Shown here: positions 1-64,000 of the stretch, one piece after another
How positions within the stretch are numbered: position 1 is the first letter of the stretch
Layout of the letters: each line of letters starts with the position of its first letter
IMG/VR virus record: IMGVR_UViG_3300046462_000310
Location: 5,737-69,736 of that record
Strand: one strand, 5' to 3'
From: a virus
Length of the DNA: 64,000 bases
Notes under the pieces: generated by a model
Seen by the model: the letters and a program-made list of their open reading frames with translations, nothing else
Told to the model about the DNA's origin: nothing
Database searches by the model: none
Program-made: the position numbers and the translations under genes

Positions 1-7
1 TTTCTTC

Positions 8-976
8 GTGTCCCTCGATACGGCGGACTTTGCAGAGGCGGTCAAACGCGCCATAGAGATCCGTGTGCGACCGGAACTCAATCGGGTCCATTCCTTCGAT
101 GCAGAAATTGACGCCTTCCTTGCGCACAAGCGCCGTAAAAACCAATTCACGGTGGCCAGCGCCAATGCACGTAGGTACATCCTGCGCGCGTTCGCCAGGG
201 AGTGCGGCAAGGTCTCCCCCGACTACGTTACTCCACGCGACATTCAGATGTTTTACGACGGAAGGCTTCATCAGTATTCAGCGGTGACGGCGAACGGGTA
301 CGCGATGATTCTTCGCTCGTTTTTTCGGTGGTGCGTAGAGGTCGCGCACATTAGTCGGCAAAACCCATGCAACGGAATAGAGCTCGCCTCCGAGGTTGGC
401 CATAAGATGAGAGACTTTTGCAGTGAAGAGCAGCGTGACCTTCTGATCTCCACTTGTCATCGTGACGATCTGCTGTTTTGCCTGTTTTGTGGTTTTCATG
501 CCGGGCTAAGAAAGAACGAGATCATCGAAGCGCGGCCATTTTGGTTTGACCTTCGCGCTGGGCTCCTGCATCTCCGCAAGACCGCCACTATGAATTTCAA
601 AGATCGAGAGGAACGCACCATTCCCCTTACGGACGGCTTCAAAGCGTTTCTCGATGGCTATGGCCTTCGTGAACCATTTATGTTGCAGCCGACCGTACGA
701 CACGGAAAAAACCGTTATCGTTACGATTTCACTAGACCGTTCAAGTCTCATGTAGAGCTCTGCGGTCTCAAATGGGTTACTCCGCATACCATGCGCCACA
801 CATTCGCGAGTCTTCTCGCAAGCGCCGGCCGCAGCCTCTACAAGATTTCGATCTGGCTCGGAGACGACCCACGCGTTGTAGAACGCCGATACGCCCGCCT
901 TAAACCGAATGATCCAGAGATTGATCCAGCGTATCATTCTGGGAAATCTCCGGATGCCAATCGCTCGACGCATTGA
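8..976 (+). CDS. int: Tyrosine recombinase / phage integrase (start may lie upstream of the window)
   Basis: SAM-like core-binding region, GLRKNE (catalytic R), HTMRH (HxxR), C-terminal Y in VVERRYA; the second His position reads LGD. Confidence 0.9.
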   Translation: MSLDTADFAEAVKRAIEIRVRPELNRVHSFDAEIDAFLAHKRRKNQFTVASANARRYILRAFARECGKVSPDYVTPRDIQMFYDGRLHQYSAVTANGYAMILRSFFRWCVEVAHISRQNPCNGIELASEVGHKMRDFCSEEQRDLLISTCHRDDLLFCLFCGFHAGLRKNEIIEARPFWFDLRAGLLHLRKTATMNFKDREERTIPLTDGFKAFLDGYGLREPFMLQPTVRHGKNRYRYDFTRPFKSHVELCGLKWVTPHTMRHTFASLLASAGRSLYKISIWLGDDPRVVERRYARLKPNDPEIDPAYHSGKSPDANRSTH

Positions 977-1146
977 TCGAGTTGATTCAGGTCGAACAAC
1001 GTCATCCTTGGTCGTTGCACCACGGGTTTAATCCAGCCGGCCTCTCGCATCTTGGCGAACAACGCGGGAACCTTCACGTACAGACCGGCGCCCTCAGCAT
1101 CCGTGAGGCGCTGCGGGGATGATTCAGTGATGACCGAATACCTCAT
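934..1146 (-). CDS. Excisionase-like small winged-HTH protein
   Basis: 70 aa, ALFAKMREAGWIKP...TLFDLNQLDQCVERL pattern; converges on and overlaps the integrase 3' end. Confidence 0.65.
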   Translation of the reverse strand: MRYSVITESSPQRLTDAEGAGLYVKVPALFAKMREAGWIKPVVQRPRMTLFDLNQLDQCVERLASGDFPE

Positions 1147-1534
1147 AACGCGTCCGATGGAACAAGCGCCTGCCGCTTCGGGCTCGGCTCAGCTTTCAGT
1201 AATTCGGGATGCTGCAATAAAAACTCATACGCGCGCTGCCGGCGGTCCAGCGTCGCTTCGCGCTCCCAGCGTCCGTCAACCACAAACTCGATGAGTAACG
1301 CGGTGGCGCAGGCGATCACTGTCATTGCGATGTGCTTCATGGTAACTTCAACGCCTCCCTTATCCTCGTCAGTTGATCCCATCCCTCGTCCACGTTCGAT
1401 ATTTGAATCGCGTGGAGTAACGCCCGCTTCCACGCTGTCGAGCAGTAAGGTTTCGATCGATCCCGTATTCGCCGCAGGCACGTAGCGATGTTTCCGGTTT
1501 CAACCAACTCTATCCGATCAGTTGTCGTTCTCAT
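1143..1534 (-). CDS. Two small hypothetical early genes (about 1143-1340 with a TM segment, and 1337-1534)
   Basis: Start/stop codon overlaps with neighbouring genes; no recognisable motif. Confidence 0.45.
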
Positions 1535-2670
1535 TTTTTCTTCCTCGTTAAACTCGGCTTCTGTGTTCCACGCTCGAGCACTGGTTCAAGTGCGCTTTCG
1601 ACAGCTTCTTTTGCTTCCTGCCAGGTGCACTTCTTTTTGGCGCGCACCTTTTCCTCGATGTCGTGCAGCTTTGGGTCACAGCAGCCAAGTATCTCGTCGC
1701 GCGACAGGTCGCCGCGTAGTGTGAGCAATGAGATCGCGCGCCGCGGATCCGTGATGTCTCGCGTCGGTTTCGGTTTGCCGAGCTGCCACGTATCTAGCCG
1801 ACCAGATTCAACGCGGAACCGCGCTTCATCGCGCGCCAAGTCCTTGATGAACTCTGCAAACTGTATCGACACGAGAACGTGATCGAGTTGTTCATCTGTG
1901 CACGTCGAAAGCGCCTGTTCCGCCGTGGACGCGCGCAGCGTCTTTGATCCCGTTGTGTTCGGGACCAGCATTAAACCCTTTTGCACCTTCGCCTGGTAGG
2001 CCGAGCAAATCAGTTTGGCTTTACAATATCGACACCCATCCTCAGTTGCGACCAATGGAGCATCGTCACGTCGAGACACCAACCTGATATTAGTTAGTTC
2101 AGCCTTAGCGAACTCAATATCCTTGGAGGTGTAGCACGCCATCGTCACGCGTTGCTCGTATGGCAACCGAGGCTGCGTGATGGCAACAACTATGTTCTCC
2201 GGGTGCCACGCGTCGTAGCCAGCGATCGCATATGTGCGCAACTGGTAATTCGCCGCCGCCGGCGTGACTTCCTTGAATCCGAATTTTTTATCTGTTATGA
2301 CCAATAGGCTAATAGCCGGATACAACCGCCACCGATCACAATGCCCAGGGGTTTCGCTCTCGGTGCCAGCCATTGCTATCAATTCCCGCTCCCTGCCTTC
2401 CTCGAATGGCTCGTTCTCTGGTATAGAAAACTTCTCAGTAACGTACGCGAATATGAACTCATCTAAGCCGTTCGATATTCGCAGGAGATGCTGTTGCTGT
2501 GGCCGCAGGACCGCGCGCTCAAGCTTAGGATTGGCGTCAAAACTATGGAGCAGTGTGCCCTCTTGAGACTGCGCAGAATCTTGATCCGGAAGACCCGCTT
2601 CCAATTTCTCGCTACCAGGGCAGATTTCCCTGCGGAAGATGTTACTGGCGCTCGTTACGGCCCTTAGCAT
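1531..2670 (-). CDS. PD-(D/E)XK exonuclease, Cas4-like/DUF2800 type
   Basis: GTLLH, GHCD...ITDKKFG, QLRTYA, C...CRYCKAKLIC Fe-S cysteines; adjacent to the annealing protein gene. Confidence 0.8.
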   Translation of the reverse strand: MLRAVTSASNIFRREICPGSEKLEAGLPDQDSAQSQEGTLLHSFDANPKLERAVLRPQQQHLLRISNGLDEFIFAYVTEKFSIPENEPFEEGRERELIAMAGTESETPGHCDRWRLYPAISLLVITDKKFGFKEVTPAAANYQLRTYAIAGYDAWHPENIVVAITQPRLPYEQRVTMACYTSKDIEFAKAELTNIRLVSRRDDAPLVATEDGCRYCKAKLICSAYQAKVQKGLMLVPNTTGSKTLRASTAEQALSTCTDEQLDHVLVSIQFAEFIKDLARDEARFRVESGRLDTWQLGKPKPTRDITDPRRAISLLTLRGDLSRDEILGCCDPKLHDIEEKVRAKKKCTWQEAKEAVESALEPVLERGTQKPSLTRKKK

Positions 2671-2674
2671 TTAC

Positions 2675-3676
2675 TCAGGCCTTGTTAGCGAATTTAGAAT
2701 CCAGTACACCCGATACAGAATCCCACTCTTCGATGAACGTATAGAGTTGATCGAGGGGGATCTTCTCAAGCGTGTCTTGCTCTTCCGTAGCCCACTCGTT
2801 AGCCTTGGCCACGGTGAGTAGTTGTTCGCGCGTGTAACCATTTTCGGCCAGACGCTTGTCGATTTCAGCTATGGTTTCCGCGAATGGACCTGATGCCCCG
2901 GACACCGGCGGCGTAGACGTACCAGCCTCGAACGGACTAGAGGGTTCAGCCGCCTTCTTATTCTGCTCTTCGGGCTCCTTAGACTTTCCCTTCTTTTTCG
3001 GCTCAGGTTTCGACTCCGGTTCGGTTGGCTGTGGGTTTTCCGGTGCATCCGTTATTTTCGAGAACTTTGGCGACTCAATCACTGGGCCAGTAGAGCTAAC
3101 TACCGTGCCTTCTACGTCGATTACTTCAGAGTCATCTTTCATCCCCATCAATACTTCAGGAGCGTACAGTCTGCCGAAGAATGTCGCGGCCCTGTAACGC
3201 AACATCAGCTCTGGCATCGTCTGCCACTTACTCCCGTTCTTACCGAACCAGCCCTCAGCCTTAGCCATCGCGATCGATGACGGTGGACCTTCGAGCTTCT
3301 CGTTGGTTCCCAGCTCCACCGCCCAGGCTGTGCACTGGCGCTTGTCGCCTTCGCCTTCCATCCTGAATCGCAGTGGAGAGAAATGACCGGTTGAGTTAAT
3401 CGCCGCGATGATGAACTGGCTGCTCCACGCCGGTTTGCCGTGGACGATGTACAGGTTTTGCATCACCGCCATCGGACTGGCGCCCATCCGCGCCGCCATT
3501 TCCAGGGCAATCAGGCAGTTGGGCAGATTGTTCTGGAATGATGTCGGGATGAGGCTCGACTTCGAGATTGCGGTAGCCATGCGCTGCGCGAGATCGAAGT
3601 TTGCCGGTGCGAGTAATGCCGCGGCCGCTAATGTGGTCGCGTTGTTTTGTGGTAGTGCTAGTGATTTTTCAGTCAT
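2675..3676 (-). CDS. RecT/Redbeta-like single-strand annealing protein
   Basis: PMAVMQNLYIVHGKPAWSSQF and WQTMPELMLRYRAATFFGRLYAPEVLMG motifs, acidic disordered tail. Confidence 0.8.
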   Translation of the reverse strand: MTEKSLALPQNNATTLAAAALLAPANFDLAQRMATAISKSSLIPTSFQNNLPNCLIALEMAARMGASPMAVMQNLYIVHGKPAWSSQFIIAAINSTGHFSPLRFRMEGEGDKRQCTAWAVELGTNEKLEGPPSSIAMAKAEGWFGKNGSKWQTMPELMLRYRAATFFGRLYAPEVLMGMKDDSEVIDVEGTVVSSTGPVIESPKFSKITDAPENPQPTEPESKPEPKKKGKSKEPEEQNKKAAEPSSPFEAGTSTPPVSGASGPFAETIAEIDKRLAENGYTREQLLTVAKANEWATEEQDTLEKIPLDQLYTFIEEWDSVSGVLDSKFANKA

Positions 3677-3796
3677 AATATCTGTCGTTTTCTAGGTCTA
3701 GGTTATCGTGTTGCTGTTGGTTGTGATTGTTGCGTCGTAACTGCGCGAAGTAGCAGTAAAGCCCGTAAAGAAAAAGTACCGCGCCTACAATGACGA

Positions 3797-5187
3797 TCAT
3801 TGGTCGAGTAACTGGCGCAAGATCCCGCGCCATTTGTATGCCTTGTTAGTGTGATTGCTAATCCGGTGTTCAATAAGTTGCTGTACGACAGATTCAACGG
3901 TTGGCCGGGGTTTCCGTTTTCCGGGCGCTAAATACCCGCCTTCCACCAAGACGAACGTACCAACTATGTTATTACCGATCCTGACCGACGAGTATTTAGA
4001 CCCATTTGGGTAAGTATCTTCAGTGATATGAAAAGCACGGAGACTCATTTGTGCCTTAGCGGGTATTCCCTGAGTTTCCTGAGCTCCATTTTCTCCCGGC
4101 GAAAGCAGAACAATTGAAATTGCCGCTTGGCCAAGCGCGCGGCAACCTCGGCGTTCTCCGGTTGCCACCCATTGAATTGCGCACGACTCAGGCAGCGCGT
4201 CTGTGTCCGGGCAAAGGCGCCAATAAACCAGCCGGCGCGACGCGCCAGGAAGAGATAAACGACGATCTTAACCTTGATCATCGTATTGCCCCTCGCTTCA
4301 CGTTCAACATATAAAGCGCCGCGTTCCAGGTTGCCCCGAACGCGATCAGTTCGAACACGCACTCCTCCACCAGTATGCCTTCCATGCTCTCGGTGGTAAC
4401 GGGATGCAGCTTTCCGATCTGGCAACGCATAAAGGCATACTGATCGATTGGCTCCATAGTCCTGCAATCGAGCCCGCTCATAGCAACCGCATCTTCCCGC
4501 GTGTAACTACGCTCTGGATCCGGGACTACTGCCGGCGGGTTATCTTCCGCAGAGCTAAACGACTTGTGTAAATCGTCGATCTGGCAAATCACGACGCGCG
4601 CCTCCGTATAGCCATTTCTCTGTCGAACGAGATGATTTGAGCCATTGTCATCGAAACCCACTTGATACCGCGGGACGCAAAGAACCGATCGCAAGCTGCG
4701 TCCATTTCCTTGATCTCGCGCTTGCTAGGCAATCCCTGGTAGGGAAGTTCCCGGAATCCGCATCTAACTTGGATGCCGTCACAAGTCTTGGCCGTCCTGA
4801 ATACCTTTCTAGGTTTCAGTCGGCCACCGTTCGTGGATCTTACCCGATCGTAATACCTGCGCATCCGAAGCGCGTCCTCATTCGGGTTATCGCCCAGTGG
4901 TCGTCCACGTCCACGTTTCGACAGCGTTCCGCTGTCAAGACAGCCGGTTAAATCTTGAAAACTCATTGTGTAATCCTCCTTGGTTTTTGTATCAACGCCT
5001 TAGTCGCCGTCCGCACCCCGCGCGCTATAATGATCCCGTCCTTGTTCGTCACACAGATGGAGTTCGGCCCAATCGATACCGTATTCTCGCCGCACGAAGA
5101 AAGGGCTTTATCCCCGAACCTTACCTTGGACTGTGCCTGTAAAAGACAAATTGCATTTCGCACCGCGTCATTGTGTGGGTCCCTCAT
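3797..5187 (-). CDS. Run of five small translationally coupled hypothetical early genes (about 3797-4048, 4045-4281, 4278-4592, 4589-4966, 4963-5187)
   Basis: 4-nt start/stop overlaps; 4589-4966 has an AT-hook-like GRGRP. Confidence 0.5.
4920..4936. promoter_or_regulatory. 17-bp dyad operator, perfect copy
   Basis: GACAGCG-TTC-CGCTGTC followed by AA (TTGACA on the minus strand). Confidence 0.7.
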
Positions 5188-5420
5188 TGTACCGTCGCCT
5201 TTCCGTTTGCCGCCTTCCGAATCAACGCTTCCGCCTCCGCGATATATTTCGTTGGCAGAAACGCGCGCAGCGCCATGTTCATGGTCTGCGAGATCGTGTG
5301 CGTGGTTTCCTTGTTGTAGAGCGCCAGTGCGTGAGCAATAACGTCGTTAGCGCGAAACTGAGGCCGAGTGCTTATCGGCTTCTCGTTAGGAGTGATTAAG
5401 CGAGATTTAGATACCGGCAT
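5184..5420 (-). CDS. Ribbon-helix-helix regulator in the Cro-like position
   Basis: RPQFRAN beta strand plus two helices (TISQTMNMALRAFL); first gene of the leftward operon. Confidence 0.6.
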   Translation of the reverse strand: MPVSKSRLITPNEKPISTRPQFRANDVIAHALALYNKETTHTISQTMNMALRAFLPTKYIAEAEALIRKAANGKATVQ

Positions 5421-5515
5421 AAAAGAAAAAGGCCATTTGCCAGTATCAGATTCCGCCTTGCTTCTGGGGTCAGGTTTTGGCTGATGGGGTTCATGGATGC
5501 GTCCTTGTTTATCGC

Positions 5516-5569
5516 TGTCTGACAGTGACTACAAGACTTTTTTTAAAATTTCTTCATTTTTGTCTGACA
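5516..5569. promoter_or_regulatory. Two TGTCTGACA palindromic operators (5516-5524, 5561-5569) in an AT-rich divergent promoter region
   Basis: Exact 9-bp dyad repeated; a third copy is at 6006-6014. Confidence 0.6.
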
Positions 5570-5590
5570 AATTTAAATCTTTTACTGTAT

Positions 5591-5944
5591 ATGAGGTGCG
5601 GTTGGAACGAGTTAGATGTGAAAAAACAACACGAAAAAGAAGAGAACCATAAGAAGGCGCACCCCGGCGATTATCCGAAGATCGAAGGCCGCATTAGCCC
5701 GTTGTTGAACCTCGCGCTTGAGCTCTACATGCGCGACCGGCATCTGGAGAACCGTAGCGAGGTGCTCAAGAGCGCCCTGGGACAGTTTCTCGAGCGCGAA
5801 GGCTACCTGGTGAAAACCGTTGGAGAAGAAGTGGGGGAATACAAAGTCACCACTCCGGAGGAACGCGCAACCATTCAAAAAAAGATCGGATTCATTCCCC
5901 AAGCAGTTCGGGAGCAACTGCTGAGATTCACTCCCGGGATGTGA
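5591..5944 (+). CDS. RHH regulator in the repressor-like position (alternative GTG start at 5618)
   Basis: KIEGRISPLLNLALELYMRDRHLENRSEVLKSALGQFL matches the RHH pattern. Confidence 0.65.
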   Translation: MRCGWNELDVKKQHEKEENHKKAHPGDYPKIEGRISPLLNLALELYMRDRHLENRSEVLKSALGQFLEREGYLVKTVGEEVGEYKVTTPEERATIQKKIGFIPQAVREQLLRFTPGM

Positions 5945-6000
5945 AGAAAATGGCATGAAGGTGCGAGGTAATGCCCTACATTTTTCCACGCGTAAAGAAA

Positions 6001-6020
6001 AAAAGTGTCTGACAACTTTT
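6001..6020. promoter_or_regulatory. Operator AAAAG-TGTCTGACA-ACTTTT
   Basis: Third TGTCTGACA copy with extended dyad flanks, immediately before the ATG at 6021. Confidence 0.6.
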
Positions 6021-6293
6021 ATGAGGTCCAAAATCATTAGCTTTCGCGCACCGGCGCCGCTCTACGACGCCATGATGCAGTTGTGCCGTGATAACGGCTA
6101 CGGGGAACTCTCAAACTTTATGATCGCGATTGCACTTCTCTCCATTCAAGATTCCCGCCGTCCCAACTGGATCAAACACATCGCGAACGCCAAACCTAAG
6201 ATACAGGATTTTATGATCGACAGACTGCTTAAGTGGCCACAGGACAAGGAAGGCATGGTCGAGGCGATGAGGCGCATGGATATAAACAAATGA
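6021..6293 (+). CDS. RHH regulator
   Basis: SKIISFRAPAPLYDAMMQLCRDNGYGELSNFM. Confidence 0.65.
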   Translation: MRSKIISFRAPAPLYDAMMQLCRDNGYGELSNFMIAIALLSIQDSRRPNWIKHIANAKPKIQDFMIDRLLKWPQDKEGMVEAMRRMDINK

Positions 6294-6679
6294 CCGACCG
6301 ACAATACAAACCCGATTTGAGCGTCCGATACTCTCCCCGCGTCTCGCGACGACTGCGAAACGCCGTCAACGCCGTGTGCCTCGCCTGCGACATGCCAGAG
6401 GCCGATGTCCTGCGCTACAGCTTTGAAGCCGCCGTATTGACCGCCAGGACGCGCCTACGACGCGCTACAGCGTCCGATCCTGGTCCGCTTGACGCAATGA
6501 TCACCGTCCGCACCAGCCGGCGCATACAGGGCCGCGTAGCGGAGCTGTGGCGCCGTTACCCTAATGTCCTGAAAGCCGATCTACTCCGCGCGCTCGTGGA
6601 TTCAATTCTCAGCGTCGCCCGACACCGAGGCATGGCTTATGTAATGAGACTCAGAGAAGAAGCCTTGCGAAAATTGTAA
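6290..6679 (+). CDS. Tandem double-RHH protein
   Basis: Two RHH-like units: RYSPRVSRRL...EADVLRYSF and MITVRTSRRI...KADLLRALV. Confidence 0.55.
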   Translation: MTDRQYKPDLSVRYSPRVSRRLRNAVNAVCLACDMPEADVLRYSFEAAVLTARTRLRRATASDPGPLDAMITVRTSRRIQGRVAELWRRYPNVLKADLLRALVDSILSVARHRGMAYVMRLREEALRKL

Positions 6680-6785
6680 ATAAAGTGGTTGCGGGTATTT
6701 GGCCTTCCCAATACTTGAAGGCGATGAATGAAAAAAACGGTATTGGGTCCGATTGGAGGGATTGGACTAAGTGAGCCGGCGCTCG

Positions 6786-7400
6786 CTATCGAGCGGAGAT
6801 CCCGCCACCCTCAAAAAATGGCATAGATTTCTTAAAAAATTCCACTCCATCAAGTTGAGAAACCTCTTTGATGTCGAAATTCTCAGGGATGTATTCAGCC
6901 ATCAACTTAGTCAAGGAACTGGCCTGGGGCATGGTGCCAGCCGGAAGCCAAAACACAAAACGAATCATCAGAACGCTCATGCAGGGCGTTCGGTACTTAA
7001 ACACAGCTTCAAAAACCCAAACCGTCGCGGCAAGCAGCATGATGTTTCGATCAGGAACAAAATCTAAGACCTTAGTAAGATCGCGCGATGAGTGTCTTAT
7101 GAAGTCGTATGCACCGGTCAATTGCTCGTGCCCGATTATTTCTGTCAGCCATAGCTTCAATCCGCTTTCGCTCGTTATATCGGACAGGGTTCGATATGCC
7201 GCTGACGCTAAAACGTGAACGCACAAATAGTCTCCGTTATGGAACCAAAGCCGTATCGCGGTATCTATCAGCCGTACCAAAATCTCCTCGCGGTTTATTA
7301 CCACCATGCTGCCGATCTCGATTGCTCTCTCTCTTGCAACAATTTGTTCCGGCGTGAGGGGTTTGGGGTTGCCTCTTCTGCTCTTTCTGCCCTTGCCCAT
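6786..7400 (-). CDS. Accessory (moron) hypothetical protein
   Basis: About 204 aa, helical, lower GC than the flanks; no family recognised. Confidence 0.6.
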   Translation of the reverse strand: MGKGRKSRRGNPKPLTPEQIVARERAIEIGSMVVINREEILVRLIDTAIRLWFHNGDYLCVHVLASAAYRTLSDITSESGLKLWLTEIIGHEQLTGAYDFIRHSSRDLTKVLDFVPDRNIMLLAATVWVFEAVFKYRTPCMSVLMIRFVFWLPAGTMPQASSLTKLMAEYIPENFDIKEVSQLDGVEFFKKSMPFFEGGGISAR

Positions 7401-7415
7401 CTGACAAGCAAGCAA

Positions 7416-7868
7416 TTACACCAACTTATTCTGCACAAGGTAAGCGCGGCCTTTTGGAGAAATTCCCAATGTGGCGGGTCTATCTGTTCCCATCCACGCG
7501 CTTTTTATACCAGTGCTGGTCCATTGAACCATGCCAGCGTCGATTAGAGCGTCCTTATGATAATTGGCCAACCCGACATCAATTCCAAGCTGCTGCGCGA
7601 TTGCTGCAACCGAAAGATCCTGGTTAAAAAGCAATCCAAGGAAATTGATTTCTATTTCTTCGATTATGCGAGTTTTTGGGCGAAAGCTATCAAGTTCTTT
7701 TTCAAGGTTTGCCATCTTCGTTTTAAGCTCCGCGTTCTCCGTCGTGAGCGTTTCGATCTCCTTAGTAAGCAGTCCGAGCTTCTTCTCCTGAAGATCAATT
7801 ACATCTTTTTTGACTCCGGCATTTCTGAACGCATTTGCGATGCTATTCGCGATCTCCTGCCAGTTCAT
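7416..7868 (-). CDS. Coiled-coil plus winged-HTH accessory protein
   Basis: Heptad coil followed by LSVAAIAQQLGIDVGLANYHKDAL...ISPKGRAYL. Confidence 0.65.
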   Translation of the reverse strand: MNWQEIANSIANAFRNAGVKKDVIDLQEKKLGLLTKEIETLTTENAELKTKMANLEKELDSFRPKTRIIEEIEINFLGLLFNQDLSVAAIAQQLGIDVGLANYHKDALIDAGMVQWTSTGIKSAWMGTDRPATLGISPKGRAYLVQNKLV

Positions 7869-7951
7869 TCCGAGCCAGTAAATCAGAGTCCGAACGCCTC
7901 TGACAACCCGATAATTCGACAAGTATGCAACAAAATCGTATATGTGGATTC

Positions 7952-8140
7952 ATGGCAGACCGTGATGCTAACAAAGAGGCTCTCGATCAAGTCGAGCGCG
8001 TTACCGAATCAGAGCCGCTCCAAGGCGATGATTTGCTGGAGTCGCGCGACCTCAGGCAGCAGTTACGCGAGGCCAAAGAGCATCTCAATTCCGACGAAGC
8101 CAGCTCGCCAAAAGACGGTCGAGAAGGCCGGAAAAGTTAG
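7952..8140 (+). CDS. Small hypothetical protein
   Basis: ATG-started 62-aa charged ORF divergent from the 7416-7868 gene. Confidence 0.4.
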   Translation: MADRDANKEALDQVERVTESEPLQGDDLLESRDLRQQLREAKEHLNSDEASSPKDGREGRKS

Positions 8141-8252
8141 GCTCTTTTTCCTTAGCCCTCTCCGCGTTTTCCTGTGTCAGGGTGACGGTGTAAGCCGCTT
8201 TTCCTTCAGGCTTTCGGCCAGCTCCCTCTCGTTTACCGCCTCTCTTTTTCAT
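8085..8252 (-). CDS. 55-aa RHH protein with a basic GGKREGAGRKP N-terminus (not in the ORF track)
   Basis: Hand translation: MKKRGGKREGAGRKPEGKAAYTVTLTQENAERAKEKEPNFSGLLDRLLASWLRRN. Confidence 0.6.
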   Translation of the reverse strand: MKKRGGKREGAGRKPEGKAAYTVTLTQENAERAKEKEPNFSGLLDRLLASWLRRN

Positions 8253-8276
8253 TTGAAACAATACGTATCTTTTCTA

Positions 8277-8318
8277 TTGACTAAGATTGAATCTATACGT
8301 ATTCTTTCAACCAGTCAA
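8277..8318. promoter_or_regulatory. Overlapping divergent sigma70 promoters
   Basis: Plus strand TTGACT-17-TATTCT (8277-8305); minus strand TTGACT-17-TAGATT; internal dyad AGATTGAATCT. Confidence 0.7.
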
Positions 8319-8327
8319 GAAACACGT

Positions 8328-9191
8328 ATGGCAAATAAAAGACTCTCTAAAGATAAGCAGGCTTTAGTTTTGGCTGCGCTGTGCGAAGGCACGCCAATCC
8401 GCGCGTGTGCACGCATGTTCAAGACTAGCAAGAACGCTATCAAGCGTGTCATTCGCGAAACCGGAGAGGCCTTCGCGGATTACATGGACAAGGAATTTCG
8501 CGATCTTCCATGCAGCCGAATCGAGATGGATGAGCAATGGCAATATGTCGGCGCTCACGGAAGCAGGCTAATTAAGCCTGAGTCCGAACGCGGCGATTTC
8601 TGGCTATGGTGCTGCATCGACGCTGACACAAAGCTTGTCTTTTCGCATCGTGTCGGAAAGCGCGATTGGTGGACAGGAAACCAGTTTGTGGAGGATGTTC
8701 GCAATCGCGTGAGGCTTCCCGTCCAGATCGCGACCGACAATCACAGGCCATACGCTTTTCATATCCGGCAGCACTTCGGGTATGAGGGGTACGCTTACGG
8801 AACAGAAACAAAGATATTCGGCGCGCCGAAACTGACCGATGGCACGCTGGCACGTCTTGGACGCAATGAAGGCGTTCGCAAGATGGAGACAGCGGAGCGC
8901 AAGGTTGTAATAGGCGCGCCGGACTTAGAAAGCCTCACTACGAGTCATATAGAGCGGGCATTTCTGACCGTGCGGCAAGAGCTCAAGCGATTTGAACGCA
9001 AGGGTCTTGGCTACAGCAAGAGCCTCGAAATGCACAAGCTGGCCGTGGCGCTCCACTTTGGCGTCTACAACTTCGTTCGAAAACATCACACGCTAGGGAC
9101 AACGCCAGCAGTCGCGGCAGGGCTTGAAGAGAAGCCGTGGAGTTTAGAACAGGTCATTGAAATGACGGCGGCTTACTGGGCGACCAGATGA
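8328..9191 (+). mobile_element. IS1-family DDE transposase (287 aa); no terminal inverted repeats identified
   Basis: N-terminal HTH, EMDEQW, WLWCCIDA, IATD, HIER, YNFVRKH...TPAVAAG. Confidence 0.85.
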
Positions 9192-9995
9192 ATCGGACCC
9201 AACACCAAAAAAACCAACACACGCCCGGGCCGTGGACATCGGCGCAACAAGATACTGGTAAAGTAGCAATCTTTTCGGATTGCGAATATCACCAACGAAT
9301 CTGCGAAATGGACGACTTCACGATCGGCATGGGGCCGATGAGTGAAGGCAAAAAAACCGGAGATTTTGGAAATCGTCCAACTGGAACATGGGGACATGAA
9401 GCGGACACTGATCGACGCGCCGCAAACGCCCGCCTGATCGCTGCTGCGCCAGAGTTACTACGCGCCTGCCAGTCCGCACTGGCATACTTGGGCGAGCCAC
9501 CGTTCAGTAAGCGAAGCAAGTTCAAAAGCAATAGGCTGGCCGCGCTCAATATAATTCAGAACGCAGTCAAACTCACAACGCCACCGAAGGAGGACGCATG
9601 ACAAACTCACCGGACATCAAAGCTCTCCGTGTTAAAACCGAAACGATCAAAAGATACTACGTCGAATATCCGGGCGGAGACATTTACGGCGGACCCTTCG
9701 ACACGAAGGAAGAGGCCAAAGAGTGCCTAAAGCAGGCTCGGGAAATCGACGCTCAACACCCAATCCAATGAGCGATACCCGAACGCTATCTGACAAGGTG
9801 ATGCAGGCCAAAGCAGAGGTCTTGCGACGAATCAAGTGCCCGTTATGCGAGCAATCAGTTAGAGTCAGGCGAGAAGCAACCGGTTACACCTACATCGATC
9901 GGCACTTTATCAGACGATCAAAACTCTCCAGGAGCTTCGGAACGAATTGGAACAAACCAGTTCTTTGCCAGCGTAGCTTCGACCCTCAGCCTTAA
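9188..9995 (+). CDS. Three coupled small phage-type genes (9188-9601, 9598-9771, 9768-9995)
   Basis: HTPGPW...ANARLIAAAPELL motif; GPFDTKEEA motif; CPLC Zn-finger; ATGA overlaps. Confidence 0.6.
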
Positions 9996-10582
9996 AGCCC
10001 AATCGCCTTGAGCGAAACAACGTGGTTATTCACGAGCCACGATAGCGCGGTAATCGCGCCGACCTGCTTACTCTCCGCCGTCGCGCTGTAATCCCCATCC
10101 CCGACAAATTTCCCCTTGTCGTAGAGATTCGAGAAGCTCCATAGATACGGAGAATTGATCGGGTGCTGCAGTTTCCTGTAGCCCCAGCCGTTGTAACCTT
10201 CGATCTTGAAACAGATCCCAGCGAGACTCCAATCGTGCCAGGTCGTGAAGTTGTCGTATTCCAGCGCGTCGATCGCGCTTACTACCCAGCTAAATGGCGG
10301 CTCGCCTTTCACTGGCCGGCCACGCGGCACGTTTACTGTCCGATGTGACAGCGGATCGCCATTGTGCAAATGCGTCTTGAAACTGAAGCTGCCCTCGAGG
10401 CCGTGCAGGAGTCCCACGACGAACCAAGGGACGCCGGTAATTCCTTCGACCTGCCGGTATTGATCGTAGCCTTCGCGCAGCTTGGAGCAGAAATGCTCGA
10501 CTTCCTCTTCCCATTCAGGCCCGATCTTGCACTCTTGGAATAGGCGCTCGTATTCGGCGCGGAGTTCGTCGGTTAGATTCAT
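9992..10582 (-). CDS. Endolysin, lysozyme-like (COG5526 type)
   Basis: VPWFVVGLLHGLE, HLHNGDPL, EGYNGWGY, SPYLWS, GKFVGDG. Confidence 0.85.
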   Translation of the reverse strand: MNLTDELRAEYERLFQECKIGPEWEEEVEHFCSKLREGYDQYRQVEGITGVPWFVVGLLHGLEGSFSFKTHLHNGDPLSHRTVNVPRGRPVKGEPPFSWVVSAIDALEYDNFTTWHDWSLAGICFKIEGYNGWGYRKLQHPINSPYLWSFSNLYDKGKFVGDGDYSATAESKQVGAITALSWLVNNHVVSLKAIGL

Positions 10583-10721
10583 GTGTGCCTCACTTCATCG
10601 TTCTCCGATGGGAAAGAAAAGGGTGCTTTCGGTGGCGGACTGATCACGTAGCAACACTCGCGCATGAATAGAGTGAGAGCGGTGACGGAGATCACGATCA
10701 ATGCGACTTGCGCGACTTCTT

Positions 10722-11036
10722 TCACGGCCCGCGCTCCGATGATTTCATGTCGATGAATTTCTCGACAATCTCATACGTTACCCGGTAGTGATCTCCCTCT
10801 GGATTAATGGCGGAATCGCCTGGGAACGTCTGCTTAAACTCGGTCTCCAACGCGCGATATTTGTCCAGCCAGTTTCGTGTCACTTGGCAGCCATCTTTGT
10901 CGCAATCGATAATTCCGGCGGTTTGTTCGTTGTTGTCGAAAGCGATAGCTGTTGCCACGACCGGCTTCGGCGCCACCGTCATTTGAGAGCAGCTAATTAC
11001 CGAAACTGCGACAACCAGTAGAAATTGGTATTTCAC
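10722..11036 (-). CDS. Lipoprotein, o-spanin candidate
   Basis: Signal peptide with lipobox VISC; lies in the lysis cassette. Confidence 0.55.
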   Translation of the reverse strand: MKYQFLLVVAVSVISCSQMTVAPKPVVATAIAFDNNEQTAGIIDCDKDGCQVTRNWLDKYRALETEFKQTFPGDSAINPEGDHYRVTYEIVEKFIDMKSSERGP

Positions 11037-11254
11037 GATCCAGCCAGTCTTAGTGCCCTGAGCGCGTCCGCGTGTTGCGCCGGCGTCGAGTTTGGATTTG
11101 CAGTGACCGCCTCCGCGTTACGGATGGCGTCTTTCGCCTGTTGCTTGGCGATGTCCAATTTGTTCTTAACCATCACTGGATTATTCCAGATTGCGCGTTC
11201 CTGGCGCCACGTAGCCAGAGCGGCCGAGATCACTGCTAAGATGGCCGTAATCAC
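11033..11254 (-). CDS. i-spanin candidate
   Basis: N-terminal TM segment plus short coiled coil. Confidence 0.5.
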   Translation of the reverse strand: MITAILAVISAALATWRQERAIWNNPVMVKNKLDIAKQQAKDAIRNAEAVTANPNSTPAQHADALRALRLAGS

Positions 11255-11406
11255 GGCGCAATGCTCTCTATTGTGGCGCGTATCTCGACAGGGCGAGAAT
11301 TAGCGTTGCGATTGGAATCAGGATGGGCAAGCGCGCGGGCCAGATCATGCTCGAAATGGCTAAGGCGCATACACAGATGGTTAGGAATGTTTGGACTGTC
11401 ATATTG

Positions 11407-11805
11407 TTAGAACCCCGCGTTAAGTAAACCCGTGGCCACCGCTCGAACGTAAGAAAGCGTGGTCCCGTTATTCGTTCCCCACTTCTGAATCGCAGAATTG
11501 ACAAAACTCACTCCCGCGGCGATCAGCGCGTCCGCCTCAACATTGCCAGTATGCGGAATCAATGCCACGAGCTGTGACGGATCCAGATTGCCAGCTTGCT
11601 GTAGATCGAGGGCAAACTTGTGAATCTGTATCAGAACGTTCTGGTCGGTGATACGAGTCTTGGAGATCGCGCCCAGCGCGGTCACGTCGGCCTGAACCTG
11701 GGCAGGAGCGCCGAGTGTTTTGATAAAAGATTGCGTATTCGCGCAACCAGCGAAAGAGGCTGCGATAGTGACTACAGCGAGGATTGATAATGTGAATCGT
11801 TTCAT
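11407..11805 (-). CDS. Lipoprotein
   Basis: MKRF...FAGC lipobox. Confidence 0.65.
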   Translation of the reverse strand: MKRFTLSILAVVTIAASFAGCANTQSFIKTLGAPAQVQADVTALGAISKTRITDQNVLIQIHKFALDLQQAGNLDPSQLVALIPHTGNVEADALIAAGVSFVNSAIQKWGTNNGTTLSYVRAVATGLLNAGF

Positions 11806-12059
11806 GGTTTTGGTGTGTCAGTTTGTTTTGGGTCAACTTTCAAGGCTACGTCAGTCACCGTTTTAGCGTTCTCTGTGATCCGTCGGGAGTGATCATCCAA
11901 CCGTTCCGAGTTGTCCGTAGCCGACTGCCGCAATGCCGCGATCTTTGGCATGATCGTAAGGATTGCGGCAATAGCAGCTCCGGCAACAACGGTAATGGTG
12001 GTCAACCACGCGAGCGCGGCAGCCTGGAACGCCTCCGGTGTAATGGCGAGCCTCATCAT
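11802..12059 (-). CDS. Holin-like membrane protein
   Basis: Long hydrophobic segment, dual Met start, first gene of the lysis cassette. Confidence 0.5.
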   Translation of the reverse strand: MMRLAITPEAFQAAALAWLTTITVVAGAAIAAILTIMPKIAALRQSATDNSERLDDHSRRITENAKTVTDVALKVDPKQTDTPKP

Positions 12060-12074
12060 TTCAATGAGAAACCC

Positions 12075-12422
12075 TTACTGCGACAGCGAAACGCTGTCAA
12101 CCTGCGATTCCTCGAATAACACTCTCGCGATGATGGCGTAAACAGCTAGGTCGTTCAGGCTGTCTATAACCCCTTCGTTTTCAAGTTTGCCGTTCTTAGT
12201 GAACGCTTGAAGACGCCGGAGTTTGTCCGTAGCGCGAACCATTGTCCCGACCCAATCAGTGATCCCCCATTCTTCCGAGGCCCGGACATTAGCGAACGGA
12301 TCCCCAACGCGGCCGTAATCCGCCTGTTTTTTATCGTGTAGTGCTCCAAGTTCGGAGAGAATGTCGTGGAATCTCTGGGATGACGGATGCCTGTTTAGTG
12401 TCGTGATGTCGCTTTGTATCAT
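12075..12422 (-). CDS. DUF1599 / nucleotide-modification-associated all-alpha protein (dNTP pyrophosphohydrolase-like)
   Basis: KKQADYG..DPFAN, DKLRRL, EGVIDSLNDLAVYAII. Confidence 0.7.
   Translation of the reverse strand: MIQSDITTLNRHPSSQRFHDILSELGALHDKKQADYGRVGDPFANVRASEEWGITDWVGTMVRATDKLRRLQAFTKNGKLENEGVIDSLNDLAVYAIIARVLFEESQVDSVSLSQ
12082..12100 (-). promoter_or_regulatory. Dyad operator/promoter for the lysis cassette
   Basis: GACAGCG-AAA-CGCTGTC; minus strand TTGACA-17-TAAGGGT, ATG 11 nt later. Confidence 0.75.
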
Positions 12423-12640
12423 TGTATTGTGAACCAGTTGAATAATCTGCGGAGTAAAAAGGACCGTATGAGAGAGATCAGGGTAAACCAGCCGACCATC
12501 TGAAGGTTGACCGAGAGCGACGGGTGCATCCCGTACCACGGCAAAATGATCTCCTGAGAAATTAACGCCACCAACGCGCCGGCAAGGATATTCGTCAGCG
12601 CCTCGACCAGACTCGCCCGTTTTGATTGTCCTGCTCTCAT
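12419..12640 (-). CDS. Small two-TM phage membrane protein
   Basis: QSKRASLVEALTN...SLIRSFLLRRLFN pattern common in phages. Confidence 0.6.
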   Translation of the reverse strand: MRAGQSKRASLVEALTNILAGALVALISQEIILPWYGMHPSLSVNLQMVGWFTLISLIRSFLLRRLFNWFTIQ

Positions 12641-12924
12641 TTCTTAAACTTCACAATCTTCGGAACCACCAGTAACCCCTGAATAATCGCCTGCTCCGCC
12701 TCATCGATCGCTTCCTCTTCCAGATCGTAAAAACAGGCATGCAAAATTTCGTGGACAATGCACTCAATCTTGTTATCCGCCGACGGACGTATCCAGATCG
12801 TCTTTGTCTGGTATTCGCACAGCGCCCGGCAATCGTTCTTCGGCGGGCGCGCGATCACAATGCGCCAATTCTCGCCGCGGATCTTTAGACGACGGCATGG
12901 GGGTTTATTGGTAGGCCTTGCCAT
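12637..12924 (-). CDS. Small zincin-like (HExxH) protein; start approximate
   Basis: IVHEILHA...EEEA. Confidence 0.55.
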   Translation of the reverse strand: MARPTNKPPCRRLKIRGENWRIVIARPPKNDCRALCEYQTKTIWIRPSADNKIECIVHEILHACFYDLEEEAIDEAEQAIIQGLLVVPKIVKFKK

Positions 12925-13948
12925 GCACAATCCGCATGTTGCTGACTTCAAACGCGCCGTCTTTATCGACGTGCACCATCTGGAAGCCGTGGTTCCAACT
13001 ATTGATCGGGTTATAGCGCGGGTGAAGATCACACAGGGCACCGGCGCTCCATGTGCTGATTACGTCCTGCTCGAGCGTCGCGTCCGAGAACTGGCTAGTG
13101 CGATGGAAATGCCCGCAGGTCGCGTGCACTTTGGCTCTCAGGAAGAGTCCTCGGGCCGCGCTAACAGGGTTAGAAATCGCGAAAGTGTATTCATGCCCGT
13201 GAATCACATTCAGCTTTCCGAGTTGAATCGGCCGGCGTTCGCTCACGAGCTGAATGTCGTAGTCAGCTAATCCAAAGATGCTGCTAAACTCAAAGTCGGG
13301 TATCCCTAGAAGCTCCGGCGCCTTCAGGAACATATACCGCTCGAAACGCTCTTCGTGGTTTCCCAGCTTGTAAACGATGCGAGCACGAGGGAACATCTCG
13401 CGCAATGCAATCAGGAAATCTTTTACGGCCCGAATCTCGGCAGGGAAATTCTTCATCCGGGGATCCTTCACGAAATCGGAAATGGAGTGAGCGTCGCAAA
13501 TATCTCCGTTGAGCAATATAAAATTAGCCTTCTGTGCTTGCCCGTGTCTCAGTGCGCAAACTAGCGCCGGCTTGTCGTAAAATGGAATATGCGGATCTGA
13601 TATAACGAGTGCCCGTATCGGACCCTCGAACCGGATAGCCAGCCACTCCTCAAATTCGCGCTTAGGCTCCGGCAGCTTCTTAAATGGATCGCCCGGTTGT
13701 ACCGGATCGCGGTAGTGCGACTGATCAGTAGTTGCGCGGCGATGATAGGTCCCTTTCGCCCCCCGGAGCGTTCGGAAATATGACCTACAGGCATCAAGGC
13801 TGGTCCAAAGGCTGCCGTGATCTCGGTAAGCCATCCGCGCCAGGGTTTTTGTCGCTGCGTCTGGGAATTGCGAGAGCAGATCGTTCGCCACTTCGCGTTG
13901 ATGCTGGTTTATTGGACCGCCCCGCGCTGGTTTTGTCATTACGGCCAA
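12905..13948 (-). CDS. Calcineurin-like metallophosphoesterase
   Basis: SDPH, NGDICD, GNHE, HGH and GHFH motifs. Confidence 0.85.
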   Translation of the reverse strand: MAVMTKPARGGPINQHQREVANDLLSQFPDAATKTLARMAYRDHGSLWTSLDACRSYFRTLRGAKGTYHRRATTDQSHYRDPVQPGDPFKKLPEPKREFEEWLAIRFEGPIRALVISDPHIPFYDKPALVCALRHGQAQKANFILLNGDICDAHSISDFVKDPRMKNFPAEIRAVKDFLIALREMFPRARIVYKLGNHEERFERYMFLKAPELLGIPDFEFSSIFGLADYDIQLVSERRPIQLGKLNVIHGHEYTFAISNPVSAARGLFLRAKVHATCGHFHRTSQFSDATLEQDVISTWSAGALCDLHPRYNPINSWNHGFQMVHVDKDGAFEVSNMRIVHGKAYQ

Positions 13949-13960
13949 AACCGTTAAGGC

Positions 13961-13979
13961 GACAGCGTTCCGCTGTCAA
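13961..13979 (-). promoter_or_regulatory. Dyad operator/promoter
   Basis: GACAGCG-TTC-CGCTGTC; TTGACA-17-TAACGGT on the minus strand. Confidence 0.75.
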
Positions 13980-13997
13980 TCCTTTTCGTTAGGCGCA

Positions 13998-15545
13998 TCA
14001 CTGCGCGTGGTTATACGAAACCTCGCCCCCGGCGCACGCTGTAGCGGTTGGTGTAGCGGTGGCGGTGGGAGTTGGCGTAGATGTCGGAGTGGCAGTCGGC
14101 GTAGGGGCCTGAGCCGCCCCGAGATCAGGATAGCCGGTTGTCCCGGTATTCGTTCCATCCGTCTCGGTAAACACGCCGCGACCTTGCGCGGCTAGTGTCA
14201 TTGTGAAGTTGCCTGTCGTTGGAGCGACGTAGGGTGTCGTGTCGGTAGCGTAAGTGATGGCTGTATTTGTGCCGGTTGCATCATCCAGGATCAGATTTCC
14301 GGTCGTGTGATAATTACCACTCGAATTAGCTTGCGTTCCGGAACCATATCCGTTGTTGAACATCGTTCCATATAGACGTGTAAACGACGCGCCGCCGTTG
14401 ATAGCATAGGCCCCGTTCTTGATGAAATTGTTGTTCTCGATGTAGAGGCAATAGCTTCCCGCGATAGCTTCCACTAAAATCGCAGACCCCGTGTTGTTGT
14501 AAAAGTCGTTCTGCGAGATAAATCCGACAATCTCGGATGAGGAACTACTGCTGGCGACCGACACGCCGTTTCCACCCAATGTGTCAAAAATGTTATTCGC
14601 GACAGACCAAGTTCCCGATCCCGCTGTCGTCCTCGCTCCGTTGACGTTACTGCCAGTGCAATCGTGGACGTAATTTCTATATAAAAATCCACCACTAGAG
14701 GCGTCGATGATGCCGAGACCCGAAGTGTTGCTTTTGTTGCAAGCATAAAACTCGCTTTCAATAACAGTAGCGCCTCCCAAATTAACCCCGGACCCTCGCA
14801 CGTCGTGGACGACGCACCTGAGCATGAGACTTGATGCACCGAAGCTGACACCTCCGTTGGTTCCGGTTGTCCCGTTGTTTGAGAAAATAAGATCAATATA
14901 TTTTCCGCCATTACTGGAGGATACTAACACGATTGCGCTCGTGCCGCCGTCAATCGTCGCCCTTCCGAGGTCTCCCGTCGTTGTTGTGTAACCCTGAAAT
15001 ACGACATCGGTCGATGAAACAGTAATGCCCGTCGTGATCGAATAAGTTTGATTATTCTTCAGATTTATCCGCGTAACGTCACCGCTCGTGTCTCGTAAGT
15101 TTTGCAGATTCGACAGGTTCATGGGAAATCCGACTCCCGCGTTCGGGCCTTTCCACGCGCCGCCCACGACGATAGTCATTGTTCCTGTGCCGTTGGACGG
15201 ATTAGTGCCCGCGAAAGTTGCGGCGAATACTAGCGTCCCGTTTGTGGAATTTGTAACGGTTGTGAGTCGCCCGACAAAAGTGGCTACCGTTGCACCCGAT
15301 GTGACATAAACACTGGCAAACATTCCAACAGCAGCGCCGCCGCTAACAGGGTTACTGCCATCGGTCGGAGTGAATGTGGCGGTTGCGTTAGCCCAACTTC
15401 CTGTAGCTGTGTAAACAGGGGTGTTGTTGGTGGTCGATCCAGCGTTGAGATTGCTGCCGCCGCTTTGACAATAAAATTCAGTGTAAGCGGCTTGGGCGGA
15501 AACCGCCCACAGGACCGTGACCACAGTGAGAAGAAAACGTTTCAT
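13998..15545 (-). CDS. Tail spike/fibre-like beta-helix protein with signal peptide and Pro/Thr-rich tail
   Basis: MKRFLL...SAQA signal, G/N/T-rich beta-helix repeats, APTPTATPTSTPTPTATATPT. Confidence 0.65.
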   Translation of the reverse strand: MKRFLLTVVTVLWAVSAQAAYTEFYCQSGGSNLNAGSTTNNTPVYTATGSWANATATFTPTDGSNPVSGGAAVGMFASVYVTSGATVATFVGRLTTVTNSTNGTLVFAATFAGTNPSNGTGTMTIVVGGAWKGPNAGVGFPMNLSNLQNLRDTSGDVTRINLKNNQTYSITTGITVSSTDVVFQGYTTTTGDLGRATIDGGTSAIVLVSSSNGGKYIDLIFSNNGTTGTNGGVSFGASSLMLRCVVHDVRGSGVNLGGATVIESEFYACNKSNTSGLGIIDASSGGFLYRNYVHDCTGSNVNGARTTAGSGTWSVANNIFDTLGGNGVSVASSSSSSEIVGFISQNDFYNNTGSAILVEAIAGSYCLYIENNNFIKNGAYAINGGASFTRLYGTMFNNGYGSGTQANSSGNYHTTGNLILDDATGTNTAITYATDTTPYVAPTTGNFTMTLAAQGRGVFTETDGTNTGTTGYPDLGAAQAPTPTATPTSTPTPTATATPTATACAGGEVSYNHAQ

Positions 15546-17077
15546 CTGTAATACAATGTCAACTGCACATAGGTCGCAGTACTAACACCCGAAAGACTGA
15601 TCGCCAGGTTGTCTTTTGCCGTGAGCGTTACGGAAGTCCAACTGGTGAAACTGGTCGATGAGTTTTCAACCGCGGACGAGATCGCCGGTTTCGTTCCACT
15701 ACCGCCAACGATACTCGTAGATGGTAATCCGGCACCGTCGGCCGCCCGTAAAATGTCGGCCGTGACTGAACCGCTGGGCTTACACATCATCACCCAACCC
15801 TGCAACGTGCCCCCGAATGGGATCTTGATTGGATTCTTGGTGCCAGTCGTAAGCACTGTTCCGGCACCATCCACGGCAAGCGTGACACTGTGCTCCATCG
15901 TCGTAGTGATCGACGTAGCTCCACTGCCCGATACGTCACCGCTTAACGTGATGGTTTGGTTCCCCGTTAAATACGTGCTGTTGTCATTCGTCAGCGTGTT
16001 TGCACCGGTGCGTTTGATGAAACCGTTGGATGAAACTCCAGTGATGGTATCTAGCGTGATCGATCCTCCCAGAGCGGTGGACGTTCCCGCAATAGTGATT
16101 GCCGAATTACTTAGCGTTGCATTTGCAATCGCGCTCAGTGTGAGAACACCAGCACTCGAAAGTGTCGCCGTAGCTCCTGAACCGCTAAGCGTAACGGGAG
16201 CGTAAGCAGTGCCTCCCGCGTTCCCAGCTAAAAGCTGCCCCGCGGATGGGGCGGTATTTGGGACGATTGCGGCCTTGGTTTGCGCGTCATTTGTGACGCT
16301 TCCGAGTCCAACATCAGAAGCGGTAACTGTAACATTACTCGAAAGCGCGTGGCTATTAACGGTAGTGGTCTTAGTAACCAGCCCACTCAGATCCTGATCT
16401 CCGGTATTCGTTCCGCTCGTGTTCCCGAGCACTGTCCGCTGTGCGTCAGTGACATACCTCTTGTCTGTCGAATCGGATACGTCCGCCGTGGTAAGCGTGA
16501 CGTTGGAAGAAAGCGCATGGCTATTGACCGTGCGCGTACTGGGAACCGCATCAGTGATGCCGTAGCCAGAGAGCGTAGTTGGCGTACTGGTGATCTTTGA
16601 CCATATGAGAGACGTTATCCAGGAAGGATTTGCGTAAGATCCCGTCGTGTCCGCCGCGTTCGTCACTTGCGCCGCGGTGTAATCGCCCGAGACCGCAACC
16701 ACTACACCCGTGCGTCCAAATACCGAATCGACTGCGCCTCCAGATGGAAGATCGAAGTATCCCAGCGTCCCGCTTCCGTTACTTCCGTAGTATTTAGAGT
16801 TCCCGGGAGAAGCTGTGTCTCCAACTAGCGTTATGGTCCCTCCGGTGTTTACCAGCGAATCCGTGAAGGTAAACCCACCGATGGGCAGGTTTGTTAGAAG
16901 CGATCCGTCAAGCGCCGGAAGTTTCCCGTCAGATCGAGTCACCACGACTTGAAGCGCCCCGTTGAAATTCTCGAAAGGATTAACGATCTTATGTGTCTTT
17001 GTGTCGATCATCACCGCCTCTGGTGCGCCAAATGCCACCGACGATAGAAGGCACAAAAACGCCAGAATCCTCGTCAT
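15542..17077 (-). CDS. Tail fibre-like protein with signal peptide
   Basis: VDSVFGRTGVV, PTTLSGYGITDA and repeated VNSHALSSNVT fibre motifs; MTRILAFLCLLSSVAFG N-terminus. Confidence 0.7.
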   Translation of the reverse strand: MTRILAFLCLLSSVAFGAPEAVMIDTKTHKIVNPFENFNGALQVVVTRSDGKLPALDGSLLTNLPIGGFTFTDSLVNTGGTITLVGDTASPGNSKYYGSNGSGTLGYFDLPSGGAVDSVFGRTGVVVAVSGDYTAAQVTNAADTTGSYANPSWITSLIWSKITSTPTTLSGYGITDAVPSTRTVNSHALSSNVTLTTADVSDSTDKRYVTDAQRTVLGNTSGTNTGDQDLSGLVTKTTTVNSHALSSNVTVTASDVGLGSVTNDAQTKAAIVPNTAPSAGQLLAGNAGGTAYAPVTLSGSGATATLSSAGVLTLSAIANATLSNSAITIAGTSTALGGSITLDTITGVSSNGFIKRTGANTLTNDNSTYLTGNQTITLSGDVSGSGATSITTTMEHSVTLAVDGAGTVLTTGTKNPIKIPFGGTLQGWVMMCKPSGSVTADILRAADGAGLPSTSIVGGSGTKPAISSAVENSSTSFTSWTSVTLTAKDNLAISLSGVSTATYVQLTLYYR

Positions 17078-17397
17078 AACCCGCCCACCTTCTGCCAGTG
17101 CACATTGTTCCGGCTCAAATTGTAATCCAATGGAGCCACCTGCCCCTCTGTGTCGCCAGTGTCAGCCGGGCCCGATACGAGCTGCCATTCCGATAAAGCC
17201 GAGCTCACATCGAGCACGATTAAGATCAGCGTTAAGCTCACGAGATTGAGCGTGGGGAACGCTTCGAGAGACGTTGCCTCTCCACGCAGCGTGGTAATAG
17301 TGGGCTGATAAGTCGCCCCCGAACCCGACAGTGCAGCCGGCGAAAATGAATCCGTTTCGTTCAACTGCGGTTCCGCGTTAATCACTAATGCTCTCAT
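17074..17397 (-). CDS. Hypothetical structural protein
   Basis: Coupled ORF within the structural operon. Confidence 0.55.
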   Translation of the reverse strand: MRALVINAEPQLNETDSFSPAALSGSGATYQPTITTLRGEATSLEAFPTLNLVSLTLILIVLDVSSALSEWQLVSGPADTGDTEGQVAPLDYNLSRNNVHWQKVGGL

Positions 17398-17398
17398 A

Positions 17399-18334
17399 TC
17401 AATATCCCCACGGCCTACCCACCCCGTTGCTCGTCGGTGCCACGTCCGTTGGTATCTTTGGCATCTTATTCGCCAACACGTTCTGCGCCCGTGTGACGAC
17501 AGCAGTTTGCTGTCGCGCGTCCCGCCAAAACTTACTCGTAACTAATTCGGCCTCGCATAATGGCACCAGAATATCCTCAATGTAGGCGTCAGCCACGTAA
17601 ATCGCCCTGGCCGTCTTCAGGTCGGCAAACACGATCCGTTCCGTGGAAAGCTCCGCTTCCATGCGCACCGTGTAATCCGTGTCCGGCATCGGCGCCACTC
17701 GCAACAGAAATTCAGGCTCACCCCCCTGGCTAGAACCAACCGGATCTAGGTAATAGTAGCGCGGCCGCCCGATCTCGGAGAGATACGCAGCGTCAAAGGG
17801 ATACACGATCTCATCAGGAGCCAGAGAAGGCATCCAGCGCCGCGCCCTGCCGCCACGTAGCCGTTCATCCCGAATCAAGGGCGTAGGCTCTGACTTGGTG
17901 GCGCTATAAAGCCGCACCGCGCCGATCACGCGCTCTATTACGTCCTGCAGCGGAACAACGTCGCTGTAAATCGTCGCGTCGGTCGAAAGTGCGTCCATCA
18001 GGTAATCGTCCAGCACGGCGTTCGACGCGGTAACGATGCTATCCGCCGCGCCATTGTTAAACCTGATCGTGCACCCCATGTCCCGCGTTTCAAAACTGTC
18101 GTCAGCCACCCGGTTCGAGTATTTCGCGTTGAACACCACCGAGAGCGTTCGAGGCGATCGCAACGTGCAGGAAAGGGTTGTCCTCTTGTAGATCCCCGGC
18201 ATCTCTCGGTAAAACGTGCCAATGCCGGCGTTCATCGCTGCCAGCACGTCCAACGCCGCTTGATCTTCCAAGTTGAATACATCTTCCACCGCCAGGTTTC
18301 TGGCCAGCCGTTGCGCTAATTGAATTGAGTTCAT
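17399..18334 (-). CDS. Head-tail adaptor-like protein
   Basis: GRPRYY...LRVAPMPDTDYTV adaptor pattern; position downstream of the capsid gene. Confidence 0.55.
   Translation of the reverse strand: MNSIQLAQRLARNLAVEDVFNLEDQAALDVLAAMNAGIGTFYREMPGIYKRTTLSCTLRSPRTLSVVFNAKYSNRVADDSFETRDMGCTIRFNNGAADSIVTASNAVLDDYLMDALSTDATIYSDVVPLQDVIERVIGAVRLYSATKSEPTPLIRDERLRGGRARRWMPSLAPDEIVYPFDAAYLSEIGRPRYYYLDPVGSSQGGEPEFLLRVAPMPDTDYTVRMEAELSTERIVFADLKTARAIYVADAYIEDILVPLCEAELVTSKFWRDARQQTAVVTRAQNVLANKMPKIPTDVAPTSNGVGRPWGY
17498..17514. promoter_or_regulatory. Dyad variant with compensatory changes
   Basis: GACAGCA-GTT-TGCTGTC inside a CDS. Confidence 0.45.
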
Positions 18335-19101
18335 ATACCCGGATCCGGCTGTTGTTGCTGTGGCGGCCTAGTCTGTCGCAACTCGAGCGCGTCAGCCCGC
18401 GAATCACCCGGCTTTGGCCGGCGAGGATCCGAGCGCCCTAGAAGTTGCAAGGCGCGCAGGTAATCGTCATCAATCTGCGTTTTCTTGCTATTGTCGAAAA
18501 AGAGAGAACTGCCAGTGGCGTTCCAGCGCGCGATCGGCAAAAAGATCGATTCCACGTATTTCTGCGGGACTGCCAATAAGGCTGTGCCAGCCGCTAAATC
18601 CTGAGCCGTGAAAAGACTAGGCTCGCGGATCACGTTAAGAACCAACCGTGCCGTGCCGGCGTTAATGGAATCCGGCGCCGGCCGCAGATGAAGCTGTACC
18701 GTCACGCTATCTGCGTTCCCGGACGTATCCTTGAGCGATTCGATGAAATAATGCGTAGGCGTGCCATTACTCACCGTGCCGCTCAAAGCGTCCTGAAAAA
18801 CCTGCCCGAAAGTCGATAACCCGCCGCGCGACGTGATCTCAGTTAGGAACGTGCCATCCGCGCGTTTCACTGGTTTTAACACCGTCTGAATGTCCTTATC
18901 CAGAACGTAGGCCGATTGGCCCTCAACGAGAGTCATTAACTCTTCCTCGCGACCATAGAAATCTTCGCCCGCGTCCTGTAAGGCTTGAATGGTCGCATTG
19001 ATGTCCGACAGTATTCGGGCCTTGGCGATGTCCGGCGACGTTAAGTACGTCGTCTGTAAGAACACCTGTGCGAGCTGGTCTGCTACTGCTCCTATTAGCA
19101 C
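18331..19101 (-). CDS. Head-tail adaptor-like protein
   Basis: LVEGQSAYVL...GTPTHY...LHLRPAPD pattern. Confidence 0.6.
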   Translation of the reverse strand: MLIGAVADQLAQVFLQTTYLTSPDIAKARILSDINATIQALQDAGEDFYGREEELMTLVEGQSAYVLDKDIQTVLKPVKRADGTFLTEITSRGGLSTFGQVFQDALSGTVSNGTPTHYFIESLKDTSGNADSVTVQLHLRPAPDSINAGTARLVLNVIREPSLFTAQDLAAGTALLAVPQKYVESIFLPIARWNATGSSLFFDNSKKTQIDDDYLRALQLLGRSDPRRPKPGDSRADALELRQTRPPQQQQPDPGI

Positions 19102-19436
19102 GGAACCTCCTCATGTGTGGCTCCGACGCCGGCAGCCACCGGTTGACCGATCACTTGCAGTTTTCGCGGACGCACTTGCATTGACATCGGTTCCGACGAT
19201 GACTCCGCAATCACTTCCCCTTTCTCGACCTGAATAATTTCGATGGTCAGAAACGGATCCCCGAAATTGAGCACCGCCTTCATTGCGGCATTAGTCTGCT
19301 CGGCCAGTTCTTCCATGTTAGAGGCGACTAACCCCCTCCATGTGTGCCGTTCGTATTCCGGCAAGAACGTAAACTCACCCACCCTCGTAGGTGCATAGAT
19401 GCTTTGTTTTCCGAGTGCTACTGCGTATTTATCCAT
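19095..19436 (-). CDS. Hypothetical protein
   Basis: ORF within the structural operon. Confidence 0.5.
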   Translation of the reverse strand: MDKYAVALGKQSIYAPTRVGEFTFLPEYERHTWRGLVASNMEELAEQTNAAMKAVLNFGDPFLTIEIIQVEKGEVIAESSSEPMSMQVRPRKLQVIGQPVAAGVGATHEEVPC

Positions 19437-19439
19437 ATT

Positions 19440-19943
19440 TTATTTCAGTTGCATGCCGCGCTGATTAATTTCTTTCATCTCTACAAGCACGGATTTTAAC
19501 GATTCTGAGATCGTTGCGAAAATCGCAGCGTCGCTTTCGCTATGATCTTTGAGTGATTGCCCTAGGGCGCGCATCCATTCCTTCTGATCAGTCAATAGTG
19601 CCGTGAGTGCTCCTAGGTCGGGCCTCGACTCCAATTCCTTGATTCTTAGCTCAGCTACCTGGTGACTGTCGCGCTCGTCGTGGAGTTTAGTCCGGTAATC
19701 GTCGCGCTCCCTTTCCAGTGCCTCGATTTGCCGGTCAAGCGTTCTGGCCAGATTCCCGCTGGCTGCGGCCTGCATGCCAAGCACCTTGCGATTGACGATC
19801 CAAAACAGAATTGACGCCACCAACATGCCCGAAAGAACCCATATCCCGCGGATGTTCAGGAACTCGTTGGTGTCAAATCCCAGCAACGTGGTAGTAGCGG
19901 TAGCCATTCCGCCGAACACCTTGAAAATATCCAAGCCAGTCAT
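19440..19943 (-). CDS. Membrane protein with coiled coil (holin-like)
   Basis: TM segment IWVLSGMLVASILFWIV followed by heptad repeats. Confidence 0.55.
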   Translation of the reverse strand: MTGLDIFKVFGGMATATTTLLGFDTNEFLNIRGIWVLSGMLVASILFWIVNRKVLGMQAAASGNLARTLDRQIEALERERDDYRTKLHDERDSHQVAELRIKELESRPDLGALTALLTDQKEWMRALGQSLKDHSESDAAIFATISESLKSVLVEMKEINQRGMQLK

Positions 19944-19964
19944 CCTTTTGTTAAGCCTCCATGA

Positions 19965-19988
19965 CTGCCCCCAATTTCTCGGGGGCAG
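19965..19988 (-). terminator. Stem-loop after the capsid gene (attenuator or mRNA stabiliser)
   Basis: CTGCCCCC-N8-GGGGGCAG; no U tract on the minus strand. Confidence 0.45.
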
Positions 19989-20002
19989 GTTGAAGGTTTT
20001 AC

Positions 20003-21571
20003 TTAGGTGACAGTCGGAGTCGGGACGCCCGCGATTTTCAACGCGTGCACCAGAACCAACGCACCAGGAACACGCTGGATGCGGTCTTTCCTCGGAGCTT
20101 GTCCGAAGACAGACGTTACGTAGCGGTCCATCACGAAGCCGCCTTCGTGATCTTGCGTGCTGTATTTGTTGCGATACTTGCCGTAACCACGTCGAGCCGC
20201 CCGTTTACCGAGCAAGAGCGAGTAACCCAGAATCGTGCCTTTTTGGTTGCACGCCAGGATTGTCGCGCCGATCGGATGTTCGGTCGTGTTGATCGTAGGA
20301 TCCCACGTCACTCCACCCAGGATAGTGTGTGCAATACCGGAGCTGCTTCCCGCGAGCCTTCCGGTCACAGTGATCTTGTTCCCGTTATTGCCCGTTGTGT
20401 AGGCGTATAGCCCCCACTTGTTCGGGTTGTTCGCATCGTTCGGAGGATTCACGATCATCACGTAGTGAGTTTTCGAGTCCTGCGCCAATGCGTCGTCCAC
20501 CAGGAACGTGTAAGCGTAGTTCGGGAAGTACTTGAAGAACAGAATGTCTGTCTCCGCAGCAGCATCCGCATCGCCACCACCAAGGATGTCAAACGCCGCA
20601 GTTCCAGCCGTGATCGCGCCGCCCAAAGAAGCCTTCGGGTTTAGCGGACTGGCAATGGCGCCAACGCCGTCGTGATCGATCGGCTGGTATTCCTTGATTA
20701 TGTTGCCCTTGATGTTGGTGTAACCACCTTCGAAGATCGTTTTAGCGTCTTCTTCACTCCGGGTAGTAGCCAGGATGGAACGGTAATTACTGTCCAGGTC
20801 GAGCGAATACAGCGCGTCGCTTGTGGCGATCACCGTATTTTTGAAGATCGGTTGCCCGTTCTTACTCGTGGCGATTTGACCGGGGAGTCCACCGAGACGT
20901 TTCAACTGGGCGTTAAGCCCCAGAATCTCGTTGTAACTCAGTGTGTCGGCGCTGGCGAGCGTATCGATGTTCTTTCCGCCGGCATACACCACGTTGGCAT
21001 CCGGCAAAGATTCGCGGAACATCATAAAGAGTTCCTCGCTCTTCAAACGGCCAAGCCATTTACCCGTCTCCGTATTGAGACCACTGACGATCTCGCCACG
21101 CATACCGAGCAACTCTTCCATGCGCTCGGTGAACCGAATACCGTGCCGCAGGAAATCCACCTGCAACTCGTTGCCCTGGATGCGGATCTTCTCGAAATCC
21201 GCGCTGGACTCAAAGAGTTGGTCGCCGCGGTGAGGCTCCTTATAGAAGCCGCTCATCACTTCGAACCTGATCTTCTGTCCTTTACCCTTGCTCGTATCGG
21301 TTACGGTCTCGACGATTGCGTTCGCGCCACCTTCCATTGGAGCGAAAAAGTCTTCGGTTTGTTCGAAGACATCCACGCCCGTCTGCCAGAGTTTGCGAAC
21401 GGCATCCGGATCGAGTGCCGCCAGCGAATCGCCAGTATTGGGACTCGCGTAGAACACCGTGCCGAGCATCGCGCTACCGGCCCAGTAAGAGCCGAGAACG
21501 TGGCCAGCCACGATCGCGCACGCGATCATAAACAGACCCCATGCGGCTTTTCTGATAACTAATTTCTTCAT
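20003..21571 (-). CDS. Major capsid protein (DUF4043/N4-like) with hydrophobic N-terminal extension
   Basis: DTSKGKGQKIRF, LQVDFLRHG and FEGGY motifs; downstream of the scaffold gene; SD AAAGGA. Confidence 0.75.
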   Translation of the reverse strand: MKKLVIRKAAWGLFMIACAIVAGHVLGSYWAGSAMLGTVFYASPNTGDSLAALDPDAVRKLWQTGVDVFEQTEDFFAPMEGGANAIVETVTDTSKGKGQKIRFEVMSGFYKEPHRGDQLFESSADFEKIRIQGNELQVDFLRHGIRFTERMEELLGMRGEIVSGLNTETGKWLGRLKSEELFMMFRESLPDANVVYAGGKNIDTLASADTLSYNEILGLNAQLKRLGGLPGQIATSKNGQPIFKNTVIATSDALYSLDLDSNYRSILATTRSEEDAKTIFEGGYTNIKGNIIKEYQPIDHDGVGAIASPLNPKASLGGAITAGTAAFDILGGGDADAAAETDILFFKYFPNYAYTFLVDDALAQDSKTHYVMIVNPPNDANNPNKWGLYAYTTGNNGNKITVTGRLAGSSSGIAHTILGGVTWDPTINTTEHPIGATILACNQKGTILGYSLLLGKRAARRGYGKYRNKYSTQDHEGGFVMDRYVTSVFGQAPRKDRIQRVPGALVLVHALKIAGVPTPTVT

Positions 21572-21640
21572 AGATTATTCCTTTGTTTCCAAAGGAGGGC
21601 TATGAAGGGAGATGCTTCCGGGAACCGCCGCTGCCTACAC

Positions 21641-21657
21641 GACAGCGATCCAATGTC
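21641..21657. promoter_or_regulatory. Degenerate dyad upstream of the capsid gene
   Basis: GACAGCG-ATC-CAATGTC. Confidence 0.5.
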
Positions 21658-21669
21658 GGGCTACAATCT

Positions 21670-22905
21670 TTATGCCGGAACCAGCCTTTTGGCTTTTTCC
21701 AGCACTTTCTCGTAGTCCGTTACACTGTGGATTTTATCCAGACCCAGGGCGTCAGCCTTCGAACCCTCCTGCGTTGTGCGGGCAGCTCCGGAAGCGGGAG
21801 CGGCTGCAGGTTGCGCTGGACGACCCACCGCGCGCTGGTTTACAGGCGCAGGTTTGGTTGCCGCAGTGGATGTGGAGGGTTTTGTGCCGTTTGTATCCGG
21901 CGGGTCTTTTCTGAGATGCTTTGGTAACAGTCCGAGTTGCCTGGCTGCCAGTTCAGTGAAGAAAAATGGAGAGTCAGGCTCGGACACGCGGTGTTGCAAG
22001 TCCGGGTCTTTTTCGTAGGCGTCAGCCAGTTCTACTGTTAGTTTAGAGAGCTCGCTTTTTTCGTCCCTGGCTTCGGGCCAGTATTCTACCGCCTTAGCTT
22101 TTGAGCCATTGGCCGTAGAGTTATACCGTTCCTGCTCCACCTCTTGAAGTTGTCGCGCGGCTTCCTTTTCCGATGCCTCGACTTGATTCAATTCCTTATC
22201 GAGCGCCCGCTCGCGCTTGCGGAGTTGCACCATTGCGCCGGTATCCAGATCGTTGCCGGCTTTTTCGTATTCTGCGTCGAGCGCAGCAATGTCCGACTCG
22301 ATCTCTTCTCGCGTTCGGACCTGTGGTGCCTCAGTGGTTTCCGTCGTTCCATTGGTGGCCGGAACGTCCCTTTTTGGAGAAACGCGATCCCACGCTTCTC
22401 CGAAGGGAATACCCTCTTCGCGAGCAATCGTGTTGGCAGCCTCGACCAGATGGCCGTCTTTCAGCCCTTTCAGGCGAATACGTTTGTCGGATTTCTGCTC
22501 TTCGGTCTCTTCAGCTTTTCCGGGGGGAACAGCCGCCTCAGTAGCAACGTCGGTTGTAGCCGCGGATTCCTCCGGCGGCACCTCTGCGGTCGTCTTCGAA
22601 GCGTCGGAATCAGCCTGGGCTTCCGCCCTGGCCGCGTCCCACTTCTCAGCTTTCGCTTGCGACGTTTTCTGCTCGGCCTCCGCTTTCGCGTCAGCCAGCA
22701 TCTTCTCGTAACCTTCCACACCCACCGCGGTCCTTGCCGGCGCTTCTGTAGCGCCAGTCGGCTTCTCGGTGGTTGTCGTCGATTCTTTACCAGGCGCAGT
22801 TTCCGTTGCAGTTACTTCCGTATTGGTCGTTTCCGCGTTGGCTTGATCCCCGCCCGCCGTTGCTGTTGAATCCGTCTCGGCTTTCGCCTGTTCTGGGTTC
22901 TCCAT
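21670..22905 (-). CDS. Capsid scaffolding protein
   Basis: Acidic, A/E/T-rich, coiled coil, directly upstream of the capsid gene; start MENPEQ. Confidence 0.7.
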   Translation of the reverse strand: MENPEQAKAETDSTATAGGDQANAETTNTEVTATETAPGKESTTTTEKPTGATEAPARTAVGVEGYEKMLADAKAEAEQKTSQAKAEKWDAARAEAQADSDASKTTAEVPPEESAATTDVATEAAVPPGKAEETEEQKSDKRIRLKGLKDGHLVEAANTIAREEGIPFGEAWDRVSPKRDVPATNGTTETTEAPQVRTREEIESDIAALDAEYEKAGNDLDTGAMVQLRKRERALDKELNQVEASEKEAARQLQEVEQERYNSTANGSKAKAVEYWPEARDEKSELSKLTVELADAYEKDPDLQHRVSEPDSPFFFTELAARQLGLLPKHLRKDPPDTNGTKPSTSTAATKPAPVNQRAVGRPAQPAAAPASGAARTTQEGSKADALGLDKIHSVTDYEKVLEKAKRLVPA

Positions 22906-22925
22906 TTGGTAGCAACTTGTCACAC

Positions 22926-23012
22926 GACAGCGGAACGCTGTCAACATTTGTCACACGTAGAGACAATTCGATGCGTGGCAACGTGTCGCGCATGACTGCG
23001 CTTCGCAGTCAA
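22926..23012. promoter_or_regulatory. Divergent promoter region with two dyads (22926-22942, 22994-23010)
   Basis: GACAGCG-GAA-CGCTGTC and compensatory GACTGCG-CTT-CGCAGTC; TTGTCAC occurs three times nearby. Confidence 0.75.
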
Positions 23013-23054
23013 TACTTGTCACGAAACGTCTTTCAGTTCATTGTCCACACCAAA

Positions 23055-25001
23055 ATGATCAACCGATTCGGACCATCCCCCGAAACTCCAGGCGGAGCTT
23101 CAGTCAGCTATCCGGTCCCGAACCCGGTCGATCTTGTCGTCATTGAGCAGGTAGGCGCGCGTCCGGAGAATTATGAACCGCTCCCGATCGACAGCCCGCA
23201 CCCGGATAATGCACTCACCGGTCTCGATCTTCGTTTAGTATGGCAGGGACCCACCCCGAGTGATCCCACCCAAATGCGACGGGTTTACGCCGGACCGCGC
23301 ACCTCGCAGGATGTTTACAATTACGCGCTCCAATACTCAGAGCAAAGCAACGCCGCGCCTATCTACGTCCGCACGTATCTTGAAAGACGTGACACTTACA
23401 CGTCACGAACTAAAGGCCAACCACTAACGGGAGTTACGGGTCTCCGGCTAACGGCCGCCGGCACTGGATACGTCCAGGAGACGACGACTGTCTCAATATC
23501 AGGAAGCGGGACCGGAGCCACAGCAGTCGCAAAGGTCCGCGATGGCCAAATTATCGGACTTTACCTGACGGACGAGGGAACCGGTTACACCACTACGCCG
23601 ACTGTTACGATTAACGGCGACGGATCTGGAGCCACGGCCACCGGAAGTATTCAGCCGCAATCAGCCGTCCTGGTCAAAGAAGACGTTCAAAAGATCGAGG
23701 ATGACGTTGGAGAAATCCGTTGGGGTTGGCACGAACAAATGATGGGGGGAACGTACGTCAAAGTCATTCGAACCTACGAAACCCTGCCCGGGCCCGTTAC
23801 AACCAGCACCGCTTACGAGCGTGACGGAGTAAAGAAAACCGTAACCAAGCAGCGGATGCTCAAGGCCAGCACTGCAACCAATGAATCACTCGCCACCAAT
23901 TTACTGACTCGAAATTTCTCAGAGTGGATTGACGATGTAGTGGCTAACCAGGTCACGGAGTTAATCACCGTCGATAGCGACTCCCTACTTGATGATCCGG
24001 GGTTCACGGTATCAATCCCTGACATTATCCCTCCTGATTTGCGTGCCCAAATACCGCAGGTGGTCACAAGCCATATCCTGAAGGGGACAGCTACGGAGCC
24101 AACGCTAGCAGCGCAAGAGTTCGAACATTCCCAGAAGCAATTAACGAAACTATATTACGAGGAGCGCATCACCAAGATAGCCAGTGATTTGCCAGTCACC
24201 GTCTTTGGTAAGGAAATCACAGAGGAATACGGCGGCGGCGTCTTGAATACCGCCTTGACTCTCGCGGCCAACCCTCCCGGGCAATCGGTCGATCAGGGGC
24301 TCTACATCGTAGAATCCAAAGTCACTCCGCTTGGGAACGCGATGGACATGAAGTTCACGAAGTTCTCGGCCGGCACTTCGTGGTTCACTATTAGTGGCAG
24401 CAAATTCGACAGGGAAATGCAGGTCTTCGTCCAGGAAGACCACCAGATCGTTGACCCTAGCTATACGCCACTCGCCTCGGGACATTGGGTTGAAAGAGTT
24501 GAACCTATTTCCGTGTATCGATCCCGAAGGATTCGCACGACGCGCGCTCCCACGGCTATTTCTCTCGCCACCGCACTGGTAGAAGAAGTTGACGGTCCTT
24601 ATCAATTTCCCGGTCTGGTGTACGCTGTAACCGGAGGTTACTACCGCCGTCAGGCGAGTGCTCAGTTATGTCAGCACACGTTGAGAACCTGGTGGCTAAA
24701 TTCCGTCAGTAAACCCACGAGGGGATTACCCGGTTCTGGCGCTGATGTCGAGGTTCAGGACATCGTAATGGACGACATTATCATCAGTGCACTGAATAAC
24801 GTAACGACACTGGAGTATTCGGGCATGGCGCTACACGACGCCATCACCACTTTCGCTACTTTTGTTTATGCTGCCACTGTGCCTAGCGCAACAGCTTACA
24901 GAGCCATGATAGGAACAGAGATCGTCGTGGCGGCCAGTATTGAGCCAACCGAAATACCATTCCAATGGAAGATCCAGACGAAATCAGTGGTAGCGAGATA
25001 A
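23055..25001 (+). CDS. Tail/structural protein
   Basis: Two GTGY...TV(S/T)I.G..GATA repeats, beta-rich; start MINRF. Confidence 0.6.
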   Translation: MINRFGPSPETPGGASVSYPVPNPVDLVVIEQVGARPENYEPLPIDSPHPDNALTGLDLRLVWQGPTPSDPTQMRRVYAGPRTSQDVYNYALQYSEQSNAAPIYVRTYLERRDTYTSRTKGQPLTGVTGLRLTAAGTGYVQETTTVSISGSGTGATAVAKVRDGQIIGLYLTDEGTGYTTTPTVTINGDGSGATATGSIQPQSAVLVKEDVQKIEDDVGEIRWGWHEQMMGGTYVKVIRTYETLPGPVTTSTAYERDGVKKTVTKQRMLKASTATNESLATNLLTRNFSEWIDDVVANQVTELITVDSDSLLDDPGFTVSIPDIIPPDLRAQIPQVVTSHILKGTATEPTLAAQEFEHSQKQLTKLYYEERITKIASDLPVTVFGKEITEEYGGGVLNTALTLAANPPGQSVDQGLYIVESKVTPLGNAMDMKFTKFSAGTSWFTISGSKFDREMQVFVQEDHQIVDPSYTPLASGHWVERVEPISVYRSRRIRTTRAPTAISLATALVEEVDGPYQFPGLVYAVTGGYYRRQASAQLCQHTLRTWWLNSVSKPTRGLPGSGADVEVQDIVMDDIIISALNNVTTLEYSGMALHDAITTFATFVYAATVPSATAYRAMIGTEIVVAASIEPTEIPFQWKIQTKSVVAR

Positions 25002-25222
25002 GCCGTGTCGAAAGCCTCGAACGGATCGTGAACCGGTTTAAGCTCGCAGTTTCTGGCGACGGCAACGTTTTAGGCGGGTTCGGTAAACTGCCAAAGAACC
25101 AGAAAGAACTGCCGTTACCCGAACGACTGGCGAACATAACGCGAGCCCGCATCGAGTTTAGCCTGTCTGGTCTCAATGTTGACGTAGCCGGAAGTTTCCA
25201 CGATGGATTTAGATTTTCTTGA
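24965..25222 (+). CDS. Small hypothetical protein, partly paralogous to the N-terminus of the next gene
   Basis: VAGSFHDGF versus VAGNLKSGF. Confidence 0.45.
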   Translation: MEDPDEISGSEISRVESLERIVNRFKLAVSGDGNVLGGFGKLPKNQKELPLPERLANITRARIEFSLSGLNVDVAGSFHDGFRFS

Positions 25223-26060
25223 GCAACTAGCCGAGGAAGAAAGGCAGTTCAAGAGATTTAGCGTGGCGGGAACCGATCGGGTTCAAGTCGCCGGTAACTT
25301 AAAATCAGGGTTTGCTGTCAATATAGGACCGAAGGGTGGAGGCGGAGAACCTGTGCCTGGAGCCTGTTGCTTTTGTGATGGGACTTGCACCGAGGAAACG
25401 CTTGGACAGTGTTTACTCGACGGCGGTAACTGGCAGGGTGGAACATGCGATCCTAACCCGTGTTCCGCAAAGGGTGCTTGTTGCGATGGGGATGGTAACT
25501 GTACCATAACCACGGAAGCGGACTGCTCCGGAACGTACCTCGGGGATTGCACCACCTGCGATCCTAACCCGTGTGGAGCAGGAGGCGTATGCTGTATTTG
25601 CGGTGCGTGTAGCAGTTTAAGTGAATCTGACTGTATTGCTGGGGGCGGAACATTTTTCCCTGCACCGATAACTTGCGGCGCCACCAATCCATGCGACCCG
25701 ACCTGTTGCTCCCAGAGTCCATTTGAGGATGGGTTGGGTGGTTTCTGGACTACATTCTACACGGACTGCGATGGGGTTGCGCATTACAGCGGCGCGACGA
25801 CGGCTGGCGCTAACTATAGAACGTTGACGCAGACTTATGGCGCGAAATGTGATCCTGGCTGCGTCGAAACAGGAACCGTATTTATTTGCAGCGACACCCC
25901 GTATTGGAACGGATCGGATTGTCAATCTTTCCCCGGTAGCTTGGACGACTGTAACTGGGTTTGTGTGAATGCAGTGGTATCGCAGTTATCTGATTTATGT
26001 AATTGCCCCGAATCTATTGCGAACAACAGCCCGACAAGAGGTTTCCTTCCTCCGCCATGA
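25203..26060 (+). CDS. Cys-rich protein with GACC repeats
   Basis: Three G(A/V)CC...C...C...C(D)PNPC-type units. Confidence 0.7.
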   Translation: MDLDFLEQLAEEERQFKRFSVAGTDRVQVAGNLKSGFAVNIGPKGGGGEPVPGACCFCDGTCTEETLGQCLLDGGNWQGGTCDPNPCSAKGACCDGDGNCTITTEADCSGTYLGDCTTCDPNPCGAGGVCCICGACSSLSESDCIAGGGTFFPAPITCGATNPCDPTCCSQSPFEDGLGGFWTTFYTDCDGVAHYSGATTAGANYRTLTQTYGAKCDPGCVETGTVFICSDTPYWNGSDCQSFPGSLDDCNWVCVNAVVSQLSDLCNCPESIANNSPTRGFLPPP

Positions 26061-26494
26061 CCGGAAAACTCTACGTCCCTGATTTACGCGAAGCTGCGGG
26101 TAATCGTCCGACTGGATACTTGGAAGAAATTCTCGCAGCGGGCCGCGTTGAAAACGACGTTGTTCTCCATATCGAGCTAGATGTTTACTTTGCGCTTGTG
26201 CGAAAGTATTCCCCTACCGCGCACAATAATCCAACAACTCAGCAAGGCCGCCCTGGCACCGAACTCAAGAAGTTGATTTCCAAATTTGGATTAAAACCGA
26301 AAGCCGGTTGTAAGTGCAACCAGCACATTCAAGAGATGAACCAAAAAGGCGTCGAGTGGTGCGAGCAAAACATCGACACGATCGTTGGTTGGCTCAGAGA
26401 GGAAGCCGACCGAGCCGATCTACCGTTCACCGCTATCGGCGCTAAGATCATCGTCAAACGCGCGATTCGGAACGCGCGCAAGAAGCAGTCCTAA
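26057..26494 (+). CDS. Hypothetical phage protein with CxC...MN...WC motif
   Basis: PGTELKKLI...GCKC...MNQKGVEWC. Confidence 0.6.
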   Translation: MTGKLYVPDLREAAGNRPTGYLEEILAAGRVENDVVLHIELDVYFALVRKYSPTAHNNPTTQQGRPGTELKKLISKFGLKPKAGCKCNQHIQEMNQKGVEWCEQNIDTIVGWLREEADRADLPFTAIGAKIIVKRAIRNARKKQS

Positions 26495-26769
26495 TCCTCG
26501 CGCGAACTACCTTCGAGAATACTCCGACAGGCTGCTTCATCCACGCCCAGCATCTCCGCCACTTCCTTCCAGATAAGGTATTTCATCTTGGAGTGCTCAA
26601 GCTCTGCGGGTTGCGTCTCTTTTTGTAAAACCTTGTCGCGCGCCTCGTTCACCCTGGCGATCACGTGCACGCACCAGTAATTCGTCCATTCTGGCAATTT
26701 CTTCAGCTTTTCGATCGCGTTCAGATCGTCTAGCGCGTGTTTTTTTGCCACTCTGTTATCTTCCGGCAT
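26491..26769 (-). CDS. Hypothetical protein downstream of the portal and GT genes
   Basis: Coupled helical ORF. Confidence 0.55.
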   Translation of the reverse strand: MPEDNRVAKKHALDDLNAIEKLKKLPEWTNYWCVHVIARVNEARDKVLQKETQPAELEHSKMKYLIWKEVAEMLGVDEAACRSILEGSSRED

Positions 26770-27937
26770 ATTGCTCCAGTTTCTTTTCGACTTCTCGTAT
26801 CACTCGCTCTGGTTTGATGCTCCCTAGTACTTCGCACCGGCCAGTCTTATTGCACGGTCCGTGTAACGGGAATTGATGTCGCCCAGGTAAAGCATGATGG
26901 AAGCACGGAGCGCACGCTCCCTGTCCTTGTAGTGCAAACGTCTTCGGCGCATACGCCGTCCTGAGCGTCCACGGAAACGGCCCATAAAGCGCGACGCAGG
27001 GGATATTCAACGCGCCGGCGACATGCGTAAGCGCACTGTCGGGCGCCACCAGCACATCGCACGTCATTAAAATCGCGCAGCTCTCCCTGAAACTCTTCCC
27101 GAGCATCATTAGATTCACAATGCCGTCGGGCTCATTCGTCTTAATCTCCCCCGGACCGCCAAACAAAAACACTTCGCGTCCGTCCATCCAGAGTTTCTTA
27201 GCCACTTCGAGCATGTGCGGATACATCCGGCAATGCCCGCTCGCCGTCATCTGTATCCCTACCCGCTTATCGCGTTCCGACTTTTTTGGAAACTCCGTGA
27301 TCGCCGCAGCCAGCTCCTCTTTCGTCACAAAATACCGCATCCGTCTGTCGGTGAGATCAAGAGCGCAACGTTTCGCGATCAGATCAACCGCGTGTGTGTT
27401 CAGTGCCTCGGGATTCTTCTCTATGATTCCCTCAAGCCAAATAATTGCGTCGAAATCGTGCCAGCACACTTCCGCGTCCTCTTTCTGTTCCCTGATTTCC
27501 GATAGAGGAACCGGATACGAAATCACGTCCGTAACGTCCGGGTTATTCAGTAGCACCGGCTTGAACCGATCAAAGCACGCCACGTAAATCTGAACCTTCG
27601 GGAACCGACGCTTAATCTCCGCGATGGTAGGCGTCAAAAATAACAAGTCCCCGAACCCACCGGGACGCACAAAAAGAATCCTGCGCTCATCCCATCCCAG
27701 TTTATCGTCGAACGGCCTGCCCTTGAGTTCCTTTTTGCTGACCGACTCCGCCCATCCGTTCGCCAGCATTTGTCCGGCAGAAACGTCCTCGCAGACGTAC
27801 TCACCAGGAGCCAGTCCCAGTGGATTCTTTTCTGTTACCGTAGCGACGTGCACAACGATTGTTTTTTCATACTGCTGACTGTGGCGGACCTTGATCTTGT
27901 GGAGCTTCGGGTGGCGGAGGCGGCGCCGCGGGTTCAT
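26756..27937 (-). CDS. Glycosyltransferase family 9 (heptosyltransferase-like)
   Basis: RPGGFGDLLFLTP, DSALTHVAGALNIPCVALYGP, CAPC. Confidence 0.85.
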   Translation of the reverse strand: MNPRRRLRHPKLHKIKVRHSQQYEKTIVVHVATVTEKNPLGLAPGEYVCEDVSAGQMLANGWAESVSKKELKGRPFDDKLGWDERRILFVRPGGFGDLLFLTPTIAEIKRRFPKVQIYVACFDRFKPVLLNNPDVTDVISYPVPLSEIREQKEDAEVCWHDFDAIIWLEGIIEKNPEALNTHAVDLIAKRCALDLTDRRMRYFVTKEELAAAITEFPKKSERDKRVGIQMTASGHCRMYPHMLEVAKKLWMDGREVFLFGGPGEIKTNEPDGIVNLMMLGKSFRESCAILMTCDVLVAPDSALTHVAGALNIPCVALYGPFPWTLRTAYAPKTFALQGQGACAPCFHHALPGRHQFPLHGPCNKTGRCEVLGSIKPERVIREVEKKLEQYAGR

Positions 27938-30287
27938 CCGGGTGCTGACCTTGATTCAATGGAGGCAACCCCGCCGTCTGTAGCACTCCGTTAATATCGT
28001 CCACGCTTACGGGCGCACCCGCCTTCATTAACGCCGCAAGCATCTGACCGACCGAACTCGGCTTGTCGTTGGACGGCTGGTTGGCCGACAAATCCACTGG
28101 TTGAACCATCTTGTCGGACTGGCTTATACCAAGGCCTTTTAATCGTTGGCGCACGTACGTAGCGACCTTTTGCTGCCATACGAACGGCAGATTGATAAAC
28201 CAATCCATGAGCTTCGTGGCAACGTCCCCTTGCTGCAGCGCCCGCTGTTCCTGCGTCCGTGACAACTCAAGCGTCACGTTCAATGCCAGCTCGCGCACCT
28301 CGCCCGGTTCCAACGAAAGAATCTCGTCGGCCTCGCCATTAAAGAAGCTAAACACTTCCGTACGATTCATGTTCGCGTAAATGATCTCGATAACCGATTG
28401 CAACGCGCCTTTTACGCCGGGGAATAAAGACGCCAGTATGAGTGAGAATAGTTCCTCGCCGCTCTCAGTAATGATGTTCTCTCCCGTAGCTGTCTCGCTG
28501 CTTGGCAGCCCGCTCATCTTCTGGTCGCCAGGGTTGATCTTCCCGCTCTTGAGCTGCATCGCCTGCATAAACAGATCGATCAGGTATTGCAAATTATCCT
28601 GGTCCGTCGGTAACACCACGTAACTCAGGATCTCTTCTGTCTTCTGCCCGACGTTACGCTTGGTGTAAGTCTTCCCGTGCTGCAGCTTCAGGTTGGGGTC
28701 ACGACTGCCTTCTACTGTCGCGCTAGGCTCCCAGAACGTTACCCTGCCGGCTCCGCTCGTGGCAAAGTTGTGGCGGTTAATCTGTAGATCGATGAACTCT
28801 TGTTCCGGGTCGAAGTACTCCATTGATCCGAAGCCATACCATCGACCATCTATGGCCATAGGGCGCCATACGTAAAAGGGCCGAAGCCCACGCACGGTCA
28901 CATTGGCCAAATACTCGTAATAGATCGGAGCCTTATGCTTTCGGTCGAGAACCAGCATGATCTCTTCCTGTATCCCGTCGTTGTCCGCGTCGTAGGTCAG
29001 GTACACTTCAGCCACTTCCACGATCGGCACTCCGACCGCGCCCGTGGTATCCGTCTCCTTGAAATCCACTCGCGGTTGTTCCGTGGCTGATTTCGGGATA
29101 TTGGTTTCGCCCAGCATTGCCCGCAGCCGTTCCACTGCCGCCGTCATGTTCGAGATCGCTTCGTCGCCTTCCCCGTACTGTCCGCGGAACATCTCCGCGA
29201 TTTGCATTGCGTTCTTATCGTAGAGATGCGCAATCAGATCGGCCTGTTGCACGTCCCCCGCCGATTCTGGGCACAGAAAATCTTTGTAATAGACGACCGC
29301 TGCCTCTGGACCTTCGAACGTCACTAGCCGCCGCGTGATCACCTGCTCTTTCCAGACTGGCTTCGGAGGTAGCTTCGTAACTCCGTCCCGCTTTAATACC
29401 TGGTTCCCGGTGGGAACTAACTGCTGGGCACTCTGATCAACCGCGCCAGGCTCCGGACCCGTAAAATAATTCTTCACCCTCTGTATAATTCCGGGATCGG
29501 GCGGTCCTATCTCTGGCATCCACGCGTCCCCTTCCACAATGTAATCCCCGTTGGCGTCCAGCATCGGAGCATCGATTGACGGCTTTCCGCTGTCATCCGG
29601 TCCACCCATCAGAATTGTGGCCGTCCGCTTGTAAATCTGTCCACGCTCCTGGTGCGTGACCTTTAGGACTGATTCACCACGCACAAAAGCGAACTCCAGT
29701 GCTTCAATGAAGTGGTCTTTTACGCTACGCTGTCCACTATCAGGTTGTGCTACTTTCCATCGGCTGTGCTTCTTCACCTTCTCCGAGAGCGTCTCGTCCT
29801 CGGAGCCCACCGCGCTGGTCGAAAACCAATCCGTGTCATCCGGTTTACCGAAAAAGAAATTGGTCGCACTGGCCACCATTTGTTTTGTGATCCTCTGCGA
29901 AAGCGAAGCCGTTAGATTCGATTCAGAGTAAATCGTATCCGGAGAAACACGGTCCTCGACATGATTGTAATATCGAAGCGTGTATTTCTCGCGTTTACCC
30001 ATGAACGAGTTCGGGTTATCGATCGACGCCCTGAGCGTTCCCTGCCCGCGCCCCGTCGTTCCCGTTTCCTTGATCTTGCGTCCGAGCTGATCTTCCAGTT
30101 GTTGCAACCGAAGAATGGCATGCTGCACCAGCGCGTCTTCCTGGTCGCGCGTCAGCACATACGAAGTCTTGAACGGCATCCGTGGCTCTTTCGGATCCTC
30201 TTCTTTCGCCGGCGGTAACTGCTCATCGCGTAGATTAGCAATCTGATCGGCTGCCTTCGGCGTTTCTTCGTTTACGTTTCCGGCCAT
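27867..30287 (-). CDS. Portal protein
   Basis: 806 aa; FVRGESVLKV, GRWYGFG, ETATG; position in the head module. Confidence 0.7.
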   Translation of the reverse strand: MAGNVNEETPKAADQIANLRDEQLPPAKEEDPKEPRMPFKTSYVLTRDQEDALVQHAILRLQQLEDQLGRKIKETGTTGRGQGTLRASIDNPNSFMGKREKYTLRYYNHVEDRVSPDTIYSESNLTASLSQRITKQMVASATNFFFGKPDDTDWFSTSAVGSEDETLSEKVKKHSRWKVAQPDSGQRSVKDHFIEALEFAFVRGESVLKVTHQERGQIYKRTATILMGGPDDSGKPSIDAPMLDANGDYIVEGDAWMPEIGPPDPGIIQRVKNYFTGPEPGAVDQSAQQLVPTGNQVLKRDGVTKLPPKPVWKEQVITRRLVTFEGPEAAVVYYKDFLCPESAGDVQQADLIAHLYDKNAMQIAEMFRGQYGEGDEAISNMTAAVERLRAMLGETNIPKSATEQPRVDFKETDTTGAVGVPIVEVAEVYLTYDADNDGIQEEIMLVLDRKHKAPIYYEYLANVTVRGLRPFYVWRPMAIDGRWYGFGSMEYFDPEQEFIDLQINRHNFATSGAGRVTFWEPSATVEGSRDPNLKLQHGKTYTKRNVGQKTEEILSYVVLPTDQDNLQYLIDLFMQAMQLKSGKINPGDQKMSGLPSSETATGENIITESGEELFSLILASLFPGVKGALQSVIEIIYANMNRTEVFSFFNGEADEILSLEPGEVRELALNVTLELSRTQEQRALQQGDVATKLMDWFINLPFVWQQKVATYVRQRLKGLGISQSDKMVQPVDLSANQPSNDKPSSVGQMLAALMKAGAPVSVDDINGVLQTAGLPPLNQGQHPDEPAAPPPPPEAPQDQGPPQSAV

Positions 30288-30643
30288 GTTATAGTAATCT
30301 CGGTTCGCTCTTCATTGAAGTGCGCGACTTGTTCTTGCTCTGTTTCGAGTTTGATGTGCCTCCACGAGTCATCCGGTATGAGGCCAGCACGTCTAAGGCC
30401 GTCGAGCAGATCCTTGGTGCTTCCGGCGAATCCATCAGGATCGAGCGGCCGGACGCGGTATCCTGTAAAGCTAACTCTAATGCGTCCCACGCTTTGTTTT
30501 TCTCCTTGTACTGCGCGGCCCAATGCTGGCGCTTGGTTACATTTAGGCTGGGGGTCCGGTATTTGACCGTTAGCTTTAAGTGTTGATTTGCTGGCATGTG
30601 GAAACATTTCCCTGAACCGGTCCGGAGACAGACTCAGTTCCAT
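30272..30643 (-). CDS. RusA-like Holliday junction resolvase (catalytic frame; start uncertain)
   Basis: RPLDPDG...KDLLDGL...LIPDDS. Confidence 0.7.
   Translation of the reverse strand: MELSLSPDRFREMFPHASKSTLKANGQIPDPQPKCNQAPALGRAVQGEKQSVGRIRVSFTGYRVRPLDPDGFAGSTKDLLDGLRRAGLIPDDSWRHIKLETEQEQVAHFNEERTEITITWPET
30289..30597 (-). CDS. Overlapping frame carrying a RusA-like N-terminal motif
   Basis: LTVKYRTPSLN...HW...EKNKAW. Confidence 0.45.
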   Translation of the reverse strand: MPANQHLKLTVKYRTPSLNVTKRQHWAAQYKEKNKAWDALELALQDTASGRSILMDSPEAPRICSTALDVLASYRMTRGGTSNSKQSKNKSRTSMKSEPRLL

Positions 30644-30970
30644 TGTCACGGGGGAACCTCCCCAAGCATGGTATAATTGGCCTGAATCATCAGGAGCCTG
30701 GAAACATCGCCCGAAGTCAGTTTCATCGCGTATTTCCGACACAAATCGTCAAGATCAGCGTAAAACCGCTCAGCGTCAGCGTCGTATGTATCCTCCGTGG
30801 TGACGGACTCTGATTCGTGACCATTCGCGTCCATTAGTGGTTAAAAAAGAGGCCGGCGCGACGAGCGCATCCTGATAAATGAAGGGACAACCGGCAAAGC
30901 GTTTGCCCAAACCCTTGTCCATCGGGATCTCCCCGAGGCTCTACACTTGGTTTCATCGCGCCAGCCATAT

Positions 30971-32152
30971 TCAAATCGAACCTATACGACAGCGATCCGC
31001 TGTCATCAACATCCTTTCTCCCAGCCACCTCGCCACCGGCACCGTCACCGCGTTCCCCAGCATCCGGTATCGTGCGCTGTCGCTGATCTCTTTTCCGTCC
31101 TGATCCCATCGTGTCCAATCGTCAGGGAACCCCTGTAAACGCTCGCACTCACGCGGAGTAAGCCGGCGCACCGACATGCCGACTCTGGCAAACTGGTAAT
31201 TATGTTCCGCTCCCGCGCGTAACGCCTGAGCTGACGGATTCTCAAGTTTACCTCCGCCACTGGCCCATTGAACTATCGCCGCCTGTCCACCACCGTCGAT
31301 GTGCGACTTATCAAAATTCATTGAGCGCAACGTAGGTGATTTGTCATTCTGCGCGTCCGCACCGTGATCTTTCGAACTGAATCCCACTACCAGATCTGTA
31401 GCGTCCTTGTAATCCCGTTCCTTTAGCGTCGATGCAGATCCATCGTCAACGTACTCGCCAAAGGCCGTCATTCGGGCCGAAGAGATATAGGTCTGGTCGC
31501 TCCCGTCGTTGTATCCGTCGCGACCGCTGTTAAGGCACAGCGCAACATCTCTGGTAGCACTTTCCCTCTTTTCTCTGCTCGGCGGAGTATCCCCGCGCAC
31601 GCTTTCCGGCTCAAAAAGTATTTCGGCGCAACTTCCGTTTCCAAGACTGCCGATAATGAACACACGCTCGCGCCGTTGCGCCACGCCGCGGTATTGAGAA
31701 TCAAGCACTGTCCATGCGACGCTATACCCGAGTTCTTCCAACCCTCGAATGACGGTGAGGAAATCGCGGCCTCCGTTAGAGCTAAGAAGGCCGGGGACGT
31801 TTTCGATTTCGACGAACTCCGGCGTAAACTCTGTAACAATGCGGCGGAACTCATGCCAGAGTCCGCTTCGCGCTCCAGCCAGGCCCGCGCGTCTGCCTGC
31901 CACGGATAAGTCCTGGCACGGAAATCCCCCGCAAATAACATCAACTCGCTCGAATCGGTCTCGTGTGACTTCTTCGACGAGTTCACCGCGAGACCTCTCC
32001 GGCCAATGTCGTCGGAGAACTCGGTTACAATATTTGTCGCGTTCGACTTGCCATTTACACTCGAGTCCAGCTTGTTCGTGTCCGAGATCGAATCCCCCGA
32101 TTCCAGTGAAGAGGCTTCCATAAGTCAGTGACGGCGTTTCGCTGTCATTCAT
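30971..32152 (-). CDS. dcm: C5-cytosine DNA methyltransferase
   Basis: SLFTGIGG, GGFPCQD, ENV, QRRERVF, RRLTPRECERLQGFP, GNAV. Confidence 0.93.
   Translation of the reverse strand: MNDSETPSLTYGSLFTGIGGFDLGHEQAGLECKWQVERDKYCNRVLRRHWPERSRGELVEEVTRDRFERVDVICGGFPCQDLSVAGRRAGLAGARSGLWHEFRRIVTEFTPEFVEIENVPGLLSSNGGRDFLTVIRGLEELGYSVAWTVLDSQYRGVAQRRERVFIIGSLGNGSCAEILFEPESVRGDTPPSREKRESATRDVALCLNSGRDGYNDGSDQTYISSARMTAFGEYVDDGSASTLKERDYKDATDLVVGFSSKDHGADAQNDKSPTLRSMNFDKSHIDGGGQAAIVQWASGGGKLENPSAQALRAGAEHNYQFARVGMSVRRLTPRECERLQGFPDDWTRWDQDGKEISDSARYRMLGNAVTVPVARWLGERMLMTADRCRIGSI
30988..31004. promoter_or_regulatory. Dyad operator, perfect copy
   Basis: GACAGCG-ATC-CGCTGTC at the dcm 3' end. Confidence 0.7.
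31468..31941 (-). CDS. Nested alternative-frame methyltransferase subunit (M.EcoHK31I beta-like); start uncertain
   Basis: CSLSAVLET...KYFLSRKACAGILRRAEKRGKVLP..L..AL. Confidence 0.65.
   Translation of the reverse strand: MLFAGDFRARTYPWQADARAWLEREADSGMSSAALLQSLRRSSSKSKTSPAFLALTEAAISSPSFEGWKNSGIASHGQCLILNTAAWRNGASVCSLSAVLETEVAPKYFLSRKACAGILRRAEKRGKVLPEMLRCALTAVATDTTTGATRPISLRPE
32130..32146. promoter_or_regulatory. Dyad over the first codons of dcm
   Basis: GACGGCG-TTT-CGCTGTC. Confidence 0.55.
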
Positions 32153-32859
32153 CCGATGTATTGCGCGTTCTCCCGCTCGATCACGCTGTTCCGGTTGATC
32201 CGCCACTGGTCCATCTCTTGAATCAAGGGGTGGCCCAGCCCTAGCGCGATCCAGCACGGCGCCGATTGGTTGCCAATAAAGATGTCGCTGCCGAGTATCA
32301 GGCCCGCGACCTGCAGGAGATCCGACGTTGGCGCATAAATCACCTTGCAATCGTGCGTCTGGAAATTAGCCCACTCTTCCTGCAAACCTACGAACACCGC
32401 CGGCGAATGATCTTGGACCCTTGCCTTCCAATCGAATCCAGTGTTCTGGTATCTAAGGCTGCGCGCGAACACCGCTTTGTGCCAACTCGCGTTATTATCG
32501 GGAGTCGCCTTCAGCCACGGCGACAAATCCACGTCCGTAACCCCGAACCAATTCGCCTGCCATGTAGCCAGGTTGTAACCCAATTCCCCGCACCGCGGCC
32601 CCTGCGGTGGCGGCTTGGTCCTGAAATGGTGGAAGTCATGTGAAATCCCGCTCGGATCATCCTGATGCACCACTTCCGTGATGTATTCCTGTGCCGCGAG
32701 CAACGGCGCAATCACGTCAAATCGCGCCTTCGTCATCGGCTCACGAGCACCGACGCCGTTGCGATTGCCGAGAATTAGGCGACCACCCCCAAGCTGACGA
32801 ATCGTTGGAAGACAGGCAATGCAGTCACCCATGTCGCCGGAATGAAAAGCCGTGATCAT
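32149..32859 (-). CDS. Short GT9-like glycosyltransferase
   Basis: HSGDMGDCIACLP, FIGNQSAP. Confidence 0.7.
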   Translation of the reverse strand: MITAFHSGDMGDCIACLPTIRQLGGGRLILGNRNGVGAREPMTKARFDVIAPLLAAQEYITEVVHQDDPSGISHDFHHFRTKPPPQGPRCGELGYNLATWQANWFGVTDVDLSPWLKATPDNNASWHKAVFARSLRYQNTGFDWKARVQDHSPAVFVGLQEEWANFQTHDCKVIYAPTSDLLQVAGLILGSDIFIGNQSAPCWIALGLGHPLIQEMDQWRINRNSVIERENAQYIG

Positions 32860-32866
32860 CGTGGAT

Positions 32867-32883
32867 GACTGCGTTTCGCTGTC
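32867..32883. promoter_or_regulatory. Dyad upstream of the GT gene
   Basis: GACTGCG-TTT-CGCTGTC. Confidence 0.6.
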
Positions 32884-33030
32884 AGCACTTCTTTAACCAA
32901 AATGTTCTGTTGCGCCAACCGATGCTTCTCATTCTCTTCACTGGTCCCATCCCAAATGTCGCCGTTGGGATACAATCGAACCCACCAGTATCGCGCCTTA
33001 CGTTTGCCGCGTCCTCTCATTGTCTTGGGA

Positions 33031-33309
33031 CTACCACAGCCTGCGCCTTCCTCGATCATAATCAGCGAGACCGTCTTTGAAGTATTTGCCCGTGGCGCTA
33101 TCCCTAAGCTTTACATCAATATGTGCATTTTGCGGCCAGTGCGAACCGATTCCTTTTTCTTCTTCGAGATAGATACACTCCAGTGCATCGCATAGCCTCT
33201 TTTGCGTTTCTACTGAGCAGCTTTGGAGGAGGGTCCTGGGCAGGACCAGATAATTAGCGTAGCTCAACCCAAAGAAATCGTGAACAGGAGATTCGGATTC
33301 GGGTATCAT
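33031..33309 (-). CDS. Small phage hypothetical protein
   Basis: FGLSYANYLVLPRTLLQS motif. Confidence 0.55.
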   Translation of the reverse strand: MIPESESPVHDFFGLSYANYLVLPRTLLQSCSVETQKRLCDALECIYLEEEKGIGSHWPQNAHIDVKLRDSATGKYFKDGLADYDRGRRRLW

Positions 33310-34013
33310 TTTAGCTTCAGGTGCCCGAGAATCAGCGGCAACCATTCTTCCTTTCCGCCCCCGTTGACATGGAAGGCAATCGGCGCACTCCCCGTCTCCC
33401 GATTCCTGATCAGCGGTTCACTGAAATCAAGTTCCTCTTGCTTGACGTTGCATAATGTTTGGCAAATCTCCGCGCGCGTATCGATCGCCATCCCGAGCTC
33501 CGAGTGGTTATCGACGAAAAACTGTTGCCATATCACCTGATCATTCGGTTGCACCCAACTTCCGTCCGGTAACTGGTAGTCGTCTTTGATCTGGTCTGCG
33601 TTTAGGAGCTTGAGACACAACCGGAACGTGCCCACGTCTCCAACAATGAATCCGCTGTTAAGAAACTTGTAAGACGTTTCAGACTTCGGATGCCCGCTTT
33701 CAATCTCGGGGTTGGGCGGCCATATCGCGCGTTCGGAGTTAAACACGATACGACGACCAGGACGGATGGCCTTGAGGCACAAAACAGGGTCTTGTTGGAA
33801 CACCACATCGAACGAATCACAGAAAATCATGCACCCTTCGGATGGCGTAGCATCCAGATATTGATTCAACATCCGCAGTTTGCTGCCGAGTCCGCCATAA
33901 CCTTCCCGGAGCACAATCGGCTCATGCCCGAATCGCCGGCAGGATTCCATGAACGCGTTGAAACAGTAATACGGCTCTTTCGGCTCCCGGCTGGCAATAG
34001 TGATCATCTTCAT
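33306..34013 (-). CDS. GT-A glycosyltransferase resembling the PLOD/LH3 GT domain
   Basis: IFCDSFDV (DxxD), FNSE..WP, FLNSG, DQ, HVNG. Confidence 0.75.
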   Translation of the reverse strand: MKMITIASREPKEPYYCFNAFMESCRRFGHEPIVLREGYGGLGSKLRMLNQYLDATPSEGCMIFCDSFDVVFQQDPVLCLKAIRPGRRIVFNSERAIWPPNPEIESGHPKSETSYKFLNSGFIVGDVGTFRLCLKLLNADQIKDDYQLPDGSWVQPNDQVIWQQFFVDNHSELGMAIDTRAEICQTLCNVKQEELDFSEPLIRNRETGSAPIAFHVNGGGKEEWLPLILGHLKLK

Positions 34014-34993
34014 TTCGCTACAAACTTCTCGATGAGGTCCACCACGTAATTGCTTCGAGCCTCCAGCGAGTAATGCCGGCGCATGTGTTCTGCGCCGTTC
34101 ACGTAGATGGAGTAAAGAAGGTCCGGATTGCTGACTACGGACAGAATCTTGTCCACGTCAGCCCGCGAAATCGCGCCATCGTAATCGCCCACTTCGACCA
34201 TGTGCACCATGTCCTCACGCGGAAACGGCAACCGGTGGTCGCTCTTAACCCTCAACATCGGCGCCACCGTGATCAGTTTTAACGGCCGCTCGCTCCCCAG
34301 GCTGGCGTCAGCTTCCAGGAAGAGCTTCGCCTGCCGATGCCGGTCCATCCAAACGTGATAATCCAGGCGGCGATAACTCGGGACAATCTCGCAATCCAGT
34401 TTTAACCGGCCATCCCGGTAAAGATCGATCATCGCCACCGCGCGCGTAAGTCCGATGTTGGTCAACCCGCATACATCGAACGGCCGCGCACACAATTCCT
34501 CTTTCGAGACCAGCGGGAAATCTTCCATCATTGGGTGCTCAATCGGATGCACCCATGACGGGTAATCCTGATGGATCTGCATCTTGCGCATCAGATAAAG
34601 GAGCGGGTTATTACCTCTTGAAACGTTCCAACCAAACCATGCGAAGTCGTGGCGATCGAAATCGTATGATTTCATATCCGCCCAGTCGTCGGTCCCCGGC
34701 CAACGTCCGTGTGACGTATTGCTGCCCGCGTGGTCAAAATGGTCGAACCACACAACGGGCAGATTCTTGTGCAGCGCGAATTGGAGTACCGTTCGGTCGT
34801 AAGGCGATGTGCCGCGTTCAATGTTCCAGCAGTCGCTATTGAACAGAATAAGGTCACACTCCTGTATCTGATCGTATGTTAGGTTGGTATGCCCACGTTC
34901 GATTAGTCTTGCTTCCAAGTGTGCGAAGTGATCTGGCTCGTGACCTCGAGGTCGATCATCGTACCCTAATGGATGGACTATTAGAAATTTCAT
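34010..34993 (-). CDS. Putative GT-B glycosyltransferase, paralogue of 35908-36927
   Basis: YLMRK...PIEHP; C-terminal LLYSIYVNG...HYS. Confidence 0.55.
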   Translation of the reverse strand: MKFLIVHPLGYDDRPRGHEPDHFAHLEARLIERGHTNLTYDQIQECDLILFNSDCWNIERGTSPYDRTVLQFALHKNLPVVWFDHFDHAGSNTSHGRWPGTDDWADMKSYDFDRHDFAWFGWNVSRGNNPLLYLMRKMQIHQDYPSWVHPIEHPMMEDFPLVSKEELCARPFDVCGLTNIGLTRAVAMIDLYRDGRLKLDCEIVPSYRRLDYHVWMDRHRQAKLFLEADASLGSERPLKLITVAPMLRVKSDHRLPFPREDMVHMVEVGDYDGAISRADVDKILSVVSNPDLLYSIYVNGAEHMRRHYSLEARSNYVVDLIEKFVAK

Positions 34994-34994
34994 C

Positions 34995-35609
34995 TCAGCG
35001 CAGATACAGCACGTCTTCCTGAATCAACTCCCGCGAGATCGGATGCACGATGTCGCCAAGTTTTTCAGCTAAATGAAATCCGTGCTCGTACATGAACGAG
35101 TCGACCTCGGCAGCCGGCGGAGCACCTTCGTTGTAATTCGTGTGCGCGACTTCCAATACCACGGCATCAGCCTGTCCCAAGGTTTTTAAGCCTCCACGCA
35201 TGATGTCCAGTTCGCTTCCCTGCGTGTCGATCTTGAGAAGTATCGGTAATCCCGTAGTAAAAGGACCCAAGGCTAGATCAAGTGTCGTGGCCCAACGCTT
35301 ATGTTCTACGGCTTTATCGCCTTCGAAAAATGGAGTGTTTTCCCTGTAGTAACTACATCCGGTGGCGGTAGCGCAATCACGCATTGTGAAAAAAGTTACC
35401 TCCCGATGGTGATCACTCAGGAGCGAGATTAAAATATACGGGAAACCCGCTTCCCTGAGTGCTGGTTCACATTCCAGGTTAGCTTCGATCAATATAAAGT
35501 CTGCGTCCGGCCAAACAGACTTCGCCTCCTTAGACCAGTCACCGAGACGAGCGCCTACATCAATCACTACCGCGGGCGTGATGTGTTTCTTGATCAGATC
35601 GAAATTCAT
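34995..35609 (-). CDS. FkbM-family SAM methyltransferase
   Basis: IDVGA..G, IEAN, TTLD, LLKIDTQGSELDIMRG. Confidence 0.9.
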   Translation of the reverse strand: MNFDLIKKHITPAVVIDVGARLGDWSKEAKSVWPDADFILIEANLECEPALREAGFPYILISLLSDHHREVTFFTMRDCATATGCSYYRENTPFFEGDKAVEHKRWATTLDLALGPFTTGLPILLKIDTQGSELDIMRGGLKTLGQADAVVLEVAHTNYNEGAPPAAEVDSFMYEHGFHLAEKLGDIVHPISRELIQEDVLYLR

Positions 35610-35911
35610 TCAACTTCCCTTATGGCCAGGTGCCAACTCCCGTCAGTCCATTGCTGCTCGAGAACCGTAGTGAAATTCGTTTCTGCAACTTTGCGTATGG
35701 CGTATCGAATCTTAGCTGTGGGTTCAACGCTGATTGGTCCGGCTTTATGCCATGTAGCGTCAAGCAACGCTTGTTTCTCTTGAATCAGTTGCGACAGATG
35801 TGCCATAGTTTTTCGATGTGCACGCTTTAGCTCGGTCATCTGATTCTTGAGGGATTGCACCTCATCACTTCGGTGAGTTCGCCTGATTTTGGTTTTTGTT
35901 TTCTTTTTCAT
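35606..35911 (-). CDS. Hypothetical protein
   Basis: Coupled ORF with a coiled coil. Confidence 0.5.
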   Translation of the reverse strand: MKKKTKTKIRRTHRSDEVQSLKNQMTELKRAHRKTMAHLSQLIQEKQALLDATWHKAGPISVEPTAKIRYAIRKVAETNFTTVLEQQWTDGSWHLAIREVE

Positions 35912-36927
35912 TCTTCTATTTTAGGCATCGCGCCCTCAATCAACGGCAGCACATAATCCCGCACATAAGCCGGCCCCCGATACCGAGCCACGGTCTCTTG
36001 GCTGCGCTTGTAAATCTCATAGAGATCTGCCCGTTTCGTCGCTGCGTTCAAATCCTCAAACAGATTGTCCGGCCCTAACCGGATGCAATTCTCGCCGTGC
36101 ACCCACGGTATTCCCCAGGCCAACCGATCTTCCGGGAGCGCCATGATAGATTCACACGGGCTTTCAGTGTGACGGAAGCATTTTACTCCGCACCCAGGTA
36201 AAGCCACGCTCAACTTCGCCCTGCGCTGATAGAACAATAGGTCTGTGATCGACACTCTAGAATAATAAGGAGCAAAAACTGTCATCCATGCCCGCGTGTG
36301 CGGATGATCCCGGATAAATGGTTCGAACTGACTGGCTTCACTGATCATTCCGATCCCGTTGTTCATCGCGTGAAAAATATCCCCGTGCAGCTTCGGCCGC
36401 ATCGGGTTAGAGAAACCCCAGTTGTTAAACACCTGCAGAACGCGATTGTTGAACTCGTCCTCGCTTTGCATTGGCATGTCAGGCAAATAGCAAGGCCACT
36501 CTATAGGTACAACCTTATCGTTCGCGTCCTTAGAGAGCAGTTCCCGCTTAAAGTAAACCAATGGCGGATGATTCCGCATCCATTCGTGTAACGGATGCCA
36601 ATTAGGATTCAGCCAGGGACATTCAAGAGTGTTCACTCCAAACAACTGCGTTTCGTCTTTCTGGTCGAAGTAACACCATTCCAGTTCAGTGAAATCTAGA
36701 AATACGTACGGCTTTTTGGACTCCGCGATGTCGTAAATTCGGGGATTAAACTTGTAGTCATGGAAGAAACTAACGACTATTACGGCGATGTCGGCAGGTG
36801 CCAGGTTGGTCGTGACCTCCGGGAAATGGTTCAAAAGATTGCATTGAATTGATCCGTCAATTCTCCCCCGATCATCTGCGCTCACGATGAAGGACTTCAC
36901 TATGATTTTCTCCTTCCGCTGTGCCAT
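35908..36927 (-). CDS. Exostosin (GT47)-like glycosyltransferase
   Basis: YFKREL, PIEWP, LSVALPGCGVKCFRHTE. Confidence 0.65.
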   Translation of the reverse strand: MAQRKEKIIVKSFIVSADDRGRIDGSIQCNLLNHFPEVTTNLAPADIAVIVVSFFHDYKFNPRIYDIAESKKPYVFLDFTELEWCYFDQKDETQLFGVNTLECPWLNPNWHPLHEWMRNHPPLVYFKRELLSKDANDKVVPIEWPCYLPDMPMQSEDEFNNRVLQVFNNWGFSNPMRPKLHGDIFHAMNNGIGMISEASQFEPFIRDHPHTRAWMTVFAPYYSRVSITDLLFYQRRAKLSVALPGCGVKCFRHTESPCESIMALPEDRLAWGIPWVHGENCIRLGPDNLFEDLNAATKRADLYEIYKRSQETVARYRGPAYVRDYVLPLIEGAMPKIEE

Positions 36928-37478
36928 ACTCGGCCGTCGGGCTCGCTTCCGTAAAGCGCGATTGCGTTTTCCACGGACAATCCACGAGATTTGACTTTAT
37001 CGTGCAACCAGTCGTACGGGATTCCGTTATCACGGGCGAGTGAAGCTATTGATGGCTTGCGTGATAGAATCCGAGACGCATCCAGTCCTCGATGGAATCG
37101 TTCGTGAATGGTAACAACGGGCAGGTTTACTTTCTTTGCCCACTGGGCGAGCGTTAATGTCTCTCCCCGAAACGTAAATCGTATATTCTTGCGACTGTTA
37201 TTGGCCTGAACTAAACGGCTTTCCCATCTGCAATTCGACGGCGAATACCCTAGGTCGTTATTGATGCGCTCAATGGTTAGTCCTGGCTTCCATGACGATC
37301 CCATGTCCTCTAGGAAATTCTCGAACCTGCTCCACCGGTCGCAAATTGTGATACCACGCCCACCGTAGTAGGAAAAACAAGTGTTATTGGGATTACGGCA
37401 TCTCTGGCGCATATTAAGCCAAGTGGCATAAATCGGATGTGTCGCCTTTCTGCGAGAAAAACCGTGCCTCGTTGTCAT
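36900..37478 (-). CDS. HNH homing endonuclease
   Basis: WLNMRQRC..YGGRGI..W..FENF..DMG..TIERINND..Y.PSNCRW. Confidence 0.85.
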   Translation of the reverse strand: MTTRHGFSRRKATHPIYATWLNMRQRCRNPNNTCFSYYGGRGITICDRWSRFENFLEDMGSSWKPGLTIERINNDLGYSPSNCRWESRLVQANNSRKNIRFTFRGETLTLAQWAKKVNLPVVTIHERFHRGLDASRILSRKPSIASLARDNGIPYDWLHDKVKSRGLSVENAIALYGSEPDGRVWHSGRRKS

Positions 37479-38107
37479 TTCTTCTGCAAAACCATTTCGA
37501 TAAAGCACTCCACGCCTTTATCTGGATCGAAAGTCTGATCCACTGTAACCGGTAGGTTGAAATCGTAATTCGTCGTCACGAGCCGGCAGACTATCACATC
37601 GGCGCCGAACTGACTCAGCCACTCAGGCAGCTTAATGTGGTAATCTATAGCGGACCGTTCGGACTTATGAAATGTCTCCCCTGGATCCCCGTTCGAAATC
37701 GACATCGACCACGTTGATCGGTGGCCTTGATTCCAGTGGCTCGGCCAACTTCGCTTCTCATAAAGCTCCCAATCAGGAACAGTGGCCACGATATACCCGC
37801 CAGGTTTCAACACCTTCAGCCACGAGCGCAACATCACCGCGGGATCAATGGCATGTTCCAAAACTTGGGATCCGTGCACAAAATCAAATGGTTCATTTGG
37901 AGCAATGAATTGTGTCACGTCGTCGCCGGCGCCATCAGGTAGATCAAGCGTGCTAACTAAATCACAGTGCGGCCAATCACCTGGTCTCATCGGATCATCT
38001 CCGGAGCCCACGTCCAAACCGCTCCCCTTGAATACGTCAGTCCATTTGAGGCTTTCCGACTGCTGCTCAAGTGAGCGGCGACGCATCGCCTTCGAAGTCT
38101 CTTTCAC
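37475..38107 (-). CDS. Class I SAM methyltransferase
   Basis: GLDVGSG, FDFVHGSQVLEH, LKPGG. Confidence 0.85.
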   Translation of the reverse strand: MKETSKAMRRRSLEQQSESLKWTDVFKGSGLDVGSGDDPMRPGDWPHCDLVSTLDLPDGAGDDVTQFIAPNEPFDFVHGSQVLEHAIDPAVMLRSWLKVLKPGGYIVATVPDWELYEKRSWPSHWNQGHRSTWSMSISNGDPGETFHKSERSAIDYHIKLPEWLSQFGADVIVCRLVTTNYDFNLPVTVDQTFDPDKGVECFIEMVLQKK

Positions 38108-38216
38108 TTCAGCACCGGCTGCCTGAATGTCTTACACTTGCCGACAGGGGATTTGCAGATAACGCACTTAGGGCGTTTCAGTGATTTCTGTTTCTTCATA
38201 ACGACACCTATACCGT

Positions 38217-38235
38217 GACAGCGTTTCGCTGACAA
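38217..38235 (-). promoter_or_regulatory. Dyad/promoter heading the GT cluster
   Basis: GACAGCG-TTT-CGCTGAC; TTGTCA-17-TATAGGT, then ATG at 38199. Confidence 0.7.
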
Positions 38236-38253
38236 TCACAAAAATCAAAAATC

Positions 38254-38766
38254 TTAGTGATGCCACTTCGCCGCGTAATCCAGTAAGCGTGTAATTCTTT
38301 CGGGGTTTTCTTCCATTAAGCCTAATGCGGTGTTGCATCTAGCGCATAGTAATCCTCGTATTTCCCCCGAGCGATGGTTATGGTCAACGGCTAGTCGCCT
38401 TCCTGATTTGCATCGCTCCTTGCAAACGGCGCATGAATGATTTTGAGCTTTCAGGAGCGCGTCGTATCCATCGACCGTTAATCCGTGACTCCACATCAGG
38501 CTACGTTTCCGGGATGCTTCTTTATTGTTTCGGTTCGGCCTAATTTTATCGTAATGGTGCTGGCATAAGCCATGTGCCTTAGACCTATTCTTGCAACCGC
38601 GCTTTATGCAAAGGCGTTCTTCTTTTGCCCACTGCCTCAACACCGTAAGATCGGAACCATGTTCTATCTGTCTCCGATGACCAGAGCAGTACAATAGGCG
38701 TTGCTTTCTCAGATTTTTACATCCTGGGAATTTACAAAAAAGCTGACCAAGTTCTACTTGTTCCAT
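38254..38766 (-). CDS. Endonuclease VII-family HNH nuclease with N-terminal Zn fingers
   Basis: CAVC...LAVDHNH...RGLLCARCNTALG. Confidence 0.85.
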   Translation of the reverse strand: MEQVELGQLFCKFPGCKNLRKQRLLYCSGHRRQIEHGSDLTVLRQWAKEERLCIKRGCKNRSKAHGLCQHHYDKIRPNRNNKEASRKRSLMWSHGLTVDGYDALLKAQNHSCAVCKERCKSGRRLAVDHNHRSGEIRGLLCARCNTALGLMEENPERITRLLDYAAKWHH

Positions 38767-39059
38767 TGCTTGGCGTTCGCAGCAAACGTAGCACGCTTGC
38801 GCGTCAACGGATTCGGACTGTTTTTCAATTCCGCCGTGGTCTTGCCGGTCCGCGCCTTGAGCGCATTGAACTTGCCTTTGTTCGCTGGGTTGATGTGGAT
38901 CCCACCTTTTCTATTTCTCGGCAGTGTGTCCACCCCTCTTTTGGGCTGATCATCTTCGTCGTTATCGTTAATCATTTTCTTGCCTCCTTTCCATAGTTTA
39001 TGAATGTCGTCTGGTAAAAATTGCGCTGGTGGCGCACCTATTACGCTGCTTGCTTCCAT
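38754..39059 (-). CDS. Small basic phage protein (true start probably near 38974)
   Basis: IHINPANKGKF...KRATFAANAKQW motif. Confidence 0.55.
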   Translation of the reverse strand: MEASSVIGAPPAQFLPDDIHKLWKGGKKMINDNDEDDQPKRGVDTLPRNRKGGIHINPANKGKFNALKARTGKTTAELKNSPNPLTRKRATFAANAKQWNK

Positions 39060-42000
39060 TGCTTCACGATGTTTACACGGTTCGCCTGCGGTGTCGAACC
39101 TTTCGGAAACATCTCGCGCTTGATTTGCTCCGTAGCTTGAGTGTGTAGTTTCTCGATCAGTTTTACGTCTTCCTCAGTGGGTTTGGCGATCTGTTGAGAT
39201 GTGAACCGTCCGGTTAAAAGTTGGTCGAACCGTTTGCCGGCCGCGATCTGATACTTGGTCGATTGCGCAGGCGTCATCTGCTGCGTCTTCCCATGAATAT
39301 CTTGGTATGTCGTTCCGGGCTCGGTAACGGCCTTTTGGTCTCGTGGGTGACTATTATTCCAATGAATCAGGAGGCGATCTGCCTTTTTGAGTTCATCGTA
39401 CGGATGAATAGCGGCCATCGTGAACATTCGGGTGAACCAGTTCCCCGTCTTTTTAACAGGGTTTCCGTACACGTCGATCTTCGGCTGCCGCAGACTCGGC
39501 ATCGGCAAGAGATTGTATGCGAGATTCGAGTGTTTGGCGTCAGGGACGAAATCATCGTAGTTGCGCAACGGTTGACGGATTAGATTCGGCACCAGCCAGT
39601 TCAGGAACAGGTGAGGCACGGCCTGTGTCACCGGGGTTTCACCCGAGAACATCTTCGAGAGACCGTCCAGGTTCATCAGGAAACTCTTCTCGTCTGTCTG
39701 GGCGAGCAGATAACCGGCTAACGCGTCCACGGCTTCCCGCGGCCCCAGTTCGCCCTTGAGGAGATGCTTCGTGTTGATCAACGTGTCAGCCACGGTCCCT
39801 AGTATCGTCGCCGCCGGTTCGTATTTTCCGTAATTGAAATTTACCCCGTTGCGGCCACCTATCCTAATCACGTAAGGACCGCCATACGCCCGCTGTTGTA
39901 GTTCTCTCACGCCTTTCTTGAGTTGCGTGTAAGGCGTCGAACCTGTGATTAAAACGTGCTTATCGTCGTCGTCACTGTCGCCAGCTATAATTCGCCAAAT
40001 GATTGCGCCAACGGCCAGTGCCGCTATCGACTTGGCGATGTCTCGGATCTGTTGCGGTTGCGAGTAGTTAGATTGAAACTTTTCGCCGTTCCAATTAAAA
40101 AAGCCTTCGCCGGCGTCATACGAAGACTTGGCCGCTTTCGTGAACTTGATCGGAGTAGTAACCGGAGCCGCGACACCGCGCGCAGCGTTTTTCAGGTAAT
40201 TGTATGGAAGCTGCACGAACGGGAAGAAATACCCCCAAGCGTGACTCCGGCTCCTGGTCTGCGCGAACTGCCCTACCGCGTTGTCTATCCAGTTGCCCTT
40301 AATTCCACGAACCCAGTTTCCTTTCGAGTCCTTGAATGGCACGGGTTCTCGTAACGCCATCCACTTAGCGAAATCTGCAGCCTTAATCCATGCCGGGCTG
40401 CCAGGCGTAGCGACAAGCTCGTTCATTCGTTTCGTAAGCGCATCCCCAGAGAGTCCTTCTCGTTTAGCCATCCGGTACGCTACCGGCGTAACTTCCATCA
40501 TCCCGTTCAACGTTTTAATGAATCCGTCCACGAACCACAGAACTCGCGTCGGCATCCTGATGACGCGTCCCCGTACGGGGTTCCAATTCCCGAGATTCTT
40601 CTGTAGCGCGTCCTCGACAGGTTTGGCTTTGTCACCAAAAAACTGTTGCAATGGTCGCTCGGAAATGGACGGACGGTGAAAGGTTTGCTCCGCGTTAAGT
40701 TCGCCTGGGTACAGTTCGGACTGACTGTTTAGAACCTCTTGATCGAATATGTCACTCTCTGTGGACCATTGACGGGCGCCTACTCGCAACGCTCGGGCCA
40801 GCGAAGGAACCACTCCCCTGAAGATGTATTTGAACTCCTTGAACGTCGGCGCATCCGAGTTCTGGTACATCGGCATGAGATTAACAAGACTTTCGAGTCC
40901 GCGCATAACGGTGAACTCGAAAGCACTGTTCGCTAGTAAACCAACCTTGTACGTGATGTGCGTGGTAGGACCGGATAGCAGATTTTGGAGTCCCGCTTCG
41001 TAAATCATGTCGGCGCGATTACCGTTAGCCGCCTGAGCTACGCGCGCAATCTTCGCGACATCATCCACGCTCCCGAGATCCGCGCCTTTACGCACCATCA
41101 TCTCTTGATACAGCGGCAATCCAGGCTGCCCGAGCACTCTGCCGGTGTAGGGCGGCTTTTGACCTTCAGGATACGGAACCGGAGCGTTCTCCCGACGCGC
41201 AACATCTTCCGGGGATTCTATCACGGTCCGCGGCACCTTCGGCGGAACGAAAATCTTAGAGCGTTTCCGCTTTGTCACCTTGAATGTCCCTTGATCCTTC
41301 GCGGATACCAATCCCATGCCACGCATGATCTTGCGGGCCTCGGCTAACGCGTCCGCGTCGCTGATCTCCTGAGCGCGAAGTGGCTGCGTTGCCAACATCC
41401 CCTCGAAACTCATATTCTCGACGCGTAGCCCTGCCTTCACCTTGGCAACCAATTCCTTCTCAACCTGGTCGTTAAACTGGTCGATCGTGTCTCTCACGTC
41501 CTTCTCTGTGAGTCCTGTCGCCTTGGCGATCTCTTTCGAGGTTCGCTCCCCACCGATCGCCAGCTTTAAGGCTTTCTGATGCGGCACATCCAGATTTTTG
41601 CGCTGGTTTTCCAGAAATTCTTTCCCTTTCCCGTGCAACTCCCAGCCGCCGCCCATAATGTCTTCGAGTGTCACGCCACCCTTGGAAATGTAGGAAAAGG
41701 CCTTTTCAAGCTGGTCCAGGCGCTCTTTCATGGCGGCATCAAGCATCGCGCGCTTCTTCGCCTTATCGGGCTCACGCTCAATCTCCGCTTCCTTTGCCGG
41801 CGGCAATGTCGAAATCACTTTGGTTAGAAATTCCCGATTCCGTTCCTCGGGCGTCTTATGCGGGTCGAATCCAGCCGCGAGATCCCGCGCGGTCTGTCCA
41901 CGGATGTTCCGATAAGCAAATCCTGCCGCAAACATATTGCGGAGTCCTTCAGGAGAGGTGTCCCGACTCAGATCGGCCAGAAGCGTCTTAGCCGCCATCA

Positions 42001-45000
42001 CTTCGCTGTCACGCAAGGTATCGCCATTCAACCATCGTTGCGCGACTTCTGTGGCCGAGATCGGATTCTTCTCAGCTTCCCGCTGCATTTGGTCCCGCGA
42101 CTTCGGTTTCCAGAGATCAGTGTAATACTGGTCCACCGCGCGCTGCGACGCTTCGCTGGCACCCATCGCCAGGTCAGGACGCCCAATGGTGTAACGCCCG
42201 CGCTCTTCCGCGTTCGACTTATCGAACAAATTCTCAAGCTCATCCGTATTCAGGCTGTCGATTAACTGTTGTAACGGATCCGCGCTGGATTGCGCTTTGA
42301 GTTCGTCCTTAACGTAAGAATCTATGACATTCAGTGCATCACCTGATTCCAGTCCACCCTCGTCACTGGTAAATGTATATCCTTGCTTTTTTGTAAGCGC
42401 CAAGGCCTCATCTCTGTCAACAAACCGGCCTTTGGATGTCGTGTAACCGTACTCCGTTCTGTCATCCTGAGAGATTACGAACCTTGCCGTGCTGTCAGGA
42501 ATGGCGTCCACTAATGCGTCGGCGTGCGTACCCAGTGAGGTAACGACGCGACCGTTAGGTAATTTGACCGCTACCTTTTCAATCCTCTCGTCTTTCGAAA
42601 TCGGCTGACTCAACAAATCACTCACCTTCGTAATGCCCACTTCCCCCAGCTTCCGACGCATCCGTTCCATAGCGGTTGTTGCCAACTTACTCACAGCCTG
42701 CGGGCTCACCCCGATCCCGTCCGCGATTTCCCTAATCGATTTCCCTTCCAAAATGCCGTTGAGCGCAGCCTGCATCCGTTCCGGTAACTGCGTCACTAAT
42801 TCGTTGATCACCTTGCGCCCTTCATCCAGTGCCGCTTCACTGCGCACATCGGACGTGCTGGGAATTAAATCCTTACTTGTCTCGTTCCGGCCCTCGATCG
42901 GCGCCTCAAGCGATCGCGTTTCCTGAATCCGTTTCAACCGGTTCCCGCGATCATACAACCCGCGCAGCTCATTCCGGACCGCCGTGACCGCAAACGGCCG
43001 AAACGCGCCCTTGTCCGGATGGTACGATTCCGCCGCGCGGGCCAACGCAATCCGGGCGTGTTGCTCCAAGTCATCTCGTTCCAGAGGGCCTTTGACGTTC
43101 TCGAAACTACGGGCAATCCTCATAGCTAGTGGTAATTCTTCATTAAATCTCTCCGTAGCTGGAGACGGACCGCCCTCGGGCCGCTGCGTAACTAATGGCT
43201 GTGATCGCAAAGTCTGGACCGCTTCCCTGATCGGCGTTCCCGCCCCGGCCCCCGCGTAGCTTTGCACCGCCTCGTATGCGTGATCTCGGTCCAGGAATCG
43301 CCCATTGGTTGTGGTGAATCCCTCCAGTAATCCAGGGATACTTCCCTCAGACCATCCCCGCCTGCTCACTTTCCCCTCTCGGGCTGCAGCGTACGCCGCA
43401 GATAAGGCGTCATCGTGATATGCCCCCGTGAAAATCTGACCATCCGGAAGCCGCACCGCCGCCGCCGAGATCCGTTCCCCCTCGTTATTGATCGGCTGAC
43501 TCCGCAGAACGTTTAACGCCTGCGTCCGCAACGCCACGCCCTTGCCGGTGCGTTCCTGCTCAATCACATCAAACACTTTCTGCCACGCGGTATCCAGCAC
43601 AGATCGTTCCTCGCCCTCCGGATAGGGTTTGAGATCGAACATCTGGTAGAACTTGTTCTCAACTCCGTGCACTAGGTAATCACTACGACGCCCTTCCGCC
43701 GACAGCTTGTCATGCACGAACGATTCGAACGACCGCGCCCCCATCTCGTGCGGAGTGCTCCAATAATCGCTCGATCGAAAATCATCGATCTTGCGCGACT
43801 CCCTGAAGTAATCCGTCGGACGCGATTTCACTTCCGTTACGCCTTCACTCGCCTTGGCGAGACGTTCTTGCGCGTCAAACATCGATTTCAACTGCCAAAA
43901 GAGTTGCTTGCCGAGGCTGTGATCCGCGCTGGTCGCGAAGCTGCGTCCGAGCACCTCCTTGTAAACCGAGTTCAAATCTTCAATCGCCTGGTAACTCTCT
44001 CGTCCGCCAAACCTGCTCTTCTCGCTCTCGATAAATTTCCGATCTCCAACATCTCCGGCTTCAATCTTCGCCGAGATCGTATCAAACCGTTGCAACTGCT
44101 GTGAAGTAGGCGGCTTCTTCGACCGAGAATAAACGTGATACGTCTCCAGTTGCCGGCGAATATCTTTCAGTGTGCTCGCGACGTGTTCACTCATCCTGTC
44201 GGCGTTCTTTTCCGCCAGTGACTTATCGATCTCGCCTGTGACATTTTTGCGAACCATCGCCTCCATCACGGCTTTAAAGGCGTCCTCCAGTTCAGCGCGA
44301 ACCTTCGTTTTATAACTGAATCCGTGGCTCACGTAGTTACCAGCCTTATTGGCGGAAACCTTGAATGTGCCCTCCGTCGTCTTTTCGGAAGGCGCCTTGG
44401 TGTCCTGTCGCGCCAGATAATGATCGAACGCGTGAAACCACTCATGCGCCGCGCTACCAGCCCCCTTGATCTTCGTCAGGTTTATGACTGCGTAATCCGG
44501 CTCGTAATGAGCGCGAGCGCCTTCCAAACCGTGTCCGCGCGCTCCAAATGCTATCGCCAGTTCGCCGTTCAGTGATAACGCGCGTGGATCTACGCCCAGC
44601 GCATGCGCGAGGTCATACATGGCATCGTAAGCGTGATTGAGTGCCGCCTGTCCTGAACTCCCCATATTCCAGTTACCAAACTCGCCGCCGCGAAACCCAA
44701 ACGCGCTCTGAAACATCCTCGGAGTAACATCGCCGAGCTTCGAAGTCGTAGCGGGTCGATGCGCCGGGCCGGTGCGCTCAATGTGGTCCAGCCACGGTTT
44801 CTCCGGGAAATTGAATTTATGATTGATGATCTCTTCTGGGTTTGTCGCCATGTAGTGCATGGCGTCCTCGCGAGTTGCGAACCCGTCCTTAACGGTTGGA
44901 CGCTTCCGTGGCCCAAGGCTGCGCTGGATGGCATAGTTATCGGTTTCGCCTGAGCGCGCGATATTGCGAACATCGTGGTTCCGCGACACCTCTAGTAACG

Positions 45001-48000
45001 GAATCGCCTTTTCAGCTTCCGCCTTGCTCTGGAACGCTGATCGACTCGCTAACCCGCCATCGCTCAACCCGATCACCCATTCGCCCGGTTTCCGAGCGTC
45101 CTCAAAGACGTGATATTTACGCATCCACGATGGTCTCTCATCCGCTGTCTTGCCTTCGCCTTTCGGACCAGTCTTTTCGGCCAAGTCTTTGCGCGCCCCA
45201 CCAATCTTCTCTCCGAAATCCTGAATCACCGCGTTCGAAGCGCGATGCAATTCCGAACCAGCGACCGGCGATGTCTCAGGAACTCCTAGTGGGAGTTCTT
45301 CCGAGACCGAGGCAGGCTGTTGAGTTTCGCCCGTTTCGGCAACTTTAATCCCTTGCTCGCCTGGTTCCACTCGTCCACGTTGACTCCCTGTTTCTCCAAC
45401 TCCTTCTTGTGGATGTTGAAGTACGCCGCCTGTTTCAGGCTTTTGTATGGCATTTGATTCTCCTCCTGTATTTCTCTCAGCTAACGCGACAGCGTTTCGC
45501 TGTTCACCTGCATCCAACCGATCAAACAAATTCAACTGACCCGGAAATTCTCTATTCGCGAAGCGCGAACGTAATCTCTGGGAGAACAACGTCCCTTGCT
45601 CTTCGCCTTCCGGCATCCTTCCGACAGCACCGCGCTGATCAAACAACCCCTGCTGCGATTGCACCTCGCCGCCTTGAATCGGACCTTCTGTCCATTTCGC
45701 CTTGAATTGCGCAACAGATTGCTGCCCGCGCGTCTCATCGCCAAACATGAGTTTCTGTCCCAGCGCGGACTCGGCCTTGTCGAGTACGCGCCTCTGATTC
45801 TGAGTTAACTTGGCACCGCTCTGCTCCAGTGAGAAAAGTTTCCGGTAAATTTTAGCCCAATCCTGTAGTGATCGCTGCACCGGCTCGGACGTAATTTGAG
45901 GAACTGTGTAAAGCGGAGCCTCACCAGATTCACGAGCGGCAATCTCAGCCTCCATTTTTGATCGTGTAGGCTCATCGGCAGACTGAACCCTCTGTTTGAG
46001 TTCCTCTGTCGTGTATGCTGGGAATGTCCTGCGACGCGTGGCAGACGACTGCGCCACGTTCCAAAGCATCTCCCTATCAGTGTCATTCGTGGTCGTCTTT
46101 TGCGCCTTCAGTATCGCCGCCGCACTCGGTGGCTCCTCATCCCCGAAAAACCGTTGCTGATTCGGATCCCCGTAATCCACAACCGCTTTCACGTATCGCA
46201 TTAGCGGATCCACCACCTGCTTAACGCTTCGAGCGTTCGCTAAAAGCTCTAGTATCCGAGCATCCAACGGATCTGTAGCCACGGCCCTGTGGGCCGTCCC
46301 AAGATCGAATGCTCCTTGCGAAAAATAATCCGATACGTTCCTGACTTCACCCGAGTCCTTCGCCCGTCTGTAATCCAGTAACGTCGTCAACGCGCGTCCC
46401 AGATTCGGTGTAATCGATAATGACGGGTTGATCGTATCCACGTTCACTATCGCCGGACCAACCTTCGATAATCCCGACACCACCTGTCGTATCCCAGGCG
46501 TGTTGATGTTATCCATCAAACTCGATAGTACCCTGTCCACGCCCGGTTGTTCACCGAGTAGATGTGCCAATAGCGCGGCCTGAGCGCGACGCTCAATCTT
46601 GCCGTTGTCCGGCGTACCATCTTCAAATCGGAGCTCTTTAGGAGCCCCAACGGAGTTGTAAAACGCCGTCAAAAATTCGTGATTGAAACTGCCGTCCTCG
46701 TTCGGATTCAACGATTGCGTAAGCGTCGGATCAGAGAACAAATTGCGATCGGATAACGCTGTCTCCGCAATGCTCCGTTGCTCCGTAGCAGCCGTGTTAC
46801 TCGCCTTAACCAATTCCTGTTGGCTGAGACCGCCGCGCTCCGCAGATGTCACGCGGACGAGTGCCACCGGTTCGCCATCTGGAATATCAGTTTTGATCCC
46901 GAGTCGCGCAGCCTCGCCGCGCGCCCACTTATCGTAAATCGCAGCCTTATCCGGATGCGACGCATACATGTCCCGGATCGCCATCGTCCGATTATTCCCA
47001 ACTTCAACGCTGCCATCAGGCGTAGTAATCGGAGCCCCATCATTCAGCGTAGGCGACGCGCCCCAAGCGATTTCCACATTCTCCGGCGTAAGATTCTGTA
47101 TGATCTCCAGCCGTTGCGCAGCGCCAGTCCGTTCCCGGTCAATCCTATCCTGCGCGGCCCCGCGCTCAGTGTTGATGGTAAGCGACTTGATAGGCGCAAG
47201 CGCCCATTTCCCAGAAATCACTTCCGACCCACGGGGATTCTTCGTGCGCCACTCACCCGCCAAAGGAATCGATTGCCCCTTAAACTCAGTAGAGTTTCCT
47301 AATTCAACATTGGGCGTTGGGCGTTGAGTGTTTGGGGTTTCTCCCGCCGTTCCTACGGCTCCAGTTCCTCGATCAGTCTCCCCGCCTCCGTCACGTCCAC
47401 TGCCCACTGGAACAGTTCCAGCCTGAACGCCTCCCGTTGCTCCAGATTCTCTTGTACTTGAATTGTCAGGTGCGGTGGCTCCGGCACCGACGGAAGGATG
47501 AACCTCGGATGTTTTTGTAACTGGGGATTGCTCATCAAAACGACCACGTAGCACGTATGCCAAAAGCTGTTCAGCCGAAACCGGTATTTTTGATTCTTTC
47601 GAGGCCGCAACGGCTTCCTGTATGCGCGACTTCGGCGACCGAACCCCGATTTTCACCGCCGCTTTCGTAGCAGCAACAACCTCTGCCTTCTCCGATTCCT
47701 CTTCAGTTCGACGTTGGGCGTTGGGCGTTGAGCGTTCGGCGTTTGCCGCTAATTCAATTCGGCTCGCTGGTTCAACCGCTCCACCAGAAACTTCCGGGAC
47801 ACCCGTATCTCCTCTTCCAGTTCCGCGAGTCCCTGTAATCTCTCCAGCACCAGCACCCGCTCCTTCGCCTCGTGTCTCCCCAGGAGGACCACGGGCAGTT
47901 TGTTCGGTGGGAACATTGCTTTTAGCTTTGGTTTCACTACTACCCTTTCCAGACTCCATCTGGGCGTGAGCGTCAACCTCTTTTACTTTACTGCGGATAA

Positions 48001-51000
48001 ATTCCTGCGCTTGCCCGACCTGTTTTACTAGATCCTCGTCGGCGCCGGACTTGCGAAGTTGCCCCTGCATATCACGAAAAAACCGGAGCAAAGTCGCAAG
48101 CGCCTTTCGGTTTTCGACGATGAATTGTCGGCTCGACTGCTCCGGTAGAAATTTGTCTTTCAGTCTAATCTTGCGGCCTTTGGCCAGTTGCATGTCGCCC
48201 GCCAGCCAATAGGCCCACATCTCATGCGCAAAATGGTAATCGCTCGAGCCTTCCGATTTATAGAAGGTCCGCATGGCGTCCTGAATCTTTTTCGGGAGCG
48301 ACTGGTAAATCTTAACCAGGTCGATGGGGCCGCGCACTTCGCCCGTCTTCGGATCCCGATTTTCCAACGCCGTAGTGACCGCATGCGTAACTTCGTGCGT
48401 CATAATGTTCGACGTGTGATCGGGGCTGCCCGTGTATTCCGCCGCGTGCCGAATCACGTCAGGAACCGAAATTACGAGTTTCCGTTCCGTAGATAGTAAC
48501 GCGCCACCGCTCTGTTGCCCTTCCAGTGTAAATCCGACACCCTGGAACGCTTTCTGCCAGCGTTCGTATTCCGGCTGCAGCACTTTCGCCACCACGCGCA
48601 CCTGTTTATCTTCCGCTGGCGTGAGCTCTCCGCCCTTCTCCGCCGCGGCGCTGGCCACTGCGCTCTCGACAAAATCATGTGGCTGGACTGCTTCGGTCGG
48701 GCCCGGCACTCGTGTAACATCACGAACCATGCCTTTGCCGGGCTGGATCTCACCTGCGACCTGCGCTTGCGCGGCCTGCTCACTCGGAGCCTGGACTTGT
48801 TTGATCTCCCGTTCACCCTTTGGCCCTTCCACTTCCACCGCAAAAGTCGGTTGCGATTCGGGCTTGAGCGTCTGTTGCCGCTGGGTTTCTTCATCCTTCG
48901 GCAAAATCTGAGCTGTAATCGGAGCAATCTGTTGAACCCGCGCCAGCGCCGCGTCGGTGATAATCGGCTTCGATCCGTCTGGGCCTTTCGCCATCTCCAC
49001 GCGAGCAACGCCGTTCTCGTCTTTGGATAAAACGGCCTTCTTCTCCGCAGCCGTAAGCGCATCCATCGGCTGCCCCTGCGAAATCTTAACGAGACCACGA
49101 AGCGCATCCTGTGTGACCGCATGCTCTTCGGGCGTCTTACCCTCCATCTGTAGGTTGTCGATCTCCTGGTGAGCCTGATCGACGGTCGGACGAGCAGCCG
49201 GTGCTTGCTTTTCCGTTGGACGTTGAACGTTTTCGGGCTGACCTGCGTTCCCCGTGGAACCTTCAACCGTAGCCCCAGTCTCCGGTTTAGGAACCGGCTT
49301 GTATTCCATCCCTAACGACTGCGCGAACGCCGCCACCTTCTCATGCGTAGTGCCTGCTACTTCTGGATCAATGCCACCGAAAAACGCGCGAAACTCCGGA
49401 GAAACACCGTCTTTTTTTGCCTTCGCGATGGATTCCTTGACTAAATCCGCTGTCTCCGGCCTCGCGTTCGCGGCCATACTCGCTGCCCTCTTGAAAGTGT
49501 CACCCAGCCCTTCACCGCTCAGGATTCCCATAATCGCCGCAGCTTGAGCTATAGATTGGAACGTCGGGTAATGAACCTCGTCTGGATTAAGACCGATCGC
49601 GTGCGTAGCCGCATCGAATCCCGGCCTTAACGCAGCCTCGAACGCAACCCCAGCACCAGCACCACTGGCGAGTTTAGTAGCGATGAACTTTACCGCAGCA
49701 CCCGCTCCCTGTTTCTCGGAAATAACGCTGGCTGCCTTAGCAAAACCTTGATACGAAGCGACCGCAGCCGGTCCCATGCCAGCGATCTCGCCGGCCGCCG
49801 CGTATCCTGGTTCCAACTTCGCGCTGCTTTCCAGCGAATTAACCAAGTCGCTGTAATTTGACGCGCGATCCAGTAATGCACCCGCCGCCTTTTGCGTGAT
49901 TGCCGTGCCAGCCAGGAAAGCTATACCGTGCACTAGAGCAGGTAAGGCCACCGCACCCCAGCCGCCGACAGGAGCAGTCAGGCTCGCACCACCAACCGCC
50001 AATTCAGGATCGAACGGAACCACCGCAGCCGAAGCGGCAGCACCACCTTGAAACGCGAGATAAGACTTGATCCCCGTATCTACGAACGCCTTGAGTTTCG
50101 GATTACTGCCGGCGGCATCCATCAACGCCTTATATTCGTCGTCAGCCTTCCGAGCGTCGGCCAAGTGGTCCTTGACGTAATCGGGAGACAACGCGCCATC
50201 GCGCATGGCTTTTATCATCGCTGGTCCAGTGTAGCCACGTTCGAACGACACGGTTCCGGCGTCTTTATCGGTGTGGTAAAGTCCGTCGGGAGTGTTACCT
50301 GATTCCCAATCCTTGCTGATTTCCTTCTCGGCTAATGCCCTCGATGTTGCATCCTTGGCTATTTGCTGAAGTTCTGGGCTTAACGTTGGCTGCCCAGCTC
50401 CGGCCTGGACCTGGTTGAACTTCTCCTGTAGCGCATCCCGCTGCGGAGCTAAAACAGCCTCGTTGTCCTCAAATTGCTGTTGTACCACCGAGTTGCGCTC
50501 GTTCGCCATCTGGTCGTGCGCGTCGATCAACGGTTGCAATTGCGCTTTTCGCTGTTGAACCTCGTCCAGCATCGGATTCAACCGGTTCAATAACGTCTGG
50601 ACCTGCGCTTTCTCGCGAATATCCGTCAAATCACCGATCGATCGACCGCCCAAAATCGTGTTCACCCGGTCCTGCAGCTTGCCAGCGACCTTCTCAAGCG
50701 GGTCGATTTGCGCCTGGGCCGCTTGGATTTCAGCGCGGGCCGGATTTAACCTGTCGTCATACGCCTTAGCGGTCGCATTGAGCGCATCCGAAACGTCATT
50801 GTGCGCCGCGTCCAGCGCATCGCGTTCCTGCATCAGTGGGCCGTAATTCGGGTCGTTCCTGAATTGCGCTTCCTGGTCTTGCTCCTGGCCTACACCCAGT
50901 TGCGCTTTACGGTCCTTTAGTGCTTTCAGGACTGGATCTTGTTCAGGGTCGAGGCCGCGAGCGCCGAGCGCGTCTTCGCGCTGCTGGATTACGCGGTCGA

Positions 51001-52171
51001 AATCTCCTTGCTCTTTCGGAGCTACTTCACTCCATCCCGCGCGGTTAGCATGAGCATCTTTCAACGCCTGGCGTGCACCGGAGAGCTCTTGCGCGACGCG
51101 ACTTTGCGGATTTAGAACCGAATCGCTCTTCGCGCTACCGGGCGAGACTGACGTTCCCGCGGGCGAGTAACCGGCTTCCGTTAGATCCTGAATCTGTTTT
51201 TCGAGTTCAGCCTTTCGGTCTTGAGCGGCTTTCGCGCCTTGCGATAAAGTGCCGCCTACACCAAAAATTCCGACACTATCCTTTTCGTTGAGTTTATCGG
51301 GCGTGATCCCATCGAGTTCCTTTTGTAACGCCTGTATCTGCTGCGCGTTCGCCTGAATGTCCTTAACTCGGGATTGAACATCCGAGAAAGCAGAATTGAC
51401 GTGTTCCCCGAGAGTTTCCTGAACCGCTGCGTGCAATTTTTTGTCCAGCGACAGCTTCGCCTCTTGCGCCGCCGCCTGGATATTTGGATCCTTGCTCTTT
51501 AATCCTTCATCGATTGTCCCTAGCGATTCCCACGGCGAATACTTGTTCTGCTTGAAGAGATGGTTCGGATAATCCGAGTGCGTCCCGATCGGAGCGTTGG
51601 CGTCAGGCTGGACCTGTTTCGGGCCCGAAGGCGTGTATTGCGTCTGTTGCGCTTGCCCTTGCTGGTCGTAGGTCACTGGGCCTTTGCCGGTCTTGTAAAT
51701 GACGTTCCCGTTTTCGTCGCGCTGCGGGACAAGATTCCCGTTCTCATCGCGCTCAGTCAGCACGCGACTCTGGCGAAGCGTATCCGCCGTTTCCGCGTTA
51801 TCGGCCTGTTGCTCGGGCCCAACCGCGGAACCGGCCAATCGTTGCTGGTAACGATAAGTCGATTGCGCGTAGTCATTCCATTTCTCGGCAGGAACAGGGA
51901 CATTGATAACTTGTCCGCGCCGGCCGCGTCGCTGCGTCGGTTGCGGTTCCTTCGGCGGCTCAAGCGTGTCGCCAGGATCTGGAACATCCGTCAGTTCTAC
52001 CGGCTGCGTCTGTGTGGCAGGACGAGCAAGCGGCTGCGCGTCCGCCACGGGATATGCGTTCGCCGGAGCACTCGGAGTGAGTGGTCTGTTTCCTACGCTT
52101 GAATCTACCCTGGCTCCCTGCTGTTGCTCTTCTTGAGGATCTTGGTCATCGGGATACGCCATATCACGCAC
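39041..52171 (-). CDS. Giant polyvalent / internal virion (ejection-type) protein, 4376 aa
   Basis: Coiled coils, hydrophobic segments, zincin HEVTH (about 48390), ParB-like domain (GNNRTMA, about 46990), LPD5-like DFGEKIGGARKD (about 45200), LPD1-like EFGNW/HEWFH/EMGARSFE (43560-44760), sigma70 domain (42640-43155), helical C-terminus. Confidence 0.85.
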   Translation of the reverse strand: MRDMAYPDDQDPQEEQQQGARVDSSVGNRPLTPSAPANAYPVADAQPLARPATQTQPVELTDVPDPGDTLEPPKEPQPTQRRGRRGQVINVPVPAEKWNDYAQSTYRYQQRLAGSAVGPEQQADNAETADTLRQSRVLTERDENGNLVPQRDENGNVIYKTGKGPVTYDQQGQAQQTQYTPSGPKQVQPDANAPIGTHSDYPNHLFKQNKYSPWESLGTIDEGLKSKDPNIQAAAQEAKLSLDKKLHAAVQETLGEHVNSAFSDVQSRVKDIQANAQQIQALQKELDGITPDKLNEKDSVGIFGVGGTLSQGAKAAQDRKAELEKQIQDLTEAGYSPAGTSVSPGSAKSDSVLNPQSRVAQELSGARQALKDAHANRAGWSEVAPKEQGDFDRVIQQREDALGARGLDPEQDPVLKALKDRKAQLGVGQEQDQEAQFRNDPNYGPLMQERDALDAAHNDVSDALNATAKAYDDRLNPARAEIQAAQAQIDPLEKVAGKLQDRVNTILGGRSIGDLTDIREKAQVQTLLNRLNPMLDEVQQRKAQLQPLIDAHDQMANERNSVVQQQFEDNEAVLAPQRDALQEKFNQVQAGAGQPTLSPELQQIAKDATSRALAEKEISKDWESGNTPDGLYHTDKDAGTVSFERGYTGPAMIKAMRDGALSPDYVKDHLADARKADDEYKALMDAAGSNPKLKAFVDTGIKSYLAFQGGAAASAAVVPFDPELAVGGASLTAPVGGWGAVALPALVHGIAFLAGTAITQKAAGALLDRASNYSDLVNSLESSAKLEPGYAAAGEIAGMGPAAVASYQGFAKAASVISEKQGAGAAVKFIATKLASGAGAGVAFEAALRPGFDAATHAIGLNPDEVHYPTFQSIAQAAAIMGILSGEGLGDTFKRAASMAANARPETADLVKESIAKAKKDGVSPEFRAFFGGIDPEVAGTTHEKVAAFAQSLGMEYKPVPKPETGATVEGSTGNAGQPENVQRPTEKQAPAARPTVDQAHQEIDNLQMEGKTPEEHAVTQDALRGLVKISQGQPMDALTAAEKKAVLSKDENGVARVEMAKGPDGSKPIITDAALARVQQIAPITAQILPKDEETQRQQTLKPESQPTFAVEVEGPKGEREIKQVQAPSEQAAQAQVAGEIQPGKGMVRDVTRVPGPTEAVQPHDFVESAVASAAAEKGGELTPAEDKQVRVVAKVLQPEYERWQKAFQGVGFTLEGQQSGGALLSTERKLVISVPDVIRHAAEYTGSPDHTSNIMTHEVTHAVTTALENRDPKTGEVRGPIDLVKIYQSLPKKIQDAMRTFYKSEGSSDYHFAHEMWAYWLAGDMQLAKGRKIRLKDKFLPEQSSRQFIVENRKALATLLRFFRDMQGQLRKSGADEDLVKQVGQAQEFIRSKVKEVDAHAQMESGKGSSETKAKSNVPTEQTARGPPGETRGEGAGAGAGEITGTRGTGRGDTGVPEVSGGAVEPASRIELAANAERSTPNAQRRTEEESEKAEVVAATKAAVKIGVRSPKSRIQEAVAASKESKIPVSAEQLLAYVLRGRFDEQSPVTKTSEVHPSVGAGATAPDNSSTRESGATGGVQAGTVPVGSGRDGGGETDRGTGAVGTAGETPNTQRPTPNVELGNSTEFKGQSIPLAGEWRTKNPRGSEVISGKWALAPIKSLTINTERGAAQDRIDRERTGAAQRLEIIQNLTPENVEIAWGASPTLNDGAPITTPDGSVEVGNNRTMAIRDMYASHPDKAAIYDKWARGEAARLGIKTDIPDGEPVALVRVTSAERGGLSQQELVKASNTAATEQRSIAETALSDRNLFSDPTLTQSLNPNEDGSFNHEFLTAFYNSVGAPKELRFEDGTPDNGKIERRAQAALLAHLLGEQPGVDRVLSSLMDNINTPGIRQVVSGLSKVGPAIVNVDTINPSLSITPNLGRALTTLLDYRRAKDSGEVRNVSDYFSQGAFDLGTAHRAVATDPLDARILELLANARSVKQVVDPLMRYVKAVVDYGDPNQQRFFGDEEPPSAAAILKAQKTTTNDTDREMLWNVAQSSATRRRTFPAYTTEELKQRVQSADEPTRSKMEAEIAARESGEAPLYTVPQITSEPVQRSLQDWAKIYRKLFSLEQSGAKLTQNQRRVLDKAESALGQKLMFGDETRGQQSVAQFKAKWTEGPIQGGEVQSQQGLFDQRGAVGRMPEGEEQGTLFSQRLRSRFANREFPGQLNLFDRLDAGEQRNAVALAERNTGGESNAIQKPETGGVLQHPQEGVGETGSQRGRVEPGEQGIKVAETGETQQPASVSEELPLGVPETSPVAGSELHRASNAVIQDFGEKIGGARKDLAEKTGPKGEGKTADERPSWMRKYHVFEDARKPGEWVIGLSDGGLASRSAFQSKAEAEKAIPLLEVSRNHDVRNIARSGETDNYAIQRSLGPRKRPTVKDGFATREDAMHYMATNPEEIINHKFNFPEKPWLDHIERTGPAHRPATTSKLGDVTPRMFQSAFGFRGGEFGNWNMGSSGQAALNHAYDAMYDLAHALGVDPRALSLNGELAIAFGARGHGLEGARAHYEPDYAVINLTKIKGAGSAAHEWFHAFDHYLARQDTKAPSEKTTEGTFKVSANKAGNYVSHGFSYKTKVRAELEDAFKAVMEAMVRKNVTGEIDKSLAEKNADRMSEHVASTLKDIRRQLETYHVYSRSKKPPTSQQLQRFDTISAKIEAGDVGDRKFIESEKSRFGGRESYQAIEDLNSVYKEVLGRSFATSADHSLGKQLFWQLKSMFDAQERLAKASEGVTEVKSRPTDYFRESRKIDDFRSSDYWSTPHEMGARSFESFVHDKLSAEGRRSDYLVHGVENKFYQMFDLKPYPEGEERSVLDTAWQKVFDVIEQERTGKGVALRTQALNVLRSQPINNEGERISAAAVRLPDGQIFTGAYHDDALSAAYAAAREGKVSRRGWSEGSIPGLLEGFTTTNGRFLDRDHAYEAVQSYAGAGAGTPIREAVQTLRSQPLVTQRPEGGPSPATERFNEELPLAMRIARSFENVKGPLERDDLEQHARIALARAAESYHPDKGAFRPFAVTAVRNELRGLYDRGNRLKRIQETRSLEAPIEGRNETSKDLIPSTSDVRSEAALDEGRKVINELVTQLPERMQAALNGILEGKSIREIADGIGVSPQAVSKLATTAMERMRRKLGEVGITKVSDLLSQPISKDERIEKVAVKLPNGRVVTSLGTHADALVDAIPDSTARFVISQDDRTEYGYTTSKGRFVDRDEALALTKKQGYTFTSDEGGLESGDALNVIDSYVKDELKAQSSADPLQQLIDSLNTDELENLFDKSNAEERGRYTIGRPDLAMGASEASQRAVDQYYTDLWKPKSRDQMQREAEKNPISATEVAQRWLNGDTLRDSEVMAAKTLLADLSRDTSPEGLRNMFAAGFAYRNIRGQTARDLAAGFDPHKTPEERNREFLTKVISTLPPAKEAEIEREPDKAKKRAMLDAAMKERLDQLEKAFSYISKGGVTLEDIMGGGWELHGKGKEFLENQRKNLDVPHQKALKLAIGGERTSKEIAKATGLTEKDVRDTIDQFNDQVEKELVAKVKAGLRVENMSFEGMLATQPLRAQEISDADALAEARKIMRGMGLVSAKDQGTFKVTKRKRSKIFVPPKVPRTVIESPEDVARRENAPVPYPEGQKPPYTGRVLGQPGLPLYQEMMVRKGADLGSVDDVAKIARVAQAANGNRADMIYEAGLQNLLSGPTTHITYKVGLLANSAFEFTVMRGLESLVNLMPMYQNSDAPTFKEFKYIFRGVVPSLARALRVGARQWSTESDIFDQEVLNSQSELYPGELNAEQTFHRPSISERPLQQFFGDKAKPVEDALQKNLGNWNPVRGRVIRMPTRVLWFVDGFIKTLNGMMEVTPVAYRMAKREGLSGDALTKRMNELVATPGSPAWIKAADFAKWMALREPVPFKDSKGNWVRGIKGNWIDNAVGQFAQTRSRSHAWGYFFPFVQLPYNYLKNAARGVAAPVTTPIKFTKAAKSSYDAGEGFFNWNGEKFQSNYSQPQQIRDIAKSIAALAVGAIIWRIIAGDSDDDDKHVLITGSTPYTQLKKGVRELQQRAYGGPYVIRIGGRNGVNFNYGKYEPAATILGTVADTLINTKHLLKGELGPREAVDALAGYLLAQTDEKSFLMNLDGLSKMFSGETPVTQAVPHLFLNWLVPNLIRQPLRNYDDFVPDAKHSNLAYNLLPMPSLRQPKIDVYGNPVKKTGNWFTRMFTMAAIHPYDELKKADRLLIHWNNSHPRDQKAVTEPGTTYQDIHGKTQQMTPAQSTKYQIAAGKRFDQLLTGRFTSQQIAKPTEEDVKLIEKLHTQATEQIKREMFPKGSTPQANRVNIVKQWKQAA
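45286..45453 (-). CDS. Nested 55-aa gene in the +1 frame of the giant ORF
   Basis: AGGAGG SD; MPYKSLKQAAYFNIHKKELEKQGVNVDEWNQASKGLKLPKR...; preceded by a dyad promoter. Confidence 0.7.
   Translation of the reverse strand: MPYKSLKQAAYFNIHKKELEKQGVNVDEWNQASKGLKLPKRAKLNSLPRSRKNSH
45488..45504 (-). promoter_or_regulatory. Internal dyad/promoter for the nested gene
   Basis: GACAGCG-TTT-CGCTGTT; TGAACA-17-TAGCTG. Confidence 0.6.
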
Positions 52172-52859
52172 CCTCCGTAACTGGAGATTTATGGCGCTTC
52201 GGATGGAAGACCGCGCGCTTATGATCCCAACCAGCCGAAATCCGATCCAAGATAGTTCCGTAGCTTATACCCCCACGCTCACTCCATTCCTTGACGCATA
52301 AGGTTTCCCCGGAGATGGACAACCTGATGTTAGTTCTTCGATTTCTGGCCTGATCTTTTGACGTTACCCAACGACAATTCGAAAGCTCGTAGTTCCCGTT
52401 CATGTCAACCCGATCGATCGAAGTTCCGACCGGCTTCTCGCCCATGTCAGCTAGGAAGTTTTCGAAATCCTGCCAACGCTCGCATACTCGTATCCCGCGA
52501 CCGCCGTACTGCGGGAAATTTTTACTCCTTGGATTTAAGCAACGCTCGCGCATCCCGCGCCAGCACTCGTAGGTCTTAGTGCTAGGCTTATCTAATCTTC
52601 GCGTGTGTCCGTGCGTAGATCGGTTGCGATTGGATCGCGACAACCTTTCTCGTCCCAAGCACCCACAACTGCGCGAATTTCCACGGACTAGGTTTCCTTC
52701 AAGAACAGGAATTGGCGCCTGATTTCCGCAGCCACAAATGCAAAGCCATGTTCGGCATTTCTTGCCGCTGGGTTGAATGTGATCCTTGCCGCGCTGAATG
52801 ACTTCAAATCGACCGAACTCGCGGCCTATCAGTCCGTCTTCATCGCAGTCATAATCCAT
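52164..52859 (-). CDS. HNH homing endonuclease
   Basis: CICGCG, SCGC, WRGMRERC, YGGRGI, SIDRVD..GNY..SNCRW. Confidence 0.85.
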   Translation of the reverse strand: MDYDCDEDGLIGREFGRFEVIQRGKDHIQPSGKKCRTWLCICGCGNQAPIPVLEGNLVRGNSRSCGCLGRERLSRSNRNRSTHGHTRRLDKPSTKTYECWRGMRERCLNPRSKNFPQYGGRGIRVCERWQDFENFLADMGEKPVGTSIDRVDMNGNYELSNCRWVTSKDQARNRRTNIRLSISGETLCVKEWSERGGISYGTILDRISAGWDHKRAVFHPKRHKSPVTEGA

Positions 52860-52871
52860 TCCATGAAACTG

Positions 52872-53636
52872 TTATTGCCACTGAAAATTCTGCGGCTGCA
52901 CCGCTCGCTCTTTGCGCGGCGTCATTGCCACCTGCCCGCCAACTGCCGGAGTAGGGCCAGCTTGTTGCCTGGGAAGGAAATTTATACCGGAACCGGTATT
53001 CACCGCGCTGGCCGTTCCGCCACTGGGGGTCCGAATCGATCCATCTGGGTTTCGCGTAGATCCCGACAATGAACCGCCAAGGGGACCGGTATTTACCGCG
53101 CTGGCTGTCCCGCCACTGGGAGTCGTGATCGATCCGTTGGGATTTTGCGTAGATCCCGCGAGGGAACCGCTTCCAAGCGGAACGTACCTACGTTCTGGTG
53201 TATTCGGAAGAATCGGATACCCGTTAGGGGCTCTATTGGAATTTGGACTAATAGGCACCGACGGAGGAGGAACCCGCGGCGGAACAGGTGCGGTCCGCGG
53301 TAACTGCGAGACTGCCGCTGTGTTCGGCGCTGCCGAGGTTGATCCAACAGGACCAGTGGGAGCCGTAGGCGGTCTCAAAAATTGCGGAGCGGTAGGAGCG
53401 GCTGCCGGAGAAGCAGGACGAGGAGCCTTGTCCACTTTCACGGTAGCGCCGGCACCCCTGGCTTCAAACGAGGTGCTGCCGGGGGTTGGACCAGCCGGAG
53501 ACTGACTTGCCGCCGGTCGCGGTAAAGTGTTCAACGCATGCTGATAACCAGCCTCGTGCGCATCGGTCCATCCCTTGTCACCGCGGTTCAACGCATCCGC
53601 GTCATCCGTCTCTGTGTCGTCGTTCTGGTTGGCCAT
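52872..53636 (-). CDS. Pro/Ser/Thr-rich disordered protein with an internal duplication
   Basis: Two copies of GSL.GST.NP.GSI.TPSGGTASAVNTG; start MANQN. Confidence 0.6.
   Translation of the reverse strand: MANQNDDTETDDADALNRGDKGWTDAHEAGYQHALNTLPRPAASQSPAGPTPGSTSFEARGAGATVKVDKAPRPASPAAAPTAPQFLRPPTAPTGPVGSTSAAPNTAAVSQLPRTAPVPPRVPPPSVPISPNSNRAPNGYPILPNTPERRYVPLGSGSLAGSTQNPNGSITTPSGGTASAVNTGPLGGSLSGSTRNPDGSIRTPSGGTASAVNTGSGINFLPRQQAGPTPAVGGQVAMTPRKERAVQPQNFQWQ
52993..53168. repeat. Tandem duplication, unit about 93 bp
   Basis: ccggtatt(c/t)accgcgctggc...ccgccactggg...gatcc...cgtagatcccg appears twice. Confidence 0.7.
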
Positions 53637-53653
53637 CGCTTTGGACAATGAAA

Positions 53654-53678
53654 TCACATGACAGCTATTCGCTGTCAA
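53654..53678 (-). promoter_or_regulatory. Dyad/promoter; left copy of a 25-bp direct repeat
   Basis: TCACATGACAGCTATTCGCTGTCAA. Confidence 0.75.
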
Positions 53679-54771
53679 CAAACAGATTTTTCGTGAACCG
53701 TTCCCACCTGATCCTGCTCCGCTCGGAATAACTGGCTAACCCGCGCAAGTTTGATCTTACCGCAGTAGTGGACGTGAACGCCCTGTTCATCTTGCGCGCA
53801 ATGTCGTCGCTATTGCCTTCATCCGCGAAATATGCCGGGTTTACCCAGCTCACTTCTTCACTCGTGACTACCGGAACTCCGTGCGTGGTCAAATCAGCGG
53901 AGTTAATACTGAATGTTTCGGAAAATGACACGTTTAACCCGAGATCCATCTTTGCACACAGATTCAAAAACTCCGGCCGCTTCAACCACGAATGTTCAAT
54001 GAGTAAATGTCCGCGATTCGACACGCCGGCGAACAATGCCCGCAGATTCTTTAACACCGGTTGCGCCATCTGCTCGATGCGCGTCGCGTTAATGTGAAAC
54101 TTGAGCGGTTTCCTGATCTTCTCCGCAAACTTAATCGCCGCCACCGCCTGAATTAGATGATTCTTGAGCGGCCTGATCGCGCCAAAGCACGAGACATGCA
54201 GATACCTGCGATGCCCCCGGACGTGATTGTGTAGATGCGCCGGGTAATAATTGGGAAGTAGCACCACCTTTTCCCTCACTTGATGCTCCGTCCATCCCCT
54301 GCCGATCCCGACCAGGAACGCAAATTCTTCATCTGTTCGAGCGTCATTGCACGCCAGATACACGTTCGGCAGCCCGACATACGCCAGACTCCATTCCATC
54401 ACCACGCCTTCAAGCGCCAGGAACGGCATGGAACTGTGATTGCGGACGACCCATTTCACTCGCGGATGCCGGCGATGCAGCACTTTGAACTTCTCCGGGA
54501 CCACCCAGTACGCTTCGATCACGCAAATATCCGGTCGGAACCGTGTGACTTCGCGATCGATCTGGTTGTTGTCGCGCACCTGGACCAGTTCGACATAATA
54601 CCCGAGCTGGTCTCGTAACATATCGGCCACCAGCCGCGCGCTGTTAAGCAGCCCGCTACACAAATGCCCGTAACTGTAACACCCGTTGCTTTCGTCGGTG
54701 TAAAGAAAATCACGATGCTTCAGCAAAAATAAAACACGTTTTCGAACAGGCGACGTATCGCAATGCGACAT
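53665..54771 (-). CDS. GT4-like glycosyltransferase
   Basis: FGAIRPLKN, VSFSETFS...AD...GVPVVTS. Confidence 0.8.
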   Translation of the reverse strand: MSHCDTSPVRKRVLFLLKHRDFLYTDESNGCYSYGHLCSGLLNSARLVADMLRDQLGYYVELVQVRDNNQIDREVTRFRPDICVIEAYWVVPEKFKVLHRRHPRVKWVVRNHSSMPFLALEGVVMEWSLAYVGLPNVYLACNDARTDEEFAFLVGIGRGWTEHQVREKVVLLPNYYPAHLHNHVRGHRRYLHVSCFGAIRPLKNHLIQAVAAIKFAEKIRKPLKFHINATRIEQMAQPVLKNLRALFAGVSNRGHLLIEHSWLKRPEFLNLCAKMDLGLNVSFSETFSINSADLTTHGVPVVTSEEVSWVNPAYFADEGNSDDIARKMNRAFTSTTAVRSNLRGLASYSERSRIRWERFTKNLFVDSE

Positions 54772-54781
54772 GCCGCAGTTT

Positions 54782-54806
54782 TCACACGACAGCTATTCGC
54801 TGTCAA
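54782..54806 (-). promoter_or_regulatory. Dyad/promoter; right copy of the 25-bp direct repeat
   Basis: TCACACGACAGCTATTCGCTGTCAA; TTGACA-17-GAAAACT, ATG 5 nt later. Confidence 0.75.
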
Positions 54807-54809
54807 AAC

Positions 54810-55661
54810 CTAACGAGTCACAGCGTTAATATTGCATCTGTGACAGAGCGGTTGAAATTCGTCGTAGCCAAGCATGAACATCTGACCCTGATTTTTTTCC
54901 TTGTACCACGCCGGGGGGTGATCCTCCCAACCCCACGGAAATTTTGGGAGCAATTCCTGCTCTAAATCTCGTATCCTTTTGGCTTCCTTGGGGAACCATA
55001 TCTCGAGTTCTGAAAGCTCACCAGGTTCCGCAAACGCTCCGCATAAACACTCTCCACTCTTATGAATCAGGTCCACCACTTCATTCCTGTGTAGTGCGCA
55101 GTGAGCCATGCAGGTGGAGCAGTCCTTTTTAGTAAAATCATGGATGGCGTTTAACCACACTTGTCTGCCTTTCTTTTGGGGTTCAGGTTTGACGTTCCCC
55201 ATTCTACGAACGCTCTCATCTGATCTCGCTCCACTAATATAGAGCACGGGTCGGACTGGGGTTGCCCTTATGTCTCTCTCGAATCTAGCTAGCTGTCTTT
55301 CTTTTAACTGGACGTACATGGCGTAGTGCTGTGGTGCTCCGGGAAAACCATGCTCCCTCACAATATCTTCGTAAATCTGTGGGTCCGGCGTTCCGTCAGC
55401 CTTGGTGTTTTCTGTCGCCTTGTATTCACGTAGGTTCCAATTTCTATTAGAGCAAGTTGCCCTGACGTAATCTCGTGTCTGCTCGACTCCGATTCCAGTA
55501 TTGATATGCAGTGTGGTATCCGCGCCCGATTCATTCGCGATGAGTGTTGCCGTTGCGCTGTCGTGCCCTCCGCTAAACAACGCCACTATTGCGATCGGAT
55601 TAAATCGATCTACCGCTGAACGAACGCGATCAGTGGCGCGTTGAATTAATTCTTTCACCAC
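54810..55661 (-). CDS. PAPS-reductase-family (PP-loop) protein
   Basis: FSGGHDS, NTG, GARSDESVRR, SGECLCG, CHRC. Confidence 0.8.
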   Translation of the reverse strand: MVKELIQRATDRVRSAVDRFNPIAIVALFSGGHDSATATLIANESGADTTLHINTGIGVEQTRDYVRATCSNRNWNLREYKATENTKADGTPDPQIYEDIVREHGFPGAPQHYAMYVQLKERQLARFERDIRATPVRPVLYISGARSDESVRRMGNVKPEPQKKGRQVWLNAIHDFTKKDCSTCMAHCALHRNEVVDLIHKSGECLCGAFAEPGELSELEIWFPKEAKRIRDLEQELLPKFPWGWEDHPPAWYKEKNQGQMFMLGYDEFQPLCHRCNINAVTR

Positions 55662-57439
55662 CTCTGCGCCCCACCCGGTTTACTCAGTTCGGCTTCTTCG
55701 AGTTTCCGGAGATCGGGCGGTAGCCTTGGCGCAATCCGCGGCTCGGAGTAAGTCGTGGCGCCGGCGACGCACATCAGGCCAATCGCCGTCTCTAATACCG
55801 TGTCGTCGTGTTTCCCCGGCATCGCCTCACTGCGGCCGTTAGCCTTAACCACGAAGTTTTGCATCTCGGCAAGTGTAATCGGGCAATGAATCTCGATTCC
55901 TTCACTTTGCGTCCCACGTTCACGAATCGCTCGAGCAAGGTTCTCGATCATCATCTCGCGCGTAGCCGTTGTCGTTTGCCAGCCGTACGCTTTGGTTGTT
56001 TTGTTATCTCGGCGATTGAACACCTCGCGCAAATAAATGTTCGCACCGATCCGCAGCTTCAATAGCTCAATCAGTCCGCGGTCCATGTTCACTTCCGGAA
56101 CGATCAAGCAGTTGCCGTAATATTGTGCCAGCCGCCATACTTGCTCTTCTAACACGTCGATGTCCCATCGCAGTTCGTATTTCCGGTTACGTTCCCATGC
56201 GCCCCAGTCGTCAATCAGGCGCGCAACCTTTTTTGGCATCACCCAGCCGCGTCCTGAATCGAAATATCCCGCGCGGGTCACACTGACCGAGTGGTTATCG
56301 GGATCTTTCCCGCCCACCTGCGTTTCCCCGGTCATCTGATCGACACTGATTAAATAACGTAGGTCGCGCTTGGGTAATTCCCATCTCAGTATCCGGGCTT
56401 CTTCCGACGTGCACGGGCGCCACACGTATTTGTCACCAGACGGATCGAGTAAACCGAAGTCAGGCGGGTACAGCTTTGCCGCGGCCACCATCTTTTCAAG
56501 AATACCCAGGTTGAACCGCCGACGACCACTCGTTCTAAACGCACTTTCGGCGTCAAACGGGTAATCCTCGCAGAATTTGTCAAAATCTTTCGAGCACTCT
56601 TCCCTGATCGCCCATTGCATCCACGCGATTTGCCAGTCATCAAGTCCATATTGTTTTCGTAACTCATCCACCTTCTCGGGGCTCACGCATTGCTCGCGGC
56701 CTTCCTCGAGTTTCGGATCCCGCCGGCTATCAGGGAACTGGAACCAGGCTGCGAATAGTTTCACGTATCCGTCTTTCCCTGATTTCAGCTCGTCAAAGGT
56801 GATTCCGCCCTGCCACCGTTCGTAAAAGTCGCCGCTGGCGCCGTTGGCCGTCGATTCCAGAATGATCAGCGTCATCGCCTCTGGCGGAACGCACTTCAGT
56901 AATCCCGAAAGCAAATCTGACGCATTAGCCACTCCTTCCTCCGCCCAGCGCGCGACCTCTGTGGCTACCACCGCCTGATACGTTCCTGATCGGCCGGCCT
57001 CGCCGTTCTTAGCCGTCAACTGCTCCATGAACGATCCATTCACCCACCTGGCTTCGCGGTCCAACACACTGCATTTATTGCGCGCCTCAAACGTGTCGTT
57101 CTGAGCAAAAGTCTTCAACATCCGGAACAGATTCGATGATTGCGCGTGCGCCCCGCCGATAATGGCGCCGTTCGACCGCATATTCGACAGCCACCGGTAA
57201 GCGTTCCACACAGACGACGTGCTACTCCCCTTCTGCCGCGGCTTTAACTTGATCATCCGGCACGGTTTCCCGTTCATCAGGCACCAGTTCACCACATCGC
57301 TCTCAAGTTTCTGTAGATAATTGGCTTTTAGCTCCGGAAACTTGAGTAACTGCCCCACCTTCGGCTTAATCGCACCGTACGCCTCGAAACACGCCGCCGG
57401 CGTGGTCCGAAACATGATCTCGAGCTTTTCCTTAGTCAC
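55655..57439 (-). CDS. terL: Terminase large subunit
   Basis: KPRQKGSST (Walker A), ATEVARW, ESTANG, ISVD, PEVN, HDDTV. Confidence 0.9.
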   Translation of the reverse strand: MTKEKLEIMFRTTPAACFEAYGAIKPKVGQLLKFPELKANYLQKLESDVVNWCLMNGKPCRMIKLKPRQKGSSTSSVWNAYRWLSNMRSNGAIIGGAHAQSSNLFRMLKTFAQNDTFEARNKCSVLDREARWVNGSFMEQLTAKNGEAGRSGTYQAVVATEVARWAEEGVANASDLLSGLLKCVPPEAMTLIILESTANGASGDFYERWQGGITFDELKSGKDGYVKLFAAWFQFPDSRRDPKLEEGREQCVSPEKVDELRKQYGLDDWQIAWMQWAIREECSKDFDKFCEDYPFDAESAFRTSGRRRFNLGILEKMVAAAKLYPPDFGLLDPSGDKYVWRPCTSEEARILRWELPKRDLRYLISVDQMTGETQVGGKDPDNHSVSVTRAGYFDSGRGWVMPKKVARLIDDWGAWERNRKYELRWDIDVLEEQVWRLAQYYGNCLIVPEVNMDRGLIELLKLRIGANIYLREVFNRRDNKTTKAYGWQTTTATREMMIENLARAIRERGTQSEGIEIHCPITLAEMQNFVVKANGRSEAMPGKHDDTVLETAIGLMCVAGATTYSEPRIAPRLPPDLRKLEEAELSKPGGAQRW

Positions 57440-57451
57440 ACCGAGAAAAAA

Positions 57452-57526
57452 TTACGGAGGCGGGATTCGAACCCGCGATTTCGGCTTATGAGACCGACGA
57501 CTTAGACCAGGCTTGTCAACTCCGTG
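57452..57526 (-). tRNA. tRNA-Met(CAT), initiator type; CCA not encoded
   Basis: Cloverleaf with C1xA72 mismatch, A11-U24, loop CTCATAA, T arm GCGGG-TTCGAAT-CCCGC. Confidence 0.9.
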
Positions 57527-57533
57527 ATAAAAT

Positions 57534-57770
57534 TTACGCTGGCCCGTTAAAGTTGACCAGCACATCGCTACCTTTCACGAAAATACCGGTGACAGCACTC
57601 GCGATCATCCTAATGTGAATCAACTCTTCTGGAACTGATGCGTCAGGGAAAAGTATCGGGTTCTCCGTGTTCGCGCCTTCGGCTTGTGACTTCGCGCGAA
57701 GAGTGATGCGGTTTATCAATCCCTCGTCCTGGATGTCTTTTACCACGAACCTTGCTGTTACGTTTGCCAT
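57534..57770 (-). CDS. Small beta-rich phage protein
   Basis: VTARFVV...EN..F...VNF pattern; directly follows a dyad promoter. Confidence 0.6.
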   Translation of the reverse strand: MANVTARFVVKDIQDEGLINRITLRAKSQAEGANTENPILFPDASVPEELIHIRMIASAVTGIFVKGSDVLVNFNGPA

Positions 57771-57788
57771 AATTGCGAATCGTCGCCC

Positions 57789-57807
57789 GACAGCGTTTCG
57801 CTGTCAA
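57789..57807 (-). promoter_or_regulatory. Dyad/promoter for the tRNA-terminase unit
   Basis: GACAGCG-TTT-CGCTGTC; TTGACA-17-GACGATT. Confidence 0.75.
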
Positions 57808-57971
57808 GATTTTGCCAGAAGACGCATCACGATTACCGCCACTATCCATCCCACGAACACGAACACCGGAAACAAGCCTGTGACGTTTTTTCTTGCTTTC
57901 ATATTGCTCAATTCCTTCCGGTGTACGTCGTCCAGTGTACGACGTGGTTGGCGTGAATCCAATCGAATGGC

Positions 57972-59402
57972 TCATTCCTTCACCTTCGCCAGCGCGTCCA
58001 GAGCGTTTCGAGCTTCAACGAAACATTCTGCTAAGGTTAATACTCGATTGCCATCACGAGCAGCAATTCTGGATAGCGCATCCACCAGCGGCTTCATTGA
58101 CTCCACCAGCGGCTTGCGCACTTCTGCGTCGTGTTCTGCTATCGCCGCCTGTGCCTGTAGGAGTTGCTGTTTTAGTTCGTCGATACGCGCTATGGCTTTG
58201 TCGCGCAGTTCCTTTTCAGCAGTAAAGTTTCGATTCCGCTCGGAGGCGAGTTGCTGTTGTAGGTCTGCGACCTCGCGCTTGTGCGTTTTATCTGAGGCGG
58301 CGCGTTCGGCGTTGCGGGCGTCTGCGATTTTGTGAGCGTTCTCTATGTCCAACGCAACCGCGATTGGTTTCCAATTAGAATCGGTTATCAATCCGCCAAT
58401 CGAACCCGTCCACTCCTGCCCCTCCGCGTGAGAGCCTCGCTCTTTTACGCGGTCGTCCGTAACTGGAAGGGAATCTGGTTTCTGGCGTCTTAAATACTCA
58501 ACGATTTGCAACCCGACCGCAGCGACTTGCACCGCTTCCTTGAAAACATCATTCATCTTAGGCCCACCGAAACGAGCGTGAAGATCAGCCTCGCAAAGTT
58601 CCCCCGTTTCCTCATGGAGAATTTCCAACCATACAGGCATTTCGTGATTCTGTTCGCCCCACTTACGTTGTTGTGCTTCACGCTCTCGAAGAACGTCCTT
58701 TAGTGCCATTTGCTGCTCCATAGCTGGCGGCTGCTCGTGTCGAATCAGGTTGCCTTTGTCGTCCAAATCGGTTGCAGGGTTTATCTTGTGCAAGTTTGCA
58801 GCGACATCCCTGCTGGATTGCTCGCTGCGCTGTTGTGGTTCGTTGCTCATTTTTATCTCCTTCACCTTCTCCAGCGCATCGTCAATGATTGCCTTTTGCT
58901 CCTGTGTAAGCACTCGCTTTTGTAACTCTTCCAGCGCATCCACCAGCGTTTTCCTCACTTCCGCTATGTCATCCTCGTATTTTTCAAGTGTCACAAGGCA
59001 ACGGGATTTCATCCAGTGTTCAATCACTTCCGCGTCGTGCTTGTCGAGCGCCGTACCTGGCGGCTGTGATAACGTTGTGATTACTGGCAAGTCCTTGTTC
59101 CAATCAGATGGCAATACGTGCTCGCTTCGCTGTGGTTGTGTAGCTGGCGGCTGCTCTGTTGCCGATTCGTGTTCTTTGATCTCACGCAAGGTTTTGGAAT
59201 ACTCTCGCAAGATGCGATCCATGTTCTCCGAGAACTTTTCATCGCTGCAATCTCCGTCCTCGTATTCGAGAAGTAATTGCAACGCAGTTTTCGGCTTGTC
59301 GTCCGTAGATAGCGGCTGCTCGCCGTAGAACTTGCCAATTTTATCTTTCCTGTAATCAGGCTCGCTGCGCTGTGGTTGTGGTTCGGGTTTCATTTGAAAC
59401 AA
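57972..59402 (-). CDS. Modular protein with a MazG-like domain and repeated PQRSE linkers
   Basis: ERE.Q..KWGEQNH...ILHEETGE...EAVQVAAV; QRSE three times; DAL.KVKE twice. Confidence 0.65.
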   Translation of the reverse strand: MFQMKPEPQPQRSEPDYRKDKIGKFYGEQPLSTDDKPKTALQLLLEYEDGDCSDEKFSENMDRILREYSKTLREIKEHESATEQPPATQPQRSEHVLPSDWNKDLPVITTLSQPPGTALDKHDAEVIEHWMKSRCLVTLEKYEDDIAEVRKTLVDALEELQKRVLTQEQKAIIDDALEKVKEIKMSNEPQQRSEQSSRDVAANLHKINPATDLDDKGNLIRHEQPPAMEQQMALKDVLREREAQQRKWGEQNHEMPVWLEILHEETGELCEADLHARFGGPKMNDVFKEAVQVAAVGLQIVEYLRRQKPDSLPVTDDRVKERGSHAEGQEWTGSIGGLITDSNWKPIAVALDIENAHKIADARNAERAASDKTHKREVADLQQQLASERNRNFTAEKELRDKAIARIDELKQQLLQAQAAIAEHDAEVRKPLVESMKPLVDALSRIAARDGNRVLTLAECFVEARNALDALAKVKE

Positions 59403-59549
59403 CCCCCGGAGTTAGTAGCGAAGAGCAGCGTGCCAGTCTTGCGCTGATGCCGGTTACTCGCAAACGCGTAGCTCGTCGGACGCCCCCTGCGCTTCCTCGC
59501 AGCCGGTTTAATTCGTGGTTTTCGTTTTTTTATGTCCATAATTTTGGGT

Positions 59550-59888
59550 TCATTCCACCGGGTAGCCGTGCTCATCTACACCGCACCACTCACAAGGCCC
59601 GTCTAGGCATCCAGTTAAATCGAAGTTGCAAGGTTCAGTCTCATCTGAACAACAACTCCCGTGGTATTTGGGGTCGTGCCCAACCATCATCGCATACACG
59701 CGATAAAACGGTGTCTCGTGCCGGCCACGGATGTTCGTTACCTGGGTGATTTTCCAAACTTCGTTACCGAAAATATGCAGGCTGCCGACGGGATAGTCTG
59801 ACGCGTTGGGCGTTGAAACAATATCTTCACTGCACGCACGCCAGTAAAACCATGTAGTTAACTTTTTGATCGTTGTTTTTAGTTCCAT
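59550..59888 (-). CDS. Hypothetical protein with a Cys-rich C-terminus
   Basis: Start MELKT, overlapping the recombinase stop. Confidence 0.45.
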   Translation of the reverse strand: MELKTTIKKLTTWFYWRACSEDIVSTPNASDYPVGSLHIFGNEVWKITQVTNIRGRHETPFYRVYAMMVGHDPKYHGSCCSDETEPCNFDLTGCLDGPCEWCGVDEHGYPVE

Positions 59889-60451
59889 AATCCTTCGAAT
59901 CTGTTCACTGATGTCCGCGTGTAAAGCGCGGTGTAGCGCAGGTCTTTGTGCCCAAGATAATCCTGAATCAACCGCGTGTCGTAACCCTTGTTCGCCAGCG
60001 CAAACCCGCACGAGTGCCTAAGCATGTGGGGATGAACGTGCACGCTTAACCCCGCCGCCCTACCGATCCCGGAAAAAATGTAATTCAACGCCTGCCTGGT
60101 AAACGGACCGCGCTCGGACAGAAACAAGAATGGACTATTCACGTAGTCGGACGCCCTGCGGACCTTCACCCACGCCTTTAACGCCCGCACCTCATCCGCC
60201 GCCAATGGCTGCGTAGTGCTCAAACTCCCCTTGCTCCGCCCAACATACATACGGCACGCCGACCAATCTACCGCGGCCACCTGTAACCCCACGAGCTCGC
60301 TCACCCGCAGTCCATGCCGGTAGGTGAGCAGAGCCATAGCGTAGTTGCGTACACCGTTCCGGCCTGTCTTCGCTGCTTCGATGAACGCCACCGCCTCGCC
60401 TTCATTCAGGAAATTTTTCTTTCGCGGATCTACCGCTTCAGTCGTGTTCAT
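59879..60451 (-). CDS. FimB/FimE-like small tyrosine recombinase
   Basis: RHGLRVSEL, RSKG, HPHMLRHSCGFALANKGYDTRLIQDYLGH...YT; catalytic domain only. Confidence 0.88.
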   Translation of the reverse strand: MNTTEAVDPRKKNFLNEGEAVAFIEAAKTGRNGVRNYAMALLTYRHGLRVSELVGLQVAAVDWSACRMYVGRSKGSLSTTQPLAADEVRALKAWVKVRRASDYVNSPFLFLSERGPFTRQALNYIFSGIGRAAGLSVHVHPHMLRHSCGFALANKGYDTRLIQDYLGHKDLRYTALYTRTSVNRFEGLWN

Positions 60452-62209
60452 CGCGGATCTCCTATGTTCCGCCGACGCGCCGTGTGTTCCGCTTCGGAAA
60501 TTTCCTCAAGTTGCTGATCTTTCACAAGCCCAAGCTGGAAGAGCGCAGTCACGATATTGAACGCGTTGATTGGTATTCCTTTAGACAAGCACCAAGCCTT
60601 AGCCTGTTCCGCCATGTCGTAACGGTCCGAGAATAAATGCCGGCGACCACTCATGGCACCCTCCCGCTAAGGAATTGCCAAAGCCTCCACCAAAACCCGA
60701 GCTTCTTACTACAGGGATATAGCGAAACCGGAGTGTAAGTTATTGACTTGATCTTTCCTGCCTCGGGCGCGGGTTGGCATCCAAATCCGTCGTAAGTGTA
60801 AGTCACGTCGGGCTGTTCGATCCCTTCGTAATACACCTCAACTCGGTAAAGTTGATTATCCATTGTTGGGGTGATCCGCGTAAGTGTTGAGGGCTTCCAG
60901 AATCCCCGCCCTGGTCGGCTTGACGTTGATCACATTGATTATCGGGAATTGATCTAGCTGCAGCTCTTGTTCGTAAACCTTGTGTCCCTTCAAATACCTC
61001 ACGGCCTCCGATCGGCTGGTGGTGTAGTGAAAGCCACGGTGTTCGCCGTTATTCGGCTGGTCTTCGTTGGCGATTAAACTAATCCTGTAGAATTTCATAA
61101 AGCTCCGTAACACGCATTGCTCGCCGCAGACCCGCGCGCCTCATGCGGCCTGCGCCCCTTCAGTAAGCATGCTTTTTCCTTCAAAGGCTCACAGTCGTCA
61201 TACGGACATTGGCAATCGCGCTCGTGCTTCCAACACACCGGGCAAAAATCATCTGGATCCGGTGCACCGGGTTCTAATTCCCCCTCGTGATCGTGTGGTC
61301 TCATTGTCCTCCCATCTTAGCTAAGCGTTTGCGAGCGCAGGTAATTGACCTGCGGGCCGCTCCGATGTCCTGGAATCCACGCCGCCAAAGTTTTCGACCT
61401 CCCATGAAACTGATTGCCCATCCGTCATCGAGTAACGATATGTGACACCCACGTTCCCGAACGTGAGCATTCGCCCCTTCCCAGTTGATCTCGGTGCCAC
61501 TCATTGAGTCTACCTTTTTAAGTGCCTGTTTTGCTGTCATTGCCCGCCCTCCGTTCCGAGCGAAAGCCTTCTAACCCATGATGGCGGTGGCGATCCCACT
61601 AAGCCTTGGTTAAACATTAGCGACCATTCTCGGGCTATGTAGGAATCGGGGTTGTCATCAGGATAAATATGACAACCCCCATTTAATGGAATCCCGGCGG
61701 CTATTCCCGCGAAGACTGCTTTGGGAGTGAGTCGGTATAACTTTGGCGAAATGCTTTCGGGGTATTGCCCAAGTCGTTTCATTTCCCATCCTCCCATTGC
61801 GCCACTTGGTTCATGCGGTTCACTTGGACACGGGCAAGGGACTCGGCGATGCGCAGCGTTGCCACGACGAGGGCTAAAGCGGCCAAAAGGGAGAGCCCGG
61901 CCAGTAAGCATGCTTTTTGCATTGTGAGTCCCCCTTGCTGATTGATTCGGCTTTAGTTACGTCGATCTGAATGTTAAAACGCTTCAGTTGATCCGCGCGC
62001 ACCCAGCGGCGCGCTTCGCGCAGTAGCGCGTTTAACGCTGCGCGTGCTTCGTCGCGTTGTGCGACCACTTCACGAAACGCGAAGATGGCGTCGATGGGGT
62101 TGGATGCTCCACTCAGGAGCGACTGGAACGCCATGTCTTCGGCGCTCGGTTCCGGCTTAACCCCGAGCGGAGTCATGCCGGCCATTGCTGGTACTTGAGG
62201 TGTCTTCAT
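60448..62209 (-). CDS. Run of small coupled hypothetical genes (60448-60654, 60651-60863, 60856-61098, 61095-61304, 61301-61540, 61537-61782, 61874-62209)
   Basis: ATGA-type overlaps; no family recognised. Confidence 0.5.
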
Positions 62210-62226
62210 TTCACTTGGCAGGTATC

Positions 62227-62243
62227 GACATCGTTTCGCTGTC
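62227..62243. promoter_or_regulatory. Dyad upstream of the small-gene operon
   Basis: GACATCG-TTT-CGCTGTC. Confidence 0.6.
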
Positions 62244-62266
62244 GCAACCACTTTCTTTACAATTTT

Positions 62267-62671
62267 TCACGAGCTACCACCGAACATGCCGAAGTTCTGC
62301 GGAATAATGGCTCTGTCGCGCCACTTGCCGCGCTTATTCAACTCCGGTTGATGAATCTGGATGAGCAGTGCTTCGAGTAGTGGCACGTACGCGATCGGCC
62401 ACGCCCACCAGGCTATATCGACGACACCGGTAGGACTAATGCGGTGATGGCGAACAGCGAAGCGTTTACGCAGGTCTATCGCGGCGCCGACATACAGGAT
62501 CTCTTGTGTTCCGGATTTGAGTAGGAAATAGACGGCTGACGTGTTAGCCGGCAGATTCGGCCAGCCTGAGCTGATGAGGCGCGGCAGCGTGGACAGATCG
62601 GCATTGAGTAAGGCAAACCGTAACTGCTCGAAAGACGCCTGAACGAGTTCACCGACGCGAGTTAATTCCAT
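62267..62671 (-). CDS. GIY-YIG nuclease-like protein
   Basis: SAVYFL...LYVGAAIDLRKR...LE..LI....P.LN. Confidence 0.75.
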   Translation of the reverse strand: MELTRVGELVQASFEQLRFALLNADLSTLPRLISSGWPNLPANTSAVYFLLKSGTQEILYVGAAIDLRKRFAVRHHRISPTGVVDIAWWAWPIAYVPLLEALLIQIHQPELNKRGKWRDRAIIPQNFGMFGGSS

Positions 62672-62680
62672 CTCTTTACC

Positions 62681-63148
62681 TTACGACGAAGATGGGTCAT
62701 TTTGTCCGCTAGGAGATTCGTCGGTCAATTCGAGAATCTCTTTACCTTCCACTGTCTTTTGTAAAGACTCCAAGGCGGCCGGCGATTGCTGCGCTTTAGC
62801 AAGCATGGCTGCAAAGTCGTCAACATCACCGTGAGCGGTGATCGCTCTAGCGACCGGCGTGCCCCACTTGTAGGCGAGAATCATCGCCGCGGCTTCTTGG
62901 CGAATCCGCTCGTCTGGAATGTCGATCATCTGCTTAGCCACAACGTCCCATATCGGTTTTGTCGCATCGAGCTGCTCGCCCAGGCGCTCCAAAGCCCGGT
63001 GAACAAACTCGTCGGGAATCTCGTGGAGCAGCTTGGCGAGTTTTTTCGCGGCTTTTTTAAGAACCTTGTGGCCCGATGCGTGCGCGCGAGGCTTCTTAAC
63101 CGGTTTTTTAGGCTGTTCTGGCTCTTTCTCTGGTTCCTGTTCGCTCAT
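62681..63148 (-). CDS. Terminase small subunit candidate
   Basis: PDERIRQEAAAMILAYKWGTP helical pattern; basic N-terminus. Confidence 0.45.
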   Translation of the reverse strand: MSEQEPEKEPEQPKKPVKKPRAHASGHKVLKKAAKKLAKLLHEIPDEFVHRALERLGEQLDATKPIWDVVAKQMIDIPDERIRQEAAAMILAYKWGTPVARAITAHGDVDDFAAMLAKAQQSPAALESLQKTVEGKEILELTDESPSGQNDPSSS

Positions 63149-63337
63149 TGCTTTGGCTTCTTGAACCCATTGACTAGCAATAGTGCGATGATTAAGAGCA
63201 GGAAGATTTGAATGACCGTGAGGTCATCGTGGATGATCGCTAGTGGGATTTGGTTAGTGAGATGACAAACGGATTGATTCATATTTTTTGGTTCATTCTG
63301 GCTTTGTCTGTTTTGATTTCAGTGTTCATAATTTTCG

Positions 63338-63487
63338 TTCCCATGGGTCGCCGCGGGAAAATGGAGCCAAAAAGAGGCAGAGCGAAGCGATAGTCCCACG
63401 GGCCTTTATTTATAAGGCCGTGGGAATCGCACTCTTTTTTGGCGTTTCCCATGCCGTGGGAATTATGCCGTGGGAATCCGTGGGAAT
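63338..63487. repeat. Iteron array, probable replication origin
   Basis: CCGTGGGAAT at 63418, 63454, 63468 and 63478; inverted copies; hairpin TCCCACGGGCCTT-TATTTAT-AAGGCCGTGGGA. Confidence 0.65.
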
Positions 63488-63496
63488 TGGTCATAA

Positions 63497-64000
63497 TCAG
63501 GTGGTTGCTTTTGATGCTTTTAGGAGCTCTCCATCTTTCTCGGTGATCAGCCCTTTCTTGTGTAATTCCATGAGGAACCGGTAGAACGCGGACTTCTGCA
63601 TCCCGTGTTTTTCGTCCATTAGCCGGCGGAGCGCGACGGGCTTAATACCGTGAATCACGGACATCTGTTCGAGCAGCATTTCGGCTGAATAGACGGGCTT
63701 GAATTTGCCTTCATTTGACCCACTCCTGGCTTGCTTCAGGTCCGCGGGATCAAGCTCATTATCACGGGTGAACAACGGCCACGTCCATTTGACGACAAAT
63801 GGCTCCATTGGCGGGTGATTACGGAGCGTTGTATCCACGGTGAAACACTCATCTGTATCATGCGCAGTCATGGTCAGAATCGAATCAGGATCCCGGGCAA
63901 ACACGCCTGAGCCGCCGATACGATCGATTGACTCTTTAAGTGCCTGGTTGCCCTTCGAATAATGAGCGCCGAAGCCAACAGCAGCCCAAGTTTTAACCGA
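63497..64000 (-). CDS. RepA/AAA_25-type replicative helicase, C-terminal part (5' end outside the window)
   Basis: FGAHYSKG...IGGSGVFARDPDSIL motif followed by a winged helix. Confidence 0.75.
   Translation of the reverse strand, partial: SVKTWAAVGFGAHYSKGNQALKESIDRIGGSGVFARDPDSILTMTAHDTDECFTVDTTLRNHPPMEPFVVKWTWPLFTRDNELDPADLKQARSGSNEGKFKPVYSAEMLLEQMSVIHGIKPVALRRLMDEKHGMQKSAFYRFLMELHKKGLITEKDGELLKASKATT

Follow-up and report, generated by a model that had tools for sequence, protein, structure and literature searches.

Phages take over host transcription with injected polymerases (N4, phiKZ-like and crAss-like phages, P23-45), with injected modifiers such as T4 Alt, or with sigma factors made after entry, and T4 gp55 and SPO1 gp28 are free-standing phage proteins of the sigma-70 family that redirect the host core enzyme to phage promoters. 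Such free-standing sigmas, including those of the PHROG family phrog_1740, come from small genes expressed post-infection, whereas the sigma cassette described here lies within a giant gene of the structural block.

According to PMC4496689 and PMC13434306, N4 gp50 is a protein of ~3500 aa from a genome of ~70 kb; it travels in the phage head, leaves it along with the DNA and launches early transcription with no need for newly made protein. The phage analysed here likewise combines a giant protein with a ~70-kb genome. N4 supplies a complete single-subunit polymerase, whereas here we find a specificity subunit only, which would need to capture a host core; no T7-like single-subunit polymerase domain was detected among the Pfam and PHROG matches over the whole giant protein.

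T4 Alt, as Iyer et al. 2017 (PMC5512222) present it, is a head-packaged, injected ADP-ribosyltransferase that reprogrammes host RNA polymerase upon entry; it modifies the polymerase enzymatically, while the cassette would act as a subunit. The main text of that paper predicts that polyvalent proteins are packaged and delivered, counts DdrB-ParB among the domains exclusive to phage-type polyvalent proteins, and mentions polyvalent proteins in Verrucomicrobia prophages. Our protein resembles these in its many unrelated domains on one huge polypeptide, its combination of LPD1 with DdrB-ParB and the position of its gene near head genes, as well as in a proposed jump-start of transcription and a proposed self-processing. 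It differs in its transcription cargo, which in that text consists of an N4-like polymerase and RNA polymerase-modifying enzymes and includes no sigma factor; the word 'sigma' has 0 occurrences in the main text, and the supplements may list such a domain. In a literature search, no case of a virion-carried sigma was found in titles or abstracts. If true, a virion-carried sigma would constitute a fourth, cheaper route to transcription takeover, with ~200 residues standing in for a ~3500-residue polymerase, and the phage may bring its own promoter-recognition subunit for host RNA polymerase.

A sigma-70 cassette within a giant polyvalent-type protein

The window, meaning the whole stretch of 64,000 nucleotides analysed, is part of a 69.7-kb viral record (IMGVR_UViG_3300046462_000310, 76% complete by CheckV) that encodes an integrase and a RecT/exonuclease pair; the phage, of about 70 kb, is temperate-looking. 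The giant ORF (P0001, polyvalent protein, 4376 aa; 39041..52171, minus strand; GTG start, ORF call) has a database version, P0002, that starts 41 codons further downstream. It shares a strand block with the terminase large subunit gene upstream (55655..57439, minus strand) and the portal protein gene downstream (27867..30287, minus strand), and intergenic gaps are few along this long minus-strand block. The order terminase, giant gene, portal, and with it a head and packaging neighbourhood, was found in three genomes: the studied phage, a prophage of Cerasicoccus frondis and a metagenome-assembled Verrucomicrobiia genome.

Several unrelated domains occupy the single ORF, namely LPD1, ddrB-ParB and sigma regions 2 and 4. 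The N-terminal module (aa 1–1547; 47531..52171, minus strand; BLAST segment q21–1547 against P0003) is ~50% identical to P0003, the closest relative, is rich in coiled coil, and contains a transmembrane-like helix by hydrophobicity scan (aa 735–759; 49895–49969, minus strand). Two of the neighbouring domains named in the original prediction were recovered by Pfam, the ddrB-like ParB domain (aa 1656–1773; 46853..47206, minus strand; 47.9 bits, cut-off 27.6) and the LPD1 domain (aa 2798–2873; 43553..43780, minus strand; 66.1 bits, cut-off 27), but an LPD5-like stretch (aa about 2406–2489; 44705..44956, minus strand) scored 22.7 bits, below the cut-off of 27. The predicted zincin fared less well: no peptidase family was matched by Pfam in the giant ORF, and the idea consists of two HExxH strings only, HEVTH (aa 1259–1263; 48383..48397, minus strand; a possible zincin motif, read by eye) and HEWFH (aa 2576). 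These strings vary among relatives when read by eye, the first His of HEVTH being changed in P0004 and P0005. On its domain content and gene neighbourhood, the giant protein is a polyvalent-type protein of the terminase–portal block.

The sigma cassette (aa 2993–3190; 42602..43195, minus strand) comprises sigma-2, a 3.2-like linker and sigma-4, and contains no sigma-3. The stretch originally noted, 42640–43155, lies in frame on the minus strand within the single 4376-codon ORF, and the module is slightly wider by its homology breakpoints. Sigma70 region 2 (aa 3010–3070; 42962..43144, minus strand; Pfam Sigma70_r2 34.7 bits, cut-off 24) includes the region 2.2 helix DDLEQHARIALARAAESY. The Sigma70 region 4 helix-turn-helix (aa 3122–3171; 42659..42808, minus strand) scores 28.0 bits with Sigma70_r4_2 (cut-off 25.7), while the Sigma70_r4 model gives 20.8 bits, under its cut-off of 24.1. 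The two segments first pointed out map to aa 3009–3069 and aa 3129–3175. Between them, SLEAPI (aa 3087–3092; 42896..42913, minus strand) aligns with the start of the RpoS stretch entering sigma-4, and we take this stretch to be region 3.2.

Profile searches, the check that the original prediction had called for, agree with this assignment. PHROG phrog_1740, 'RNA polymerase sigma factor', covers aa 3023–3180 (E 6e-14). An eight-module profile against the PDB matched the RpoS chain 7f0r_F (E 5.1e-15) in two stretches, region 2 (RpoS 100–193) and SLD.P through region 4 (RpoS 222–329), and 76 PDB sequences matched it at E <= 0.01, including RpoS, FliA, SigA and RpoD. With RpoS, FliA and SigA as its best PDB sequence matches, the cassette is nearer to groups 1–3 in sequence; in architecture it is ECF-like, sharing with ECF sigmas a two-domain layout without sigma-3. 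Comparable cellular systems are thus the sigmas of groups 2 and 3 (RpoS, FliA, SigF) along with the ECF sigmas. It is the sole sigma match within the 69.7-kb record. At the DNA level, the sigma region had zero matches among deposited phages, and tblastn of the module against the same phages gave 7 weak ones (26–40% identity), all on unannotated gut phage contigs.

Conservation was assessed in 47 modules taken from 50%-identity clusters. In region 2.2, 70–90% of them retain the Q, A and R; at least 90% have the N of VRNEL, and ~80% have the recognition-helix Q of G.S.QAV; in the LP.R string ahead of the helix-turn-helix, L and P are kept in ~80–90% and R in ~50%. In region 2.3, a by-eye alignment sets FAVTAVRNEL of the cassette against YATWWIRQTI of RpoS, and the Trp pair of group 1 is absent, T and A standing at the two positions, which we presume from E. 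coli numbering. Since group-3 sigmas such as FliA are also without the Trp pair, its absence opposes membership of group 1, not of the sigma-70 family. Judged by these matches, aa about 2993–3190 is a genuine minimal factor of the sigma-70 family.

Cassette edges, fold and predicted core contact

The cassette is flanked by two copies of a small domain of no known family, copy 1 at aa about 2894–2987 (43211..43492, minus strand) and copy 2 at aa about 3191–3281 (42329..42601, minus strand), the latter aligning with P0003 2178–2254 over segment q3183–3261. Neither copy had a significant Pfam match, nor had aa 1150–1500 and aa 1800–2300. At the cassette edges lie two similar boundary motifs, LRSQP on the N-terminal side (aa 2988–2992; 43196..43210, minus strand) and LLSQP on the C-terminal side (aa 3186–3190; 42602..42616, minus strand), and homology with P0003, P0010 and P0004 begins at aa 2985–2988 and ends at aa 3192–3197.

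The C-terminal-side motif recurs in the preceding 60 aa of its own protein, with a score above that of cross-protein pairs (mean 5-mer score 14.8 vs 12.5; Mann-Whitney p 2e-4, n 47). A loose boundary regex showed no enrichment in the eight proteins tested; a stricter motif, defined post hoc after data inspection, was enriched. Because the copies of the motif use different synonymous codons, a reading of it as a recombination linker was rejected. Prohead proteases of the Peptidase_S78, Peptidase_S49 and ClpP families had no match in the 76%-complete record. From this sequence pattern, the sigma module may be excised from the giant protein instead of acting within it. The boundary motifs suggest that such giants could be polyproteins, and if true, their domain lists would be read differently.

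The AlphaFold model of the cassette (mean pLDDT 77.4) gave 56 PDB matches at E <= 0.001 in Foldseek and, among the matches listed, all are sigma factors or holoenzymes by title, bar one whose title names only a complex with a sigma-dependent activator; the ECF factors SigL and SigH occur among them. TM scores are only 0.29–0.36 because the two domains are differently placed in the free model.

Core binding was modelled with residues 1–400 of C. frondis beta-prime and the 216-aa module of that bacterium's own prophage. The pair reached an ipSAE of 0.82 against 0.00 for the best of 3 controls, a predicted value to which likeness to solved complexes may contribute; of 80 solved complexes, 58 reach the mark used, as do 2 of 110 mismatched pairs. 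Across three complex runs, at least 82% of contacts agree and partner pLDDT is at least 74, with beta-prime 260–300 predicted to contact module residues 56–74, which correspond to region 2.2. A solved similar complex exists, so this docking may reflect likeness, with model memory as a possible source. Identity between the modelled homologue and the window's module is just 24%, and the latter has 4 of the 9 predicted contact residues (D, D, Q and R; alignment read by eye). The structural check proposed originally, a sigma fold docked on the polymerase core, therefore yields the canonical beta-prime contact as a prediction for the C. frondis homologue, not for the window's module.

Possible delivery with the virion and its alternatives

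The family signature is the conserved C-terminal module (aa 3282–4376; 39044..42328, minus strand), which holds a second, isolated sigma-4-like helix-turn-helix (aa 3532–3572) and a transmembrane-like helix (aa 4044–4064) followed by the acidic run DSDDDDK (aa 4065–4071). Its model, of moderate quality (pLDDT 65.4), has 41 BFVD matches at E <= 0.001, including 'ART-PolyVal-like' (E 5.7e-19) and 'Internal virion protein' of Pelagibacter phage EXVC018P and of Synechococcus phages S-CBP2 and S-CBP3 (E 1e-8 to 1.5e-6, TM 0.35–0.48), the BFVD names being annotations. As modelled and annotated, the module resembles internal virion or polyvalent proteins. Against the PDB, Foldseek returned 0 matches at E <= 0.001 for this model; a likeness to T7 core proteins (E 0.7–2.4, TM about 0.08) is not evidence. 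A search of the ESM Atlas gave viral hypothetical clusters only, with LPD38 (61% of one cluster's members) and LPD22 (57% of members) as weak leads.

The giant protein is probably carried inside the virus particle. Delivery of the sigma cassette with the virion is plausible, if still somewhat short of an even bet. In silico support covers the sigma fold and family membership, a beta-prime contact in a homologue, a polyvalent-type protein and a C-terminal fold like that of proteins annotated as internal virion proteins. The best explanation overall, which we put forward tentatively, is that the cassette belongs to a packaged giant protein and is delivered at infection, as the original prediction had proposed. 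The giant protein would be synthesised late and packaged in the head via its conserved terminal modules; a putative protease could, going by the linker pattern, separate the cassettes at the linkers, which read L-x-S-Q-P in this phage and L-G/S-A-R in the C. frondis protein; and the cargo would enter the cell together with the DNA. There, the region 2.2 helix would dock on the beta-prime clamp helices of the host core, as predicted for the homologue and its own host, and the module would steer the enzyme to phage promoters ahead of all phage protein synthesis. With an integrase and a RecT/exonuclease pair, however, a temperate phage could use ordinary host promoters, so that a delivered sigma is not evidently needed.

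A promoter hunt across 23 intergenic stretches, using 8-, 9- and 10-mers with one mismatch allowed, found no word common to more stretches than in shuffles and hence no cognate promoter candidate. This bears on the reading in which the cassette, free or attached, acts as a late sigma in the producing cell, boosting structural-gene transcription, with packaging incidental. In its favour, the gene lies among the late morphogenesis genes, between those for terminase and portal, the module resembles a working sigma, and the record encodes no other. Against it, a late sigma encoded within a 13-kb late gene could act only once that gene had been expressed, the minus-strand block is poor in intergenic gaps and shows no motif enrichment, and the module stands beside cargo domains of the kind seen in polyvalent proteins that are delivered. 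The late sigmas known from phages are encoded by small genes of their own, switched on ahead of the late genes, which further counts against this reading, and we regard it as unlikely.

The missing promoter candidate would fit a tether or decoy, a module that only holds host core and either recruits other domains of the giant protein or blocks the sigma site, shutting off host transcription. The conserved contact residues of region 2.2, the predicted docking on the clamp helices and the T and A at the two region-2.3 Trp positions (by eye) are all in keeping with such a role. The presumed DNA-facing residues are nevertheless retained across the 47 modules, as given above for the N of VRNEL and the recognition-helix Q, and so is the 3.2-like linker, which to our knowledge matters only within the holoenzyme; group-3 sigmas such as FliA, moreover, do without the Trp pair. 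We consider a tether or decoy about as unlikely as a late sigma.

Delivery could also take another form, in which the uncut giant protein is part of an envelope channel via its two transmembrane-like helices, the sigma captures core at the entering DNA, and transcription serves both to launch the early programme and to draw the genome into the cell. Such a system would parallel, with a sigma alone, the N4 virion polymerase as well as T7, where transcription drives genome entry, and we judge it improbable. A last reading sees the cassette as a helix-turn-helix pair, decayed or put to a new use, that binds DNA only, for instance to hold the packaged genome end, and makes no RNA polymerase contact. 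It would find a parallel in the isolated sigma-4-like helix-turn-helix of the C-terminal module, outside any sigma context, but is very improbable given two Pfam sigma domains above cut-off in canonical order with a linker, a conserved core-binding helix and a canonical predicted beta-prime interface.

Recurrence across the family and hosts

The protein family comprises 1360 cluster representatives at E <= 0.001, and a survey of its giant members, suggested at the outset, found the full sigma module in 38 of 102 members of at least 3000 aa (37 of 101 when P0006, found via a sigma-based search, is excluded). A clade-specific model left 59 of the 102 without the module, which is thus dispensable for the family. 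These counts use the first pass of a locally iterated sigma model only; from the third round the model appeared to drift to more C-terminal helix-turn-helix stretches, presumed to represent the C-terminal module's second helix-turn-helix. The description of the sigma domain as embedded in the giant protein, correct in that it lies in frame inside the ORF, understated a module that recurs as a cassette family-wide. Of 3081 candidates, the only free-standing protein shorter than 2406 aa to match it at E <= 0.001 was one 2171-aa relative. In precomputed Pfam annotations, further families such as Zeta toxin and SNF2 helicase occur in relatives of the giant protein.

The C-terminal module had no tblastn match among deposited phages, a collection in which the family therefore lacks any cultured member; a Bcep22-like identity guessed for the family was likewise unsupported by this search. 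All relatives found in cellular genomes (8 of 8) are in Verrucomicrobiota, for which very few phages have been studied, and the host of the phage is probably a member of this phylum. One of them is the prophage of the cultured, harmless marine strain C. frondis NBRC 105381, which makes the delivery idea directly testable; its terminase, giant and portal genes occupy about 62–79 kb of contig 22. Against the module profile, host sigmas of five Verrucomicrobiota genomes gave 31.8 bits or less and prophage modules 107–141 bits, indicating a separate clade and no recent capture.

A sigma factor module within a giant phage protein

The giant protein of the window (P0001) is encoded by a single unbroken open reading frame of 4376 codons on the minus strand (39041–52171). 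The sigma70-family domain described in the original prediction falls in frame within it, with the region-2-like segment at aa 3009–3069 and the region-4 helix-turn-helix at aa 3129–3175. Pfam, the check that had been proposed, finds both Sigma70_r2 (aa 3010–3070, 34.7 bits, cut-off 24) and Sigma70_r4_2 (aa 3122–3171, 28.0 bits, cut-off 25.7), and the PHROGs family 'RNA polymerase sigma factor' matches aa 3023–3180 (E 6e-14). The sigma70 observation is confirmed. Of the neighbouring domains, Pfam recovered LPD1 (66.1 bits) and ParB, the latter in a ddrB-like form (47.9 bits); the other two are softer points, LPD5 staying sub-threshold (22.7 bits vs 27) and the zincin coming down to two HExxH strings with no family match.

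We searched the PDB with a profile of the window's module aligned with seven homologous modules (alignment A1). Its 76 distinct matches at E ≤ 0.01, led by RpoS (7f0r_F, E 5.1e-15) and followed by FliA, SigA and RpoD, bear out the sigma identity. Each match consists of two stretches, one covering regions 2.1–2.4 and the other running from a conserved S-L-D/E-x-P string through regions 4.1–4.2; in RpoS we take this string to be the start of region 3.2, a linker threaded through the polymerase. Since no sigma-3 domain lies between the two stretches, the module is ECF-like in architecture, with a sequence nearer groups 1–3. Foldseek with an AlphaFold model of the module (pLDDT 77.4) returned 56 PDB matches at E ≤ 0.001; among the matches listed, all are sigma or holoenzyme entries, bar one titled only as a sigma-dependent activator complex, and the TM scores are low (0.29–0.36) because the two domains are freely placed in the model.

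In a set of 47 sigma modules drawn from 50%-identity clusters, 70–90% retain the Q, A and R in the helix of region 2.2, at least 90% the N of VRNEL and ~80% the recognition-helix Q; the LP.R string ahead of the helix-turn-helix keeps its L and P in ~80–90% and its R in ~50%. Aligned by eye, T and A replace the group-1 region 2.3 Trp pair, which FliA-type sigmas likewise lack. An isolated second sigma-4-like helix-turn-helix (41456–41578, aa 3532–3572) lies within the conserved C-terminal module, with sub-threshold matches to Pfam HTH_29 and HTH_Mga; in many family members the sigma model gives a weak second match ~430 residues past the sigma module.

Among the papers listed by full-text literature searches, none names a virion-borne sigma factor in title or abstract, and 'sigma' has no occurrence in the main text of the founding polyvalent-protein paper (Iyer et al. 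2017, PMC5512222). Three relatives already bear the automatic JGI name 'RNA polymerase sigma factor', which means that annotation pipelines have picked the domain up, though no analysis of it came up in these searches. We regard the giant as a polyvalent phage protein whose cargo is of a new class.

Recurrence and edges of the module

A word-based search of giant proteins found six further proteins (2464–5976 aa) sharing the module at 39–58% identity, five of them on contigs of 64–69 kb; among 3081 candidates shorter than 2406 aa, the same search gave one match, a 2171-aa relative. Six additional IMG/VR contigs bear the module. With the conserved C-terminal module (1087 residues) as query, an exhaustive search yielded 1360 cluster representatives at E ≤ 0.001 (280 at E ≤ 1e-30), the best 150 of the 1360 being mostly giants that end in that module. 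Surveying these homologues for the same insertion, as had been suggested, we found with the A1-based model a full sigma module in 38 of 102 members of at least 3000 aa (one of the 38 having come in through a sigma-based search), a partial one in 5 and none in 59. Against this model, no host sigma of five Verrucomicrobiota genomes exceeds 31.8 bits, whereas the prophage modules reach 107 and 141 bits. Between the conserved ends, the cargo of relatives P0004–P0007 and P0009 varies from one protein to the next (by precomputed Pfam labels Zeta toxin, SNF2 helicase and His_Phos_1, among other families); the sigma cassette, unlike other cargo, is in every relative returned by sigma-region searches.

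BLAST segments shared with three relatives (P0003, P0010 and P0004) start at aa 2985–2988 and end at aa 3192–3197, and P0004 has, to either side of its sigma module, domains with no relation to the window protein's own. At the edges stand LRSQP (aa 2988) and LLSQP (aa 3186), and at other homology breaks LFSQR (aa 2195) and LRSQP (aa 2889). The motif variant changes by protein and is identical on both sides of each sigma module (for example LSAP/LSAP, MARP/MARP, SQRP/SQRP, LHAGG/LHAGG). Scored blind against the 60 residues upstream, the C-side motif reached a mean of 14.8 in the same protein, compared with 12.5 in other proteins and 12.6 in random windows (p 2e-4 each, n=47). The pattern L-x-[ST]-Q-[PQRA], chosen after seeing the data, occurs 8 times in the giant protein against 0.69 in shuffles; a looser boundary pattern showed no enrichment in eight proteins tested. 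Synonymous sites differ between the codons of the motif copies, so it is the peptide, not the DNA, that is conserved. From these patterns, we infer that the edge motifs are likely a set of processing sites. Peptidase_S78, Peptidase_S49 and ClpP had no match in the record, a 69.7-kb linear virus contig that is 76% complete by CheckV, and the HExxH strings of the giant protein, read by eye, are not conserved in relatives.

In the Cerasicoccus frondis prophage (L011, G001:C22:70900-74448), the sigma module has a linker motif V/T-L-G/S-A-R on either side, with at least one further copy upstream, and an HExxH string, HEFAH, lies ~100 residues past the module. In the window, a small domain of ~90 residues (core ...VRLPDG...GFTTTNGRFLDRD...) occurs in two copies on either side of the cassette (43211–43492 and 42329–42601; aa ~2894–2987 and ~3191–3281), neither with a Pfam match; it also precedes sigma in P0003, the closest relative, and sits near the start of P0009.

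Possible virion location, predicted polymerase contact and proposed mechanism

The giant gene sits between terminase and portal, all on the same strand, in a record that also holds capsid, tail-fibre, integrase, exonuclease and RecT genes. Deposited phages yielded nothing similar, either by DNA search with the sigma region or by tblastn with the C-terminal module. Scanning one genome per prokaryote species, we found 8 loci encoding the C-terminal module, all Verrucomicrobiota by title. On contig 22 of C. frondis NBRC 105381, terminase (62207–63949), a 3987-codon open frame with its sigma module at 72400–72948, and portal (77022–79061) follow one another, and the order terminase, giant gene, portal also holds in one metagenome-assembled Verrucomicrobiia genome.

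This gene position points indirectly to a virion protein, as do the polyvalent-protein domains (Iyer et al. 2017, PMC5512222), a transmembrane-like helix in each conserved terminal module, and fold comparison. Foldseek with a model of the C-terminal module (pLDDT 65.4) gave no PDB match at E ≤ 0.001 and 41 matches to predicted viral structures at that threshold, which include, by names that are annotations and not experiments, 'ART-PolyVal-like', 'Large polyvalent protein associated domain', one 'MuF C-terminal domain' protein, and the 'Internal virion protein' of one pelagiphage and two cyanopodoviruses. Directly after the C-terminal helix comes the acidic run DSDDDDK (helix and run together at 39959–40042, aa 4044–4071), with LITGSTPY next, a stretch among the family's most conserved columns, with G264, D265, D268 and G277 invariant in a separate alignment (A2).

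For polymerase contact, we predicted the complex between C. frondis beta-prime (residues 1–400) and the 216-residue module from its own prophage, a homologue 24% identical to the window's module. The pair scored 0.82 and the best of three controls 0.00, a pass that, since sigma–core complexes are already solved, shows likeness to them and may be model memory; of 80 solved complexes 58 reached the score mark, as did 2 of 110 mismatched pairs. Three runs agree in at least 82% of contacts, with partner pLDDT of at least 74. The predicted interface is canonical: beta-prime 260–300 faces the helix of region 2.2, centred on the conserved Gln, and the linker lies on beta-prime 253–265 and 319–327.

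Our tentative best reading, given somewhat less than even weight, is a virion-borne sigma factor that would capture host core polymerase at the start of infection, either released from the giant protein or carried by it. Against it count a gene set of temperate type, the fact that more than half of the giant relatives do without the module, and searches that turned up neither a protease match nor, in 23 intergenic stretches, a candidate promoter motif. The module might instead be a late sigma acting in the producing cell, which we consider unlikely; it might also be a polymerase tether or decoy without initiation activity, to which we give a similarly low probability. A DNA-binding remnant is highly improbable.

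Genes around the giant gene

On either side of the giant gene lies an HNH endonuclease gene; the two are related (each matching phrog_3377 and phrog_374), one (52164–52859) overlapping its start and the other (36900–37508) ~1.5 kb beyond its end, and an endonuclease VII gene (38254–38766) lies ~0.3 kb past that end. Within the long minus-strand block, 1.1 kb (60452–61536) hold no ORF of 90 aa or more and may contain small genes, or else a site for regulation or packaging. The portal gene is directly followed by one for a family-9 glycosyltransferase (heptosyltransferase, 55.1 bits; 26756–27937), which in a temperate phage could serve to modify the surface of the host. The end of the terminase gene is overlapped by a PAPS-reductase-like gene (23.8 bits, cut-off 22.5; 54810–55661), and immediately upstream of the terminase gene lies a tRNA-Met (anticodon CAT, 57451–57527).

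Follow-up and report, generated by a model that had tools for sequence, protein, structure and literature searches.

Overprinted genes of the phiX174 type, such as E in D and B in A, are known as nested frames which are young and lineage-restricted. Spanin pairs are in turn known in nested, overlapped and separated layouts. In phage lambda, the short Rz1 gene, which has its own start, is contained entirely in Rz and is read from the same strand in the +1 frame; the Rz region carrying it is described as a mutationally silent flexible linker and, according to the same account, no stretch serves both proteins (PMC5295617). The ShiLan insertion in phage DNA methylase genes hides an HNH endonuclease encoded out of frame (PMC11855218). 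Large polyvalent proteins have been described by Iyer et al. 2017 (PMC5512222), whose main text uses the word "overlap" 0 times and "embedded" once, for peptidase domains; genes nested in polyvalent linkers are not described there. Because gene callers forbid long same-strand overlaps, a small gene nested in this way is invisible to annotation.

The DNA analysed here (the window) is a stretch of 64,000 nucleotides from IMG/VR virus record IMGVR_UViG_3300046462_000310, which belongs to an uncultivated phage of soil or rhizosphere. A giant gene encoding a large polyvalent protein encloses a 55-codon ORF (Table 1). Judging from sequence comparisons, this ORF is quite probably a functional gene whose product is a small basic protein; it is nested, in the +1 frame, in a linker of the polyvalent gene. 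The product belongs to a family denominated here MPYKS, from the residues at its start, and would have a conserved core, helical and about 40 aa long, with a Lys/Arg-rich tail behind it. The family occurs in three states: nested, free-standing, and as the N-terminal domain of longer proteins.

By its layout, lambda Rz1 in Rz is the closest analogue of the nested MPYKS gene. In both, a gene provided with its own start is fully nested in the +1 frame, the host part is a flexible linker, and several layouts are found. The host is here, however, a multi-domain polyvalent effector of several thousand codons instead of a lysis gene, and the small and giant products are not known to work as a pair. 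Conservation is much higher in the nested gene than in its hosts, and copies of it turn up between unrelated domains of different host proteins. Genes of the phiX174 type are similarly nested completely, out of frame and on the same strand in a phage genome, but here the nested frame is widespread and conserved, and the host frame over the overlap is unconstrained. As in ShiLan, to the extent that this is described in PMC11855218, the segment is stop-free in the host frame, where it is tolerated as a loop or linker, the other frame encodes a separate protein having its own start, and the hidden gene is overlooked by annotation. The mobility of ShiLan is explained by its homing endonuclease, whereas the 55-aa protein carries no enzymatic signature and MPYKS family members are mostly ordinary free-standing genes.

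Table 1. Coordinates of the features in the window and in the giant protein
Feature	Position	Strand	Remarks
Nested small-protein gene	45286..45453	-	55 codons + TAG stop, ATG start, +1 frame of giant gene
Shine-Dalgarno AGGAGG	45462..45467	-	8 nt 5' of small-ORF ATG; Gly-Gly-Glu codons in giant frame
Dyad, perfect copy of ACAGCG-AAA-CGCTGT (15 nt)	45489..45503	-	35 nt 5' of ATG, 6.7 kb inside giant ORF
Control ORF, 127 aa	44590-44973		same +1 frame, inside giant gene, SD-like motif
Other SD-bearing ORF in +1/+2 frames of giant gene	47749-47856		35 aa, GTG start
Host gene, large polyvalent protein, 4376 aa	39041..52171	-	Pfam domains
Overlap read in giant frame	45284..45454	-	aa 2240-2296, Gly/Glu/Gln/Pro-rich linker between domains
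HExxH motifs	aa 1259 and 2576 of giant protein		
ddrB-ParB	aa 1656-1773 of giant protein		Pfam, 47.9 bits, above cut-off
LPD1	aa 2798-2873 of giant protein		Pfam, 66.1 bits, above cut-off
Sigma-70 regions 2 and 4	aa 3010-3172 of giant protein		Sigma70_r2 34.7, Sigma70_r4_2 28.0 bits, above cut-offs

The minus-strand ORF was found as anticipated in the original prediction, with exactly the peptide written there. The short and the long ORF lie on the same strand in different frames, and the short one is fully enclosed; the offset between the two starts (52171-45453 = 6718 = 3x2239+1) agrees with the +1 frame that had been proposed. The AGGAGG sequence that had been noticed precedes the ATG, and the nested gene has both its own start codon and a ribosome-binding signal. 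AGGAGG spaced 4-9 nt from an ATG is found 5 times in the window, against 2.28 expected, and 5 is reached in 9/100 shuffles; only 1.2% of 169 other ATGs within the giant gene have an SD match this long. The 55-aa peptide contains 13 K+R against 4 D+E residues, and its tail 7 K+R and 0 D+E. The longer ORF used as control has no viral relatives, against 120 for the 55-aa ORF, which is therefore more than a chance ORF. The exact peptide is absent among about 15 billion called proteins, from which 8 of 10 tested nested copies are missing (the window copy and 7 of 9 others), as the claim that standard annotation would miss the ORF implied. The DNA stretch is found also in contigs of three DNA runs, one of which is possibly its source; the three contigs show zero differences, and hence no microdiversity is seen at the stretch. 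The runs carrying it are DNA runs, with no RNA run listed.

The peptide had been likened to small MP(Y/F)KS-type phage proteins, and lack of free-standing homologues, together with lack of translation or TSS evidence, had been indicated as the finding that would speak against a gene. Free-standing homologues are plentiful: among 557 candidates 30-97 aa in length, 544 match (E <= 1e-3, 64-93% identity), relatives are encoded by 120 of 173 pattern-matched viral stretches, and the profile search retrieved 618 cluster representatives at E <= 1e-3, of which 312 also pass E <= 1e-10. Counts at the level of loci refer to 80 of the 120 viral relatives. In 64 of these the gene stands free as an ordinary gene, whose fixed location is behind a series of large genes. 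The genes flanking the free-standing copies gave no Pfam match and two PHROG matches (a weak one to a tape-measure protein, the other to a family of unknown function), and none of them resembles the window. Members are mostly 43-72 aa long, start at the M of MPYKS and end with a Lys/Arg-rich tail. The core is gap-free over the first 40 residues in 70 distinct ORFs, with invariant residues (window-peptide numbering) P2, S5, Q8, F12, N13, L19, G23, V24, V26, N30 and G35. The window peptide is 62-80% identical to 48 aligned members, and keeps the invariant residues, the initial M and the basic tail. The aligned start codon is ATG in 75 loci and GTG in 3; in the other 2 an ATG is found one codon upstream. 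Among the best 150 profile matches, 56 are proteins of 140-1022 aa, in which the module is nearly always located at residues 1-50. Identity within the family ranges from 62 to 93% across viral contigs with a GC content of 0.30-0.62, and such conservation suggests a very conserved target of the small protein.

MPYKS proteins are a large unnamed family lacking a Pfam or PHROG model. The window peptide has no Pfam match at E <= 1, none of 49 family members matches any Pfam family convincingly, and the best PHROG (phrog_2174, E = 0.27) is not convincing. Tblastn and blastn searches of 50,697 GenBank phage records gave no match to the window peptide, and a typical family member gave a single chance-level match (E = 1). 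An AF2 model based on a 49-row alignment features three short helices; this is a weak model (mean pLDDT 64.5), and Foldseek found 0 matches to it in the PDB. The literature searched describes neither the MPYKS family nor any nesting of genes within genes for polyvalent proteins. DUF3008 (PF11450) comprises small proteins starting with MP.KS, similar to MPYKS proteins in size and N-terminal motif. The two are also alike in one protein-atlas cluster (score 0.87), in which 15% of the members carry PF11450. The MPYKS family, however, does not match the DUF3008 HMM: 0/49 members did at E <= 1 (the family cut-off is 24 bits), and no match was found in the window peptide (E <= 1) or in the six-frame translation of the whole virus record (E <= 10). 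Identity to DUF3008 was accordingly rejected.

The giant protein is very large, and associates an LPD-type domain with several unrelated effector and DNA-binding domains. It is a member of the large polyvalent proteins as these are outlined in Iyer et al. 2017 (PMC5512222), carrying LPD1, ddrB-ParB, zincin-like HExxH and sigma-70 modules. The overlap had been said to read as a disordered linker in the giant frame. Its composition fits, since 67% of the residues are G/E/Q/P/S/T, the 99th percentile of 57-aa windows in the giant protein; no aromatic residue and no Pfam domain are found in it, and amino-acid constraint is missing (see below). When compared to the 80 related loci, the giant protein has matches in 7, solely at aa 2219-2323, which is mostly the overlap, and the flanks are unrelated. 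A 65-aa query in the giant frame retrieved 1 viral locus, against 120 with the small frame, and a 17-row giant-frame alignment contained no stretch conserved enough for a search. A link between the small gene and a downstream HExxH peptidase was considered and rejected: in the 17 nested loci such a motif follows the overlap only in the window (+336 aa) and in locus L040 (+810 aa), and it is present downstream in 9/49 fused proteins of at least 200 aa.

Selection was evaluated over codons 2-40 of 17 nested and 53 free-standing distinct ORFs; loci L055 and L074, in which the aligned start is offset by one codon, were left out of codon analyses. In both sets, codon position 3 of the small frame is the most variable and position 2 the least variable. 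The pNN/pSN ratio of the small frame is 0.32 in nested (CI 0.22-0.44) and 0.19 in free copies (CI 0.13-0.27), and the small frame is under purifying selection when nested. The ratio for the giant frame, pNN/pNS, is 1.22 (CI 0.87-1.71), which denotes no amino-acid constraint. Nesting goes with a suppression of position-3 differences (0.369, vs 0.570 in free copies). Free copies average 4.87 stops in the giant-type frame, which is open in just 2/53. As the nested class is defined by the open frame, its having no stops is circular, and the one independent test is synonymous resampling, in which the probability of an open giant frame is 0.0044 in the window and <=0.074 in all 17 copies (summed log10 P -52.9). 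Because the giant frame lacks amino-acid constraint, the case for selection on both frames depends entirely on stops having been purged and synonymous change suppressed. The overlap provides a clean, repeated case of asymmetric dual coding, one frame being informative and the other merely open, for which matched free-standing copies exist as controls; it is useful for overlapping-gene detection methods.

Alternative-frame ORFs are common in this 13-kb giant gene, and the ORF could be one of these, or else the segment could matter at the nucleotide level (as an RNA structure, or as a recombination or packaging site) and not as a coding sequence. The codon-position pattern (3 > 1 > 2) and pNN/pSN values of 0.19-0.32 are protein-coding signatures, free-standing homologues are counted in hundreds, nothing in Rfam matches at E <= 1, and folding of the hairpin region is not more stable than in shuffled sequences (z = -0.29 for the dyad hairpin), all of which makes either alternative exceedingly improbable. 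The homologue family and the purifying selection on the small frame favour instead a genuine gene nested out of frame, as had been proposed. It had been called overprinted; the term holds for the out-of-frame overlap, and does not suit the order of the two frames, as the small one is conserved and the giant one unconstrained. Since the small frame is conserved and is found also free-standing and as an N-terminal domain, it is more likely that the small gene came first and the giant linker was superimposed on it than that the order was the opposite. Amino-acid information at the overlap would reside in the small frame only. The giant gene would read the segment as an unconstrained Gly/Glu/Gln/Pro-rich interdomain spacer, which should just stay open and hydrophilic.

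In 16 of the 80 related viral loci the small ORF is wholly covered by a long open frame, spanning from 427 to 1949 or more aa. In all 16 the long frame is frame +2 counted from the small ORF, a relation identical to that of the window. The nested hosts are polyvalent-type proteins of viral contigs differing in GC (0.30-0.62), with unrelated flanks; modules adjoining the overlap include GGACT, His_Phos_1, RelA_SpoT and Zeta_toxin. In loci L035, L053 and L065 the long frame opens just 45-50 codons upstream of the small ORF, and these may be 5'-end overlaps rather than cases of deep nesting. Nested ATGs are preceded by unusually strong initiation signals in 13/17 loci. These are SD matches of at least 5 nt in 6 loci, ranking in the top 0-7.3% of ATGs within the same giant gene, and A-rich leaders in 7 AT-rich loci (top 0-4%); no outstanding signal is found in L011, L040, L045 and L065. 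Nested copies cluster on the tree, with 2 label changes against 15.3 in shuffles, and for this reason the 17 copies are not 17 independent events. The tree is built on 123 columns which are themselves under dual-coding constraint, and so gives no order of events.

The clustering would also fit one recent capture, and nested copies may be fossils, a free-standing gene having been swallowed by gene fusion and turned into linker DNA, where ORF, ATG and SD persist because little time has elapsed. The giant frame requires merely an open spacer, and no RNA run is among those carrying the DNA. Nested copies are, however, as divergent in protein sequence as free ones (mean pairwise identity 0.727 vs 0.766), and their pNN/pSN is still low, even at the upper confidence limit of 0.44. 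The ORF is intact and has a start codon in 17/17 copies over the whole GC range of the hosts, and the initiation signals found in 13 of them are of the kind suited to the host type. A decayed gene is on these grounds decidedly unlikely.

The small frame being +1 relative to the giant one, ribosomes starting at the nested ATG could rejoin the giant frame by a -1 slip, and the module would then head the C-terminal half of the giant protein, mimicking the natural N-terminal fusions described above. The window ORF has no X_XXY_YYZ heptamer, heptamers are not enriched in nested copies (7/17, vs 17/53 free ones) and vary in position, and nested ORFs end in Lys-rich tails like the free-standing ones. 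A frameshift product is very improbable. For a nested gene making its own protein, ribosomes would start independently at its AGGAGG and ATG within the giant coding sequence. They could use the mRNA of the giant gene, or else a shorter transcript associated with the dyad upstream.

Near gene starts the dyad recurs as a genuine, directional motif. With up to 3 mismatches allowed, it has 26 strand-matches in the window, corresponding to about 14 sites, where 2.52 would be expected; 0/100 shuffles reach 26, and three of the copies are perfect. The original prediction saw in it the small gene's own promoter. The perfect copy, the enrichment of the motif and its position near gene starts stand; a promoter function is not supported, as a sigma-70-type consensus scan of positions 44900-45900 (-35/-10 hexamers, 16-18 nt spacing) found 0 promoter-like sites, and 6 other copies have TTGACA at the place where the one upstream of the small ORF has GTGAACA. 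Two other copies have an ATG just 8-9 nt off, which poorly fits a -35 element. G001, a relative carrying the same dyad, has a 3512-aa giant frame and no copy of the small gene. It was rejected as an "empty site" for comparison, since identity over the ParB region is merely 26%.

As to its origin, a small gene lying beside genes for large virion-delivered proteins was plausibly absorbed into a fused polyvalent gene, and the nested gene would have spread thereafter by domain shuffling. The locus may help in understanding the modular assembly of giant polyvalent effector genes. Loci L012 and L034 have a common upstream flank (64% identity) and differ downstream, L034 has its downstream flank in common with L032 (46%), and the GGACT module is upstream of the overlap in L002 and downstream in L049. 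Such mosaic flanks, and the same segment being found in the same relative frame between unrelated domains, would be expected also of a selfish cassette, a dual-coding segment of about 170 bp inserting into polyvalent-gene linkers and encoding a protein which serves its own spread. ShiLan is a precedent, as far as PMC11855218 describes it. A helical core this short (about 40 aa), for which no convincing Pfam match to a nuclease, recombinase or any other family was found (0/49 members), is unlikely, however, to catalyse mobility, most loci (64/80) host ordinary genes at a fixed place, and homologous recombination at conserved sequence accounts equally for the mosaic flanks. Mobility of this type seems quite unlikely.

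The small protein, if expressed from the nested gene, might tentatively be viewed as a nucleic-acid-binding or adaptor protein acting with ejected cargo or polyvalent proteins; this is a guess, because the structure model is weak and has no Foldseek match in the PDB. Since the nested gene keeps nucleotides near constant across very different phages, the 170-bp segment could also act as a portable junction, a homology patch for effector-domain swaps which supplies the same small partner protein at each site, though this is doubtful. The protein would in that case be made independently and act with the ejected cargo. The patch and partner roles, if true, would account for the constant placement of the small gene, which is always found inside or next to genes for large virion-delivered proteins: it is nested in them, is fused N-terminally, or follows immediately after a block of cargo genes, one of which encodes a crAss-type "muzzle" tail protein.

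By sequence comparison, the overprinted gene originally predicted inside the giant ORF is a real nested gene, as judged from its protein family, the selection acting on the small frame and its initiation signals. The arrangement is of a known kind, but the class of host gene is new, and comparative support is unusually good. The small ORF, its AGGAGG and a dyad copy are all located within the giant ORF, the small ORF being set in the +1 frame relative to it, as predicted; the peptide had also been correctly written, being identical to the translation of the ORF. The source record, a 69.7-kb IMG/VR virus contig, encodes terminase, portal, major-head and tail-fibre proteins. The giant protein belongs, on its domain content, to the large polyvalent proteins: scores exceed the Pfam cut-offs for LPD1, ddrB-ParB and sigma-70 regions 2 and 4, and Pfam domains flank the overlap on both sides, in one frame. 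The giant frame had been described as a linker there, and residues G/E/Q/P/S/T make up 67% of it across the overlap (99th percentile among the 57-aa windows of the same protein).

Coordinates of features in the window and, in the last row, in related viral loci
Feature	Position	Strand	Remarks
Small ORF	45453..45286	minus	ATG start, 55 codons
AGGAGG	45467..45462	minus	8 nt upstream of small-ORF ATG
Perfect 15-nt dyad ACAGCG-AAA-CGCTGT	45503..45489	minus	35 nt upstream of small-ORF ATG
Giant ORF	52171..39041	minus	4376 aa
Sigma-70 regions 2 and 4 only (ECF-like layout)	42656-43144	minus	giant protein aa 3010-3172
Dyad sites (15 nt)	4921, 6352, 12083, 13962, 22927, 30989, 32131, 32868, 38218, 45489, 53661, 54789, 57790, 62228		
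Second AGGAGG-N7-ATG	38973-38988	minus	84 nt within ORF 38754-39059, same frame
GTG ORF	47749-47856	minus	35 codons, +1 frame of giant gene, 6-nt SD match
544-aa ORF	7557-9191	plus	strand opposite to most genes
Run of large genes closed by free-standing copy	L113 (G003) 6968-11752 + neighbours; L110, L111		

The window peptide has no match in Pfam and only a weak one in PHROG. Homologues sharing 64-93% identity, nearly all labelled 'hypothetical', are 544 among called proteins of 30-97 aa, and a profile of 49 members matched 618 cluster representatives at E <= 1e-3. The small-frame query matches 120 relatives in viral contigs, versus one viral locus matched by the giant-frame query. The family alignment is gap-free across residues 1-40 and features 11 invariant columns. 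Homology thus places the small ORF in a large, conserved family of small proteins, which was not found in 50,697 GenBank phage records. A control ORF taken from the same giant gene (127 aa, +1 frame, with an SD-like motif) yielded no viral relative.

Layout and codon comparisons of viral loci rest on 80 of the 120 relatives. Free-standing homologues, sought as a check on the peptide, are carried by 64 of the 80 loci, and encode 43-86 aa in all but L039, a 231-aa N-terminal fusion. In the four records inspected more closely the small gene is always preceded by a large one (879 to 1482 aa); it ends a same-strand run of 424- to 1942-aa genes in three, and inverted terminal repeats are present in two. 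The crassvirus muzzle C-terminal domain was detected in one of five scanned large neighbour genes (34.5 bits, cut-off 27). Some carriers of free-standing copies accordingly look crAss-like, and the small gene is placed beside a block of virion-delivered cargo genes. The module also occurs in a fused layout. Among the 150 best profile matches, 56 are proteins of 140-1022 aa that carry it, almost always at residues 1-50. The parts beyond it fall into 17 clusters, one of which is common to 29 of the 56 long matches as C-terminal part. Some fused proteins have Gly-rich hydrophobic segments, and HExxH motifs occur in 9 of the 49 of 200 aa or more. In several members (fused proteins P0153, P0172, P0176, P0211 and others) a Lys-rich linker comes after the module and leads into repeated hydrophobic segments, rich in Gly and with acidic loops, that resemble membrane hairpins; some of these proteins also have HExxH. 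The nested layout is found in 16 of the 80 loci, plus the window. The long open frame spanning the entire small ORF is always +2 counted from it, in the window as elsewhere; the +1 frame spans it in two loci only, where it is short (126 and 64 aa).

Selection was compared in 17 nested ORFs, window included, and 53 free ORFs. Given the offset, position 1 of giant codons falls on small-frame codon position 3, and giant position 3 on small position 2.

Variation and constraint in nested and free copies (pNN/pSN, small-frame constraint; pNN/pNS, giant-frame constraint)
Measure	Nested	Free
Pairwise nt differences, small-frame positions 1 / 2 / 3	0.256 / 0.174 / 0.369	0.213 / 0.166 / 0.570
Small frame pNN/pSN (95% CI)	0.32 (0.22-0.44)	0.19 (0.13-0.27)
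Giant frame pNN/pNS (95% CI)	1.22 (0.87-1.71)	1.10 (0.75-1.80)
Giant-frame stops, first 40 codons	0 (by definition of class)	mean 4.87; 2/53 open

In nested and free copies alike, codon positions vary as they do in a small frame that codes for protein; selection acting on the giant frame alone would give the reverse pattern. The ratios indicate purifying selection on the small frame; no amino-acid constraint is detectable in the giant frame across the overlap among the 17 nested copies, in keeping with the predicted linker. Position 3 varies less in nested copies, though their protein identity is equal or lower (0.727 vs 0.766), as expected under dual coding. When synonymous codons were resampled by each host's own codon usage, the probability of an open giant frame was 0.0044 in the window, at most 0.074 in all 17 copies and below 0.001 in most, which indicates that the open host frame is actively maintained across the overlap. 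The other alternative frame contains about 1.4 stops in both sets, and would often have been easier to hold open (in L006, 0.53 vs 0.0098). The constant use of the same frame points therefore to a common ancestor of the nested cassettes, with which a tree, though built on the constrained sites, agrees.

Each nested ATG was scored against all other ATGs within the same giant gene. SD matches of 5-8 nt precede 6 of the 17 (top 0-7.3%), among which the window ATG ranks in the top 1.2% with a 6-nt match. Seven others, in AT-rich hosts, show an A content of 60-75% over the preceding 20 nt (top 0-4%), and four have neither signal. Strong initiation signals are hence recognizable at 13 of 17. In Bacteroidota-type hosts, initiation without an SD has A-rich leaders as its signature, so that the type of signal follows the likely host, as expected if the gene is translated. 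The second AGGAGG-N7-ATG of the window may mark, at 38975, the true start of gene 38754-39059, which would then no longer overlap the giant gene's end. The 35-codon GTG ORF is probably a chance occurrence.

Hosts of nested copies (GC 0.30 to 0.62) are, by sequence, different polyvalent-type proteins, matched by the giant protein across the overlap only. Adjoining modules are GGACT, His_Phos_1, RelA_SpoT or Zeta_toxin, and GGACT is upstream of the overlap in L002 and downstream in L049. Loci L012 and L034 have the upstream flank in common and not the downstream one, which L034 shares with L032; the window flanks match those of no nested locus. This patchy sharing places the cassette at domain-shuffling junctions. 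Plausibly, a pre-existing small gene was taken up into fused polyvalent genes and spread via domain shuffling. Ribosomes would initiate independently at 45453, and the giant protein would be translated straight across the overlap, as a spacer.

The closest architectural analogue is lambda Rz1, similarly nested in the +1 frame of Rz, where it is described as occupying a mutationally silent linker (PMC5295617); a second is an out-of-frame HNH element reported in phage methylases (PMC11855218). The main text of the paper defining polyvalent proteins makes no mention of overlapping or nested genes (PMC5512222), and no description of the small-protein family, or of genes nested in polyvalent-protein genes, was found in the literature. 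The helical core, the Lys/Arg tail and the constant company of large virion-delivered proteins prompt the guess, rather doubtful, that the small protein is a nucleic-acid-binding or adaptor protein working with ejected cargo; its predicted structure, a weak model, has no PDB neighbours.

The dyad claimed to be a promoter is a real, repeated motif found near ATG starts (about 14 sites in the 64-kb window, about 1-2 expected), and six sites carry it in the extended form TTGACAGCGRAACGCTGTC. In most cases the central triplet, which is purine-rich, is on the sense strand of the next gene, and ATG-initiated ORFs (44-368 aa), usually lacking SD, begin 8-24 nt downstream of 8 of the 11 minus-oriented copies. 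The copy preceding the nested gene, one of three perfect ones, lies 6.7 kb inside coding sequence, and very likely marks this gene out as a unit within the phage's own regulation. Several observations speak against a simple promoter: this copy lacks TTG, a consensus scan found no sigma-70 promoter near the nested gene, the hairpin is not unusually stable, and two copies are only 8-9 nt from their ATG. Promoter element, operator and RNA hairpin are all candidate roles, none being preferred; the motif could flag transcripts with a short leader or none, or else form a hairpin that serves translation or RNA processing. The virion-delivered sigma domain of the giant protein could be the reader of dyad-marked sites. 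A distant relative (loci L099, L100, L102, L109) has a 3512-aa giant frame and at least 7 dyad copies in about 33 kb, and lacks the small gene.

In two soil/rhizosphere runs, short contigs match only the 40-nt core of the small gene (window 45359-45398), with 6 differences and unrelated flanks, hence other family-carrying phages co-occur in the same samples. The 544-aa plus-strand ORF has a short transposase-like PHROG match (phrog_720, E = 6.6e-10, aa 462-497).
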